This document shows, in pieces, positions 1-64,000 of a stretch of DNA of 64,000 nucleotides. A program made the translations under genes and the position numbers. How positions within the stretch are numbered: position 1 is the first letter of the stretch; each line of letters starts with the position of its first letter. The stretch is taken from contig CM097886.1 of NCBI GenBank assembly GCA_044892525.1, positions 82,398,001 through 82,462,000 on the forward strand, in the 5' to 3' direction. Origin of the DNA: Schmidtea polychroa (lineage: Eukaryota). The notes beneath the pieces are model-generated. The model had not been told where the DNA came from and did not search any database. It saw nothing but the letters and a program-made list of their open reading frames with translations.

Positions 1-190
1 TACTCATATCAATCTCACCACTAATAAAGAAGTTGCTTAAAGCTGATATTACCATTAAAAAATGTTCGGGTTCTACCGTCAATTGTATTTTGATTGACTT
101 TTCAATAACATAGTAATCTCGGGCTATTTTCCTTGCCTGTGGATGAGTTGGAGATGACAAAAAACCAATTATTTCTAATCTTATCAGATC
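1..190 (-). CDS. Possible internal exon of an unidentified gene running off the window start
   Basis: Minus strand is open from an AG at ~191 to the window edge (DLIRLEIIGFLSSPTHPQARKIARDYYVIEKSIKIQLTVEPEHFLMVISALSNFFISGEIDMS). Protein-like composition, but no family recognised. Confidence 0.3.
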
Positions 191-282
191 CTTTCACCTT
201 TTTGATATTCAAAGGTAATTAAATACCCTATTAAAATCAAATAATCGATCAATGAATGGTCAAAAGCCACTATTTTCTAGAC

Positions 283-420
283 CAGTGGTTCTAACCTGGG
301 AGCGATCGCCCCCAAGTGGGTGAATTTGGTAATTTTTTTTTGGGGGGGTGATAAATAAATGGGGGTGATTGGTATTCAAAGGGGAGGATTATTTTATTTA
401 AGAGTTACCTTAAAGCCAGT
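283..420 (+). mobile_element. Orphan left end of a hAT (Charlie/Buster-like) element
   Basis: Begins CAGTGGTTCTAACCTGGG, typical of Charlie/Buster TIRs. No matching right TIR or TSD found. Confidence 0.35.
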
Positions 421-425
421 ATTTC

Positions 426-697
426 AAAAGGTAAATGCAATGTTTCTTAAACTCACGAGTTTCTATTTCAATTTACTTTATCTTCACTTCTACTTAGATT
501 ATAGATCGATATAAAATCAAAATAAAGTCAATAGTAAAAACATAAAATATTTTACTTTTTCAATATGTACAAATGATATTTAATATCTTAATTTATAATA
601 ATAATTATTAATATTGATAATCTTTAAACTAATTTATCGATAGCGGAATCATTTATAAAAATATAATTCAAATAAATATTAAATATTAAAATATTAT
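426..697 (+). repeat. ~270-bp dispersed repeat, copy 1 (copy 2 at 8124-8395)
   Basis: Colinear direct match starting aaaaggtaaatgcaatgtttcttaaactca and ending aaatattaaaatattat, with scattered substitutions. Confidence 0.9.
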
Positions 698-808
698 GAA
701 ATTAAAATAATAAAACTGGTTTATTATTTACACTTTACTTCAAATTAAAATAATGACATACAATGAAAATGAAATGGGAACGGGATCGATGGGTAACAGT
801 TATATAGT

Positions 809-1453
809 TGTTGGGTTATTACTGTTAAACTCGTTACTGATTCTGACTCCTCGTGCTCTTTGTCTCAGTTATCAAGATAGAATCCAACACAAAACACTTT
901 ATTAAATATCAATAAGTTTTGATACTAAGTTCTCAATTACACTTTTCAGTTCTGCACTCTTTAATAAAATCGAAAGTCGATGACCCTAAGGGAGACTGCT
1001 TTATTCAGATTTGCCAATGGTTTTTATTTTTGTAAAATTTGAATTGTCTAAGCTTCTTGCTCTTTAATCGCGATATAGTACTTTCCTCTCTTCGACCAAC
1101 TGGCATTTGCCTAACATTGTCATTTACTTTTATATTGCTACTCATCCCGTTTTATCCGCACAATTAAATCAGCACCGACGAAAATTTGGAAAAACAAATA
1201 ACGTTTTGCTAACCCTAATAATTTTGAAAGGAAGTCTAATTATATTATCCACTTGTTTACCGATCGGGTATATCTGTGTCCGACTCAACGCTCGATATCT
1301 GTACATACAAATTTCCCACGGAATAAGTCATTTAGATTTTTTTTCGAAATTTTTAATTAAATATGAACTTTTGAAAGTTTTCAAATTTTATAGTTTTGCA
1401 CATTCAAACTTATTTTGAGCTTATTTTATACGAACTCCAAAACATAATTAACA
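809..1453 (+). mobile_element. Diverged solo-LTR-like sequence related to the tandem LTR family at 41-45 kb
   Basis: Starts TGTTGGGTTATT...ACTGATTCTGACTCCTCGTG, similar to the TGTTGGGTTTTAT...TTACTCTGACTCCACGTG start of the tandem units. 3' end and TSD not established. Confidence 0.35.
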
Positions 1454-1620
1454 TAGAAAATAATGAAAAATCTTACAGAATTGAAGGTTTTCCACAATTG
1501 CATTTAACATCAGACTGAGTACTATAAATGGTTTGAGGAGTATTAGATGGATTTATATTTGTGCTACTGCGATGGGGACTATAATGAAATCAAATTGATT
1601 TTATAACAATGAAATTTAGT

Positions 1621-4600
1621 TTACATTTGAGTTTTAACTTCACCACTTTCAACCCAAGCAAACATCTGGCACAATGAACTGGAACACGTATAAAAAAATT
1701 TGTCTAAAATTAAAACAGATATAATATGTCATATTACCATTAATAGTGGTGTACATAGGGTATCATATACAAGCGGCAAACTTAAATCCGGCTATCCTTT
1801 ATTTCAAAATAATTAAAAGTTTGGGTTTGTTAATGAAGATACTAAGTGTCATATTACCCAGATTTCTCGAATAAAAGATGCTGGAAAAAGGTTTTAGTGT
1901 CCCACAATTAAGAAGGCTCATGGAAATCGATGCTATCAAAATGGTGCTCGATTAGACAGAAATAAATGTCACCGCTGGCACACTTTTAGTAATCCTAACT
2001 ACTTACTAAATAATATTAATAATTACATTTTCTTAATTAACGATTGTTAGTATTATTTTATTTAATTAATTAAGTCAGGGTTTCCCAAACTGTGTTCCGC
2101 TAAACCTGAATAGGAGTTCCGCGACAATTTTTTGGAAGAATTTAATTTAATTTAATATCCACATATTCATATTTCAACACCACTGATATTATTCACAAGA
2201 AATTATTATTTGTAAAAATATTTCACAATAGTTCTTAAGTTAGGTACTAGACCCTTCCAGGTAGTGAGACTAAGCTTTATGGAAGTTGAAAAGAGCCGCT
2301 TATGCTATTATTGCAGTAAATCTTCATTTTACATCCTAAAAAAATCCTTGAAATTTATTACTGCGATTAAGAGTCAATAATATGTGGAAAAAAACAACGG
2401 GATAACGGATTTGCACGTGTTTCACGAAATTTCTGTTCCCAACGAATTCAACCATATTTTTTTCCAAATAATGTTAAAATCAACCAGTCTTACTACATCC
2501 TTGTTAGCAATTAGTCGAACTATATACGCGCATGGTGCCATAAATGTTGGTGAAAAAATCGTGTAAAATTAGTTGTGGAAAATAATCCTTATCAATTAAA
2601 TATCGAACGTCTAAAGGAGAACCCAAACTTCATATATAATACATATGAATAATGTATATGAATCTACATTTGGAAATCAAAGGTTAGTAATACAAGCCAT
2701 AATCATAAATTTGTTTATAAATATATATATTTCGAAAATAAATAAACTAAATTTGAATAAATATGTAACGATTTTCTTAAATATTAATTTAGTCTGATTG
2801 CTTACAATGTCAAAAATTGGTTCTTATTTCAGAATTTAAATATTATTCAAAAACTTCCCATGGATTTCTGGTTGAAAGCAGGAACTTCAACAAAAAGAAG
2901 GCTTACTTCTACTGATACGTCTATCATTGAAAATGAAAATGATCCAAAAACTGTGGTTCCTTCAAAATCTAATATTAAAGAACAAGTGTCATCTACGAAA
3001 AACGGAAGTACGATGAAAGTTATTTAAATTTGGGATTTACATCAGATGCTCCCGATGCATAGTGTGTTTTATGTCATAAAATACTCCAGCAAAACTCCGT
3101 AGGCACCTCGAAACGATGCACACTGGTTATAAAAGAAATTACATACATTTTTTAAGAGACAACGTGACTCACTAGAAAAGTCTAAACTTCAAATGATTAC
3201 AATGGCTAAAACTGAAAATGAAAATGCAACCGAGGCATCGTATCGAGTGAGTTATCGCATTGCACTTAATGGTGAAGCTCATACAATTGGAGAGGCACTC
3301 ATTAAGCCATGTGCGAAAGAAATGGTGTCATGTGTTCTTAACGAGCAGGCTACTAAAAAAATAGATGCAATACAATTATCAAATAATACCGTTTCACGGC
3401 GCATTAAAGATCTTCATACTAGCATAGAGAAAGAGTTAATTCGTCATCTTGGACTTTGCAGTGAATATGCATTGCAAATGGATGAATCTACAGATGTCGC
3501 AGGATTAGCTGTACTACTAGTATTTGTTCGTTACACGTATGATAAACATATTGAAGAAGATTTACTCATGTGCGAATATTTACATGGACAAACTACGAGA
3601 GAAGATATATTCAACTGTATTGATGATTACATTACAAATCAAGCGATAGGTTGGGAGAAATGTATAGATCTGTGTACAGATGGTGCTCGAGCAATGGTAG
3701 GAAAGATGAAAGGTGTTATATCACTTATCCAGAAAGTAGCTACAAGAGCCACCAGCAGTCATTGTATTTTGCATAGGCAAGCACTGGTGACTAAAAAAAT
3801 TCCAACAAATTTAAAAAATGTTATGGATGAAGCCGTGAAAGTGATAAACTATGTAAAATCAAGACCACTTCAATCCAGATTATTTAAAATTCTGTGTGAT
3901 GAAATGGGTAGCCGACACAAAGCATTTTTATTACATACTGAAGTGAGATGGTTATCCAGAGGAAAAGAACTATTAAGATTTTATGAACTTCGAAGTGAGT
4001 TATTGGTTTTCTTGAAGACACAAAATAATTCAGGACACAAATTTAGTGAAGTTTTATCAAATCCTTCATGGTTGATAAAACTTGCATATCTGGCAGATAT
4101 TTTTACCATGTGCAACGAAGTTAATTTATCATTACAAGGAAAATGTATTACAATTTTTAATACAAGAGATAAAATTGCATCTTTTGATAAAAAATACAAT
4201 TTTGGATTTCATCAGTTCAATCCAATCATTTTGATTGTTTTCCTGCCTTTGAATGTTTGAATGAAATAAATTTTAAAGTAGATGAAGAGGTTTCCAAAGA
4301 ATTTTTAGAACACTTACATAACTTGAAAACAATTCTTTTGCAATATTTTCCGAAATCTAGTAAGGACGATTCCGGGGTTCGGAATCCATTTTCTGTGACA
4401 GCTAAACCAGTAGGCTTAAGCGCAAGTGACTATGAAAACCTAATTGATTTAATTAGTGACTCTGAATTGAAAGAAAAATACAAAGATCAGCCTTTAAATG
4501 ATTTCTGGGCGAGTTTGTCAGAAGATTACCACAACTTATCAAAACAAGCCATTATTGTTTTACTTCCGTTTTCAGCAACCTATTTATGCGAAGCGGGATT

Positions 4601-5926
4601 TTCTAATTATGCTGCAATAAAGTCAAAGTGCAGGAACTGGCTCGACGCCACACCAGATATTAGAATCCAACTTACCAATATTGTGTCTGATATCAAGAAG
4701 ATATGCAATTCACGAACTCAAAATCATCAAAGTCATTAGGCGCTTTANNNNNNNNNNNNNNNNNNNNNNNNNNNNNNNNNNNNNNNNNNNNNNNNNNNNN
4801 NNNNNNNNNNNNNNNNNNNNNNNNNNNNNNNNNNNNNNNNNNNNNNNNNNNNNNNNNNNNNNNNNNNNNNNNNNNGTGTTTAATAACATTTTTTTAAATT
4901 TTTTCTATTAGGAATTGCCTAACCTAAAAAATAAGCCAAGAGTTCCGTCAAAATTTATTTGCTTGCAAAGGGTTCCATTGCAGAAAAACTTTGGGAAACC
5001 CTGAATTAAGTGATTATATTTATATAATTATATAATATATAATATTTTTGTAATTGATAATATTGCTTTTTCTAGTTAAGGGTCGAAACGGTCGGTTTTA
5101 GAGATCTAATGATAGATTAAGGATCAATATTTATGAGTTAGACAGGTGAGTTAAGTATCGAAATAGTGGATACAAGGGTAACATTTAACAAGGTCAATTT
5201 AGAGTTCTCTGAGAGTCTGTTTTATTGGTTTAAAAGGTCAGTTTCAAAGTCACAATTTAAGGTATTTGAAAATAAAAAATAATAAATAATAAGCATAATA
5301 AAATTAATAATAACAATAAAAATTTTTTAATAATAATAAGAATAAATAATAAGATTGATAAAATTAATAATAATAACAATGAAAAAATTAATTAAATAAT
5401 AATAATAAATGATGATATTAATAATGATTATAAGAATAATAAAAATAAAATAATAATAATAAAAATCATAATTATAACAAAATAATAATAAAAAAATGAT
5501 GATATTAATAATAATAATAAAAATAAATAATAAGCATAATAAAATTAATATTAACAATAAAAAAATTTGAATAATAATAAAAAGAAATAATAATATTAAT
5601 AGTATAAATGATGATTTCTTGGTAGCAGCATTTATTATTTAAAACAATAAAATGATAATTTAAGCCTTTTGCTGCAAATAATGTATTTAATGAAAAAATT
5701 TTCGACTATAAGATAGTCCTTGTCTTATAGTCGAAAATTTTTTCATTAAATACATTATTTGCAGCAAAAGGCTTAAATTATCATTTTATTGTTTCAAATA
5801 ATATTAATAATAATAATAATAAGAATAAATAATAAGATTGATAAAATTAATAATAATAACAATAAAAAAATTAATTAAATAATAATAATATTTATAATAA
5901 TATTAATAGCAATAAAAAATAAATCA

Positions 5927-5959
<33 letters not shown>

Positions 5960-8900
5960 TAATAATAAATGATGATATTAATAATGATTATAAAAAAGTA
6001 AAAAATAAATAAAATAATAACAACAAATAATAACATAATAATAATAAGAATAAAAAATAACAATAATAAAATTAATAATAATAACAATAAAAAATAAATT
6101 TAATAATAATAATATTAATAATAATATTAATAGCAATAAAAAATAAATCAAATAATAATAATAATAAATAATAATAAAAAATGATGATAGTAATAATAAT
6201 AAAAAATAAATAACATAATAATAACAATAAAAAAATAAATAATAATAACAATGAAAAATGAATAAAATAATAATAATAAAAAAATAATAATAAATAGCAA
6301 TAATAAAAATATTATATTTTTTTAAAATGCTTGACTATGAATCATTAAATATATAAAAAACATCGATATATTTACTGATTCATAGTCAGGCTTTTTAATA
6401 AATACAATGTCAATGGAAAGAAATCAATGGTAAAATTTGAAAAAAGTTCTTATAATAATAAAATAATAATTCTAATAAATTAATAATAATAATACTTTTA
6501 TTTGGTCCTTCTTTTGAAACCTTACGAATAGCTGCGATTTGCCCACAATAACATACCGGTGTACTTTTAACTGATATATCTTGAAGATTTTCAGATTCCG
6601 GCCGAAAAGAAGCTCTAGGAAACTCAAACGAAGACTGTGAAATAGGTTGATTTTTAACTTCCGTTTTAATAGGAAGTATAGTTTTAATGACGTTGGATTG
6701 TGTGTTGTGGGAAGAAATTCCAAGCGGTGGATTTTGAAAACTTGCGGAAGATTTCAAAGTATGAAATCGTATGTTAAGAGATTCACAGAAATCTTTATCG
6801 CAGTATAAACAAACTACAAATCTTCTGTCTTCATCGATAAATATATATCCAATTGATGTTTGACTTGATAGAAACTTTACAGAAATTTTATTAACTGGCA
6901 AGTTATGATCGTGTTCATGAGTATTAGAACAGATTATTATGGCTTCTGTTTCTCTCGACTTTGCCAACATAACATGATCCACTGAGTCAGGTAGCCATAA
7001 TGCATGCTTGCAAGCTGGATATTTAGTACACCCAAGAAACCAAACATTTTTCGTTGATTTTCGAATTAAAATCATTCCTTCACACAGAGGACACCCACGA
7101 ACAGTTTCTTCGGTTATCGTTATGGGATTTAAGAAATTCCATGTCACATCATTTTCTGAATTACCAGCTATTGGAGTTTCTTCTAAATATTTAGCCACGC
7201 CTTCTTTTAACTTGTCAATTTGATTAACAGTTTCTAAAAATATGGCTTTGTATTCATTTAGATGATGATTTAACACATCCTGAGGCCGCTTAGTGCCATT
7301 GCAAATTAGCTCTAGATCTGCCTCAAATTTAGACCGAAGATTAGGCCGAGAAAGAAAGAATCCAATCAAATCGTATCCTTCAACCAAACCCATACCTAAT
7401 TTTCCTGGAATTAAATAATTCATTCCAGGCCCAGTATTGCCTACATATTCTCTAGTTTTCACTTTGTCGATATGCTCGGCATGAGTTGCATCTGTTCCTA
7501 TACCGTGTTTATCCATTAAAACAATCAAATCCGCTTCTGTTAGCAAGGAGGGTGGTGATGTATCGCTTTGATCAATGTTTACTGAATTCGGTTCAAATAT
7601 GTTACCTATTTCATAAACTGGGACTTCTTTATCTACCCACTTATCATAGGGATAAACTTCTAAGTAATTCCTCTCTAATATAGCTAATCCGGTTAAGGAA
7701 AAACCCTCTCCTATTCTATTTATCGATTAAAACCCAGTGGAAATTAGAAATAAAAACACTAACCCACTTCTCAATCGTATATTACCACGAATTGGCCAAC
7801 TATCAGCGCCATATGATTTACTTATACAGTCAATTAGAATTTTAGTTTCGTGACCCAGCGCATTTTTTGATAAACAAGCCAAGAAATGTCTCGTTACCAA
7901 TTCAAATATTCGAGCTTCATCTCCATTCAATCCAATACCTTGTTTCAGTGGATGAATTGGAGGATGAGCTTGGTCGGATTTTTTACCGTTATGTGGATTC
8001 ACTCCTTCTGATAACAGTCTAGTGGCAAACTCTGAAATTGAGACCAAGAAATTCTAAGCAAGATATTTGGAAAGTAACTAAAGGATTTTAAAGTCTTAAA
8101 AGGTAAGATGTATTTAAAGATTTAAAAGGTAAATGCAATGTTTCTTAAACTCATGAGTTTCTATTTTAATTTCCTTTATCTTCACTTTTACTTAGATTAT
8201 AGATCGATATAAAATCAAAAATAAAATCAATAGTAAAAATATAAAATATTTTACTATTCCAATATTTACAAATGATATCTAATATCTTTAATTATAACAA
8301 TTATTATTATTATTGATAATCTTTAAACTAATTTATCGATAGCGGAATGATTTATAAAAATATAATTCAAAAAATATTAAATATTAAAATATTATAAAAG
8401 CTTACTCCCTAGATACTTAAAATATCACTAGTCTCACGAAGTAGTTGAACTCATTATAAATAACAAAATATGTTGTATTTACCTGCCCATCGATTATCTG
8501 GTATTTGGTCTTGTACAAGTTTTGAAAGATTCATTTCCTTGGGGAAAATATTTGTTTCAGTTCTTGGGTAACTTATGAAACCTTTACTATACAGCTTCTC
8601 GGCAATTTGCATTGTAGTTTTAGGGTTGATTTTTAATTTTCTTGAAGCCAATTTTTCTAATTCAATTGTGTCCATAGCAAAAGGTCTCCATTTTGATTTT
8701 GGTTTATTATTCACATCAATAACACAAGCTAAACTTCCCCCGTCGGTGATATTGTCAAGTAATGCTAGGACTAAATTTTCATCAAACAATTTGATTCTAT
8801 CCCAATTGAACTCAGCAATTTCTAATTTTTTTTCATGAGTTAAAATAATTTTCCAAAATGGTTCTGAAACAAAATTTTCCACTTCTTTGTACCTCTCGAC

Positions 8901-11900
8901 AACAAAACCCAGAGTTGGAAATTGACAGCTGCCATATGATATAACTTGATTGGATAGAACACGAGGAAATTTCTTTTGTAAAAATAAGGTCTGTAAACGT
9001 GTAAAAGCCGCTCCTAATTTCAAATCTAATTCCTGCCTGGTATCAACAGCTTGAGAGAGCTTTAAGTTAATATCTACTAAATTATTGAGAGCTCTAGTAA
9101 CTGATCTGAAAATGTTAATTTAACATTTTTATTTTGAAATGTCAGGCAGCATATTTTAATACCGTAAAGAAAGAAACATTAAATGAAAGTAAAATTAGAA
9201 TAAGCAAATGTAAAATTGGTGAATTATTAATTAATTTGATCTTTGTTCAGAATTCCAAATGATAAATTCCTGAAAATGATCTTACATAAAACAAAATAAA
9301 AGCTCATCGTGCTGGTTTCAATTTATTTTTAAAAATTTTCCTTTTTCAAAGAAGAAAAACCTTCGGATATCCTTAACTAAATTAAGCTTTTAAATATCTT
9401 AACAGACTAGCAGTAGTGAAGCGCTTGAGAATGTACAGAGTATTATCATAAGGGAATGGAGTATATGACCAAAGAAGAGAAGATCACAGGAAGATCACAA
9501 AGAAACGTTGCGACTGTTTTCTACGTGGCTCTATCGACAGTGAACAATATTGCGAATAACAATAAAGTTAAAATACAAAATTTACATCGCTCATTGTTAG
9601 TCGTTATGCGAAAGTTAACTATATTTGGTTAGTATCTTCCCATTGGCTATATAACAGGGTGACCCGACAAAATCGCGCAATAAAAAAAAGTAAAAAAATA
9701 CTATATATATACTATATATATATATACTATATATATACTATACTAATAAAATTGAAAAGCCGAATAATGGTAGCCTATATTTTTAAAATAAAATGATAAG
9801 GTGTATGCGATTCGTCGGAGTTAATCTCCCACTAAAATTGTTCCATATGTTGGAAGCAAAGTCTGCAGGCGTCAATTAAGGCGAACATATTTCAACTTAA
9901 ATGCTTCTGGCTGTCTGATTCCTGAACGAAACCTTTCAATTATCAATTTGTAGTGATCCTGTTCTTGGTGGAATTGTTCAAACAGTTTGTAGACGGACGG
10001 GTGCTGGTAATAAATTATTTGTTGACAAGATCGGTGCCAGGCCTCGACGGAATTGTTGGTACACGGTAGGTTGTCGATGACGCGAGCGCAAACATTCCAC
10101 AGTTGTAAAGGAAGCCTCGGATTTTCACATCGGCCTATGTATGTATCTTCCCGGTAGTTAATCAATAGTGCCATTAGAAGAGGCCAATCATTTGCAAATT
10201 CATCGAAAACATCAGGAACACCCACTACAGGAACAAAGCTTAGACTCAACATCATTTTGACGTGCATTTTTAGATTTTCGTCATCACGATAGTCAGAAGA
10301 TTGTTGGTAGCAATTTGAATGTTCCATCGATGAACCAATGATTATAATGTTGAAGCATACCCAGATGGTCAATCCTGACGTTAATTCGCGTCTGTGTGCG
10401 CGTTGGTTTTGGAGATGGGCTTATTTTTGTGTGCGCACAGACGCGAACAATGTCTTTTGGAGTTTGGTAGGTGTTTTGATTTTTTTAATTGATATTTTTT
10501 GGATTTAGTCAGGGTTGTTTAATTGAAATCGGTTTTTGGAGAAAATTTTGAGTAAGTAATTTTATGAATTTTGGTAAATAAAAGTTTCTGGGCGTTTAAA
10601 TTCATTTGCTTGACCATTTTGAAATGGAAAATGCAATTGAAGAATGTGAAACAGATCTTGATGAGGACGAATTTGAAGAGATTATTCCATTAAAAGATGA
10701 TGCAAAATTTGTTTTGAGTGGTCAATCGAATGTTGTTTTGTCAGTAGTTTGTGATAATAAATCGAAAGTTACATTCGCTGGTGGAATGGATGATACTATA
10801 ATTGCATGAACTTTAGAAGATGGCAAACAAATTGATATATTATATGGACATTCAGAATCAATAACGAAACTAACTCATTCCTTGTAAGTGTGGATTTATG
10901 TGGTTATGTAATCGTATGGAAATTAAATCTTGATCAAATGAAGTTTAATAAATTCAAATCAGTTGAAGTTTCAGACATTATTGACTTTAAGTGGATAGTT
11001 GATCCATTATCCAAAGATGAATTTCTATATGTTTGTGATAAAACTGGAACTGTCCGGTCGTTTTCAATTAGGATGCAAATTCACCTTTTACAATCAAGGC
11101 AAAGATGGTTGCTGCAATGGATTCAATGTCATTCTGAATGGATCTAATGGAGCTGAACTTTATAATGCATTACCTAAAAACATATTCGAAGTTCCAACTC
11201 ACGAAGGGATCGATTGGGCAGAGTCTGCGATGACAATTAAACACCCAGATTTGCAACAACATTTCAATATTTTTTTCAACAAAATTGTGTTTACTAATAT
11301 TAATCAATTCCTTCAGTCGATAGTGAGATTATTTTCGCAGATTAATTATTTGAAAAATTTAATCAATTAGATTCTGCTTAATTTGTAAACTTTAATTGCC
11401 GCGAGTTTGTGTTGTGCGCATTTGTTACGGCGCCATATAACAAATAGCAAATGAAGCTGCTATATCTATATTCGAAGAGGTTGGGATATACAATTGCAGA
11501 GCTGCAAAACGAAACCCACGTCTGGCACCCAAGAATATTGCCAATCGATTTTCCTGGGCAAAGTATATGAGAAAAAGCGTATTTATCATTAGTGATGAGA
11601 GTTCCTTTCAACAGTTCTCCACCAGTGGTCGTGTTTTGGTGTGGCTGTGACACGCAGGATCCCTGTAATGGTGTGGAGAGCTATTTGGTTCAATGGGATT
11701 GTCACTACCACAGTTTACCGTCAAATACTTCACGAGACCCTCTTTCCGATCTATGGTTAACCTTGCAACACTGCAAGAGTAACGAAGACCTGGTTAGAGG
11801 AACATAGGAGCATAATCAACAGACATGAATCCCATTAAGCATGCTTGGTTCTATTGGTCGCGCTACAAGAGGAATGGGTGTTGACAATTATAATTGTCCA

Positions 11901-12801
11901 TTTACCTATGACAATGCACTGTATGTCCCCGGGTGCCGGTTATCTTTACATGTATATCCTGTCTTAGAATACCTATTTTATAAGCCCTCCCCAAAATTAT
12001 TAAAACTTAACTATAGCATTTCAAACATATTCAATATCTTGAAAAATACCTATAAAAAAATTCACAAATTTATTATTTTATATTAAAAAATATATTTAAT
12101 AATTAAATTATTAAAATTAGAAAATGTTAATATATTAAAAGACTTACTGAATAGTTATTTCAGAAAATTTAGCCCGCTTAACAACAATATTAGGTTTAAC
12201 TGATAATATTAATTAATCTCTCCACATAAGACATTGAAATATACCAGCTAAACATGTGTCAACAATCTCCATACCGATGTTTTCGCCTTCTCTGTCACAA
12301 TCTGTCCATATAATTAACATATTACAGTACTTAATAAAATGTTCTAGTGATTCCTTGGATAAATTTGAATAAATATCCAAAAAGGTAAATTAAAATTAAC
12401 TTTAACATTTTTCATATCATCAGTGCAAACTTTATTGACTGGACAATCGAATAGCACTACAGGATTAACGCTTGTCCAATTTTTCATATGAATAGGGAAT
12501 GCAAAATTCATCATATGGCCTGAAACTGATGTCATAATCATATCAGTTTGTCGGCCATTTAAGTTGTATTTAAACTCATAAATCTTATTATACTTAGACT
12601 TTCCATCTTTCTAAAAATTAAGTTAATACAATCGAAAAACTATTAAAAGTTTTTTATATAAATGTCAATTGCATAAGGAATACTCAAAATCAATTTAAAA
12701 AAAAATATTATTAATTATACCTTACGAGCAGTACCACCTGAAAGAAATCCTGCTATTGCTTTGGCTGCATCGTTTTTTTCAGCAACATTAAGAACAGCCA
12801 T
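1621..12801 (-). CDS. TOP3A: DNA topoisomerase III alpha, 8 exons, ~860 aa
   Basis: Exons 12801-12721, 12610-12401, 12353-12245, 12199-12148, 9105-8483, 8031-7822, 7710-6496 and 1703-1621. All have GT-AG boundaries with compatible phases and sum to 2583 nt. Motifs: VAEKNDAAK, TSVSGH, WTDCDREGENIG (TOPRIM), GFISYPRTET (catalytic Tyr), AHPPIHP, GIGTDAT, C4 zinc ribbon, and a GRF finger (CYCG...EGPNK|NKFFYTC...C..FAW) completed by the last exon. Confidence 0.93.
2076..5003 (+). mobile_element. Full-length hAT (Buster/Charlie group) DNA transposon in the last TOP3A intron
   Basis: TIRs CAGGGTTTCCCAAA (2076-2089) and TTTGGGAAACCCTG (4990-5003). Perfect 8-bp TSD AATTAAGT on both sides, with a central TA. 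Confidence 0.95.
2860..4739 (+). pseudogene. Buster-type hAT transposase (ZBED8/SCAND3-like), disrupted
   Basis: RKYDESYLNLGF...CVLC BED finger with an in-frame stop. Also ALQMDESTDV, CTDGARAM, HCILHRQAL, LLHTEVRWLSRGK and TYLCEAGFS. Frameshifts near 3000, 3100 and 4260. Confidence 0.9.
5270..6330. repeat. AAT-rich low-complexity tract with an internal duplication
   Basis: Degenerate (AAT)n. The block taataataagaataaataataagattgataaaatt recurs at ~5330 and ~5810. Confidence 0.85.
5633..5803. mobile_element. Foldback palindromic MITE-like element, family A, copy 1
   Basis: Arms 5642-5713 and 5723-5794 are perfect reverse complements (72 bp) around a 9-nt spacer. Same sequence family as 52569-52724. 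Confidence 0.8.
8124..8395 (+). repeat. ~270-bp dispersed repeat, copy 2 (in TOP3A intron 5)
   Basis: Direct match to 426-697. Confidence 0.9.
9872..10372 (-). pseudogene. MULE (Mutator-like) transposase C-terminal fragment
   Basis: LSFVP...YREDTYIG...PLQLWNV...LPCTNNSVEAWHRS...HPSVYKL matches the MULE C-terminal consensus (LPRTNNxxEGWH...HPxxW). Lies in TOP3A intron 4. Confidence 0.75.
10621..11150 (+). pseudogene. AAMP/Sqt1-like WD40 gene fragment, nested antisense in TOP3A intron 4
   Basis: Acidic N-terminus, then DDAKFVL...VTFAGGMDDTIIA*TLEDG...LYGHSESIT...(frameshift)LVSVDLCGYVIVWKL. This resembles AAMP repeats 1-2, with TGA at a conserved Trp. Confidence 0.6.
11400..11921 (+). pseudogene. 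Tc1-type transposase remnant with right TIR
   Basis: RLAPKNIANRFSWAK...IISDESSF...GRVLVW and STDMNPIKHAW motifs. Ends ...ACAATGCACTG|TA at 11921, the reverse complement of a TA|CAGTG terminus. Confidence 0.7.
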
Positions 12802-13564
12802 AAAATGATTATAATCTAATATAATACTAAGAAAAGACTTGATGCAACTATTTTAAAAATTAAATTTAAAATAAAAACCCAACAAAAGGAATATTAAAAC
12901 TATTATATATAAATTAATGAAAATTTTGTATTAAATGTTTATTTATAGAATAATTTTTCTCGATAAATGTCTTTTCATATAAAAAATATAAATGTCGTTT
13001 AAATCAAAGCATTTGCGAAGTTTTTTATTTTACAATTTATTTTCTGTTAGAATGAATATTAAAAGTCTTCATTTATTTAATATTTTGTGAAAATTATGAA
13101 TACATTTCTTTTAAAACAGAATTTTATGAGAATAGTATTAGAAAATGTCTAAATTCAGGGATCAGTGAGCTTTAACAAAATATTTGACGAAGAAAATCTT
13201 TAACATTAAACAAATTATGAAGAGTAACTGCCGCGATCTGATGATTGAAAATTGACCTAATGAACTTTATTCAACTTTGTCGTTATCAGAGAAAATAACT
13301 TGATAACAATGTTTCCATTGTTAGAAAACGCTAGTACTATCAGTACAAAACTCGTCTTGTTAAAAATTTTTAGGGTTGCTGATAGATTTGTAATCAACTC
13401 TTCCTTAAACGTCTTAATGCTTATTTTACTTTCTACGATCCATGTACCCATGGTAACGACCATGTTGGTAAACTAAGTGGCTGAAAATCAATCAACAGGT
13501 GAACTTAATTACTAGAACCTCATTGATTATTCCTCTTTGAGTTCATGAATTTTATGAATAAATT

Positions 13565-13850
13565 GAAGGCTTATTGAAATGGTGCTAAAATCAACTGAGT
13601 GAATATTTTAACATCTCAAATCTAAAATTTTAGTACTTCTTGGAAAAATGGTTTGACATTTAAACCAGATCTTATAAACTATCATTGTTTAGATTCTAGT
13701 CAAGTTTTTTATAATATTTAAAAAAGCTTTTAAAACTGCAGAAATACATTTTGAAATTCCATCTTTACTCGATGCAAAAGACATAGAAATCTGTGAATCT
13801 CCTGAAAGATTGAGTATTATTACTTATGTCTCTCAGTTTTATAATTGTTA
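13565..13850 (+). pseudogene. Calponin-homology domain fragment (MICAL-like/EHBP1 type)
   Basis: GLLKWC*...SWKNGLTF...PDLINY...AFKTAE...IPSLLDAKDI...PERLSIITYVSQFYNC*, with stops and deletions. Confidence 0.6.
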
Positions 13851-14339
13851 AAAGAAAAGAGAACCATCACAACAGGCCGTATAATGATAATTATCACCCT
13901 CTTCAAGAAGTAACAAGTTCACAGTTATACCATCAATAACTTTGAATCCATATACAATATCAAGATGGGGGTGATGTGGCACGTAAGTATCATCATTATT
14001 ACTGCCGTCATCTATAATAGTTATATGTTTGTATGAAAAAACGCCTATAGCAAGGTTTAGATGAAGATTTTCCCTCTCAAATTGGAATCGGAAACAAATA
14101 TTATAAAATCAATACAGAACAAAAAAATCCGAAGTTGTTCTCCTAAATTCAATCTACAGAATATAATTAGATTATTCATTATTACTAATGCAGAACAAAA
14201 TAGTTCGAATACAAAATAATCAGAAGCGGTTCTCAGTCAATCTTCCCATAGAATATAATTGTCCAGCCATTATACTGCCAATTTTACAAAGTATTTATTC
14301 TTATTTGTTAATAAAGTTTGTAATTTTGTTTTAGAGTTA

Positions 14340-14530
14340 TTTTCATTTGTTTTAATAAACAAGCACCCCAACTGTCCCGAGACAGTAATTTTTACAGGTG
14401 ATTCGGTTGGGTTAAACAAACTTCTAAACTAGCAATCACAATCGCCATACATAACAACTATAATATGATGACATTAGAGCATGGGATTTGGAGTTATGGC
14501 CGATTCCTGATACACAGTATGGAGGATATA
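14340..14530. repeat. Fragment homologous to 50140-50330
   Basis: Shares caagcac(c/t)cca(a/g)ctgtcccgagacagta(a/c)tttt plus weaker downstream similarity. Confidence 0.55.
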
Positions 14531-14576
14531 AAGAACCTGATAAATATATAAAATATTACGATATAAAAGTCGTAGT

Positions 14577-14620
<44 letters not shown>
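14577..14620. repeat. Compound (TA)n(GA)n microsatellite
   Basis: Directly visible. Confidence 0.95.
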
Positions 14621-14622
<2 letters not shown>

Positions 14623-15727
14623 TTAGAATCAAGTCATTAGATAGATAGATAATTTTTGAACCGGGCATTTTAATAAAAAATTTTATTGAAACACGAAAAT
14701 AAATTTTTATTATTTCAAATAAATAACATACAAAATGGATTGCTTCTTAAAAAACAGGAATATTTTTTGAAAAGACAATGCAAATTTTAATTAAAAATTT
14801 TTAAAACTTTATTTTCTATTGCTCCGTGCTGCTTCTAAAAGCTTTTTATTTCCTGCTGCCATATCCCGAAATTTGTCGCATTTTATTTTTAAATTGTTAC
14901 AAATTAATAATTCGGCTTTAATATGATCAGGTAAAAATAAAACGCGTTGTACAGAATAAAATCAAGAAGAAGAGACGTGTTAATACCTACAATAATTTCG
15001 CGGTTAATTTGAAATTATTTTAAATTAACCGCGTAATAAATTAATATAGTTAACCCGATTTAAAATATCTTTTAACAAATAAATTATTTAGTTGACGACA
15101 AATCGAAGGGCAGTCCAATTCAGATACAACCCAAACATTTTTGGGTTTCGACTGGACACCCAGACGCACGTTTCAAAACCCGAACTGTCCGAGTGAAACC
15201 CGGATCAACAATATTGTTGAACTTCTAAATTATGCCATTTAAACTCTGATAAATTGCGCTTTTATGTAAGAGCGGTGCCCAAAATTTTTGTTACATAATG
15301 GTTAGGGTGAAAATTAACGAATTGGTAAAGGAAGATAAAAACATCTAATGTGTAACAAAAATAAAGGATTTTAATTAATATACAAATAAAGTTTATATTT
15401 AATAATATGTATTCTATGGTTAATTATTGAAATGGTTCAAAGTTTTACTAACTGAATAGCAACAAAAAATATTAAGATTTTTTATGTAAATAAAATTTTA
15501 AAATATCACGAAATTTTGCTTTAGAAAATGCAAATATTCAAAATCATATTCAAATTGACAAGAATCAACATTAGACTTATCCATACAATAATAAAAGAAG
15601 TAATCAATATGTACAAGCCAACTCATATGCAACACACACACACGTTCATCAAATTTGTGTGGCCAGATTTTGTGAGTGTGTGTTCACAATTTATTGTTAC
15701 AAAACAAAAGAGATCAGTCATTTTTTC

Positions 15728-17382
15728 ATGGCTTCAATGTTTCTTCAATCGTTTCTTCATTCGATAACGAGGAAACGATCGTTTTCTCAAAGCAAATCTC
15801 TCGAAACAAAACTTAATCGATGTCTTTCAACTTCTCAACTGATTTTCTATGGGATATCCCACATGATTGGTGCTGGAATATACGTATTAACCGGTCATCT
15901 TATCAAAGATAGAGTTGGATCAGCAACAAATTTGTCATTTTTATTTAGTGGTCTCATTTCAATTTTTACCGGATTATGCTACTGTGAATTTTCAACTCTT
16001 ATTCCCAAAGCCGGCTCATGTTACACATACACTTACTTGATGATGGGAGAGTTGCCAGCATTTATTGTAGGCTGGACAATGATTTTGGATTCAATTATTA
16101 GTTTAGCAAGTGTTTCCAAAGGTTTTAGTGGAGCTGTGAATATACTGTGTAATGATGCAGTAAAGAATTTCACCGATAAATATCTTCCGTTAACTAACAG
16201 TAGTGATTTCTGGGAGTCTTCCATCGACGTGGTGGCTTTTGCGTTACTATTTATATTATTCTTGATAACGTTAACCGGTGCAAACATTTCAATGAACATC
16301 AATTTAGTATTATCAACAATACAACTCATATTTTTAGCCGTTATAATTATTTCTTGTTTTGTTTATGGTAGTAATCAGAATTTTTTGTCTGGTGGAGGAT
16401 ATATGCCTTTTGGTTTTGGATCCATATTCCAAGGAGCTGGAATAGCGATATTTGCATATTCCGGCTTTGAATGTTTAGCGAATTCTGCTGAAGAAACAAA
16501 GAATCCTCGAAAAAGCATTCCTATTGCACTTTTTGTGTCGTTAGGAATTATTATTTTGCTTTATGTTTTGGCATCATCTGGTTTGTCATTTATGGTTCCA
16601 CGACTGCAGATCGATCAGAAAGCACCATTTATTGCTGCTTTTAGTAATAGAAATTTATTTGCTCTGAAATGGATTACCGGAATAGCAACTTTATTGGCAA
16701 CCGGTGCAACAAAACTGGCAGTATTTTTTGTAATTCCAAGAATGATTTACACAATGGCCCAGGATGGGCTTATTTTCAAATTTCTTAGAAAAATTGATGA
16801 CAGATCTAAAATTCCAATATACGCCGTTCTAGTCGGACTTTTCTTTTCTTCATTGCTTGCAATTTTTATTAAAATACAAGTTCTTGCCGATATCACATCA
16901 ATGGGAATTATTTTGTCTTTCATTATAATAGGAATTGATCTGATCATACTTCGATATGTTTTCGATGAAAACGTTGAAAACACTATTGATAATTCACAAA
17001 AACTACAAATGAGAATAAATACAAATTCAATAATTTGCACTAGAAAATTTTTCAAAATAAGTTTATTTTCATTAATTATCTCTATTATTTTTGCGGGGAT
17101 ATCAGTTTTATTTATTTTCCCATTATCTCAAATTACTGGAATATTTTTTTCAGCAATATTTCTTTTGCTAATATTAACATTTACAATCATTCTTTCTTTA
17201 TATGAACCAAAGGATGCAAAAGATTCATTTCAGGTCTTTTATTAATTTTTTACATAAAAATATTTTATTAATAATTATAGACCCCACTTATGCCATTGAC
17301 GCCAATTATCACAATTTCTCTAAATATGTGTCTTTTAATGAATCTGCCTGGGAATACATGGCTGAGGTTTTTAGTTTTAACC
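15728..17382 (+). CDS. Cationic amino-acid transporter (SLC7/CAT family, APC superfamily), paralogue 1; 3' end lost in gap
   Basis: Exon 1 is 15728-17233 (GISHMIGAGIYVLTG, CYCEF...PKAGSCYTYTY, FAYSGFE...AEETKNPRKSIP). A 47-nt GT-AG intron (17234-17280) is followed by exon 2 TPLMPLTP...TWLRF, which runs into the N gap. Confidence 0.9.
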
Positions 17383-17619
17383 NNNNNNNNNNNNNNNNNN
17401 NNNNNNNNNNNNNNNNNNNNNNNNNNNNNNNNNNNNNNNNNNNNNNNNNNNNNNNNNNNNNNNNNNNNNNNNNNNNNNNNNNNNNNNNNNNNNNNNNNNN
17501 NNNNNNNNNNNNNNNNNNNNNNNNNNNNNNNNNNNNNNNNNNNNNNNNNNNNNNNNNNNNNNNNNNNNNNNNNNNNNNNNNNNNNNNNNNACAGTAAATA
17601 TATCGATATTTTTGATATT

Positions 17620-17880
17620 CACGAATTTTCGGCACTGCTTTTTTTCAAGTGAATAAACATTTAAAACACTTGTTCTTGTTGATTTCCAACATGCCTGACA
17701 AAATGAGACCTGGACACAGACAATTTTGAGTCCTTCTAAACATGTAGACTGAAAGTCTAAGACTGGTGGTGTACAGCAAATGTGCAAAAGTTGCCCAAAA
17801 ATGACGAAATCATCAGACCCAAACTTTCAAAACATAATCTGTAGCAAACAGCCGTTGCAACATGTTTGACGTGATTTTGC
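17620..17880 (+). pseudogene. Possible piggyBac transposase C-terminal Cys-rich remnant
   Basis: QQMCKSCPKMTKS...IICSKQPLQH resembles the piggyBac cysteine-rich domain. Degenerate, and no TIR found. Confidence 0.3.
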
Positions 17881-18359
17881 ATAAAAATAAATTATTAGTC
17901 CAAATGTACAAAACCAATTATAAATTACAATAATATACTTTTATGTGAATGCTTCGGTGTAAAAATATAAAATATATTAAAGTCAAAATTTAAAGACATT
18001 ATTTTTATTTAATTTGTTTATGCTCCTTTTGTTTGAGCGCACATCAACCTTTCTAAACCCCTTTTACAGAGACTTTCTATCACATACTTATCAAATCACA
18101 AGTACACGAACTTTTGTTACCTTTTGCAATTTGCACTTTATGCAAACAAGTGTATACAGGTGTATACAGGTGTAATCTGAATTTGTGTAAAAATGTTATA
18201 TATTAAATCTTATGCATTTGAGAAGAGGTTTGGTCGCCTACTGACTGTCCACCGCATTTTAGAATTATTATTTATTATCACTACGTACAACCAAATTAAT
18301 TTCTATAATATATAATTATTTAATATAATAATATTATTATATATTTTAGTTATTATAAG

Positions 18360-19358
18360 CAGTGGCGTAACTAACATTTTTAAGGCACTTTGCAAAATTT
18401 GTTAAGGTCCCTATGGTTTTTGGGAAAAAGTAATTAGATTAAATTAAAATTAATTAAATTAAAAGTAATCATATAAAAAAATTATTGAACGCAAAAATAT
18501 ATTAAATTATTTATATAATAAGATTATTTAATTTTCATTTAATCGTATTCTTCTAGCTTTCATTTGAGCAAAGTCATTAATTATATCGTAATAATTAATA
18601 TCCTTTACGATGTTATACTCAATAGATATTATATTATGGCAAGATTGGATACTCTATCTTGTCTTATGGTAGATCTTAAATAGTTATTAATTGATTTTAA
18701 CTTGCTTAAACTTCTCTCACACGAAGCAATTGATACTGGGAATGTAAGGAATAATCGTATAGCAATACTGATGTTTGGATAAGATTCAATTAATCAAAAG
18801 TCATGCAGACATTGTAAAATTTCAAGAAGTGTTGCAGTTTTTTATATTAGAAGACCCTTCTCCGACTTCTGTGTATCTTTTCTCAGCCATTTTACAAGTT
18901 TTTGCGACATTGATTTACTTTCTTCAAGTTTTTGCTTCTTAAAATTTCTTTTTTGAGAGCCTGACAATGGTTTTTACATTATTGAGGTACAGAAATGTAA
19001 AAATAAATTATTTATTACTTAAATTATTTTATTATTTATTTAAGTTTACCTGTTTTTTAAAAATACTTTGGTTTGATAGAAAAAGATAACCGTTATATCA
19101 GATTCATGCAAATTGCATAAATTTTAGAGTTAATTACAAAGACACATTAATTATTGTTAAATATTTAAATATTATTGTTATTCAATACAATTATTCTATG
19201 TCTTACTGAGAATACAAATTGTCTTTTAAAATCTCAAATACAATTTTTGAAAAAAAAATTTTGTATAAATAATTCAATTAACAATTCCGTTATAGGGCGC
19301 CCTCGATCTGTGGTCCCTGTGCTAATGCACCTGTTGCACCTGCCTAGTTACGGCATTG
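18360..19358 (-). mobile_element. Internally deleted hAT element retaining a dimerisation-domain remnant
   Basis: TIRs CAGTGGCGTAACTA and TAGTTACGGCATTG (2 mismatches). ATTATAAG flanks both sides (one extra A on the right). Minus strand 18535-18830 encodes YPNISIAIRLFLTFPVSIASCERSLSKLK...YLRSTIRQDRVSNLA. Confidence 0.85.
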
Positions 19359-19624
19359 AATTATAAGTAGTCATTATCAAATTGAAAAATATCAATAAAA
19401 AATATAAATCAAAACTCAGTTTGATATAAATTGATTTTGCAAAGGATTTCCCATTGTGCCAATCAATAATAGTCAATGGGGAAATGAGTGTCGTAGATAA
19501 ATTTGTTCAATATTGCACACCAACTTTTCCTAGGAAATTATTTTTCACAAACACATAGAAACAATTCAGAGTGGAAAATTTATTTTACAATAAAACAATT
19601 TCAGTTTAAAATTCGAAATTGCCC

Positions 19625-22600
19625 ATGCTTTCACTAGTGAAAAATTATTACGGGTACGCAACTAGAAAACCAACTTTATCGAAAAGTAAATCACTTGACA
19701 CTAAACTTCACCGATGCCTTTCCACCTATCAATTGATATTTTATGGAATTTCTCATATGGTGGGAGCTGGAATTTATATACTAACTGGGCATATTATTAA
19801 GGAAAGAGTTGGTCCAGCTGCAAATTTATCATTTGCACTTAGTGGACTAATTTCAATTTTTACTGGACTATGCTACTGTGAGTTTGCTACTTTAATTCCA
19901 AAATCTGGATCCTGTTATACTTACACTTATCTGATGATGGGAGAATTACCCGCATTTATCATTGGTTGGACAATGATAATGGACTTAACTATTTCATTAT
20001 CAAGTATTTCCAAGGGATTTAGTGGAGCAGTAAATTTATTGTGCAATGATGCTGTGAAAAATTTTACTGACAGATATGTTCCTTTAACTCCTAAAAGTGA
20101 GATTTGGGATACGTCCGTAGATTTGATAGCAATGTCTTTACTATTTGCTTTGTTTTTACTTACACTAACGGGTGCAAATATTTCACTGAATATAAATGTA
20201 ATTTTAGCTCTTATACAATTAGTACTTTTGACAACGATAATTATTTCATGCTTTATCTATGGAAATAGTCAAAACTATGTTGCCGATGGTGGCTATCTAC
20301 CGTTTGGATTTGCTTCTATTTTTCAAGGAGCTGGAATAGCGATATTTGCATATTCTGGTTTTGAATGTCTCGCAAATTCTGCTGAAGAAACAAAGGAACC
20401 TAGAAAAAGCATTCCCATCGCTCTTTTTGTGTCGTTAGGTATAGTTATTTTGTTATACGTTTTAGCTTCAACTGGTTTGTCTTTTATGGTTCCACGGTTG
20501 CAAATAAATCAAAAAGCTCCTTTTATTTCAGCTTTTAATGGGAGGAATTTACTTGAGCTGAAATGGTTAACTGGCGCTGCTACTCTTTTAGCTACAGGCG
20601 CGTCAAAATTAGCAGCTATTTATGTTATTCCAAGAATGATTTATGCCATGGCAAAAGATGGGCTTTTGTTTAGATTCCTTGGCAAAGTTAATGAAAGTTC
20701 CCAAGTTCCAATAAATTCACTTGTAGTGGGGATATTATTTTCTACAATATTAGCCATGTTTGTTAGAATAGAGATTCTCGCTGATATAACATCAATGGGG
20801 ATTATTATTTCATTCGTAGTCATTGGAATAGATTTAATTATTTTACGATACCTTTATAATGAAGAATTAGAAGAAACAGAATCTAATGAATCTCAAAGTT
20901 TGGAAATGAGATTTACAGTACATTCAGGTTTAGCAAATCGTACTTGTTTTAAAGGGTTTTTGATTTGCCTTTTATTTTCAATTCTTTTTATGGGATTATC
21001 TGTTCTTTTACTGTATCCAATTCATTTTATATCAGGGATTATTTGTAGTGTGTTCTGTTTGATTATAATATTGGTAATGACCTCACTTCTTTCACTTTAC
21101 AAACCGATATCAATAAAAGATGCTTTTAAAGTAAGTGAAATGATTGTTTAAAACATCTTTGCAATTAATGAGTCTAGACTCCATTGATGCCTTTGACGCC
21201 AATTATAACAATCACTTTAAACATATGTCTTTTAATCAACCTTCCGGTCGGAACTTGGATTAGATTTTTAATTTGGATTTTGATTGGTAAGTTCAAACAA
21301 ATTATATAAATTAATTAGAAAATTATAAATTACAATTATTAATTATTAAATTGAATAGATTTTTAATTCAACTTTGAATGAACATTATAAATCATGAAGC
21401 TATTTTTACCAAATTTTTACTAAATATTTTTATAAACATTACAAGCTTTGTGAAACCCAGTGCCAATCCCAGTAGTAGACTAGTTTCGAGCTTTTGGCTC
21501 TTATCAGTACTAAAGCTCGAAACTAGTCTACTATTGGGATTTGCACTGGGTTTCACAAAGCTTTTAATGTTTATATTATTTTAATGTTAGACATCCGTAA
21601 GAAAAAAATTTACAACATTATAAATATTTTTCTTTTGATATTCAATACTTCAATTTTACATTTTCAATAGAAATATTAAATTAGTTTAATCAGTATTATT
21701 TTTTACAATTTAAAAATTTTTATTAACGGGGGGAGTCCGTAGGTTGGTACATGCTGACGAATTTGTAATTGTAATATTTATTTAGGGCATTTATTTCCGA
21801 AAATATTTAGGTTTTTCTGTATTGCACTTTTGCAATTATTGAAAATTATCTTTATGACCAAATGATACATAAAAATAATTTTCTTATTATTTTATCAAGA
21901 AATTCAATAAAATTAATTATTTTTCTGTTCACATTTGAGCAGTTTTTTTTTAATTTTAATTATTTTCATTTCTTTCTTAACAAAAATTTTGGTTCTTCCT
22001 TTTTTATTTGCTATATTTAGGGAAAAAGATTGGAAATTTTGTATTAAATAGGGAAAACATTGATTTATAGTCAAAATGTAGATAAATGAAATAAATTACT
22101 AATTTTATTGAGCATGGTGATGCATTTGAGAATAGTTTCGGTATTGAAAATGAGAAACAAATTAATGGATTAATTATGAAAGTGACAAACCTTGACGGCG
22201 CTTCGAACCAAAACAAGCATTATGTAGGTGCTTTAAAGCCTTATAGTTCCATTTATTTAGAATACGAATTCTTTAAGATGCTTACTCAAAATAATGAAGA
22301 TACTTCCTAATATCAAATATGGTTAAGTGTAGACCCTGCTCATATTTAAACATTATTGCACAAAAAGTTAGTCAATAAATAAATATTTATCAATATGCAT
22401 TTTTTTTGTGTTCACTCATTTTTATCTTCATTTATTTTCAGATTATTGATATTTTTATTTACTTGACACGAAATTTTTCTAAACACTGGAAAATTTGTAT
22501 CAAAAAATAAAAAAATAAAAAAATTTATTTATTGTCTAAAAATAAATGAAGGTAAAGGAAATTAAAAGTACAAATAGATTAATGGGGAAAAGAATTAAAT

Positions 22601-23646
22601 TTTTATCGTTCCAATTTTATTGTTTATATTTAAGTATTAATAATAAATATAAATAATAAGCCATTATTGATATACTGTTTTCCATACAAAATGGTTCCAA
22701 ACTTATTTGAAATTTAACACGGTATACGCGGTGATTAATTTTCATTAAGTAATCTAATTTTATTGAAAATATAAATTACAAAATTAAGGTTTAGTCATAT
22801 TACAGCAAACTTTGATTATATATTTTTATACTTGAAACTACGAATATTTTGAATAAATTTATTGTTTTTGAATTTTTAAGTATTAATGATAGCTTTGCTT
22901 GCCAAAGGGAAATAATTATAAATAGTTAAAAGCAAAATTGGAAAAATGTGTAGTTCTTAAATAATTTTTTTAAATCTTTAATATAAAAAAATATTATTAT
23001 ACACATGAGTTTAATTAAATATTTTTTTGTTATTTTTAAAATTATTTTTATAACACTTGACAGATTTAAATAGCGTGCTAAACATTAAAATTACTACAAA
23101 TATAACGTCTATTATTTCTTATTAAAAATCCTACCATTTTATTAAAGTATTAAGAGTAATAATAAATTTCAATATTGGTTTGATTCCATTTATAATTTGA
23201 GGTGCACTGTCAGGAATCATCATTTTTACTTTTATCCTTTTATATCTCAAATTAGTTCTGTTTTCATTTGCAACTTTATTTATTGTGTTAATTTATTTAT
23301 TAGCGAAATTTGTAATTTATTAGTTAATTATTTATTATTATTATTTTTATAATTATTATAATTATAATTTTTATTATTATTTTTCAAGAAATAGGATTTA
23401 TATTTTTTACCTACATTTACAAATTCATTTTTCTTGAAATTATTTTTAAATATTACTTTGACGTTTAATTTCCTTTTAAGTATTTTAATTAATTCTAAAA
23501 TAATATTATATTTATGGAATGTTTTAGGATTGATCATTTACTTTTTCTATGGAATTCCAAATAGCAGTTTATCGGAAAAGGTGGAAGAGAAAGCTGAGTT
23601 GATATTGATGGATAACAATAATGAAGAAACAACAGATAAAAAGTGA
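19625..23646 (+). CDS. Cationic amino-acid transporter (SLC7/CAT family), paralogue 2, 3 exons
   Basis: Exons 19625-21130, 21178-21286 and 23528-23646 (GLIIYFFYGIPNS...). Introns of 47 nt and ~2.2 kb, GT-AG, phases compatible. Confidence 0.9.
21431..21575. mobile_element. Foldback palindrome (family B) in transporter intron
   Basis: 64-bp arms (21431-21494 and 21512-21575) with about 3 mismatches and a 17-nt loop. TSD unclear. Confidence 0.7.
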
Positions 23647-24670
23647 TATACTATTTATTTTGTCAAATAAACATGTTATGGTGATTAAATTATTTATTTA
23701 AAATAAACGATTCAATTTTCATTTATTTTTGATCCTATTATGTTAAATTTTGGATATATTCACTTTTTTGTATTGAGCCTTATTGTTTCGTCCTCAACCT
23801 ATCAGTAAAGGATTAATTTCACTATCCTCTTCTGTCAGTTATGCGAAGTAATTAATGTGTCTCCATTGTTTATGTGATTTGAAGAAATTTCGAAGTATTA
23901 AAGAGTGTCATTTATTGCTGACAATTATGACGAATCAAGATTACATATAGTTAAGTTATCTACGAAACCGTTAAATGGTATAATGGGATGCAAGCCCGGT
24001 AAACGATTTAACCGGTTTATCGGTGTTACCGGTCAATTTGATTACCGAAATTACCGGTAATTTTTGTAATTTTTTAAAAATTATTTCAATACAATCCTTG
24101 TAAAATAACTTAACTATATTTTAAATTCATATCCGTTATCCAAATTCACCAATTAAAATTATAAGTCCTGAAAATTTGTTAATTTGAGGTCATAGTAGAA
24201 ATTGGTTTTAAATTGTGAAGTTACATTGAGTTCATTGTAATTCTGATATCTTATTTTAGATATTGGTTTAAGTATTTCATAATTGTGTTAAATTGTGGGC
24301 AGAGTGTCTTGAAATTATATTAAAGTTAGTTTAATGCTGTTGTCTTATTTTAAATATTGTTACTAGTATTTTAAAATAAGTATGTAGTAAGTATTTATTA
24401 TATTTTATTTTTTATTCACAAAACATTTTACAATAATATACAATTAAATTTAAAGCCATAGAGACTGCGAAAATAAGGAAGACTGTATGAGACCACTATA
24501 CTCGGAATGAAAAAGATAAGGCCAAATGCAACAATTGCAAAATAATATTGAAAGCTGGTGGAGGTTCAACTAGTGGATTACATGCTTATCTAAAGAGCCA
24601 GCACCAAGTAAATCTATTAAAACAGGCGGAAACAGATTCTTTCACACTAATTTCGTCTTCTCATCAAGAT

Positions 24671-27584
24671 TGTTAGACGCAATTAAATTCAAGTCTTCTT
24701 CAAGCATTTATTTTTATAACAACTTCAAAAATTGAGCCGGTTACTAGAATATTTAAACACCGAGGCGTGATAATTATTAATATTAATGTAATTACTGGTC
24801 ATACATTTAATTGATTTAATTTAATATAATTTAATATAATATGATATAATTTAATATAGAATTTAAATATACAAATTTAACAGAAATAATTATTTCTACT
24901 AACTGATCTCACTTCTACCATTTAACCATATTAATTTTATATAGAGATTTACTAACTCCTTACATCCCCCCTTCTTTAAAATGCTTTAACTTTTCTATAT
25001 TCCTCGTTATTTTTCTCCCGTTTTCGTCTGTTAATAAATAACTTCTTTCATGATTTCGTTTTATTACTGTGTATGGTCCTTCATATCTCTCGTGATCTTT
25101 GTTTCTAATTTCTTGTTTCACCAATACTTTGTCCCCCATTTCTAAGTTCCTAGTTGTGCCAATTTCTTTCGCTTGCTGTCTTTTAGCCTCTAATTTCCGC
25201 ATGATTTCATTTCTATCCACTTCATTATTACTATGCCATTGCGATCTATTAATCTTTCTTCCAAATATAATTTCTGCTGGACTCACTCCAGTAGTTTTTT
25301 GAGCTGTCGCATTTAAAACGTATTCTATATCAGGTATTAATTCTGCCCAGCTTTTTATAACTCCTTCTCTGAGTGACGCGTTAATATAGTCTCTTATAGT
25401 ACGAAATTGTCTTTCAATTACACCATTAGTATTATGATGATACGGACTCGAAAATATCAACTCAATTCCTGCTGCCTTTTCTAGTTCTTTAATGCTATTT
25501 GCTTCGAAATTTTTTCCACAATCAACATGTAGTTCCTTAGGGGCTCCAAATTTCAATATCCAATTATTTAACAAAACTGCCTTTATTGTATTTTCATCTT
25601 GCTTTCTAATAGGAGTTAGAGATATCTATTTACTGTAATGATCGATTATTGCACAAATATATTTTTCTCCTCTGAAGGTTTCTCTTAATGGACCGCAAAT
25701 ATCCATGTATATTTTCTCCATAGGTTCTGAAGCTTGAATTACTTGGGTTTTTTCTTTTGACTTTGTAGTTAAAACTTTGTTTTTCTGGCATGCTTCACAT
25801 ATTGAAATAGTATCTTTTACTTCATTTAGCAAATCTTCCATATCAAAATTGTTCCTAATATATTTCATAACTTTTTCTACTCCTGCGTGGCATAATAATA
25901 AATGTGTTTCCTTAATCATTTCTCGTCTTTTTGTTTCTGGTATCCATATTTTGTTTTGATTGGTATAGATAATATTTCCTTTTAACATATATTTATTATT
26001 TTTCCTTTCATTTATTTGATCTTTTATATCTTGTATTTCTGCATTATCTCTTTGCCATTCATTTCCATTATTTTCGGTCATCAATGTTAACAATCTAGTT
26101 TTTAATCGCCCTGATTTGGGGTTATCATGGTCCATCAAACATTGTACACATTTGTCGCATGTGTTTCTAGACAGCATATCTGCATTCGTATGCGCCGTAC
26201 ATTTTCTGAACTCCATTTTTATGTCTAAACTGCTCAAGTAATTTATCCACGTTTGGAACTGTGCTGTTATCGGCTTCTTTGTCGTTAACATAAAAGTTAT
26301 TGCTTTATGATCAGTGCGCAAAACAAACCGTTTACCGTATAAATAATGGTTGAAATGGCGACAGAAATAATATATAGCCAAAAGCTCTTTTCGTGTTATA
26401 CAATATCCTCTTTCATGGCTACTCATTGAATGGGATCCATATGCAATAACGTGTTCATGCCCCATTTCATCTCTTTGTGATAATAAAGCTCCAATTGTAT
26501 CAAAGCTTGCGTCTGTATCTAATATGAATTCTTTCTCGAAATCTGGAAATACGAGAATTGGCGCTGTAGTCAACGCCATTTTCATTTCTTCGAAAGCTTT
26601 CTCACATTCCTCAGTCCAGATTATTTTTTCACTATTGCTTAGTAGTGTGTATATATACCCAACCAACACAACCCTCCCAACTAAAACATACCTCCATTAT
26701 GCTTAAACCATTAGAAAAACAACATAAAACCTATGCTTTTAGGTTTTATGTTGTTTTTCCAATGGTTTAAGCGTAATGGAGGTATGTTTTTGTTGGGAGG
26801 GCTGTTTTGGTTGGGTATATATACACACTACTTTGCTTCCACATATGCTTTCTAGCGCTCTTGATTTTGTTGCATATTCCTTAATAAATCTCCGATAATA
26901 GTTACATATACCTAAAAAGCTTCTCAAATTCTTTATACACTTAGGCCTCTGAAATGATTTAATAGCCTCAATTTTACTTTGATCTGTCCGAATCCCCTGA
27001 CTGTTAATAATGTGCCCTAAAAACTTTACTTCGCTCTTTAATAACTGACATTTTTCTGGGTTGATTCTCAATTTAGCTTCCCTTATTTTCTCTAGAACTT
27101 TTCCAAACACATTGTAATGTTCTTCAATTGTTCTTGTAAAAATTAAAATATCGTCTAAATACACCATAACTCCTTCTTTCCATAGATCTTTCAATATTTT
27201 TGTCATTAATTCTTGGAATGTACCCGGTGCCGCCGCAATGCCAAAAGGCATTCTATTAAAACAAAATTGCCCTTCTTTAGTAGAAAATGCTGTCTTTTCT
27301 TGCGATTCTATGTCCAATTTCACCTGATAATAAGCGTTCCCAAGGTCTATAGAACTAAAGTACTTAGATCCATGTAATGTATCTAGAATTTCTTCTACAT
27401 TCGGCATAGGAAAAGCTTGTCTTTTAGTAATCTTATTAAGCTGTCTAAAATCTAAACAAAGTCTGATATCTTTTTTGTCTTTTTTCCACACGCATACTAA
27501 CGGCGTATTCCAAGGTGAATTGCATCTTCTTATGATATCATTATTTTCTAAATTTTTTATAGCAGCATTTACTAACTCCTTGCA
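24671..27584 (-). mobile_element. Gypsy/Ty3 LTR retrotransposon with a 5' internal deletion
   Basis: 5-bp TSD AAGAT (24666-24670 and 27585-27589). 3' LTR 24964->24671 (TGTAAG...CTAACA) preceded by the PPT AAAGAAGGGGGGA. RT (YLDDILI), RNase H (DTDAS...KELLAI) and integrase (H-C-CC zinc motif, LHVDCGKNF, NGVIER) follow in order. The 5' end keeps only ~18 nt of LTR (TGCAAGGAGTTAGTAAAT) fused to RT. Confidence 0.92.
26641..26832. mobile_element. 192-bp palindromic mini-element with AGTAGT...ACTACT ends and 6-bp TSD (Polinton-type MITE candidate)
   Basis: 93-bp arms with 5 mismatches and a 6-nt loop. TSD TTGCTT at 26635-26640 and 26833-26838. Removing 198 bp restores the Gypsy pol frame (ICGS-NSEKIIW). 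Confidence 0.85.
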
Positions 27585-28097
27585 AAGATGATAAATCATC
27601 AGAAGTGAATTCATCTCGCAAAACCCTAGCATATTATTTCCAAAGGACTATTGACGACTCACTTTCTGCAGTGGTAAAAAATCGCTTGCCATTCCAAATA
27701 TTTTGCACTTTATTTGATTTAAGAAGACTTCTTAAAGCTAAAAACTATGCGGTGCCGAAATCTGCAAATTCTATAAAAAACTTTGTAATGGAGTATGATG
27801 TTAAAATTAGCATTGAAATTCGTGGAAATATTTCAGACCAGATAAAAATTGGTGCTCCATTTAGTCTTACCTTAGATGAGTGAACTTCCATTAAAAATCG
27901 AAGATATATGAACATTAATGTTCATACAGCCGGAAACAAATTTTGGAATCTAGGTTTCACTCGGGCACATGCAATAACTCCGAATAAAATATTTTCATTA
28001 CTCAATTTAAATATTATTGTTATTCCTCATAATCACATAAGTTACATCCATTTTACCAATAAAAAATGTATACTGTATTTTATAAGGAATTATTAGC

Positions 28098-29465
28098 TAA
28101 AGCTGGATTTTGAACCCAAACCGAACCCGAACCTTGAACCCGCTCCGGTTCAACATTTTTCTTAAATATTGTGGACCCAAACCCAAACCTAAACTCAAAC
28201 AAAAATTTGGTTCAGATTCAATTTTTAATAGCTATTATTATCTATATAGATAATAAATAGAGATTGTGTAAAATTGTTATTCTCATAACTTTATAAAATT
28301 ACAATATAAATAAGACATTCATAACTATTTATGTGAATGGTATTTGCAAAATCTTGTACAAGTTCTTTGTAATAAATAAATTATAAATTATAAATAACAT
28401 AAACTATAAATAATTTATCTATATAGAAATTATAAACTATAGGGATACAGAAATTATAAATTTTTCTAGGGCGTGTGGTAATTAATTGTACCGTTGTGCG
28501 CGATTTATAAAAGAAACATTTATGGTAAGTATATAAATATAGTTTTATCAAAGATCAGTCTACATGTAGCAAGTGCTCTTTTGTTATGAAAGATAAGCAT
28601 GCTGCAAATCTAGGTCGCCATATCAAACGAAGACATCCTGATGAACATCGAACTATTACTGAAAGGATGAATTGTCAACCATCTACATCTGAAACCATTA
28701 AAAAACTTAAAACGGAAGATAAAAACTTAGTTTCCATTGAAAATTATTGTAATTTAATCAAAATTAAAATGCCATCAAAATGTTTCATTGATGCCTGCGT
28801 TAAATTAGTTACAGTTAATGGACGACCGTTTACAATTTTCAATGATTCTGGGAAGCGCGATATTATAGTACGATAATGAAGACACTCAAATTGACTGTAA
28901 ATTCAGAAAACATCATAGATCTAGTAAACAATAAAGCAAATGAAGTAAAAAATATAATTAAAACCTTTGATTGAAAGAAAATTAATATCCATAAAAATCG
29001 ACTCAGCATCCCGGCTTGGTAGAAAAGTAATTGGAATAAATGCACAGCATATTAGCAATGGAAAAATTAATTTGAGAACATTAGCAATGTATGAAGTTAA
29101 TGACCGGCAAATAGAAAATTACATTAAAAATGTAATAGTCGAAGTGATCGAATCTTATGGCATAAAATCAAATCAAATTTACTCAGCTACATCTGATGAT
29201 GGTAGAAATATGATTAAAGCGACAAAACTCTTAAGAAATGAATTTGAAGTTTCTGACCTTTTAAGAAGTGGAAGACAAGGAAGATGAATTGTTATGTGCG
29301 AACGAAGAAAGATTAGAACTCTTTTTTAGTTTATATTCTAATAACATTCACTTTAGGTGCATAGCTCATACTCTCCAATTGGCAGTTTATGACACAACAT
29401 CTGCAGTTTATCATAATATTACTAAATGCAGAGATTTTTCTAAGAAGCTAAGGGCGCCTAATTAA
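28098..29465 (+). pseudogene. Second hAT (Ac/ZBED-like) element: left end and degenerate transposase
   Basis: TAAAGCTG start with AACCCG repeats. BED finger (CSKC...NLGRHIKRRH), then SIKIDSASR, TSDDGRNMIKA and RCIAHTLQLAV, with frameshifts and stops. Confidence 0.75.
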
Positions 29466-30607
29466 TGTAATTTAGAAATAGAAACGCACAAAAAGTGGCT
29501 GCAAAAGGCTTAAATTATCACTAAATTGTTTTAATTATTTAATAATAATATAAATTAACCTAAATTATTTTAAATAAATAGAAGGTCAAATTATTGACCA
29601 GGGCCTAGAAAGTTTGCATTGCGTTTACAGCTTATTTGCGTGACAGAACAGTTTGTAAATTTACGTAGTAGTCAAATCTTGATAATCAAACGTATTGAGC
29701 CACACTGATTTGATGTATTTGTATGAAAGGAACGGATAGATCAACACAAAAATATAATAAGAGTTAAACGGTTAAAGAGTTAAAAGAAACACCAAAAGTC
29801 ACTTAGAATTAAACGAAACAATAAACACAATTTGTTATTCAATTGTTAGTTATCTTGAGAAAAGTTATTTGTGGTAAAATCGTATCCTTCAGTGAGGTAC
29901 AGTATTCGCAGGTATATTGAAACCTCGGAATAAAATTGTATTAAAATTTGAGAAAAATTTGATAGGAGCTAGACGCAGATAATGATCTGAGTACTGTGGT
30001 CGCGTTAAACTTTGGGAAACCCTCGTCTTCTATCTTTCACCTAATTCAGAGCTGAGGTGCCATTTAGACCGAGCTTTTGATAAATTTAATTCTGAGGACG
30101 GTTTGACATTAACGATTATCTTTGAGAATGTCTTTGAGAATAGCTGTCGCGATCCATTTTGGGTTGCTTAAAATCATATTTATATTTAACTATTGGTTTT
30201 GCAAATGTACAGTGTGTTGAATAAATACAATTTTAAAACATATTCTTTATCTACTTTTCAATTCAAATTACCTACACGCCAAAATTGTCAAAAATACCTT
30301 TTGGAGTCAGATATTTCAGTGTTAGGATGTTGATGGCAGACCTGACATAATGATGATAAAGTTTCAAATGGAATTTGAATCTGAAACATTTAATGATAAA
30401 ATCAAAATCAGGGAATTATATTGGATTTGAAAAAAATGAATGAGGGAAAGTAAAAGGTAAGGGAACAGAAAATCGATAACCAATTAGAGATTGGGTTTAG
30501 ATTTTGAAAGAAATTGATCAAGGACAAAATCTTTAATAAGAAGCAATATGAATAAAATAGTTTTGTTACAAAAAGCACGAAAGAGCACGAAAAACCACAA
30601 ATAGTTC

Positions 30608-30964
30608 AAATAGTTCACCTTTCGATTCGGTTCCGCTCTCTGATCCAATCTCTTTTAACACTCCTTGTCTAACTTTTCAGTTTTTCTTATAATCCTTTTC
30701 TTTTAATTTTTTCCTCTAACTCCTACTGTCAGTTTCTTCTTCCCTACCTAAGGCTATCGCCGATTATGTGAATTTTGATTGTCCTTATATACTCCCATAA
30801 TCGGTGTAATTGTCCAATTTTTGACATAATTGGTTTTGACTTCTTTCGTTTTCATTCCCTAATTAGCTATTTCTGTTGACCCTCTTCGTAATTCCCCTTC
30901 TTTTGTTTACCCTTGTTTATTAGGCTCATTGGATTATTGCCCTCTGAATTCCTCGTTTGTTTAC
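30608..30964 (+). mobile_element. 5' part of an LTR-like unit interrupted by the Polinton-like element (continues at 40592-40994)
   Basis: Colinear with the 41-45 kb tandem unit up to ...cctcgtttGTTTAC. The remainder resumes exactly at GTTTACccttcc (40592). Confidence 0.85.
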
Positions 30965-31069
30965 AGTAGGTAGTTAGGAGCCCGCTGGAACAATTACCCC
31001 CCCCCCTGGGGGGGATAAACTGTTCCAACTCACATTTTTTGCTTTCAGGGATTTTTGGTCCAAATTTTT

Positions 31070-31680
31070 TTTTATCAGACTATAGTGAGGTGGGTCTCCT
31101 TGGTCCTGGGATTTTCAATACAAAATTTTTTTTTCAATACAAAAAGGCGGTCTTCAATAAAAAAGCCAGGGATTATTCACACTATAGTGAGGTGGGTCTC
31201 CTTGGTCCTGAGAATTTCAATAGAAAAAGGCGGTCTTCAATAAAAAAGCATGGGATTTTCAGACTATAGTGAGGGGTCTCGATTGATCCTGGGATTTTCA
31301 ATACAAAATTTTTTTTTCAATACAAAAAGGCGGTCTCAATAAAAAAGCATTGTAATTTAAGGTCTCAGGATATTTTCAATACAAAAAGCTGGTCTACACT
31401 AAAAAAGAGTGGTAATTTAAGGTCTCAGGATATTTTCAATACAAAAAGACGGTCTTCAATAAAAAAAGAGTGGTAATTTAAGGTCTCAGGATAGTTTCAA
31501 TACAAAAAGGTGGTCTACACTAAAAAACAGTGGTAATTTAAGGTCTTAGGATATTTTCAATACAAAAATCCGACTATCACTAAAAAAGCATGGAATTTTC
31601 TAGGTCAATTCAGGTGGGTCTTCTTGGTCCTGAGAATTTCAATAGAAAAAGGTGGTCTACACTAAAAAAGCGTGGTAAAT
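31070..31680. repeat. Tandem ~60-61-bp and related longer repeats inside the left TIR (mirrored at ~39860-40460)
   Basis: aatttaaggtctcaggatattttcaatacaaaaag recurs at ~31354, 31414, 31475 and 31536. Related actatagtgaggtgggtctc units lie upstream. Confidence 0.9.
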
Positions 31681-32093
31681 TTTTTAAAATAAAGCAAATT
31701 ATGGGTCTAAAAATTGAATTACAGTAAATTATGGGCTAAGATTTTAAAATTAAAGTAAATTAAGGTTCATATTTTTGAATTAAAGTAATTATAGGCTCAA
31801 ATTTTCGAATTAAAGTTATCAATGGGCTCAAGTAAGTTAATTAAGGTTCAAATTTTTAAATTAAAGTAAATAATGGTTCAAATTTTTAATTAAAGTAAAT
31901 CAAGGTCCAAAATTTTAAATTAAAGCAATGAATGGGCTCAAATAACTAAATTAAGGTTCTAAACAAAGTTAATTAAGGTCTAAATTTTAAAATTAAGTAA
32001 TCAATGGTAAAAAAATTTTAAATTAAAGTAATAATTTTTAAATAAGTAAATTAAAGTAATGTAATAAGTAAATTAAAGTAAGAAAGTAATAAG

Positions 32094-32423
32094 AAATATC
32101 ATAAAAATTTAATTAATGGACAAGAAAAAATTCTAATCATTAATCATCCAGTAAATTTTAAAAAAAATACTGATAATTCAAGTTGAATCAACTAAGATAA
32201 TAAATTAATAAGATAAAATCTAGTAGATAATTGATTTAGATTGAATAAATTAATTTTATTTCAATTAATTTATTCAATCTAAATCAATTATCTACTAGAT
32301 CTTATCTTATTAATTTATTATCTTAGTTGATTCAACTTAAATTATCAGTATTTTTTTTAAATTTACTGGATGATTAATGATTAGAATTTTTTCATGTCCA
32401 TTAATTAAATTTTTATGATATTT
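32094..32423. repeat. ~330-bp near-perfect palindrome just inside the left TIR
   Basis: Arms ~32094-32255 and 32263-32423 are reverse complements with a few mismatches. Loop TTATTTC. Confidence 0.9.
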
Positions 32424-33812
32424 ATTTTGAATAATTTAAATTTTTACAATTATTTAATCAATTTTTACCAAGTTATTGATGCCTTGAATTCAATTAATTT
32501 TTTCATCCAATTTTTCAAGTGAAGAGTATTTACTTTTAAAGATCAATTTGTTAATACAATGTTGTTGGTTGTTAGTAGTTGGTAGTTGATATCTGATTGA
32601 CTTTTTTAGATTTTGATAAGAAGATAGTGTATGCGATGAAGAATGTTTTGTATTTAATTGCTATTATTTTTATGTGTGGTTAGTTGATTGTTGGTACTAA
32701 GTTGTTGGTATCTTGTATCTGGTAGTTGGTACAGTGTTGTTAATTTCTCGATGGGTTTTGATGGTGGTTGTTAGTAACTAGTTGTAGGTATCTGGTTGTA
32801 AGTGTTTAGTATTTAGTTGTTTGAAACCTAGTTGTTAGTACATGGTAACCAGTTAATGGGTAGGTGAAGGGATTGAGAGTTACCAATATTGCAAGTGAAG
32901 AGGATTTTCTTTTAAAGATCTATTTGTTAGTACTTGATTGTTGATTGTTAGTACATGTTCGTAAGTTACTGGTTGATGATACTATGTTGTTGGTATCTTA
33001 TATTTGGTAGTTGGTACAGTGTTGTTTACTGATTGTTGTTATATAGTTGTAGGTTGATAATGCTTAGTACCTGGTTGATGGTGGTTGTTAGTACTTGGTA
33101 GGTTGTAGCTAGTTGTTAGTACTTAGTAGCTAGTTAATGGATTGGTGGGGGTTGAGTGCGACCAATACCCTAACGACTAATACCCTTACGACCAGTACCC
33201 TTAGGGAGTCAAAACATCCTGTCGGATAAACCCAGAGTATATATAATTGTTGCGGGTGGTTACTCGGATGACCCCTTTTAGTGCAGTTTTCAGTCTAGAA
33301 GGATGAATGCCCACATCGATTTCGCTCGTCCTTCGTTTTGTCATCGCCGAGCAGGACCCGCACATAACCTACATTCCAACATAGCACCCGTGAATTGCTT
33401 CACGTTGGAACTGTGCTATGCCGGCGAGACGCCAGTAAGCAGGTGAGCCAGCTCCTTCGGACTACTCCTTACTGAGGCCTCGACTTCCCAACCCTGACTG
33501 CCGATAGAAGGACTTACGTCTAATCATTCCATCGCCCATCGCAAGGTTCCTAGCTGGGGTTGCCAACTGACTAATGCTCCTCATTTTCTACGACTCTCAA
33601 TGTTATTCACCAGTTTTAGATCGACTATTTTAAGATAAACAAAAAAACACATATATAGACGAAAATGGTTTATTGTCAGAATTATTATACAAGTACATCG
33701 AACACATATATATATCAAAATTCCTAAGAATAGGGAAAACACAAGGGTAAGCAATGATGTCAGAAGATGTCCAGGTCTCTCTAGAAGATGAGGCCAGTTT
33801 ACGGAGCAATTC

Positions 33813-34592
33813 TCATTTTTCCCACTCCGAGTCGGCGAGTAACTCGTTTAAATCAAAGAATTCGGCGGCGTTTTCTTCCCATGTTACCCCGGCGGCGGAG
33901 ATGACTCGCCCTGGGATTCCGGTCGTTAGATCGACTACTATTGGATTGCTGTTGCCGTCGACTGGGGTGACGGTTGATGGCAGAATCCGTTTGGTGGAAG
34001 CCCGCTCTCGTTGCTTTCGTTTTCGTTCGGCTCGCGACAGTTGCCGACGTTTAGGTTTTGAAGCTGTTGAGGTTTGCACCATTGAGGACGAAGCGGTGTT
34101 TGGCTGCACTTTATTAGTTCCGGTGAGTACAATGTCTGGACCGCTGGGAGAGAGCTCGGTCTCCACGCACCCATGGCAGGACTTCCCGAGTGGAGATGAA
34201 GGCCCGCCCGAGATCTCGTGGTGCGCTGGAAAAAGATTACTGGCTTCATTAATTGGGATCTTCGCGATTCTCCTAGTGGTTGCTGCTTTGACGTATAACT
34301 TGTGCAGCGCCTCCGACTGCTCCTTTATTAGACTTCTCTGCGCCCGACTTTCGGAAATTAGCGCATCTCGACAGTGCTCGCTGCGGTGCAGCTTCTTCTG
34401 AGCCTCTTTCATCTGGGTAGGACTAAACCATGTCCCCTCTAACTCGTCTATTTTTCTTTTGTACTTTCCGATTTGGGCCTGCAGATCCTTGATGATTGAA
34501 TTCTTGTCGGAACAAGAGAAACAAGGTCTGAGAATGGTCTTGGAATTGGGTAACATTTTGGGTGACTGCAAGAAAAGATGGAAATGAACCAT
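33813..34592 (-). CDS. Orphan protein (CxxC + coiled coil + basic tract + acidic tail), 259-aa ORF, probably the last exon of a spliced gene
   Basis: Only long ORF in the element, and more GC-rich than its surroundings. Diverged homologue at 50335-50690. A pyrimidine tract plus CAG lies just upstream of the conserved region in both copies. Confidence 0.65.
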   Translation of the reverse strand: MVHFHLFLQSPKMLPNSKTILRPCFSCSDKNSIIKDLQAQIGKYKRKIDELEGTWFSPTQMKEAQKKLHRSEHCRDALISESRAQRSLIKEQSEALHKLYVKAATTRRIAKIPINEASNLFPAHHEISGGPSSPLGKSCHGCVETELSPSGPDIVLTGTNKVQPNTASSSMVQTSTASKPKRRQLSRAERKRKQRERASTKRILPSTVTPVDGNSNPIVVDLTTGIPGRVISAAGVTWEENAAEFFDLNELLADSEWEK

Positions 34593-36483
34593 AAATCAAA
34601 TCAATTAGAAGGTCGTCGTCTGGTCACATTTATATTTTACTGATCATAGTTGGTTTCATAGACATGAACGGGTGTATCAGCCAAAGAAATTATACTGCGC
34701 TATGTGTCCTCGTTCCCTTTGGGTCATTAATTGTAAGAAAATAAATCAGTCAAGCGCGATTTTGCACAAGTAAGGAGAGGTATTACTACTGGTGAGAGGA
34801 ATTCTAGGTCGAGGAAACTACGGTTATCTAAATCGCTTGAAGTTAGTAATTAACGTTTGAAGAGAGTTGAATTACATTGCCGACTTTTCCTAACGAATAG
34901 TTTCGATGAATGTATCCTGTACGTAGGTCGATGAATTTTAGATTAATTATTTAGGGTGAATAGAAGTCCATAAATTATTCTTAATTAGTTCATTTATGAT
35001 GTACGGGAAGACATTATAAAAACAATTTTTAATTATTTATTTATGATAGGCGACAAATTATTCAACATGAGATAATAACTAAATTAATCCTACTAAGTAG
35101 ACAAAATCAGTCTGACAGTTGGCTATTAGTTCCGACCAGTGGGAATCTAATGACTGCGAGTGAATTCATTTGATAACCCGAAAATTCCAACTGACACGTC
35201 CGGTCGGGTTTGTCATGAGTACATGTCGGCGTGAATCTACACACCGTGATTAGCTACTGTAGTGTGTCTGAAAACGGGTGACGCATGCAAGTTTTTATTT
35301 CTCATACTTAATCCCACTCCTAATCACTAACTGGTGCCCTCAACTGTTTACCTACTGGCATGTTCTCTGGCTACTATCTCGATCAACTCACTGCACAGAT
35401 GCTCCGATTTCCCTACTCATGATGATGTCATACTAATTCTCACGGAAATGCTGGAAAAATTATGATTCTCGGTATTGCAAGAGTTGGGTATAATTTGCCC
35501 CCCAGGGGGGAACTGCCTAACTCCTCAATTGCGGTGTATTGATCCGTTCCGGATATTTTGGAGGTTTCCTACCTATCCTCGCTGGATTTTCAACTCCATG
35601 AAACACGGTAATTTATGTTTACTAGGTAAGGATTATCATGTTAGAGTGGTTTGTAGAAAAGAAAAATATATTTTTTGACTCGATTTGATTGCGTTTTACT
35701 CTTGAGATTATTTGGCACTAAACAGTTTATGTAATTAGAAAAATTTGTGGAAGTTAATCCCTTTATATAATTCTAAAAGCAATTGAAGCAAATCATTTTT
35801 TGCAATTCAAAAATAGTTGAAGTAACCCGTTTTACGTAATTCGAAATTTTATGCGAGACAACTTGTTCATGGAATTCTAACGCTCATCCGAGACTACTTA
35901 TTTTCTGTAATCCCCTGCAACTACATCTTTGAGAGAACACGTAGACGAGGAAACAATAGCACGGAAGGCCATAAAACACAGCAGGTATAAATTTCGAGTG
36001 AAACGTACGAATATCGAAGATATGTCACCTATAGCATTTGAACGACTCTCGATGAGCAACCTGCATAGAGCTTTAGAACGATAGAGGAAATTAGAACTTA
36101 GTAGAAACGATAATCTTGAGACGATAGTGTGACTCCCTCAATCACTGCGCGAATACATAAAAACTCTCTGATCGTTTCTTCCTACATCTGTTTTCCATTG
36201 CTATACGACTTTCAATTTTCTGGCAACATTTTCCTATGGAATTTAGTCGCACCTTCAGCGACGGACCCGTGAGGAAGCCCCCACATTACGGCCCGAATCA
36301 GCTGCGTGATTGAAATACTCTAGGCCCACCGGTGGAGCTCCCGAGGGCACCTCACACCATGACACTAGAGTATCCAACGCCACGTTTCTCGAAAATTTGA
36401 ATGGCATTAAATAATAACTCATTAAAACAGTTCATAAAAGTCAATAATTCCTAGAAATCAATCATGCATAGCAAATCATTTAT

Positions 36484-37254
36484 TGTTAAATACTAAATCG
36501 TTAAATTACACCAAGTATTCGGAATCAAACGAAAAGAAAACAAGTTCTTTAAATTAAAATTATAATTAAATCATACGCATAACTATTACTTTAAAATTCA
36601 AATTATGAAATCAAAAGATCCTTACCGAGTGTTTAATAGAGGTATAGGCTGAGTCGAAAAGGGGTACTGTGTCGAAGTAATAAATGTTCGAAATTATCTA
36701 GATTCGGCTGAAATTTCTTGGATTTCCGGAATAGTCCTCGTGAGTTGCTGTGGATTGATTGTTTAATTGCGGTTTCGTCGTAGAATGGATCTATTGAGGT
36801 GGTTAGATTAACTGTCGATTATTTTAAACTTTACTTACCTATTGAGGTGGTTAGATTAACTGTAATTATTATGATTTTAATACCTGCTTATATATTAATT
36901 TTTTGTTTGCGCGGACCAATCAGAATTGAGTACCGCTTAATTTTATTAATTTAATTTATTTTCCTTGTTTTAGAGTTATTTCTTCTTATTTTCTTTATTA
37001 AAATTATGTTTTTTATTTATTTTCCTTAATTTTCCTTATTATTTATTATATTTTGCGTTATTTTCTGTCATTCTAATGTCCTATTTCAATTTTTCTTATT
37101 TTTATATTTTTTTCTTGTTTTAATTCTTATTTCTAATTATTGTTTTTCTTATGTTCTATTCTATTTTATTCGTCAATCTATTTATTTTATTTCTTATTTT
37201 TACTTTAGTTAAATTCGACCTAATTTCCCAGCTACCCTTCGATTCAGCCCAACA
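36484..37254 (-). mobile_element. Possible solo LTR inside the Polinton-like element
   Basis: Bounded by TGTT...CCCAACA (the reverse complement of the TGTTGGG LTR start seen elsewhere). Flanks TTAT/TAAT are not a perfect TSD. Confidence 0.3.
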
Positions 37255-37559
37255 TAATAAAACTGATCAACAATAAGTATTTATTGAATACGATTTTTAC
37301 ATTGCAATAATAAGTCAGTAGTAATCAATTAAAAGAAGAATGTTTTGTAAATTAGAATTCATTAGTCTTTCATTGTAATTTAAATTATCCTGAATTCCAC
37401 GTGTTGTTTTAAAGTGGTTGAGTTGTGTTTTTTTGATGAAAATCAACATTTTTGTTAAATTTAGACATTTTGAAAAGGTTTTTCTACTGATTTTAATTAA
37501 ACATATTTTTGAAGACAGATAAAAAATTAATTTAAAAAACATTTTATAAAATACAATGA

Positions 37560-39100
37560 AGAATATTTAGTAGGTTTTTGTAGGTATCTAGTTGTTTGAG
37601 AGTTAGTTAGTACGTGGTATCATGTTGAAAGTATTTGGTACTTATTTGTTAGCACCTAGTTAAAAATATTTAGTAACCGATTGTTGGTAACTGTTGAATT
37701 ATTATTATTATTATTATTATTCCATTAAAATTTTCATAAATATTTTTCATTAAAAATTAACTTAAAAAATTTTACATTTAAAATTAACCTAAAAAAACTT
37801 CCATTTAAATTTTCATTAAAAATTACATTTCTCAAAAAAGTTGGTGGTTATTCAATCTTTTGATAATAAATTTAAAAATCTTACTTTAATTTACTTATTT
37901 AGCTTTAATTTAAAATTTGAACCATTGGTTAATTAATTTTAAATTTTGAACCTTAATTTTCCTTAATTTATCCTTAATTTACCTAATTATTCTTTATTTC
38001 TTAATTTTACACCATAATTTACTTAAGAACTAAATGTAATCCTTATTTTCATATTTAACCAATAATTTCATGTGGTCATTGATTAATTGACGAAGATTTG
38101 CATCTAAAATTAACATTGAAAATCCCAGAAAAACTTTCATCTTAAATTGACTTTAATATTTTAGATCATTGATTAGTTAATTTAAAAATTAAACATTAAT
38201 TTACCTATTTAACAAATAATTTCATGTGGTCACCTGGTTGTAAGTGTTTGGTATCTAGTTGACAGTGCTTAGTACTTGGTATCTAGTTGTTAGTACTTGG
38301 TTGATAATGCTTAGTTGCTGGTTGTTGTCGGTTGTGAGTAGTTGGTATCTGGTAGTTAGTTGTTAGCTGGTTGTAACTAGTTAATGGGTAGGTGGTTGTA
38401 GGTACTTGGTAGCAGGTAACTGATTGTTAGTATCTAGTTGTAGGTATCTGGTTGATGTTGGTTGTATTTACTTGGTATCTGGTACCTAGTTGGTTGGTTG
38501 TTTTTGGTTGTTAGTATCTAGTTGCAGGTACTTGGTAGTTGGTTAATAATGCTTAGTACTTGGTTGTTGTTGGTTGTATGTACTTGGTAGGTAGTTGTAG
38601 GTACTTGGTAATTAATGCTTAGTACCTGGTTGTTGTTGGTTGTTAGTACTTGGTAGGTGGTTGCTAGTTGTTAGCTGGTTGTAGCTAGTTAATGGGTAGG
38701 TGGTTGTAGGTACTTGGTATCTAGTTGTTAGTATCTAGTTGTGGGTATCTGGTTGATGTTGGTTGTAAGTAGTTGGTAGGTGGTTGTCGGTACTTAGTAG
38801 TTGGTAATTAATGCTTAGTACCTGGTTGATGTTGGTTGTAGGTACTTGGTAGTTGGTTGTTGTGGGTTGTAAGTAGTTGGTAGGTTGTAGCTAGTTGTTA
38901 GTTGGTTTTTTTTAGTTGTTAGTACTTGGTAGGTGGTTGTAGGTACTTGGTTGATAATGCTTAGTAGCTGGTTGTTGTCGGTTGTGAGTAGTTGGTATCA
39001 GGTTGTTAGTAACTAGTTGTAGGTATCTGGATGTAAATACATGTTCGTAAGTTACTGGTTGTTGGTACTAAGTTGTTGGTTTGTTGTTGAATTATTATTA
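37560..39100. repeat. GT-rich degenerate short-period repeats (gttgttagtacttggta-like); also at 32530-33160
   Basis: Strongly C-poor on the plus strand. Duplicated together with the following AT-rich block (37690-38000 vs 39085-39500). Confidence 0.85.
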
Positions 39101-41224
39101 AAATTTGTCTTTGAAAAATATTTCATAAAAATTTTCATTAAAAATTATCTTAAAAATTATTCCATAAAAATTTCTATTAAAAATTAACTTAAAAAATTAT
39201 TCTATAAAAATTTCCATTAAAAATTACCATTGAAAAATATTTCATTAAAATTTCTATTAAAAATTACTTAAAAAATTATTTGATAAAAATTTTCTTTAAA
39301 AAGTTTCAATTCTCAAACACCTTCTATTATTTCAACTTTTTGTTAATAAATTTAAAAATCTTACTTTAATTTACTTATTACATTACATTAATTTACTTAT
39401 TTAAAAATTATTACTTTAATTTAAAATTTTTTTACCATTGATTACTTAATTTTAAAATTTAGACCTTAATTAACTTTAATTTAATTTTTTAGAACCTTAA
39501 TTTAGTTATTTGAGCCCATTCATTACTTTAATTTAAAATTTTGGACCTTGATTTATTTTAATTAAAAATTTGAACCATTATTTACTTTAATTTAAAAATT
39601 TGAACCTTAATTTACTTAGTTGAGCCCTTAATTAACTTTAATCTTAAATTTTGAACCATTATTTACTTTAATTTAAAAATTTGAACCTTAATTAACTTAC
39701 TTGAGCCCATTGATAACTTTAATTCGAAAATTTGAGCCTATAATAACTTTAATTCAAAAATATGAACCTTAATTTACTTTAATTTTAAAATCTTAGCCCA
39801 TAATTTACTATAATTCAATTTTTAGACCCATAATTTGCTTTATTTTAAAAAATTTACCACGCTTTTTTAGTGTAGACCACCTTTTTCTATTGAAATTCTC
39901 AGGACCAAGAAGACCCACCTGAATTGACCTAGAAAATTCCATGCTTTTTTAGTGATAGTCGGATTTTTGTATTGAAAATATCCTAAGACCTTAAATTACC
40001 ACTGTTTTTTAGTGTAGACCACCTTTTTGTATTGAAACTATCCTGAGACCTTAAATTACCACTCTTTTTTTATTGAAGACCGTCTTTTTGTATTGAAAAT
40101 ATCCTGAGACCTTAAATTACCACTCTTTTTTAGTGTAGACCAGCTTTTTGTATTGAAAATATCCTGAGACCTTAAATTACAATGCTTTTTTATTGAGACC
40201 GCCTTTTTGTATTGAAAAAAAAATTTTGTATTGAAAATCCCAGGATCAATCGAGACCCCTCACTATAGTCTGAAAATCCCATGCTTTTTTATTGAAGACC
40301 GCCTTTTTCTATTGAAATTCTCAGGACCAAGGAGACCCACCTCACTATAGTGTGAATAATCCTTGGCTTTTTTATTGAGACCACCTTTTTGTATTGAAAA
40401 AAAAAATTTTGTATTGAAAATCCCAGGACCAAGGAGACCCACCTCACTATAGTCTGATAAAAAAAAATTTGGACCAAAAATCCCTGAAAGCAAAAAATGT
40501 GAGTTGGAACAATTGCATAATAAAAAGTTGGAACAATTTACCCCCCCCCCCCTGGGGGGTAATTGTTCCAGCGGGCTCCTTACTACCTACTGTTTACCCT
40601 TCCAAATTGTCGTGCTCAGGTTTTCTTCATTGCTCGGGTTCTCCATTAGCTCGAACTTCCCATTAGCTCGGGTTTCCCATTAGCCAATTAATTAATTAAT
40701 TATTCGTTTTTTCATATTTGTCTGTTTTACGACCCTTTCTAAATATTTTCTAACAATTTCTTGCTTACTGTCTTCTTCACCATCCCTTAATCTACCCCTC
40801 TTCCGTTTTCCAGCTTCAATTTCGATAACTTTTCACTTTATTCCACTTCCTCAGGTTTGCGCATTTTTTCCATTTCATGTCTGATTGTACCCTTTTATAG
40901 TTCTTTTTTATCATATCTTTCTTTGCCATTGCTTCTCTGCTTGACCGCCATTCAATTTCGGTTTTCCTTTTAATCAGAACTATATAATTTAATANNNNNN
41001 NNNNNNNNNNNNNNNNNNNNNNNNNNNNNNNNNNNNNNNNNNNNNNNNNNNNNNNNNNNNNNNNNNNNNNNNNNNNNNNNNNNNNNNNNNNNNNNNNNNN
41101 NNNNNNNNNNNNNNNNNNNNNNNNNNNNNNNNNNNNNNNNNNNNNNNNNNNNNNNNNNNNNNNNNNNNNNNNNNNNNNNNNNNNNNNNNNNNNNNNNNNN
41201 NNNNNNNNNNNNNNNNNNNNNNNN

Positions 41225-42193
41225 TAAAATCAACCGTTGGTTACTCTGACTCCACGTGTTCCAAAATCAATAAACACAAACTCCCAACCTATATTTGTTT
41301 TATAACAATTCACAACTCAACAATTAATCACACTGTTGGTTAATCACAATTCTTACACAATTTCAGATCGAACTCCCTCTGGAAGGTCTCGGCCTTGTAC
41401 GATTTAAAAAATAGGTTTCACCTTTTGTTTGATTCCGCTCTCTGATCCGAACTCTTTTAATATTCCTTTCTGACTCCTAAATTCCTCTTATAATTCCTTT
41501 TTCCTTTTTATTTTTATTCCTCGAACTCCTATCGTCTGTTTCTTCGTATCCCTACCTAAGGCTATCGCCGATTATGTGAATTTTGAGTTTCCTTATATAC
41601 TCCCATAATCGTTGTAATTGCCCCATTTTTGACCTAATTGGTTTTGACTTCTTCAGCTATCATTCCCTAATTGACTATTTTTGTTGACCCTCTTCGTAAT
41701 TCCCCGTCTTTTGTTTACCCTCGTTTATCCGGTTGTTTGGATAATTGCCCTCTGAATTCCTCGTTTGTTTACTCTTCCAAATTGCCGTGCTCGGGTTTTC
41801 TTCATCGCTCGGGTTCTCCATTGGCTCGGGCTTCCCATTAGCTCGGGTTTCCCATTAGCCAATTAATTAATTAATTAATATTTTACGTTTTTCCACATTT
41901 GTCTGTTTTACGACCCTTTCTACACATTTTCTAACAATTTCTTGCTCACTGTCTTCTTCACCATCCCTTAATCTATCCCTCTCCCGTTTTCCAGCTTCAA
42001 TTTCGATAACTTTTCACTTTATTCCACTTCCTCAGGTTTGCGCATTTTTTCCATTTCATGTCTGATTGTACCCTTTTATAGTTCTTTTTTATCATATCTT
42101 TCTTTGCCATTGCTTCTCTGCTTGACCGCCATTCAATTTCGGTTTTCCTTTTAATCAGAACTATATAATTTAATAATTTACTTTTAAAACATC

Positions 42194-42278
<85 letters not shown>

Positions 42279-44373
42279 GTGTTGGGTTTTATGATATTAA
42301 AATCAACCGTTGGTTACTCTGACTCCACGTGTTCCAAAATCAATAAACACAAACTCCCAACCTATATTTGTTTTATAACAATTCACAACTCAACAATTAA
42401 TCACACTGTTGGTTAATCACAATTCTTACACAATTTCAGATCGAACTCCGCTCTGGAAGGTCTCGGCCTTGTACGATTTAAAAAATAGGTTTCACCTTTT
42501 GTTTGATTCCGCTCTCTGATCCGAACTCTTTTAATATTCCTTTCTGACTCCTAAATTCCTCTTATAATTCCTTTTTCCTTTTTATTTTTATTCCTCGAAC
42601 TCCTATCGTCTGTTTCTTCGTATCCCTACCTAAGGCTATCGCCGATTATGTGAATTTTGAGTTTCCTTATATACTCCCATAATCGTTGTAATTGCCCCAT
42701 TTTTGACCTAATTGGTTTTGACTTCTTCAGCTATCATTCCCTAATTGACTATTTTTGTTGACCCTCTTCGTAATTCCCCGTCTTTTGTTTACCCTCGTTT
42801 ATCCGGTTGTTTGGATAATTGCCCACTGAATTCCTCGTTTGTTTACCCTTCCAAATTGCCGTGCTCGGGTTTTCTTCATCGCTCGGGTTCTCCATTGGCT
42901 CGGGCTTCCCATTAGCTCGGGTTTCCCATTAGCCAATTAATTAATTAATTAATATTTTACGTTTTTCCACATTTGTCTGTTTAACGACCCTTTCTACACA
43001 TTTTCTAACAATTTCTTGCTCACTGTCTTCTTCACCATCCCTTAATCTACCCCTCTCCCGTTTTCCAGCTTCAATTTCGATAACTTTTCACTTTATTCCA
43101 CTTCCTCAGGTTTGCGCATTTTTTCCATTTCATGTCTGATTGTACCCTTTTATAGTTCTATTTTATCATATCTTTCTTTGCCATTGCTTCTCTGCTTGAC
43201 CGCCATTCAATTTCGGTTTTCCTTTTAATCAGAACTATATAATTTAATANNNNNNNNNNNNNNNNNNNNNNNNNNNNNNNNNNNNNNNNNNNNNNNNNNN
43301 NNNNNNNNNNNNNNNNNNNNNNNNNNNNNNNNNNNNNNNNNNNNNNNNNNNNNNNNNNNNNNNNNNNNNNNNNNNNNNNNNNNNNNNNNNNNNNNNNNNN
43401 NNNNTAAAATCAACCGTTGGTTACTCTGACTCCACGTGTTCCAAAATCAATAAACACAAACTCCCAACCTATATTTGTTTTATAACAATTCACAACTCAA
43501 CAATTAATCACACTGTTGGTTAATCACAATTCTTACACAATTTCAGATCGAACTCCCTCTGGAAGGTCTCGGCCTTGTACGATTTAAAAAATAGGTTTCA
43601 CCTTTTGTTTGATTCCGCTCTCTGATCCGAACTCTTTTAATATTCCTTTCTGACTCCTAAATTCCTCTTATAATTCCTTTTTCCTTTTTATTTTTATTCC
43701 TCGAACTCCTATCGTCTGTTTCTTCGTATCCCTACCTAAGGCTATCGCCGATTATGTGAATTTTGAGTTTCCTTATATACTCCCATAATCGTTGTAATTG
43801 CCCCATTTTTGACCTAATTGGTTTTGACTTCTTCAGCTATCATTCCCTAATTGACTATTTTTGTTGACCCTCTTCGTAATTCCCCGTCTTTTGTTTACCC
43901 TCGTTTATCCGGTTGTTTGGATAATTGCCCTCTGAATTCCTCGTTTGTTTACTCTTCCAAATTGCCGTGCTCGGGTTTTCTTCATCGCTCGGGTTCTCCA
44001 TTGGCTCGGGCTTCCCATTAGCTCGGGTTTCCCATTAGCCAATTAATTAATTAATTAATATTTTACGTTTTTCCACATTTGTCTGTTTTACGACCCTTTC
44101 TACACATTTTCTAACAATTTCTTGCTCACTGTCTTCTTCACCATCCCTTAATCTACCCCTCTCCCGTTTTCCAGCTTCAATTTCGATAACTTTTCACTTT
44201 ATTCCACTTCCTCAGGTTTGCGCATTTTTTCCATTTCATGTCTGATTGTACCCTTTTATAGTTCTTTTTTATCATATCTTTCTTTGCCATTGCTTCTCTG
44301 CTTGACCGCCATTCAATTTCGGTTTTCCTTTTAATCAGAACTATATAATTTAATAATTTACTTTTAAAACATC

Positions 44374-44413
<40 letters not shown>

Positions 44414-45409
44414 GTGTTGGGTTTTATGATATTAAAATCAACCGTTGGTTACTCTGACTCCACGTGTTCCAAAATCAATAAACACAAACTCCCAACCTAT
44501 ATTTGTTTTATAACAATTCACAACTCAACAATTAATCACACTGTTGGTTAATCACAATTCTTACACAATTTCAGATCGAACTCCCTCTGGAAGGTCTCGG
44601 CCTTGTACGATTTAAAAAATAGGTTTCACCTTTTGTTTGATTCCGCTCTCTGATCCGAACTCTTTTAATATTCCTTTCTGACTCCTAAATTCCTCTTATA
44701 ATTCCTTTTTCCTTTTTATTTTTATTCCTCGAACTCCTATCGTCTGTTTCTTCGTATCCCTACCTAAGGCTATCGCCGATTATGTGAATTTTGAGTTTCC
44801 TTATATACTCCCATAATCGTTGTAATTGCCCCATTTTTGACCTAATTGGTTTTGACTTCTTCAGCTATCGTTCCCTAATTGACTATTTTTGTTGACCCTC
44901 TTCGTAATTCCCCGTCTTTTGTTTACCCTCGTTTATCCGGTTGTTTGGATAATTGCCCTCTGAATTCCTCGTTTGTTTACCCTTCCAAATTGCCGTGCTC
45001 GGGTTTTCTTCATCGCTCGGGTTCTCCATTGGCTCGGGCTTCCCATTAGCTCGGGTTTCCCATTAGCCAATTAATTAATTAATTAATATTTTACGTTTTT
45101 CCACATTTGTCTGTTTTACGACCCTTTCTACACATTTTCTAACAATTTCTTGCTCACTGTCTTCTTCACCATCCCTTAATCTACCCCTCTCCCGTTTTCC
45201 AGCTTCAATTTCGATAACTTTTCACTTTATTCCACTTCCTCCGGTTTGCGCATTTTCCCATTTCATGTCTGATTGTACCCTTTTATAGTTCTGTTTTTAT
45301 CATATCTTTCTTTGCCATTGCTTCTCTGCTTGACCGCCATTCAATTTCGGCTTTCCTTTTAATATGAACTATATAATTTAATAATTTACTTTCAAACCCT
45401 CAACAATAG
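41225..45409 (+). mobile_element. Tandem array of four ~1-kb solo-LTR-like units separated by (AAT)n
   Basis: Equivalent positions at 41225, 42298, 43405 and 44433, with near-identical units. The last unit, 44415-45405, is TGTTG...CAACA flanked by the 4-bp TSD ATAG. Confidence 0.8.
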
Positions 45410-45751
45410 TAATAATAATAATAATACCCTTATGAGATGTTGAGTGTAACCAGTACTCTTGTGAGCAATACTCATAAGGGGACAAAAATATCTTGTCGGA
45501 TAAACTCAGATTATACCTTTTGTTTGATATACATAATATAAGGTTTTGAAAAAATTCAAAGGTTTTTAACCCTTTGAAGGTTATTGAACCTCCATAGACC
45601 TTCGATGGTCTCAAATACTCACCATTCAAATACCTTTCGAATGAGCTATTAAATAATAAAACCCATTGGCGGGAATTTAAATGTTAAAAATTTAGCATGA
45701 CTCTTTGCATAACTCACCGCGTGACTCATACGACCTTGAGAATGACCTTGA

Positions 45752-48153
45752 ATGAGTCATAAAACGAGTCATATAACCTTGAATATGGAGCGGACGACTC
45801 TATACTCAATGCCAGAAAATAAATATATCGAATTTAAAGACTGGAGTAAAACTTTAAAACAGCAGTTTGTTGTCTACGCGGACTTTGAATCGATATTACC
45901 TCTAGATGACAAACACTTCCAAAAACATGAGCCGATTGCATCTGAATTTGTGCTTCTTCATCAAGGTTGTTCAATCCGAAATAAAACATTTGTTGGGAAA
46001 AACTGTATCATTCAGTTCATACAAGCATTGGATGATAAAGCTACAGACATAGTTTATCCGTGGTATAAAATTAATGGATCAAAGGAAATGATGGAACTCA
46101 CTTGGGAACAGCAGGAAGAATTTACAAACCAAACTCATTGCTACCTTTGTAAAAAGATCATCAATATACCTGTTCGAGATCATGATCATTTTACTGGTCA
46201 ATATCTCGGAGCAGCATGTTAAGATTGCAACTTGGCTAGAAGAATCAATCCGTCTTTACCTGTTGTATTTCATAATCTTCGTGGATATGACATTCATCAT
46301 ATATTAAAATATGCAATTGGAAAATTCCCGATTGAAATTTAATTGTTATTCCTCAATCAACAGAAAAATTTCTCACACTTACAGCGACATCGAAAGGCAG
46401 AAGAATTAGATTCATTGATTCTTTAGAATTTTTAAATAGCAGCTTGACAAATTTATCAAAAAACTTGCCACGTCTTCCACTGACCTCAGATGTTTTCGAA
46501 TCACAGATGATGACTTGTAAAACTATTTTTCCTTATGATATGGCTACGTCAATGGATGTTTTACAGTCAATAACAGCATTACCACATATTTGCGAAGGAG
46601 AAGATTATATACATGCAAATCAAATCTGGCGACAATACAACTGTGAAATATCTGAAGTTGGATGTTTTTCTATTAGCAGGTATTTTTGAGGCTTTCAGAG
46701 AAAAAACATTTGACAAAGATGGACTTGAGGCTCTGTCGTTTGTTTCCATATCTGGATTACGTTGGACATCAGCTATTAAACAATCAACTGAACCGATAGA
46801 ACTTATTCAAGATCCAGAATTTTACCGTTTATTTGAAGCTGGTATTTGTGGTGGAATGATATTTATCAACAAACACCATGTTGAAGCTGATGAATCCACA
46901 CAAATGTTATACCTAGATGTTAATGATTTATATGGATGGGCTCTGTCGCAAAAACTTCCTATTGGTGAATTTAGATGGTTAAAAGATCAGACTGAAATGG
47001 ATAGTATTATTAAAAGATGTATGAATGGAGATGAGTTTGATGGAGATCGTGGATATGTTTTGGAGGTTGACATCGTCATTCCAGATAGTATACAGGATAA
47101 ACTAGATGATTTACCTATAGTTCCTGAGCTTTGTTATCCGCCTGGAAGTAAAGTTGAAAAGTTGTTATTAACACACGAACCAAAGACCAATTATGTGATT
47201 AATAGTAGAGTTTTGACTGAATGGTTGAGTTACTACACAAAAGTCACAAAAGTTGATCGCGCTGTAGAATTCAAGCAAGTAGCTATTTTCAAAGGCTATA
47301 TTGATTACAATACTCAAATGAGAGCAGCTAGTACAGATTCATTTCAGCGAGATTATTATAAGTTAAAGAACAACAGTTTATACGGTAAAACTGTGGAAAA
47401 CCTTAAGAAACGTATAAACCTGAGATTATGCAGCAAAAGCAAAAGATTGATAACTTATTGTAGTAATCCTATGTATCGTCGTAGAATCAAGATTGCGGAT
47501 GATTTCATTGCTGTTATACTTGATAAGGAAATGGTGTGTTTAGATAGACCAATGTATATTGGACAAACCGTACTTGATTTATCTAAACTTCGTATGTAGC
47601 AGTTTCAATATAAAGAACTACAGAGTTATAGAGAAAAGTTAAATTGTCAAATTAATATCGTAGCCGGTGACACAGATTTCTTCTTTTAAGAGTGTAAAAA
47701 TATTGATTTACGCTTATAACTGTATCCAAAAATGATTGCCGATGGGCTCCTCAGAAAAAATTTGTTCGGTAATCGGGAAAGTCAAGGATGACAATAAAGG
47801 AAATCAATATAAAGAATGGGTGTTTCTTCGACCCAAGTGCTACTCACTTCAAGGCGATAAAACACTCTAAAAGCCAAAGGAATAAGACTTACAAATTCAA
47901 GTCTTACACATGAAGCTTATAAAAAGTGTATACTGATGGTGGAACAGTCAGCATCCCACAAAAAAGAATAGGAAGTGTCAATCATCAGTTGTATACTTTC
48001 TTGACAGAAAAACGAGCTCTCCAATTTTTGGACGATAAAAGGTATTGGTACAATTCTAATGAAAGCTATACCTACGGTCACTATAAGATTTGTCAAATGC
48101 ATATTGCAACTGCTATGTCTAGAAATGAATGCAAATCGAAACAAGCACTTTAA
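45752..48153 (+). pseudogene. Protein-primed DNA polymerase B, Polinton/Maverick type, copy 1
   Basis: Exo I YADFES; zinc/endonuclease-VII-like insert (CYLC...VRDHDHFTGQYLGAAC..CNL); exo II FHNLRGYD; motif A YLDVNDLYGWA; motif B KLKNNSLYGK; motif C AGDTD. Multiple stops and frameshifts. Confidence 0.9.
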
Positions 48154-48474
48154 CAATTAAATTTATGTGAATAATAAATATATATTGTGAATTATTTGAC
48201 TTAGTTAATTAAAATGTGTTCTATCATTTAATTATTCATTTGTCCAATTAATTTAGATAATTAGTTTCAAGTAAGAAGTATTATTTTCGTGTTTATTTTA
48301 TTTATTTATTTATTTTATCAGAAAAAATTATTATCCGGTTTATTAAAATTAACTCAGCGTTTTATTTTATAATAAATTAAATAATTACTATTTAAAGATT
48401 TGATCAAATTGAAATATTCTTGTTATAATTTTTGTTCTTGGTAGAATAAATTAAATGTAAATGTAAAAAAAAAT

Positions 48475-48481
48475 AAATAAA

Positions 48482-48545
<64 letters not shown>
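48475..48545. repeat. (AAT)n microsatellite within an AT-rich tract
   Basis: Directly visible. Confidence 0.9.
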
Positions 48546-48849
48546 TATTAATAAATAAATATAATAATATTAATTATAATTTAAAATTTATTAAGATTTA
48601 AACCGAAGAAAATAAAAATATAATTAAATAGCATAAGTAATTAAAATAATTAATTAATTAATTATAATAAAATAACTAAATAGAAGTAATTAAATTAAAA
48701 TAATATAATAATAAATATATAATAAAATAATTAATTAATTAATGTAATGAATTTAAAATTAACAAAAGTATTAATTAAAATCAAATAATAATAACAATAT
48801 AATAAAAAGTAATAAATTAAATAGATGAAAGTAATTAAATTAAATTAAA

Positions 48850-49100
48850 AAAATGATTCGATTGGCCTATATTTCATCTTGATATTCCATGACCTTGAAC
48901 TTGAAAGTGAGCTGGAGTCCTCATTATATACTACTGACTTGTATATATTTTATATAGTGTGTTTATATGATCCAGTGGTTGCCGATTTAATAAAACTATA
49001 TAGAATGTGTGAATATTTGATCTAGATAAAACCCTGAAAATTTACGTGAAAAACTTTGAAAATGACGTTAGGAAACTGTTCTCTTAGAGTTAATTAGAAG
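48850..49100 (+). repeat. Non-coding block downstream of pPolB copy 1, related to 56130-56700 downstream of copy 2
   Basis: Shared GATCCAG(T/C)GG motifs, taaaactatatagaat and gatct...aaaac(c/t)ctgaaaa. Confidence 0.55.
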
Positions 49101-50334
49101 ATATATAATTCAATGAATGTCATATAAAATTAAATATGAGGCCCTTCACAACATGATCCTTGATTACCATACGTATTACTAAATCAACTAAATTAATCTA
49201 AATGTAAAAATAAAAACAAAGAACAAATTTCGAATAAATCCTATCAATATACAATTATTGTTACAAGGCTTAAGTCATGAACTGTTCATTGTGATAGTTC
49301 TACCAAAGATAACTGGTAGTTGGGAGAACTATGTGAATTGACCTCTGCGTTGGACAGGAGTTCATTCAAGTTGAACAGGACGTCATCTTCCATGTCCACA
49401 ACGAAGGAGAGATCGGTCAGATCGGATTGGGTTCTGTTATTGGTTCGGTCACTCAAAATTAGCCTGAGACTGCCGCTTAATGTGTTGTTTCTCATTTCGC
49501 AACGCGCCATGCAGATGTTTACATTTTGATTTTTGAGCCTAGATCGATCCAGGAGTGGCCACTGTAATGTAATGTTAATTGTTTATGTACCATTTTTTAA
49601 ATGTAATTACAAATTACATTACTTAACTTAATTCGAGTCACGGCCCCCACAACCCAACGAAATGATCTATATAGTAATTCTCTATAGTAATAATTTACTT
49701 TAGAGAATTGAAAAATATAAAAATCAAACAAAAATCGAAAATTTGATAATAAAATTAGAAGACTTATAAATTAAGAAACCCATCAAAAGCTCCATAATAT
49801 AAAAACGACTGAATCGAAATTATCCTTTATTTGAGAAAATCCATCAAGAGTTTCGAAATTTAAAATGAACAGATCTGAAGTCCTTATTTTTCGAGAAAAT
49901 CCATTGGTAGTTTCAAGGCATAGAATAACAAATTAGAAGTTTCAAAGCATAAAATAGTAAAATTGAAGTTTTATTTATTTAGTAAGATCTGTCGAAATTT
50001 AGGAACATAGAAGTGATAGAATTCGAATTATCAATCCTACCCCAAATTTCAAGGTTCATACTTTTTTTATAAATAAAAGTTGTAAATTTATTTAATTGTT
50101 ATTGTTATTTATTTAATTGTCGCTATTTTATACAACATACATGCAAGCACTCCAGCTGTCCCGAGACAGTACTTTTAAAGGAGACTTGGCTGGGTACTAC
50201 AAGATTTCTTCAACAAGTCAATTATTTAGGTATAAACTATCACATATAGAAATTAAGATATGTAACTATAATAGCCACCATACTAAGATCTATCAATGGT
50301 GGTGGACCTTCGGCTGATTCAGTTCCGTCACGGA

Positions 50335-50690
50335 AAGGTGATGACCAATGATCACATTTGCCACTTTTGCCAATGGAAAATTTTGGATCCTTGATTATAA
50401 TTCAGCCTTAGTATAGACCTGATTTAGAGCGTGGGCCTTTTCCTGTATGAAGCTTCTCTGAACCCGACTTTCATCTATGACCCCATCTCTACAATTCTCC
50501 AGGTATCGAATCTTTAGTTGAGCCTCTTTCATCTGTGCGGGCTTAAACCAAGTGCTCTCGAGGCGGTTGATTTTGGCATCAAGGAACACGATCTTTGTGT
50601 CTCGTAAACAGGTCGTTTCATTCTTATCTGCGCAGGGGAAGCAAGGTTTGATAGATGAATTAGTTGATATAATATGTTGTACTGAAACAT
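50335..50690 (-). pseudogene. Diverged copy of the orphan CxxC/coiled-coil gene
   Basis: KPCFPCADKN...KINRLESTWFKPAQMKEAQLKIRYLENCRDGVIDESRVQRSFIQEKAHALNQVYTKAEL*SRIQNFPLAKVANVIIGHH aligns without gaps to RPCFSCSDKN...KIDELEGTWFSPTQMKEAQKKLHRSEHCRDALISESRAQRSLIKEQSEALHKLYVKAATTRRIAKIPINEASNLFPAHH. One in-frame stop. Confidence 0.8.
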
Positions 50691-52568
50691 CAAGCGAAAG
50701 ATATGAAAAAACATAAGAGTCGTAAAATTTAGGGATCTGGCGATCCGGGAATCAGTGGCTGGAATAAACCAAGCCAACATGGTGATGACAATGATGATAA
50801 TACTCTAATAATAGCATCATAATAATACTCTTAGTANNNNNNNNNNNNNNNNNNNNNNNNNNNNNNNNNNNNNNNNNNNNNNNNNNNNNNNNNNNNNNNN
50901 NNNNNNNNNNNNNNNNNNNNNNNNNNNNNNNNNNNNNNNNNNNNNNNNNNNNNNNNNNNNNNNNNNNNNNNNNNNNNNNNNNNNNNNNNNNNNNNNNNNN
51001 NNNNNNNNNNNNNNNNNNNTTAGTAGTTATAACTTATATAAAGAAAAACTTATTAAACCCATTTTGGTTAGTCCTGATAACAAACACTGGGGTTATGATA
51101 AACTACTACTGAATATAGAATGGTGATTATCTAGCACTTGAGATCTGATCTTAATAATGGTGAGTCTCAATCATGAAAAATTTCTACTGCATCTAGGCGC
51201 AAAAACAATTTGTAGGGCCCATCATTACCTAAATTATTTGTATCGAAACTACAAGTTTATGAGGATTTATGGATCTAAATTATACTGGCCAACTCTACTA
51301 ATCCTAGTGGGCAGTTTCAGCTATTGATGAGTTATTGGTCAATTAAATTCACTGCATGTTTTTATCATTATATTTCTATTAAAGTTCTCAGAGTTTATAA
51401 CTATAAAGAATGACATAAACAAGATAATATTTTAAATTAATAAAAAATACATATTTAACAAATTATACAAAGCACATTAAAAAAGCAACTATGAATTTAC
51501 CAAATCGTACGATAAAATTCCGGAAATAGATCAAATTAAATTTGATTGTGTAATAATTTTTTATATTGGTTACGTAAATATAAAAAGGTGTTATATATTA
51601 TGTTATATATTATATATTATTATCGGCTTATATATTATTTTGTTAGTTTGTTCAACCAATGAGGGTTGGTCACGCCTACGCTTTTGATCAAATTGTTTCT
51701 TAATTTTTCAATTTAAATTAAAATCAATCTGATTAGTCGATTTTATTTTTTGTATTAATTGTTTGTTTTTCTATTTATTCCTTCTCTTTTTTCATTTCCC
51801 TGATTGATTGAACAACCATCTTTTATACCAGTATTACCCCTTGGACAAGCTAATATTTTTTGCTATTTTGTGTTTTAATGCATTAAAATGTGTTCCTTGT
51901 GTAACTGCTTGCACGTCTTAGTTTACTAATTTAATTTATTATTTTGGTTTTGTGTAGTTTTGTATTGTTTTATCTTTTAATATATGCTGTGCGTACGCAG
52001 AAAAGCTTATTCTTTCAAGAGTTTAATTAGAAAACCCCCAAAGAAAATAAATAAATAATACATTTTTAATTAAAAATTTTATAATTAATTTTTGCACCAA
52101 CAAGAAGCTAAAAAAACAAATTTATTTTTATTTACGATAGACGTCATATTTTAAAAAACAATTGTTGATTAGTACTTTAAATGCATTTCATTTGTTTTCG
52201 TTCCACGATTTGAGTGAAGTCACTTATGAAAATTTATAAAATTTCTAAATCAGATTGGCAGGAATTTTGTGCATTCAGGATTGTAAAAAGAAAGAAGAAA
52301 AAAAAATGAAAATCAATAANNNNNNNNNNNNNNNNNNNNNNNNNNNNNNNNNNNNNNNNNNNNNNNNNNNNNNNNNNNNNNNNNNNNNNNNNNNNNNNNN
52401 NNNNNNNNNNNNNNNNNNNNNNNNNNNNNNNNNNNNNNNNNNNNNNNNNNNNNNNNNNNNNNNNNNNNNNNNNNNNNNNNNNNNNNNNNNNNNNNNNNNN
52501 NNNNNNNNNNNNNNNNNNNNNNNNNNNNNNNNNNNNNNNNNNNNNNNNNNNNNNNNNNNNNNNNNNNN

Positions 52569-52724
52569 CCTTTTGCTGTGACTAATGTATCTAATGAAAA
52601 AAATTTAAATTATAAGATAGTCCTTGTCAATCGCCAAGGAAATTGACAAGGACTATCTTATAATTTAAATTTTTTTCATTAGATACATTAGTCACAGCAA
52701 AAGGCTTAAATTATCATTTAATTG
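52569..52724. mobile_element. Foldback palindromic MITE-like element, family A, copy 2 (left end in gap)
   Basis: Perfect 63-bp arms 52569-52631 and 52642-52704 with a 10-nt loop. Homologous to 5633-5803. Confidence 0.8.
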
Positions 52725-52974
52725 TGAACGAACTTCATGAACAAACCAAAATAATAAAAGTTTTTCACAATTATTTTATTCTAATTTCACACAACAATAA
52801 TTTTACACTTCCGATTTTATTTGCAAAATCATAAATATCTTAACAAATATTCATAATTTCTTTTTTTAATTAGGGTTCTAAAAAATAAACAAACCCTCAT
52901 ATGGGAGGGAACAACCATGGAGGCTGGTAATTGCGATGGTTCTAAAAATAGAATTTATTGTGTTATACTTTTTA

Positions 52975-53280
52975 AAATCTTATGATAATGGCAGCAACAT
53001 ATAGGGAAAATAATCCGGTATTCAAGCACGACTTCCAAAGATGAACCCGCGAGCATTCTATGTGCCTTGCAGCAATTACAGTATTGTTTGAGATTCAAAC
53101 TCTTCGGTATCGACTAGCATCTTCTTTGGGTACTTTGCAGCGAAAGTATTCATTTTTTTCGGCCGTTAACTTCTGGATAGAATGCGTTGAAAGTGTTCTG
53201 CTACATTACTGTAAAATATCCATCAGACATTCGCTTGGAAAGCAAAATTTCAAGTATTAAAGAGCTTCGATTTCCAACTA
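52975..53280 (+). pseudogene. hAT transposase fragment (ZMYM1/DUF4371-like group)
   Basis: SYDNGSNI*GK*SGIQARLPKMNPRAFYVPCSNYS matches the YDNGxNMxG...VQA...NPxAxxxPC motif. Confidence 0.7.
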
Positions 53281-53359
53281 GGACATCTACACAGCACTAT
53301 TAAGCCTTCGCAATACTTACAAAGGTAAAAATTCTATAGCATCAATTTCTTTATTTGTC

Positions 53360-55150
53360 AAAATTTACCGTATGCTGACTTTGCTTGGGTGCATGAAAAT
53401 CTGAATGATGTGCTATTGAATGTATGAATGAGAATATTGAAAACCTTTTATGTGGCTATACTATGAAGGTTAATATTGATATTCCTGAATGTCTGCATAA
53501 TTTTTTTAATGATTTTCCTATCGCTACGGAAAAGATGTGTCCATCGAACTCCAAAGTTGAGAAGCTGATGGTCACGAATTTGCCCAAGAAGAACCATGTT
53601 CTTCATTGGATGCTTATTAAACTTTATCTTTCATTCGGTGCGAAGGTTGTTAAAATTGATCGTGCAATTAAATTTAAACAAGTACCTATATTTAAGGCAT
53701 ATGTAACGTTCAGGATGTATTTTTAGCTATTGTTATTTTGTTAGTATTATCGTATTTGTATATCCCTATTTATTTATATAGTAGTATTTATATGATTTGT
53801 GATTGGGTGTAGAGATCTGAAGAGCCCGAAAGAGTCACCGTTAAAAAATGTGGCGGGACAATTGGGGTGCGTGTTGTGTAGAAAAGGTATAAAATAACAG
53901 TTAAATAAAATTACAAATTTTATTAACCAAAAAAATAAATAATACTTCAGAAAATCGTCAGGTGGCTATGATTAGACTGTTATTTGCAATATATATGATA
54001 TCAGGATTTGGCAGAGTAATTGACTGCGAAGATCCAACACAAATATCGAATTTATCTATATAATAGAGGGGGAGGATTCGATAAAGAATTTTGAGCTTGA
54101 AATTTCTTCGATTAATTTTCGGATGAATTCGCTTAGTGTCAAAAATATACCTATCACACGACCTCTTTCTTTAACTTTGAAGTTCCTGATTTCTAAAATA
54201 TTGTACTGATAGATTAACTAGTAGAGTTATATGGTATCTTTTTCTTTTGTAGTAATCTTGTGAATGGCTTTTTAATAGGTGCTTGGCAGGACTTCCGACT
54301 GTAAATATTCTATTTTTCTTATCTTTGAATTGCTAATTCTTATTATCGATTTTTTAGTATTTTGTTCAATATTTATAGAGCGATAATTTACTATGGTAAA
54401 TTATCGCTATATAGTCTCTTTATTCCATTTCCGCGACATACGCTAGACGAAATAGACAGACATCACGTACCCTTACTTAGAAATAAAAAAGAATATGACT
54501 GTACATTACAGCATATATAAATAAAAACACCGAATTAAGACCACAATCGACAAAAGAGTCATATAGAGACTTGTTTAAGTTGTATAACAGCAGTTTATAT
54601 AGTAAATCCACTGAGAATCTGAAAAGACATATAAATTTGAGGCTATCCAATTCAGCTGAAAAGATAATTGTATATGTCTCAAAACCGACTTTCAGAAAAT
54701 CCATCAGAATTAATGATGATCTGATTGCTGCTCATCTAAATAAGGGTTTGATATGTTTTGACAGACATAGTTACATCGGTCAATCAGTACTATATCTGTC
54801 TAAACTGCGGATGTATCATTTCCAATAAAACTAATTGTCGAAATAAAGGGATGAATTTAATTGTGAAATTAACATTGTTGTGGGCGACACAGACTACTTT
54901 TATTTTGAGATTAAGTTCTGTAAAATTGACACTCTTTTGCTGGCAATGCTCAGAGACAGCTTTATAGATACCTCTAATTACGAACCTGCTCACCTTTCAT
55001 ATTAAAGGAGTTTTGATTCGGCTATAGGAAAATTTAAAAATGAAAGTAAGAGGCTAGGTTATAGTGAATGGGTTTTCTTACACCAAAAGTGTTATAGTCT
55101 TTAAGGCAATAAACCAACACTAAGGGCTAAGAGAGTTAAATTACCAGGAA
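53360..55150 (+). pseudogene. Protein-primed DNA polymerase B, Polinton type, copy 2 (C-terminal half), split by a solo LTR
   Basis: QNLPYADFAW...KVEKLMVT...FKAY|INKNTELR...KLYNSSLYSKSTENL...YIGQSVLYLSKLRMY...VGDTD is colinear with copy 1 but clearly diverged. Confidence 0.85.
53702..54510. mobile_element. 809-bp solo LTR inserted in pPolB copy 2
   Basis: TGTAA...TTACA termini and 5-bp TSD GCATA (53697-53701 and 54511-54515). Removal restores the frame FKAYINKN. Confidence 0.9.
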
Positions 55151-56906
55151 GAGAGATTGGGTACTAGTCATATTTAGATTGCTACAATCGATTTTAGAGA
55201 CGCGTAACCATCCGCTTTTTAAAAAAATGCTAAAATCGATTGTCTATCAACGACGACAAGCAACATGGGGGAGGGGAAATACTTATTTCGCCTTTGGGCA
55301 TTATTTCAATATATTTTGTAAAAAACCAAAAAAGACTTTTAATGCGTTGATTTTTATTTGTTGATTATTGAAACATTTTTTTATTGCTTCAAAGTTTAAA
55401 TACCTTTTTATTCGGTGATTATATTGATTTTTAAAGAATTTTTATAAAAATTTCCAAAGTTAAAATATTTTTGTATTTTTGAAAATATGATTAACTTGTC
55501 ATTCTTGCGGAAAATGTTGTATTATTGTANNNNNNNNNNNNNNNNNNNNNNNNNNNNNNNNNNNNNNNNNNNNNNNNNNNNNNNNNNNNNNNNNNNNNNN
55601 NNNNNNNNNNNNNNNNNNNNNNNNNNNNNNNNNNNNNNNNNNNNNNNNNNNNNNNNNNNNNNNNNNNNNNNNNNNTCTATTAGCTTCTCTGTACGAGTGA
55701 CCAAGTATTGGAGGCTATTGAGGATTTCATTGTTCTGGTTATGACTCACCAACTCATTTAATAAATTAATATAAAATTTTATTTGATACATTTTATGATA
55801 AAGTTTTGAAATGTTGGATAATTTATAACACATTTAGACAATCAAAATCGGAATAAATACAAGAGACATTTGCAATACATATACATGATTAATAAAGACA
55901 TGTGCAATGTTAATACATAATTAACAATTGCATGGTTAATACAATTTGTTGATTAAGAGTATACCTGCGCGGTTATATACATTTTGAGTTAACCGTCCAT
56001 AAAACGTTTAAAATGAGCCTTGCAATAAACATTTGAGTACCCTAAATAAAAATTCCTTTGAAATGAGTCATTGACCACCGAAATACTGTGTTAGGACTAT
56101 CAATAATCAATTTTGAGTTAGTAGTCCCTACTTTTAAAGTCGATTTGACCTGCATAATTTTTATAAAAAATTTATAATCTTAAAAGTTTTTGAACTATCT
56201 CATATTTATTACCCATTTCACATCTACATGCGTACAGTTAGTTTATCTACTCCCAAAGTATGTATGTATATATAAAAATATATAGTATTTATTTGATCCA
56301 GTGGCGGCTTGTTTTTAAAGTTGATTTAATTAAACTGTATTATGTACGTGTATTTGACCTACTTATTTATTAATAAAACTATATAGATTATATGTGTGTA
56401 TTTATTAAAACTATATAGAATATGTATTTGACGAACTTAATTTTTGATTTGACCTACTTGATCCAGCGGTGGCCTGTTTTTAAAGTCGATTTGATCTACA
56501 AAAAACTCTGAAAAAAATTCTTGAAAATAGCTTAAAAATCGCGAAAAATAATAAAAACTAAAAAAATATAAGGAAAAATGATGAAAAATGAAAAAATGTA
56601 TTTGAGCTACATAAAATAATTGGTGACTTACAAAAAAATACTAGGAATTTAAAAAAAATTGTCTTACCCTTACGGGATCCAGCTGTGGCCAATCCATCTA
56701 CTTAAATATTTATACAAATTAGGTCATTTGTTTAAAAAATGAAAGTATAATATTTTTTCAGTCGATCTTTTGTTGACAAATAATTTTAAAATTAATAATT
56801 TTGCATAATTTATTAAATTTGTATCAACCACATTCAAAGTTCCACCGATATAATGATAACACAACCCAATAAAGTGTATTAGTTCATTTATAATATGATG
56901 TAAAAA

Positions 56907-59900
56907 TTATTCTTTTTTTGACACTTTCTCAAATTTGATGAGTTCAATGATTTCTTCCACTTTTTCAGCCAGCTCACTATTGGAAAATCCGTGAAAGAAA
57001 TATAATACCAAACCTAAATCATATAAAAAAAATTATTATTTTTTTAAGAGACTTTTTTATTTAAATTTATTTTGAAGAATTAATTTTTGCTTTACTAATT
57101 TCGAGATACTCTCATATCTCTTGTGGGCAAAATAGCTCAAGTCATTTTATAATGGACAAATCTAAATTATTTCATTTGTAACGCAAATCGCTTGGCCTCC
57201 AATGCTTTGAAGAAACAAATTATTCAAATGTTTGGGTATTAATTTCAGTATGGAAAAACAAAAAAAATATTCAAGATGGCTCAATCAGCGGAAATAAGAG
57301 CATTATGAAAAGCGAACAGTGAAAATGTACACATAAAAAATTTGATTTTTTTAATAAATTTATTAAATTTAACTATTAATTGATTGCTTTATTGGATGAT
57401 AAAATAAAATTTATAACATTGTTCATATTTTAGAAATTTTATTTTAAAATTTAATATGGTAATTAATAAAATAATAGTTAGATTTGTGTAAATCAGGCAT
57501 GCTCAACTTGTATTGATCTGAGGTCCGGTTGTTAATTTTGGGATGTTGTCAAGGGCCGGAGCAAACTTAAGGATAGTTACAGAAAACCTACATGACATTG
57601 TGGCTCATATTAATCACTAATTTTAGGACTGTAGTTAAACATAAGGAGTGGTATTTGGCCCACATCAAATACTTACTACAGATACACTGCTGCAGGACAG
57701 TTGGCAAGCAAATACAAACCAGATGTGATTTTGATGGCCTGACTAATCACAGCAAGACTTTTAATGATAATATTCTTGTTGGTCAACGAAGGGCCTGTAT
57801 ACTTGCTATTCATTCTAGCTGCCAAAGGGCTGGATAAAAACAGTTGGCAGGCCGTAAGTTGAGCATGCCTGGTGTAAATGAAAGTATTTGAGGAATATCA
57901 ATCATACATAATAAATGGAAAACAATAATAAATTTAATGAAAAATCAAGAATTCCATTTAAACAGAATTCACTTAACACCCTAATAATAAACCTAAAAAT
58001 AAAATGAAATGAAACAAAATCAAGAAGTAATACATGAAGTCAACTCAAACACAACATAGATACATAACAGAAGTAAGCAAATTTGAATTAATGGCGATAT
58101 TAAAATACGGATATCATCAAATAAAAAGATTCCAAATTACAGATATATTAAGTTATAATAAGAAATAGATAACAAGAAGTTTGCAGATTTAGACTGTAAG
58201 TCGCGAGATGCATTTATAAAGGGCTGAATTGTGAAATTATATTCATGTTTAACAATACGTATATTACATTTATACCAAATAAAAATTACAAAAACACATA
58301 CTTAGAACAATAATTATTATTAAAAATTCTCTCTTCTTAGCGCCTTCACAGCCCATCTTTGCACATAAAGAAAACACCCGGAACAATTAGCTGCAGTAAT
58401 ATAATCACACCCAGCCAATATCGCAGCTTCCAATTCGGAGGGAGTATTATTCATTTTAACATACAATTTCCATTTCGATAAAAAATGTTCAATTGGATTC
58501 AGTTGCGGGCTATGAAGAGGGAGAAATAACAAACTATACCCCTAACGCATGAACACCTTGCACTTTATCAAAAGACATATTATTCATGAAGATTGTAAAA
58601 TTGCGAAGCGCCGATTCATCCAATTTAGTAAGAAGTCGTGTTAGAAATTCAATTAATAGTATCCCATTATAAGCCGTATCTTTTGATTCATGGTAAATTA
58701 CTCTACTTTTCGATATTTCCGCGCATAATGAAACATTTTTTTGATCGGATTGTTCGTATTGATTTCCGTGCAGGTATACCTATAGAGCTTCTACCATAAG
58801 CTACCCGCATAGAAAAATTCACTCAAAACTCATCAACAAAAATACATTGTTCTTCATTCAGAAGCAAGTAATACTTTGCATATTCAAACCGCTTTTCAAT
58901 ATTAACCCTTAATTGTCCTTTCGATTGTAGAAACTGAAATATTTAATCCCAAATCGAATGAAAAGCATCGTTGCAATGACTTTAATGTAATAGAAACATT
59001 CTCGTCGATTTTTGTCTGTATAAACCTACAAATATCTTTTAGTCGCATCGGTTCTTCCAATTTTGATGGACGTTTTTATTACGCTCCTTAGAGCTTCGTA
59101 TTTTAATTCCAACTCATCTGACATAATTGCATACGACTTCCCTGTCTCGTATTTAGAAATGATTTTTCATCGCGTTTCGTTTAGAATTTGCTTCTTCGTC
59201 TTAGTCTGATTTTTCATGGATTTAACAAATTACATTTATATTACAAACATAGATTATTCTAAAAAAGGTGATATACCTAGCAATTTATATCATTATTCTT
59301 TTTGACATTGCATAAAAAATACTAGTATTAATTTTTTTTATTTAATTTTTTTATGTGAGAATCGCAGTATATCTATATATTCATTCAAAACCTATTGCAT
59401 TTCGGCATTTTAACCCAAAAAATTAGATGATTAATAATTTTGTTAATTAATTTTTATTAATGAACATGTTAACTAATTTTAAGGAAGTAGTATTTAATTT
59501 ATTACTTACCAAATGAAAGACATACGGAATATCGTAACCAAGTTTCAATTGGAAAATAAACAATAATTGATATATTTAAAATTATTGCTATAACTGGTGC
59601 CAGTGGCATTAAAGGAGTCTGAAAATAAATGTGATTCTTTCTTATACATAAAATTGAAATGTTACCGTAAATCCTTCAGTGAAACAATGAGGTTCATATA
59701 ATGAAAGAATAATCACCATTAACAATACTACTAAGGACGAAAATACGCAAACAATTATACCAAAAATTTCCCACTTTGGATAAATGTAGAGAAATGTATA
59801 TCCAAATAAAATAGTCGATATTATGAAGCACAACAAAGCCGCTTTAAAGATATTCTGATTGGCTAGAAAAGCGCAAGTGCTAACTCTCATTTTCATTGGA

Positions 59901-61171
59901 ACATCATTTTCCATTAAACTTTTGTCGGCATCAGTTTCATGAAGATATCGTAAAATGAGTAAATTAATCCCAATTGCAATGAAAGAAATAATAATCCCGA
60001 TTGAAGTAACATCATCCAATATTTCAATTTTGATAAACATTGTCAAAGTACAAGAGAATAATATTCCGGTTATTAGTGCTGAAATTGGAATTTTAGATTT
60101 GTCGTGGATTTTGGCTAGAAATTTAAACAGGAGTCCATCTTTTGCCATTGCGTAAATGATTCTCGGGATAATGTACATTAAAGTAAAATTCGTTGCTATT
60201 GTTGATAAAATTGTACCTATTATTGTCACACATTTCAAAGCCGGCAGGTTCTTTTCAATAAATGCTGTTATAAATGGTGACTTTGCATCAATCTGAAGTC
60301 TAGGAACCAAATAAGGCAATCCAGTTGAAATTGAAAAATATAACATAATAATTAAACCTATCGATGTCAACATTGCCGTTGGAATACTTTTCTTTGGATC
60401 TTTAGTTTCCTCAGCTATGTTTGCCAGGCTTTCAAATCCTGCATAAGTAAATAGAACAATTCCAGCTCCTTTGAAAACTGATAAAAACCCAAAAGGTAGA
60501 TAACCTCCATCGGCAAGATAGTTCTTACTACTTCCAAAAACAAAGCAAGATATTATTATTGTCGTTAAAAACACAATCTGAGACATTGCTAAAATACAAT
60601 TAATATTCATTGAGATGCTGACACCTGTCAAACTAAATGAAAATATTAATAATATTAACAAAACCGCCAGTAGATCAATTGATGAATCCCAAATAGTACT
60701 ATCTTTTGAAAGAGGAAGATGTTGTAAAGTCCAATTTCCAACTGTACCATTGACAATTGAATTAATAGCTGCACTGAATCCTTTAGCGATACCCGCTAAA
60801 GCTATTACGTACTTCATCAGAACTGTCCAGCCAATGATAAATGCCGGAAGTTCGCCCATCATCAAATATGTGTACGTATAAGATGAGCCAGCTTTGGGAA
60901 TTAGCGTGGAAAACTCACAATAGCATAAACCAGTAAAGATTGAAATGAATCCACTTAATAAAAATGATAAATTAGTTGCTGGTCCCACTTTGTCTTTAAT
61001 AATTATTCCAGTTAATATATAAATTCCAACACCAATCATGCGTGAAATTCCATAGAAGATCAATTGATACGTTGAAAGGCATCGATGTAGATTTGTATCC
61101 AATGTTTGCAGTTGGGAAAAATGTTGTTTCCTAAACAATAATTTGAAATAATCTTTAATAATGGAGCACAT
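56907..61171 (-). CDS. Cationic amino-acid transporter (SLC7/CAT family), paralogue 3, 3 exons
   Basis: Exons 61171-59666, 59618-59510 and 57013-56907 (GLVLYFFHGFSNSELAEKVEE). Introns of 47 nt and ~2.5 kb at the same positions as in paralogue 2. Confidence 0.9.
57494..57871. mobile_element. 378-bp hAT (Buster/Charlie) MITE
   Basis: Perfect 16-bp TIR CAGGCATGCTCAACTT / AAGTTGAGCATGCCTG and perfect 8-bp TSD GTGTAAAT. Confidence 0.95.
58320..59220 (-). pseudogene. IS630/Tc1-superfamily transposase remnant
   Basis: CIFVDEFGVNF...GRS..G and LFLPLHSPQLNPIEHFLSKWK, with stops and frameshifts. Lies in transporter intron 2. Confidence 0.8.
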
Positions 61172-62071
61172 TGAAATTATGATTGTCTTTTTTCCTTTCG
61201 TAATTATGGCCTAAAATGAAGGTATTATTTACAGAGAATATATTTTTACTGCTCTGTGAAATTTATTTATAGTAATTGCGTAGTAAAACTTGTTGATTTC
61301 CACACCACATGTCAGTTAAAAAATAAATTTGAACATGGTTTTGTTTACCACTTTATGTTCTTATGATATGCATAATAATTTTCGATTCATTCATTTCAAT
61401 AAACTTTCTGCCTCTTTGGGAACAGAATTTCCATTTTCAAAAATTCAAAAGTTTCACACTCACTTTAAAATGTGCACAAATTTTGTTTATTTATTGGTTT
61501 TATATTAAGAGTTTAAGTTTTGATAACAAATGTTTAATCAAATCAAAATAAAGTAGTGAAAATTTATATAACCGTAAATTGTTTTCGAATTTTGCTTCAT
61601 CAAAGGTTTTCCGCCCAAATCAACCATGAATAGGATTAGGACTCACTTTTCAAGTCAGGTTTTGTTTACTTACAAAATTGTAAATTAATTATTACAAAAT
61701 GCCAATAGAACATCACTTACGTGGTACGTTCAATAAATACCAGGACTAGGTGTCAAAGGAAACCAACAAGAAAGGTATATTTTAGCATTAGAACAAAAAG
61801 AGTTTAACCCTTTAAGATAGAATGTATTTAAAAATATTATTATATGCTCTTATATTTGTGGTATGTTGAAATTGTATTGGTCGAAATATTATTTATATTT
61901 AGTTAAAATTCTTCACATATATTATATTGGAAAATTGCTTTTGTTTTAATATTATATTTTTGAAACAACTTATGAATAAAGTTAAATCTTCTTCTAATAA
62001 TGTATATATGGTTTATTTTTCAATATAAAATCCAATTTGTTCCATAGACTACAACCAGCAATGCAAGAGTT

Positions 62072-62520
62072 CTAAAATGCATTTTTGAAGAAAATTGAGC
62101 TTTGATTTTTCAAGAAAAGTTCCACATCCTGTTGCAAATCTGCAGTATTTTGGTAGATTTTCCTACGTAAATGTTTTGTCACACGCCTGAATAAATAAAA
62201 GTCACTGAGCGTAAAATTGGAACTATAAAAATGATGACCTAAAAGAACAAATCTATTTTTCTCAATCACAGCCATTGTTTCATCACTTTTGTGGATTGGG
62301 GCGTTGTCTTGGAGGAACCATTGATGAAGACAATGTGGCTTTCAGTGAAAACATCTGTATGTGTTCATGAGGTTGCAGTAGTACGTGGGATTAATTCGCA
62401 GACCATTTTCAGCGAAATCGGTACAGATTATATTACTTTGACCACAAAGAAATATCAAAGTAAATATCAATGATTTTTGATGACAAGTTCAAGATCTCGT
62501 CTTCCTTGAACATGTTTCTC
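62072..62520 (-). pseudogene. Mariner-type transposase C-terminal remnant
   Basis: FLQDNAPIHKS...LGHHFYSSNFTLSDFYLFR matches mariner DNARPH...HPPYSPDLAPSDYHLFR. Confidence 0.75.
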
Positions 62521-62944
62521 CGGGGAATTTCCTTTCGCTAGTTTCACATTTTGTCTCAGAAATATACAGATATAAAAGTATTTCATATAAGATTATATAT
62601 ATTTCAATTATAGTTGAAAATGTTTTCATTTTTATTAAATATATAAATCGCAGCAAAAGGCTTAAGTTATCATTTAATTGGTTAATATTATTATCATTAT
62701 TAAACGATTAAATATAAGGACATATAAGGTTAAATAATTATGAATTTGTTGTTGATGACGGATAAATTAATGAAAACGATGAAAATGTTGACCCAGATAT
62801 TGTTGAAAATTATGTAGATGACAGAAAAATTGATTAAGACGAGCTTATAGACATAGATGATGTCTTGTTATCAGACTATGATGAGGGCTTTTATTAAATA
62901 AACGATGTATTATAGTTTTGTTTTCTTTTATATCTATTTAAGTG

Positions 62945-63230
62945 TTTATTGGTACTTAGTTGTTAGTTGAATTATTATTATTATTATTCCCAAAAAATTA
63001 TTTCATTCAAATTTGCATAAAAAAGTATTTTTGAAAATTATCACATTAAAATTTGCTGCAAATTTTACCTTTGAAAATTATTACATAAAAATTTACATTA
63101 AAATTATCTTTGTAAATTATTGCATTAAAAATTTTGTTTTTTAATTTCTCAGAAGACATCGATTCTTTAAAATATGATACATTAATTTTAAATTATTACT
63201 TTAATTTACTTTAATTTAAATTTTTATGCA
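62945..63230 (+). repeat. Fragment related to the subterminal region of the Polinton-like element
   Basis: ggtacttagttgttagttgaattattattatt followed by AT-rich aaaatt blocks and tactttaatttactttaatttaaattt parallels 37680-37930 and 39070-39430. Confidence 0.5.
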
Positions 63231-63559
63231 CAGATAAGTTTGTGTGTGTCGTTAATCTAACTTTATTGATTTTTTTAGATTATACATTTTTTCATTGAAA
63301 TTGAATAAAAGTTTCTATACACAGAACATCATCGTGGACAGAATAATTGTTTATTATAATTTTGTACATAACCTCAATTTTGAAATTACTTTTTTGATGA
63401 CCCACAATTTCATTAACCATCTAACTACCCCGTTGCAATTGATCCTGATATAATGAATGATCATCAAGAATGTGAATTTCAGGGCCAAATTCGATTTTAT
63501 GCCGTTGTGCAAAAGTTACTTTCCCAGGAAATCCAAAAAATGTATAAAATTTTTGGAAA

Positions 63560-63815
63560 TTTTAAATTTAAGACCTCCAACAGATGTCCAACATAGTTTT
63601 TAAAATTTAATTTTTATTTTTGATCCAAACTTAAGACATCCATAGATTCCTTGACCTGCTTTATCCGAAACGTTATCAAAACATATGAATTGTTTTTTGC
63701 ATTGAAAATCCGATTCAGTAAATTTTATTTATTAAATTATTTATGTTGTTTGTTCCCTATGAAAGGAATCTGGAGCTGCATCGATAATAACAGAAAAATA
63801 TTACTTTTGCCTTTG
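63560..63815 (-). pseudogene. hAT transposase fragment (ZMYM1/DUF4371-like)
   Basis: YFSVIIDAAPDSFHREQTT matches the YFSIIVDCTPDxSHxEQ motif around the first catalytic Asp. Confidence 0.55.
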
Positions 63816-64000
63816 ATTTACCTTTGATTTTTACTAAAGGTCAATCATTTTAAAAAATATAGGGATATCTTTTAACTTATAATGTTGGTTTTACTAATTT
63901 CACTTTATTCAGAAGTTGTTTCAAAAATATATTAAAATGAAAACAATTTTCAAATATAATGTGTGGAGAATTTAACTAAATATAAATAATATTCCGAGCA

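Follow-up and report, generated by a model that had tools for sequence, protein, structure and literature searches.

The window, a 64,000-nucleotide stretch of the Schmidtea polychroa genome, contains an array (30608-45426, no strand) of approximately 1-kb LTR-like units belonging to another retroelement, in which the first unit is split by a 9.6-kb Polinton-like insertion (30965-40591) and followed by four tandem units. Elsewhere in the genome, pairs of these units lying 7.7-8.3 kb apart enclose long ORFs, one of which encodes a CCHC knuckle. The insertion starts with AGTAGGTAG at 30965 and finishes with CTACCTACT at 40591, and the unstranded 6-bp target site duplication GTTTAC lies on both sides (30959-30964 and 40592-40597), in agreement with the family-wide 6-bp rule. 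Empty sites are present in the neighbouring units: GTTTAC-CCTTCC at 42833 and 44967, and the variant GTTTAC-TCTTCC at 41759 and 43939. The left terminal inverted repeat (TIR; 30965-32083, plus strand, 1,119 bp) and the right one (39359-40591, minus strand, 1,233 bp) are 98.1% identical (1104 of 1125 aligned positions, 6 gap events) and are composed of tandem arrays with periods of 60/121, 30/81/110 and 82 bp. The termini, the duplication, the empty sites and the repeat-rich TIRs of about 1.1-1.2 kb were thus as given in the preliminary description. Vertebrate Polinton termini are described as short repeats starting with 5'-AG, (AG)3 or (AGT)2 (PMC8097293); AGTAGGTAG has an initial AG and a repeated TAG, and matches neither of these vertebrate motifs exactly.

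A tblastn search with 12 proteins from a gene-carrying relative gave no match within 30965-40591: the copy encodes no protein-primed PolB, retroviral-like integrase, ATPase, protease or capsids, and therefore is not an autonomous member of the Polintons. The absence of core genes stood as originally claimed; a hairpin (32091-32426) and a nested solo LTR had been overlooked. Longer copies with the same ends and with core genes were found, and together with the Polinton-type ends and the 6-bp duplication they bear out the assignment to this class. One of them (L058/L059) is 16.3 kb long, has a 6-bp duplication and shows Pfam matches to rve (8.8e-9), Pox_A32 (3.7e-7) and Peptidase_C5 (2.3e-5). 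Its 1,357-aa ORF, which we take to be the polymerase on the basis of sequence motifs and of 49% identity to a PF03175-positive ORF of the window itself, had no DNA_pol_B_2 match in Pfam or PHROGs. Another (L191/L192) is identical to the window element in the first 36 of 36 terminal bases, and its integrase, ATPase, TBP-like and capsid-like ORFs are 95-100% identical to the L058/L059 counterparts. The sole source of the capsid-like label is a lead from the ESM Atlas (0.98; 24% of the cluster bears PF21738); searches of Pfam, PHROGs and PDB sequences gave nothing. Beyond the first ~35 bases the TIRs of the window element and of L058/L059 match at only 70-82%, and a gene-less copy (E4) has its first 34 bases in common with L058/L059. 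Since integrase, ATPase and capsid-like genes are present in the copy with the same 36 initial bases, the gene-less copy was probably mobilised in trans by gene-carrying relatives, and the ends and duplications likewise point to replication and integration in trans. An adjoining helper was considered and rejected, as the two stretches of polymerase sequence nearby (45752-48108 and 53418-55188) are broken and share no more than 38-57% identity with the polymerase of the family. No family ends were found in the 20 kb to the right of the window.

Exact matches to the ends of the element number 815 genome-wide (reversed control: 0). Copies were picked by hand from the first 100 matches listed, mostly on chromosome C1, plus the best matches, and do not amount to a census. 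Most of the relatives inspected are gene-less and many are palindromic, with arms of 3.5-8 kb; gene-less palindromes of 13-17 kb form one group within the Polinton family. Palindromes of several kb with a common central mini-element have 6-bp outer duplications (3 exact and 2 with one mismatch, in the five with both ends). Outside this copy, the first 100 bases of the element are matched at 92% identity at best, so that no near-identical sibling is available for dating the deletions described below.

Without the nested LTR the copy measures 5.6 kb, contains no gene and is colinear with a single arm of the gene-less palindromes of 13-17 kb, of which it is best read as a doubly deleted form. The left TIR is followed by a 7-nt filler, AAGTAAT (32084-32090, no strand), which lies at a deletion junction and repeats nearby TIR sequence, and by the unstranded 336-bp hairpin (4 mismatches and 1 gap in 165 columns), whose tip (32247-32271; 9-bp stem, 7-nt loop) is also present in unrearranged relatives. 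The inner part of the retained arm (32247-33247, minus strand) terminates in a conserved CGGATAAAC-CAGAGTATATA motif, and the outer, non-coding part (37255-39358, minus strand) contains GT-rich and AT-rich arrays. The hairpin occurs in one copy in the genome, and none of 55 matches in relatives folds back. Both junctions tested in this copy (hairpin and LTR) were found once in the genome, and spreading of the 9.6-kb or the 5.6-kb form as a satellite is thus unsupported.

The remaining 4,007 bp (33248-37254, minus strand, TGTTG...CAACA) are a solo LTR, nested in the Polinton copy and derived from a Burro-like gypsy element of 29-30 kb, with its own unstranded 4-bp duplication TAAT (33244-33247 and 37255-37258). 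It is 96-97% identical to the LTRs of two full elements and to three other solo LTRs; the full elements are of gag-pol type, are 28.6 and 29.9 kb long and have this repeat on both sides in direct orientation (96.4-96.6% identity), and other insertions of the LTR have 4-bp duplications in five of five cases. The one parent-type element scanned encodes CCHC, fusion glycoprotein (PF24664), protease, reverse transcriptase, RNase H, integrase, ankyrin and MATH domains; BIR and BCL2-like domains were unmatched in nine ORFs of this one copy with broken frames. Of 103 anchor matches in loci retrieved from relatives (non-independent, both arms being counted), 61 show the site without the LTR; none of the other 42 runs into an LTR, and most of them correspond to the second copy of the motif.

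We consider it very probable that the insertion is a gene-less Polinton/Maverick derivative, likely integrated by the integrase of its relatives, with 4 kb of its length contributed by the Burro-like solo LTR. The protein-primed polymerase of a helper would have copied a palindromic passenger, which would have inserted into the LTR unit of the array; the passenger would have lost most of its left arm as well as its centre, the latter at the 9-bp stem-loop with the hairpin as remnant; and a ~29-kb retroelement would have entered the right arm and collapsed to one LTR by LTR-LTR recombination. The order of the loss relative to the other two steps is unsettled, with a slight preference for shrinkage after insertion because the hairpin junction is single-copy. 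Somewhat less probable, and still a serious contender, is that the 5.6-kb form was made during extrachromosomal replication, through fold-back at the 9-bp stem followed by another template switch, onto the TIR, and that it entered the genome in this form, as a defective-interfering-like product. The hairpin tip lies exactly at a pre-existing stem-loop, the family palindromes arise before integration, as the outer duplications of those sharing the mini-element indicate, and panhandle and end-restoring models are available for protein-primed replicons (PMC11886824). However, besides the single-copy junction, a deletion between the mirrored 9-bp stems of an integrated palindrome would yield the identical sequence, and the few filler nucleotides at the second junction would be compatible with host end-joining.

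More tentatively, the family might be a divided defective-interfering population, in which full, polymerase-only palindromic, integrase/capsid-only and gene-less palindromic copies share ends and complement each other, fold-back in protein-primed replication being the generator. If so, what the window copy preserves would be a fold-back captured at the 9-bp stem, and a 4-kb LTR bearing a selected regulatory gene could travel with such passengers.

The LTR encodes a 247-aa protein (33813-34556, minus strand) with a CxxC motif, a predicted coiled coil, an arginine-rich stretch and an acidic tail. Its predicted fold is of low confidence (mean pLDDT 56, pTM 0.22; helices 16-41 and 46-97). Neither 525 candidates of 135-431 aa (threshold E<=0.001) nor 1.84 billion representatives, searched with a profile of 16 rows, yielded a homologue; Pfam gave only a weak Rootletin coil match, PHROGs no match, and the best Atlas hit (0.83) is only a lead. 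A 216-aa frame on the opposite strand (33751-34401) had no Pfam match and was read as a shadow because it shrinks in other LTR copies (longest frame of 85-150 aa in 11 of 34, and below 200 aa in one more). The preliminary description had taken the ORF (33813-34595) as an orphan cargo gene, an accessory Polinton gene retained by a satellite. In favour of this, the ORF is unbroken and evolves under purifying selection, and insect Polintons with transposable element insertions are reportedly still mobile (10.1101/2025.02.07.637071). Against the cargo reading, the selection signal derives from comparison among LTR copies, not Polinton copies; the ORF is a fixed LTR component, found also in other solo LTRs and in each of the two LTRs of full retroelements; and the LTR-Polinton junction occurs once genome-wide, allowing up to 2 mismatches. 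The ORF is not an orphan either: a first look gave 7,044 candidates in the genome, and 150 of the 150 scored were at least 78% identical. Retention as cargo is therefore highly improbable and refuted for the S. polychroa genome; the most likely reading of the copy is a fossil passenger rather than a carrier of cargo.

A tabulation of duplication lengths, as the preliminary description had proposed, gave 6 bp at most paired ends. Among 19 end pairs the duplication is an exact 6 bp in 15 and exact within a TA run in one more; two have one mismatch and one has mirrored flanks. Facing ends within 60 kb, scored by eye among the first 100 matches listed, have a 6-bp duplication in 20 of 26 pairs; nine further pairs of ends were preselected for a 6-bp match and give no independent count. 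The same table rules out reading the junction as a 2-bp TT duplication. A cut-and-paste foldback element with CAG...CTG ends and a 4-bp TTTA duplication, which the single junction of the window would allow and which had been noted as a caveat, is refuted since most paired ends carry 6-bp duplications, and has practically no probability left: C directly precedes AGTAGGTAG in only 6 of 29 ends inspected, and the ends flank Polinton genes.

As one known kind of element nested in another, the copy is of small importance, and the puzzle of its orphan cargo disappears; it cautions that giant solo LTRs with genes of their own can pass for Polinton cargo. The LTR gene encodes a selected protein with no homologue detected in the searches run. 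The family matters more than the copy: its gene-less members number in the hundreds, are often palindromic and have clean 6-bp duplications. They would be a natural record of end restoration and of the origin of defective passengers in protein-primed elements, a step said to be without direct evidence so far (PMC11886824). In the literature outside Repbase reports and subscription papers, we found no account of 13-17-kb gene-less palindromic Polintons; repeat libraries in the supplements of papers may already name these families.

Non-autonomous Polintons that kept their ends, lost their genes and were presumably mobilised in trans were reportedly described by Kapitonov and Jurka in 2006, and the copies described here resemble them in these respects. 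The parent element of the nested LTR resembles Burro/GYPSM1, the planarian giant gypsy, in the published description of which (PMC6431247) appear a length of ~30 kb, multi-kb LTRs, a gag-protease gap with a fusion-protein region, and ankyrin and MATH domains, all also found here (the domains in the one copy scanned). It differs in that MATH is a separate ORF downstream of pol in that copy, that the BIR and BCL2 domains of Burro were not matched in its nine scanned ORFs, and that an LTR-internal ORF is present, whereas the text account of Burro mentions none. Galileo foldback elements, as described, likewise have long TIRs with internal repeats and occur as numerous gene-less, rearranged copies, but belong to the P-superfamily of cut-and-paste transposons, whereas here the ends accompany Polinton genes and 6-bp duplications (PMC3573991). 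The features reported for Polintons/Mavericks (PMC6431247, PMC8097293, PMC3014272) are found here as the 6-bp duplication, the long TIRs and the AG-starting ends, and, in the 16-kb relatives, as the integrase, A32-like ATPase, adenain-like protease and polymerase-like ORF. The window copy differs from them in being gene-less and in its AGTAGG ends, one base off the vertebrate (AGT)2 (PMC8097293), and the family in that most relatives inspected lack genes and many are palindromic.

The element at 30965-40591 (9,627 bp; first bases AGTAGGTAG, last bases CTACCTACT) is a real, damaged passenger copy of a Polinton-type family, with a nested solo LTR. Its termini, terminal inverted repeats (TIRs), GTTTAC duplication and empty insertion sites, listed in the preliminary description, were all re-found in the window: GTTTAC lies at both sides; the TIRs (left, 30965-32083; right, 39359-40591) are made of tandem arrays and are identical at 1104 of 1125 aligned positions, with 6 gap events; and the unoccupied site can be seen downstream, in the units at 42833 and 44967 and, with a 1-base variant, in those at 41759 and 43939. 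The genome search gave 1,400 candidates for these host-array units, many as direct pairs 7.7-9 kb apart, and both fetched pairs flank long ORFs (a CCHC knuckle in one). These units thus behave like LTRs.

A gene-carrying relative in the same genome (L058/L059; 16.3 kb, 6-bp duplication) has ORFs with Pfam matches to integrase, Pox_A32 ATPase, adenain protease, Adeno_PX and TBP. Its 1,357-aa ORF had no PolB match in Pfam or PHROGs, and shares 49% identity over 437 residues with a window ORF matching DNA_pol_B_2 at 1.8e-17; its 408-aa ORF is capsid-like solely by an Atlas lead (run on the 99.7% identical L077 copy; the follow-up search was blank), and all 120 scored genome matches of this ORF were 99-100% identical. 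The L058/L059 proteins had zero matches within the window element, in agreement with the core gene loss previously claimed. A second relative, L191/L192, shares its first 36 bases with the window copy, and its integrase, ATPase, TBP-like and capsid-like ORFs are 95-100% identical to the L058/L059 proteins. The proposed search for same-end copies with core genes thus found integrase, ATPase and capsid-like genes in L191/L192, where the polymerase is absent. On these shared ends, the proposal that the window copy was probably moved by a helper in trans is well supported; helper enzymes would have copied and integrated it. The ATPase/TBP block of L191/L192 (G000:C1:140.24-140.25 Mb, chromosome C1) is mirrored in both arms, and L077 likewise carries integrase, ATPase, TBP-like and capsid-like genes without polymerase. 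Further Polinton lineages (L074, L004/L005, L021, L127, L132; proteins 45-85% identical to those of L058/L059) are targets for solo LTRs and for the window TIR family.

Polinton genes were present in two of the 17 elements chosen by paired ends for the gene survey and absent in 15, ten of which have mirror arms of at least 3.5 kb with 89-99% identity (one element was incompletely fetched); genes were also found in 1/9 further elements with window-type ends. Copies at different loci have a common central piece of ~250 bp whose ends face inward and whose flanks are mirrored. At five of nine central-piece sites both outer ends could be located, with the 6-bp duplication exact in three and with one mismatch in two; for the family, the palindromes therefore precede integration. 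The loci L107-L111, L125, L126 and L133-L150 (e.g. G000:C1:162.19-162.21 Mb) comprise ~16-kb polymerase-only palindromes and gene-less versions, whose central piece (180-290 bp; two inward-facing Polinton ends, mirrored flanks) lacks a duplication and whose outer ends have 6-bp duplications. Four family elements (L083/L084, L112/L113, L114/L115, L116/L117) have mirror-copy flanks over 1-9 kb, without Polinton ends at the outer limits; the mirrored flank of L114/L115 contains WD40 exons resembling a host gene. None of the papers listed in the literature searches described such giant palindromes without genes.

Without the LTR the window copy measures 5,616 bp, and 32247-33247 plus 37255-40591 correspond colinearly to the outer ~4 kb of the ~7.4-kb palindrome arm. 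At 32091-32426 the arm folds back on itself in a hairpin (tip with a 9-bp stem and 7-base loop), joined to the left TIR by seven filler bases. Unrearranged relatives carry the same stem-loop, none of the 55 relative hits folds back at it, and the hairpin tip is single-copy in the genome. Other shortened copies (2.4-11.9 kb) have their own, differing joins and 6-bp duplications. Beyond the observed structure, duplications, nesting and shared ends of the window copy, the centre would have been lost at the stem-loop, along with most of the left arm. The hairpin could have arisen by fold-back during replication or by deletion through an integrated palindrome; both routes yield the same hairpin, which alone therefore fits either equally here. 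For adenovirus and PRD1, panhandle-directed end restoration has been published as a model, for which direct evidence is said to be lacking (PMC11886824).

The LTR block (33248-37254; 4,007 bp) has TGTTG...CAACA ends and a TAAT duplication. At 96-97% identity it borders a 29.9-kb and a 28.6-kb element on both sides and also occurs by itself at three further sites, with 4-bp duplications at all five insertions. One scanned LTR-flanked element encodes CCHC, a viral fusion glycoprotein region, protease, RT, RNase H and integrase, together with ankyrin, RING and MATH domains. The LTR site is empty in the relatives (61/103 anchor hits run directly into the right flank, 0/103 into the LTR) and the LTR-Polinton junction occurs once in the genome. 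A full retroelement would have inserted and then collapsed to one LTR, a process established for LTR elements generally. Since the block also holds the ORF taken in the preliminary description for Polinton accessory cargo, nesting, empty site and single junction rule out that reading, and the ORF is a gene of the LTR. It encodes 247 aa (33813-34556, minus strand; conserved Met at 34556, closely preceded by a pyrimidine tract and AG). The genome has 7,044 candidates for this ORF; all 150 scored were 78-100% identical, and many form direct pairs separated by 20-28 kb. The dN/dS was 0.09-0.21 against 20 diverged copies (0.02-0.10 for the first 105 codons) and 0.24-0.57 against 14 close copies. 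The protein has a CxxC and an arginine-rich stretch, both invariant, along with long helices by prediction and an acidic tail; protein, profile, Atlas and PHROGs searches detected no homologues.

A 34-base degenerate end pattern matched the genome exactly 412 times in forward and 403 times in reverse orientation, and its reversed control never. The alternative CAG...CTG reading of the junction is excluded, because C precedes AGTAGGTAG in just 6 of 29 ends printed from 30 loci. The genome-wide tabulation of duplication lengths, suggested earlier and run on samples, favoured six bases: 15/19 end pairs scored by script were exact, the remaining four being one exact in a TA run, two with one mismatch and one with mirrored flanks; among the first 100 of 266 rows, 26 facing end pairs (≤60 kb) were counted by eye (20 exact, four with mirrored flanks, two unmatched). 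Six bases is the Polinton duplication length in passages of PMC8097293 and PMC3014272.

Elsewhere in the window, broken PolB pieces (45422-48570, 53418-55188) come from another Polinton-like lineage and share 38-57% identity with the polymerase of the family. The CGGATAAAC-CAGA motif ahead of them (45422-45515) occurs twice per arm in gene-less palindromes and immediately before the solo LTR. An isolated stretch (62943-63211) resembles family sub-terminal repeats, and the end motif is absent from the 20 kb to its right. Other features are three paralogous amino-acid permease exons (15575-17245, 19610-21151, 59642-61210; DNA 69-72% identical), host-gene exons of a type IA topoisomerase (TOP3-like; 6410-9119, minus strand), hAT-like transposase pieces (3133-4739, plus strand) and a broken gypsy pol (24960-27647, minus strand) with a 192-bp foldback insertion (26641-26832).

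The domain set of the scanned LTR-flanked element matches the description of Burro, the giant gypsy LTR retroelements of planarians, in section 7 of PMC6431247, and this Burro-like element suggests that the host is a planarian. In planarians, piRNAs target both Polintons and Burro, according to a passage of PMC8532177. Both components, the Polinton derivative and the Burro-like solo LTR, are known kinds.

Follow-up and report, generated by a model that had tools for sequence, protein, structure and literature searches.

A candidate accessory protein gene in a non-autonomous Maverick/Polinton-type element of Schmidtea polychroa

Described systems and the element that carries the gene

Mavericks are defined by long terminal inverted repeats (TIRs) and duplications of the target site (TSDs) that are perfect and 6 bp long, and the vertebrate elements end in 5′-(AG)3 or (AGT)2, according to the available part of PMC8097293. 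Cargo-carrying Polintons are noted in the accessible text of 10.1101/2025.02.07.637071. In the portion of PMC8502044 at hand, adintovirus Oncoids are defined by LxCxE/CR1 motifs, and pX-like basic domains are part of virion accessory proteins that Polintons encode.

The window analysed here is a stretch of 64,000 nucleotides (contig CM097886.1 of assembly GCA_044892525.1, positions 82,398,001 to 82,462,000). The host DNA has an AT-rich, animal-like character. The window holds two diverged copies of one gene, called copy 1 and copy 2. Copy 1 lies in an element with the following parts:

30965–40591, unstranded: non-autonomous Maverick/Polinton-type element of 9,627 bp with the ends AGTAGGTAGT / ACTACCTACT (TIRs, TSD, no core ORF found inside)
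30959–30964, unstranded: left 6-bp TSD, GTTTAC
40592–40597, unstranded: right 6-bp TSD, GTTTAC
30965–32083, plus strand: left TIR; over a core of 869 nt it complements the right arm at 98%
39359–40591, minus strand: right TIR

The element resembles the Mavericks described in the available part of PMC8097293 in its long TIRs (approximately 1.1–1.2 kb) and its perfect 6-bp TSD. Its ends are of the form AG..CT. Where the vertebrate elements have (AG)3 or (AGT)2 ends in that text, this element has AGTAGGTAG..CTACCTACT, which starts with AGT and is not an exact (AGT)2. GTTTAC stands singly at 42841 and at 44975, where the host repeat that the element interrupted recurs in the adjoining tandem array; these are clean empty sites.

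No pPolB match was found within 30965–40591 by tblastn with a pPolB relic from elsewhere in the window (relic 1, below), and no long ORF was present there besides copy 1 and its antisense shadow, so that neither an integrase nor a capsid ORF was found and no ORF was of sufficient length for capsid, ATPase or protease genes. The element was therefore classed as non-autonomous and not as an autonomous member. The simplest inference is that it is a Polinton derivative by internal deletion. It shares long TIRs, AG..CT ends, a 6-bp TSD and the lack of its own enzymes with non-autonomous Mavericks and cargo-carrying Polintons, and it differs from non-autonomous Mavericks in that a single accessory gene, which fits no known family, has stayed intact.

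We judge the insertion to be young because the TIR arms are 98% alike. By our estimate, approximately 8 substitutions are expected in the copy 1 ORF given TIR arms 2% apart, and most such sets leave the frame open. The intactness of copy 1 needs no selection, because the element is so young. The first-pass annotation had described the gene as retained even by the non-autonomous element; as a sign of selection, this falls with the young age of the insertion.

An AT-rich palindrome of approximately 410 bp lies at 32053–32464, just inside the left TIR (102-nt arms, 97% complementary). GT-rich strand-biased repeats at 32545–33150 and 38230–39090 flank the element core in direct, not inverted, orientation. 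The tandem array (40591–45426 and 30608–30964) is built of units of approximately 1.03–1.18 kb, one of which is interrupted by the element; several units adjoin assembly gaps.

The gene, its second copy and the surrounding modules

The two gene copies, the pPolB relics and the high-copy non-coding sequences of the window are as follows:

33813–34592, minus strand: copy 1 ORF, 259 aa when read from the first ATG, with Met13 at 34556 as the likely true start (247 aa) (ORF listing, contigs, Met positions of homologues)
34566–34585, minus strand: acceptor-like site made up of a pyrimidine tract and CAG, 9 nt ahead of the Met13 codon (sequence; AG at the equivalent place in a diverged X5 contig)
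50338–50652, minus strand: helical core of copy 2, which an in-frame stop at 50395–50397 interrupts (tblastn)
49343–49538, minus strand: 3′ pieces of copy 2, a basic-tract-like piece (49538–49485) and a tail (49378–49343) in different frames, approximately 0.8 kb from the core (shuffles)
45752–48150, plus strand: pPolB relic 1, in pieces, convergent with copy 2 (Pfam DNA_pol_B_2, E 1.2e-17, on 46577–47599)
53409–55143, plus strand: pPolB relic 2, in pieces, 42–52% identical to relic 1
33176–33241, plus strand: very high-copy non-coding motif (contig depth; window self-comparison)
45449–45515, plus strand: the same motif once more, lying upstream of pPolB relic 1 (E 1.9e-6, 75% over 67 nt)
33250–33640, unstranded: high-copy non-coding module, joined to the ORF 3′ end in several families (contigs)

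None of 1000 shuffles of 33150–36800 gave a stop-free frame as long as the copy 1 ORF (median 101, maximum 226), and we regard this ORF as real and protein-coding. An antisense ORF of 216 aa (33751–34398, plus strand) had no Pfam match and was taken as a shadow of copy 1.

Copy 2 aligned with copy 1 by tblastn at E 1e-26 over 105 codons with 0 gaps and 47 identical codons (45%), and the three motifs that the first-pass annotation had quoted for this gap-free pair were all present. The recurrence of the tail motif, also claimed there, held locally: the match LFNLNELLSNAE at 49378–49343, within 1.1 kb 3′ of copy 2, was equalled in 0 of 500 local shuffles with one query length and in 1 of 500 with another, but its E value against the whole window was 3.1. 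The basic-tract-like piece at 49538–49485 was borderline, being reached by 27 of 500 shuffles. Because a tail and a basic-tract-like piece were found 3′ of the core, copy 2 is most likely the whole gene in pieces. It sits between pPolB relics 1 and 2, both decayed. No recognisable termini were found around it in this decayed region, and its link to pPolB is therefore by proximity.

Over 104 codons compared between the copies, identity at the three codon positions was 58, 74 and 41. The pS was 0.77 (saturated) and the pN 0.36, and the resulting pN/pS of 0.46 (bootstrap 0.35–0.61) is an upper bound on omega, with synonymous sites saturated. Over a 58-codon core, pN/pS was 0.35. It had been proposed that the amino-acid conservation over nucleotide divergence reflects past selection, with a dN/dS near 1 as the opposite sign; the values agree with the proposal and strongly support past purifying selection on the family of copy 1. 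Among contig pieces 80–90% alike, gaps occurred in 0 of 10 on the ORF vs 7 of 14 off the ORF (Fisher p 0.0099), a test on 31 pieces listed of 5,024 that left out seven X7 pieces no longer than 38 nt and gives p 0.044 by hand if they are kept. Of the 15 variants listed within the ORF, with 318 further rows beyond the listing, 6 were synonymous vs 23% expected (p 0.12, not significant), and none created a stop codon.

The gene is present in many copies. The summed X3 contig depth was 24,600–84,700 over the ORF vs 2,200–12,300 over 34614–36077, and it reached 1.29 million at 33150–33640 and 306,000 at 36200–36440 (non-coding modules), summed depths not being copy numbers. Some derivatives of the element appear to be without part or all of the ORF, as in contig joints at 33520–34157, 33521–34365 and 33519–36264, seen in one contig each with only 20–26 letters on the short side.

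Both loci have the same layout, in which the high-copy motif is followed by pPolB (copy 2) or nothing (copy 1) and then by the gene in the opposite direction. The association with Polintons suggested earlier was thereby upheld in this window, on the TIR/TSD element, the pPolB relics and the motif common to both loci. The motif at 33159–33247 is possibly a pPolB promoter or a cis element common to many families. It consists of 14–15-nt tandem units with a TATA-like end and lies at the highest contig depth (the summed 1.29 million); many loose contig ends fall at both of its borders, and it recurs in part at 32828–32888. The modules at 33250–33640 and 36200–36440 are GC-richer, very high-copy and non-coding, and several contigs fuse the former directly to the ORF stop region. 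The high-copy modules gave no Rfam match at the gathering score, no tRNA and no folding signal (structured-RNA z 0.50 and −1.20), and readings of them as ribozyme, tRNA or structured RNA had no support from those searches.

Translation of copy 1 probably starts at Met13, giving a product of 247 aa. Met13 is a likelier start than Met1 because of the points where contigs cease to fit and the Met spacing of the homologues described below. The fit to the copy 1 5′ end is lost at 34556 in an X6 contig and at 34560 in an X5 contig, and in 11 of 16 homologues a Met precedes the GTW anchor by 39–48 residues, the distance being 40 for Met13 of copy 1 and 52 for Met1. The first ATG is altered in the sole X3 contig spanning 34590. 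The X5 contig at the copy 1 start retains a pyrimidine tract of its own that differs from that of the window, with an AG positioned as the window's CAG; such contigs may be DNA or unspliced repeats. IFDN directly precedes the Met in three homologues, each fused to a different host gene, which therefore points to an acceptor approximately 12 nt upstream there too. The acceptor lying directly 5′ of the start seems to be conserved, and this favours a non-coding leader over an upstream coding exon. The leader could be derived from a cis intron or, from flatworm biology, be a spliced leader.

The spliced gene of the first-pass annotation is thus retained for its acceptor, but not for a coding exon upstream. 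In 34600–36400, where the exon had been placed, no ORF matched the pPolB region or the copy 1 family at E < 0.1, and most element families do not share the region. The CAG had been reported at the same position in both copies; it lies 39 nt (copy 1) and 35 nt (copy 2) before the Pro codon of PCF, 4 nt off and in a different phase. No GT..AG joint was present among 15 joints listed of 25 in contigs of runs X5, X6 and X7, which are possibly DNA or unspliced repeats. The X6 contigs (possibly DNA) cover the copy 1 ORF and both high-copy modules, with no cover over 34858–36077; X5 contigs cover the two ends of the ORF and X7 contigs none of it (possibly DNA or unspliced repeats). There was no TATAAAC late-type box upstream of the ORF. 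TATAAAT occurs at 34628–34634 (minus strand), one letter from TATAAAC and 72–78 nt ahead of Met13, and a branch-like word, CTAAT, falls between this box and the CAG.

The protein family and its predicted structure

A phmmer search with the copy 1 protein over 1.84 billion representatives gave 12 matches, of which 11 were real and one, the repetitive P0007 (4029 aa), was a false match missing from the profile search. Profile searches added 5 homologues, for a total of 16. No vertebrate-looking family emerged from the phmmer search. In gene models, 14 of the 16 homologues are fused to host domains, 14 different ones in all: subtilase, SNF transporter, actin, glycine cleavage P, CRAL-TRIO, tyrosine phosphatase, L21, ABC and DAD, and five known by accession that we take to be MCM, peptidase M1, ankyrin, sedlin and LSM14. 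None of the 16 is fused to a polymerase, integrase, RT or any Polinton gene. All homologues with a stated source (11 of 16) are MetaClust singletons. Fusion to unrelated domains is what gene predictors make of a dispersed mobile-element ORF, and no fewer than 14 models of unrelated host genes in a public protein set are contaminated in this way. The tree placed the two window copies together (99/98) beside at least three further groups, and the family has at least four clades at approximately 40–60% identity.

The orphan status claimed by the first-pass annotation was supported; by sequence and structure comparison, the family fits no known Pfam, PHROGs, PDB, BFVD or Atlas family. Pfam gave the copy 1 protein sub-threshold matches only (best Rootletin, E 0.012). 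PHROGs gave it no match, with three single-member matches at E 0.02–0.04 among 13 rows. There were 0 PDB matches by profile at E ≤ 1 and 0 Foldseek matches against BFVD and PDB at E ≤ 0.001. The best ESM Atlas value by features was 0.83 for the copy 1 protein, and P0006 had no usable feature match and a TM of ≤ 0.42 by query. A word-indexed search with the copy 1 protein yielded 0 of 438 candidates, and family loci sought by pattern were found in 0 of 22 matches in viral contigs and 0 of 181 in metagenome contigs. Both window copies are linked to pPolB or Maverick TIRs, and 0 of the 16 homologues was placed beside either. The protein is not described by title or abstract in the literature surveyed; Repbase, subscription papers and supplements (that of PMC8502044 lists Adintoc proteins) may annotate it. 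It probably represents an accessory protein family, apparently undescribed so far, of a known kind of element.

The following features were assigned to the copy 1 protein:

34512–34523, minus strand: C24-x-x-C27, confined to the window copies, at the predicted dimer interface's N-terminal end
34260–34505, minus strand: two long helices (aa 30–53 and 58–111) with a W55-x-x-P58 kink and invariant E81, R83, Q85 and R86; predicted parallel homodimer (alignment, AlphaFold2)
33984–34058, minus strand: basic tract, aa 179–203, 13 K/R, helical at 187–200
33924–33941, minus strand: SIM-like IVVDLT, aa 218–223 (SIM definition from the available part of PMC12751080)
33825–33860, minus strand: acidic amphipathic tail FFDLNELLADSE with LxxLL, helix 248–253

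AlphaFold2 with 13 sequences gave helices 30–53 and 58–111 with a pLDDT of approximately 90 and further helices at 187–200 and 248–253; the rest was disordered and the pTM was 0.39. Two copies of aa 20–128 formed a parallel in-register dimer with a score of 0.50 in three runs, vs 0.02 for the best of 3 controls, with a contact agreement of at least 85% and a pLDDT of 79. Of solved microbial structures, 21 of 30 pairs and 0 of 23 single chains came up to the score mark; of eukaryotic ones, 17 of 29 pairs did and 0 of 30 single chains. The pass may owe something to likeness to solved coiled coils, coiled-coil dimers being common there. Two chains are thus predicted to pair over aa 24–103, in parallel and in register, as a coiled-coil homodimer kinked at W-x-x-P, and the dimerising coiled coil proposed earlier has gained the support of prediction.

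In a 13-row alignment, W55, P58, E81, R83, Q85 and R86 are invariant. The CxxC, previously listed as a family trait, occurs in 0 of 16 homologues and is confined to the window copies; a second CxxC at aa 139–142, which the first-pass annotation had overlooked, makes two, 115 residues apart, in the copy 1 protein only. C24 and C27 of both chains lie in the predicted interface. By analogy, this CxxC of one chain could meet that of the other at one dimer end and share a zinc ion with it, as a subfamily add-on. The CtIP N-terminal domain is a parallel coiled-coil dimer in which the CxxC of both chains share one zinc, according to the available part of PMC8205527. The likeness in a predicted parallel coiled-coil dimer with a CxxC from each chain is an architectural analogy only; no sequence similarity to CtIP was found, and in the copy 1 protein the CxxC lies at the coil end, not in the middle, and is not conserved in the family.

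The basic tract noted in copy 1 by the first-pass annotation is present, with 13 K/R in aa 179–203. At least 7 K/R in 12 residues occur in 10 of 16 homologues (one such stretch lies further out, in a protein where the family tract is present as well). Most members of sufficient length show an Arg-rich tract after the helices, and homologues carry N-R-R-R-R-E-R-R-R. A bZIP was rejected: the tract lies C-terminal of helices 30–111, approximately 70 residues after the coil, and there was no bZIP Pfam match. A SIM-like motif stands at anchor +162 to +165 in the copy 1 protein and 5 of 16 homologues (P0004, P0005, P0006, P0014 and P0015), P0016 has a further one, and the remaining 10 of 16, many of them truncated, have none; the pattern was fitted after the sequences had been seen, and SIMs are loose motifs in the available text of PMC12751080. 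The LxxLL tail is found in copy 1, copy 2 and P0016 (1 of 16 homologues).

Compared with the Adintoc unknowns and Oncoids in the available part of PMC8502044, the family is alike in being a small non-core ORF near pPolB with short linear motifs, and copy 1 has two CxxC. It differs in that the CxxC is present in 0 of 16 homologues and an 80-residue coiled coil is the main feature, and copy 2 is 3′ of, and convergent with, pPolB relic 1. LxCxE and CR1, (DEN)(LIMV)xx(LM)(FY), were each found in 0 of 17 family members, and DLNELL of the copy 1 tail fails CR1 at the last position. An Oncoid, as defined in that part of the source, was ruled out by these counts.

Possible roles of the product

The copy 1 ORF is, in our assessment, very probably a real Maverick-borne protein gene. 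We propose that it would be an accessory gene of the Maverick/Polinton-type elements of this animal lineage, common to many element families, and that copy 1 would have been left in a young deletion derivative that lost pPolB and other core genes. A short non-coding leader would be spliced on before translation from Met13. Through the Arg/Lys tract the dimer would reach the nucleus, bind nucleic acid, or both. Docking of host chromatin or transcription proteins would fall to the invariant E-x-R-x-Q-R surface and to the disordered tail with its SIM-like motif and acidic LxxLL helix, and the protein would act as a bivalent adaptor favouring element expression. For the further step, that the product works as a dimeric nuclear adaptor or regulator, we put the chances a little below even. 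HSV ICP0, KSHV K-bZIP, HIV Rev and adenovirus E1A are small viral regulators with an oligomer domain, a basic tract and a SIM or acidic tail. The copy 1 protein is like them in motif grammar and differs in having no homology to them and no RING.

In the available part of PMC8532177, nuclear PIWI represses Polintons at the chromatin level in a planarian and has the elements as direct targets in stem cells, which would give a nuclear adaptor a plausible motive. The accessible text of 10.64898/2025.12.11.693146 reports that Mavericks are strongly expanded in some planarian genomes (Dugesia). The non-core genes of Mavericks are largely unexplained, and the copy 1 family is a concrete candidate for dealing with host silencing. 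A more specific form of this is a long shot: flatworm-type Mavericks would encode a dimeric nuclear counter-silencing adaptor whose SIM and acidic LxxLL helix intercept SUMO-dependent PIWI/chromatin repression, and derivatives would supply it in trans. If true, it would be the first dedicated counter-silencing factor for this element class in animals within the literature surveyed. VANC of the Arabidopsis VANDAL elements are transposon anti-silencing proteins in the part of the source available. The likeness lies in a hypothetical role, that of a non-catalytic factor which an element encodes against silencing by its host; the two differ in element class, kingdom and fold.

A long helix with an Arg-rich tract would also suit a Maverick structural protein, that is, a basic genome-binding core or cement protein in particles with the coiled coil as a spacer, and the pX-like basic domains of Polinton virion accessory proteins in the available part of PMC8502044 fit with this. 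We hold it to be unlikely, since in the sole locus with context the gene adjoins pPolB and not a capsid module, the acidic tail carries short docking-like motifs, the structure searches of BFVD and PDB were empty at E ≤ 0.001, and no match lies beyond one narrow gene-model set. The homologues' N-R-R-R-R-E-R-R-R and the Leu-rich tail recall Rev, with the Arg-rich helix binding element RNA and the tail serving as an export or processing signal for intron-containing Polinton transcripts. P0002 even matches Pfam REV at aa 140–171 (E 0.0013, 19.1 bits), but this match is below the curated cut-off (22 bits), occurs in 1 of 11 proteins and is compositional; the copy 1 protein has no REV match, and the flanking high-copy modules have neither a structured-RNA signal (z values above) nor an Rfam family. 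An RNA adaptor of this kind seems quite unlikely.

The contig depth invites another explanation, a separate mobile unit (approximately 33159–36440) nested in the Maverick shell, such as a retroelement coiled-coil ORF1/gag or Helitron cargo, with ends of 1.29 million and 306,000 summed depth vs a middle of 2,200–12,300. Homologues scattered beside unrelated host genes would fit it, as would the coiled-coil ORFs of Terminon retroelements in the available part of PMC6431247. It is nevertheless improbable: neither a direct nor an inverted repeat was found between the ends of the stretch, both copies and their immediate surroundings gave no match to a zinc knuckle, RRM, RT or integrase, and the left high-copy motif recurs upstream of pPolB. 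Pfam, the ORF listing and the repeat search gave none of the retroelement gag/ORF1 features (CCHC knuckle, RRM, adjacent RT, LTR, poly(A)). A fragment captured from a host gene, or an ORF arisen by chance, without a role in the element's life could account for the broken copy 2 and for derivatives that appear to be without part or all of the ORF. The selection signal, the frame conservation and the at least four clades at approximately 40–60% identity make it very improbable, as does the finding of no conserved cellular homologue among 1.84 billion representatives, in Pfam or in PDB. The accessory gene of Maverick/Polinton-type elements remains our preferred reading.

The window contains other genes and repeats. 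Three nearly intronless paralogues (15575–17245 and 19610–21151, plus strand; 59642–61210, minus strand) resemble what we take to be cationic amino-acid transporters, and a multi-exon gene at 6410–9119 (minus strand) is presumably related to topoisomerase III alpha. Two presumed hAT-like and one Tc1/IS630-like transposase relics lie at 3133–4739 (plus strand), 28529–29287 (plus strand) and 58323–59075 (minus strand). A decayed Gypsy-like pol with a Pfam integrase match is located at 24960–27647 (minus strand), and a small palindromic MITE-like family is present at 52569–52704, 5633–5803, approximately 29494–29572 and 62608–62680.

Follow-up and report, generated by a model that had tools for sequence, protein, structure and literature searches.

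The window analysed here, a 64-kb stretch of Schmidtea polychroa DNA, holds two loci at which a short non-coding block is followed by a minus-strand gene, referred to below as the orphan, with a decayed protein-primed B-family DNA polymerase gene (pPolB) between them at the second locus only (Table 1). The first, element A, is inserted in an array of ~1.07-kb tandem units that also forms the left boundary of the second, locus B, and the site it occupies is uninterrupted in 4/4 sister units of that array. Its two terminal inverted repeats (TIRs) align with 1,102 matches and 16 mismatches over 1,118 bases (98.6% identity by substitutions), interrupted by three gaps of 24, 81 and 9 bases and by two more of one base each; a divergence this low (16/1,118) shows a young insertion.

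Table 1. Features of element A, locus B and the tandem array between them (positions in the window).
Feature	Position	Strand	Remarks
Left target-site duplication	30959..30964	+	GTTTAC; flanks element A
Element A	30965..40591		9,627-bp non-autonomous Polinton-type element; AGTAG.../...CTACT ends, 6-bp duplication, long TIRs
Left TIR of A	30965..32083	+	1,119 bp; internally repetitive (TRF); terminal C/G hairpin
Palindromic MITE-like piece	32091..32426		Inner end of left TIR of A; 95.5% self-inverted
GT-rich tract of A	32560..33140	+	Directly precedes block copy A
Shared block, copy A	33176..33251	+	15-bp repeat units, TGTCGGATAAAC core, TATA-like end
Spacer of A	33252..33812		Between block and orphan 3' end; ~560 bp; no pPolB remnant
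Orphan gene, copy A	33813..34592	-	Intact 259-codon ORF
Remaining unique interior of A	34600..36900		No gene recognised
Second GT-rich tract of A	38235..39090	+	No block after it
Right TIR of A	39359..40591	-	1,233 bp
Right target-site duplication	40592..40597	+	GTTTAC; flanks element A
Tandem ~1.07-kb units	41225..45426		AAT tracts and N gaps between; copies 97-99.5% identical
Shared block, copy B	45449..45524	+	Best local alignment partner of copy A
Spacer of B	45525..45778		Between block copy B and pPolB homology
pPolB copy 1	45779..48090	+	Decayed; 5 frame pieces, in-frame stops
Orphan copy B, probable 3' piece	49270..49557	-	Weak match to acidic tail of copy A
711-bp insertion splitting orphan copy B	49563..50273	-	5-bp duplication GCCAC
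Orphan copy B, 5' part	50279..50751	-	Broken

An earlier note on this DNA had called element A gene-less, a description overturned by the orphan, whose frame is open for 259 codons and is the sole plausible long ORF in the element. Beyond it, Pfam returned 0 matches in six read-through frames of 33250-36902, a scan that is insensitive to decayed genes, since pPolB copy 2, known to be present, escaped it even in its own frames. A profile built from 45 pPolB relatives, which detects three pieces elsewhere in the window, found none in A, and the N-terminal parts of 39 relatives scored inside the shuffle range there, with a control scrap at 124. The window yielded no tRNA and only two sub-threshold Rfam matches, both at the terminal hairpins, and RNA folding of 33250-33640 and 36200-36400 was no better than that of shuffles (z -0.84 and -1.20).

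The block, ~76 bp long, occurs twice in the window, with no third copy in a tile scan, and its presence at both loci, as the note had proposed, is real. The best local alignment between the copies scores 63-64, compared with a mean of 32 and a maximum of 47 for 60 dinucleotide shuffles of the query on both window strands and with 838 background tiles, none of which exceeds 32 for the A query or 38 for the B query; BLASTN aligns them at 74.6% identity over 67 columns (E 8e-7), and the 12-mer core matches exactly at 33220 and 45494 only. The start once assigned to it at locus B, 'aataccctta' at 45422, does not survive, aligning only by pairing different 15-bp repeat units with gaps of 14 and 16 bases; the colinear core begins there at 45449. 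Its position upstream of pPolB copy 1 stands in that it precedes the polymerase homology by ~255 bp, but the polymerase is not whole, beginning at 45779. Both copies (2/2) lie in Polinton-type contexts, co-oriented with a downstream minus-strand orphan. The block most likely represents a conserved cis element in the Polinton end region and is probably the promoter from which the rightward (pPolB) transcript starts; downstream of it in locus B there is no strong splice donor, so leader exons lend that role no support here.

The orphan is present downstream of the block on the minus strand at both loci, in agreement with the note, the two copies being identical at 41/83 residues (49%; pairwise E 3e-27). 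Copy B, which probably extends to about 49290, is split by an insertion that is related to an 809-bp TGT...ACA insertion in pPolB copy 2 and appears solo-LTR-like, and its probable 3' piece (score 38, p 0.006 from 500 shuffles, best of three frames) is not the window-wide top match (39 against 38 among 1,288 segments). In DNA the copies are 58% identical, with 35/21/48 differences of 83 at codon positions 1/2/3, a dN of 0.39-0.44 and a dS of 1.4-5.1; set side by side, dN and dS show that the gene is real and the split old. Variant sites among those listed for the orphan ORF number 16 (6/2/8 on codon positions 1/2/3), too few to use.

The protein encoded by copy A has long N-terminal helices (coiled-coil-like), followed by a basic, Arg-rich helix and an acidic tail. 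Thirteen representative matches, less one (P0112) that covers only the repeated N-terminal stretch, place its domain in 12 distant relatives, mostly animal gene models in which it is fused with unrelated host domains, as expected if the gene is repeat-borne; accessions were found for 10 of the 12, with no informative cluster names. A single-sequence search gave 0/438 candidates, a profile search four matches, one of them new, and an Atlas search best values of 0.83 for the whole protein and 0.89 for its N-terminal part, which are leads only. No Pfam family scored above cut-off. The best matches among PDB sequences (E 0.22), to Arg-rich capsid arms of nodaviruses, are put down to composition. 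In BFVD and PDB the AlphaFold model (mean pLDDT 64, pTM 0.32) had no match at E<=0.001, only generic coiled coils (Z<=5.8), and readings of the predicted protein as a stand-alone terminal protein or an adenovirus pVI-like protein therefore find no support in these structure searches.

A plus-strand pPolB stands between block and orphan at the second locus and not in A, as the note had also stated. Copy 1 is recognised by Pfam PF03175 (E 1.8e-17), and 103 long relatives match it at E<=1e-10 with identities of up to 64%. It spans profile positions 358-1163 of 1,164, the N-terminal 357 being missing: all 103 relatives align only from 45758 onward, and in the 76 full-length relatives that begin to align before 45900 the first aligned residue has a median of ~380. 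The terminal-protein (TP) and vOTU domains of Polinton pPolBs sit in this missing N-terminal part (PMC11161782). Profile and relative comparison found no N-terminal piece or leader in the spacer of A or B, and no TIR, target-site duplication or linked integrase was found at locus B between the left tandem repeat and the right N gap; to the right of the locus, Pfam gave no match in 12 read-through frames, a weak negative.

Polinton hallmarks are TIRs of 100-1500 bp, target-site duplications of 5-8 bp and an intact length of 13-25 kb (10.1101/2023.08.22.554363), and AGT-type end motifs with a 6-bp duplication are given in another account (PMC8097293). Element A resembles Polinton/Maverick elements (polintoviruses) in its long TIRs, both in range, in its 6-bp duplication, and in its AGT-type ends, AGTAG/CTACT, which share 5/6 letters with the vertebrate (AGT)2 motif and depart at the sixth base. 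It differs from them in its length, 9,627 bp, short of that given for autonomous Polintons, in encoding no pPolB, and in having no recognised integrase, ATPase, protease or capsid gene. Locus B resembles the HNH/endonuclease VII-containing pPolB group, whose members among its relatives carry PF03175 and PF02945, and differs from complete elements in that its pPolB, though Polinton-type, is decayed and reduced to the C-terminal 70%, and in having no visible TIR.

The order of block and orphan and their orientation are equal at A and B, and these are the only two colinear landmarks between them. A rough estimate, computed after the layout was seen, puts the chance of the block/pPolB/orphan arrangement at B at ~7e-5, and three separate pPolB pieces in 64 kb (copies 1 and 2 are 43-53% identical where they overlap) make a chance neighbourhood easier than usual. 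Most likely, block, pPolB and orphan are parts of a single element class, and the shared block and orphan in the same order make A and B likely leftovers of one Polinton group. The synteny lends the independent support for a Polinton assignment that had been claimed for it at the level of the window only. Scans of metagenome and viral contigs for pPolB, of viral contigs for orphan alignments and of both collections for the block pattern gave no related loci, nor any locus linking orphan to pPolB outside the window. The proposal that A is a deletion derivative of a Polinton lineage stands as to element class and Polinton-like ends but not as to a single deletion, no near-identical colinear interior being found on both sides of a breakpoint between A and B.

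We consider it probable that A and B are independent deletion remnants of two long-diverged subfamilies within one Polinton clade, A having been moved in trans; they are most likely distant cousins, not parent and offspring. The ancestral end layout would have been a TIR, then the conserved block leading into pPolB on the plus strand, facing the orphan on the minus strand. A would have lost pPolB and apparently other core genes while keeping both ends, and would have inserted recently as a non-autonomous element, leaving its 6-bp duplication; most likely its copying and integration relied on an intact Polinton at some other place in the genome, which would have supplied the polymerase and a retroviral-type integrase. 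Locus B would be an older fossil that lost the terminal-protein/OTU third of its pPolB, decayed and gained later insertions. Against this reading, no autonomous copy joining A's TIR, block, pPolB and orphan was seen among the listed public-run joints and ends, and no path from block into pPolB was visible among the listed 15/170 joints and 24/1,806 loose ends (four runs).

Public runs bear on an alternative that we regard as unlikely, namely that the block and its GT-rich tract are an independent high-copy dispersed repeat and the orphan a common repeat cargo, the order at B being coincidental in a transposon graveyard. In three runs, contigs of 80-100% likeness on 32430-36930 number 4,550, 17,403 and 4,346, and summed contig depth peaks over the GT-rich tract and block, where over the block it is 10-18 times that of the highest orphan bin, a hint and not a copy number, such summed depth being unable to rank parts of the element. 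High depth there would also fit a self-spreading repeat and counts against the reading as Polinton remnants. The two GT-rich tracts of A are, moreover, direct repeats (score 283 on the same strand against 19 on the opposite), which places the tract at 32560..33140 outside the TIR, and the window contains, besides its three pPolB pieces, three copies of one solo-LTR-like insert. Against a dispersed repeat, however, there are just two block copies in 64 kb, each with an orphan downstream in equal relative orientation; copy B has no GT-rich tract in front, and the second GT-rich tract has no block near it (score 17 against 38900-39200). Were the block such a repeat, A would still be Polinton-type by its ends and the synteny would contribute nothing. 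Among the 15 runs listed, 4/15, all from one study, hold 0.43-0.45 of the words of 33100-36800, and none of the 15 is an RNA run holding them; one run from a different study leaves 35148-36053 nearly uncovered, from which nothing follows.

It is rather improbable, though not negligibly so, that A belongs to a Polinton satellite family with its own selection on a lineage-specific orphan and a helper-recognised cis block. The element would then supply its own factor to win the helper's replication or packaging, like viral satellites, and the orphan would be a predicted nucleic-acid-binding protein (coiled-coil, Arg-rich, acidic tail) of no known family.

Very doubtful is the idea that A comes from another superfamily, as a foldback-type element whose TIRs are long and repetitive and which took up a piece of Polinton DNA, the block and the orphan: A has no detectable pPolB, internally repetitive TIRs, a length below that of intact Polintons and the departing sixth base, but AGTAG/CTACT ends together with a 6-bp duplication are the combination known from Polintons, and A's interior has no transposase family match (Pfam, a weak negative). 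That A arose from B's own lineage by internal deletion of pPolB, with the locus at 45.4-50.7 kb as its fuller form, as the note had it, fits the equal block/orphan order and orientation and the pPolB in B alone, but is most improbable, contradicted as it is by divergence (58% orphan DNA identity and dS >1 against 1.4% between the TIRs), by a spacer of A (33250-33650) unmatched elsewhere in the window (tile scores at best 36, with a median of 24) and an interior beyond the orphan unmatched in B, by the truncation of B's own pPolB, and by the lack of an A-type terminus near B.

Taken as remnants of Polinton subfamilies, the two loci recall the Polinton remnants of Caenorhabditis, TIR-only insertions and partial pPolB-end remnants in which pieces are likewise kept after loss of the rest; unlike those, A still has its two termini and a fresh duplication, together with one lineage-specific gene that is intact (10.1101/2024.01.15.575659). 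As in maize Ds-del, a non-autonomous internal-deletion derivative of a TIR transposon, A keeps its termini, lacks mobility enzymes and was presumably moved in trans, but it has no identified parent, no clean breakpoint against B, and Polinton rather than hAT ends. In a literature search 'non-autonomous polinton' appeared only for Tlr1 and 'non-autonomous maverick' not at all, non-autonomous forms being thinly described. Repbase lists non-autonomous Polinton families.

The case is ordinary in kind and leaves the picture of how Polintons work unchanged. What it adds is the survival of a short non-coding stretch, the block, and of a single accessory gene past silent-site saturation between Polinton subfamilies, a persistence that makes the block a candidate for a functional cis element at Polinton ends. 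The block may serve as a probe for classifying non-coding Polinton derivatives, and the orphan represents a protein family that lacks annotation and turns up as contamination in animal gene models.

The block of DNA shared by element A, a 9,627-bp TIR-bearing element (30965-40591), and locus B (45.4-50.8 kb) is followed in B by a first copy (+) of pPolB, the protein-primed B-family DNA polymerase of Polintons, and then by an orphan gene (-) that belongs to no named family. The best alignment of the block, 33176-33251 against 45449-45524, scores 63-64, where the maximum is 47 in 60 dinucleotide shuffles and 32-38 over 838 other tiles, and its core 12-mer is matched exactly in the window at these two copies only. 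The shared block of the earlier note is thus real, although its first ten letters pair different 15-bp repeat units and need two long gaps. Copy A of the block is preceded by a GT-rich tract and copy B by an AAT tract and tandem ~1.07-kb units; at a second GT-rich tract (38235-39090), on the same strand as the first (score 283 versus 19), no block was found. In A, two strong splice-donor-like sites, together with acceptor-like sites, lie 3' of the block (33435-33619, +), and one contig from public run X1 links 33529 and 33808 through a stretch of unknown sequence; the B spacer holds no strong splice donor and no comparable donor- or acceptor-like sites after the block. Summed contig depth, not usable as copy number, peaks over the GT tract and block, a hint that the block is very common. 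That it has kept ~75% identity while the silent sites of the neighbouring gene are saturated argues for a cis function, of which a putative promoter is the likeliest, given the position before pPolB and the TATA-like end in A.

pPolB copy 1 is of Polinton type and lies in five frame pieces with stops. All 103 relatives align to it only from 45758 onward, it spans positions 358-1163 of the 1,164 in a profile built from 45 full-length relatives, and the ~255 bp between block and polymerase homology are insufficient for 350 codons, with introns or without. In Polinton pPolBs, the terminal-protein and vOTU domains sit in the N-terminal part that is missing here (PMC11161782). A search with the N-terminal segments of 39 relatives gave no score above shuffles within A's interior or either spacer, the positive control being a scrap at 14 kb (score 124). 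Since copy 1 lacks this part, the gap is too small for it and the spacers hold no remnant, B is itself a deletion product. Neither a TIR nor an A-type terminus was found in B, and no other Polinton gene was detected nearby, a weak negative because the same scan missed the known pPolB copy 2. At the protein level copy 2 is 43-53% identical to copy 1, and it has no block upstream. We assign B, as a decayed Polinton fragment, to a cousin subfamily of A's.

A had been called gene-less, a label refuted by its orphan copy (33813-34592, -), open over 259 codons; the intact frame may reflect only the youth of A. Copy B (50279-50751, -) is split by a 711-bp insertion (49563-50273) with a 5-bp duplication. 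Short orphan matches, each with p 0.006 for the best of three frames, flank this insertion and suggest that orphan B formerly extended to ~49290, the 3' match being weak, with an unrelated segment one point higher across the window. The two copies share 41 of 83 residues; over the same codons their DNA is 58% identical, with 35, 21 and 48 differences by codon position, and dN is 0.39-0.44 and dS 1.4-5.1, values that together indicate an old split and a genuine gene that was once under purifying selection. Searched against 1.84 billion representatives, the orphan profile gave 13 matches at E<=0.001 (best 3.8e-10), twelve with the orphan domain, mostly with an Arg-rich stretch downstream, and nine of the twelve with an unrelated Pfam domain above cut-off. 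Fusion partners in these public gene models (P0104-P0116) include SLC6 transporter, actin, subtilase, PTP and CRAL-TRIO, among others, and the fusions are probably mis-spliced repeat-borne exons caught in gene models. In the predicted structure, residues 28-110 form long helices and residues 187-201 a basic helix; structure searches gave no specific fold match.

With block and orphan placed independently of the three pPolB pieces, the chance of B's arrangement, calculated after the fact, is ~7e-5, and both blocks in the window (2/2) lie in Polinton-type contexts; shared ancestry of the two layouts is therefore the best reading. The earlier note had made A a deletion derivative of a lineage whose fuller form lies at B. 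Apart from the gene-less label and the first letters of the block, its observations (block, orphan, synteny) hold and shared Polinton ancestry is likely, but B, without the pPolB N-terminal part, is not the fuller form. Simple deletion from B's lineage is not supported: neither the spacer 3' of the block in A nor the part of A's interior past the orphan matches anything in B or in the remainder of the window, and orphan divergence far exceeds the age of A.

Polymerase pieces and neighbouring features in the window
Feature	Position	Strand	Basis
pPolB third piece (profile 245-313, N-terminal region absent from copy 1)	13869-14084	-	profile search
pPolB copy 2 (profile 790-1112)	53418-55194	+	profile search
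Mostly open frame, several stops; possible second decayed accessory gene of A	35850-36410	+	no Pfam match
~1.07-kb unit, TG...CA-like ends, within AAT microsatellites	41225-45426; 30608-30964/40598-40994		
Solo-LTR-like insert, three diverged copies	14090-14470; 49563-50273; 53702-54510		
Amino-acid permease ORFs, three, similar, largely intronless	15575-17245; 19610-21151; 59642-61210		PF13520 tested on first
Type IA topoisomerase gene, few large exons	6410-9119	-	PF01131 tested on 6413-7726
Broken LTR-retrotransposon pol	24960-27647	-	RT and integrase Pfam matches
hAT-like transposase remnant	3133-4739	+	weak Pfam match

The window is AT-rich and repeat-dense, and a Maverick expansion described in dugesiid flatworms (10.64898/2025.12.11.693146) gives context on the abundance that such elements may reach. 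The ~1.07-kb unit stands in four near-identical tandem copies, partly with N gaps between, a possible scaffolding artefact; the copy struck by A is 88.5% identical to unit 1 on the left and 96.2% on the right, an unexplained asymmetry. Of the solo-LTR-like inserts, the two copies with defined ends carry TGT...ACA termini and 5-bp duplications, and each of the three found is in or next to a Polinton piece (adjoining the pPolB scrap, within orphan B and within pPolB copy 2). At 62940-63230, a fragment like A's inner right arm sits between 85% identical inverted repeats (61878-61987 versus 63897-64000).

Element A starts AGTAGG and finishes CCTACT, GTTTAC flanks it on both sides, and its insertion site is uninterrupted in all four sister copies of the ~1.07-kb host unit. 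Its TIRs, 1,119 and 1,233 bp long, match at 1,102 aligned positions and differ at 16, gaps aside. A C-run/G-run hairpin lies immediately inside each terminus (30982-31029, 40527-40574), and the interior holds a comparable C/G run (~35497-35511). Hallmarks given for Polintons are TIRs of 100-1500 bp, TSDs of 5-8 bp and a length of 13-25 kb (10.1101/2023.08.22.554363), and ends are described as (AGT)2 or (AG)3 with a 6-bp TSD (PMC8097293); A agrees with published Polintons in ends, TIR size and TSD, whereas it is shorter than intact ones. Contigs matching 4.5 kb of A, numbering 4,550, 17,403 and 4,346 in three public runs, show its family to be large and varied; among the 15 of 170 joints and 24 of 1,806 loose ends displayed, none visibly leads into pPolB. 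Polinton remnants, TIR-only insertions among them, are described in Caenorhabditis (10.1101/2024.01.15.575659), and a lizard survey speaks of non-autonomous copies as apparently absent there (PMC3014272). We place A, as a new element, among the non-autonomous Polinton-type elements rather than with the autonomous members. It has intact ends and a fresh duplication but no polymerase, and, from known Polinton biology, an intact Polinton would have acted as helper and supplied the pPolB and integrase that copied and inserted it.
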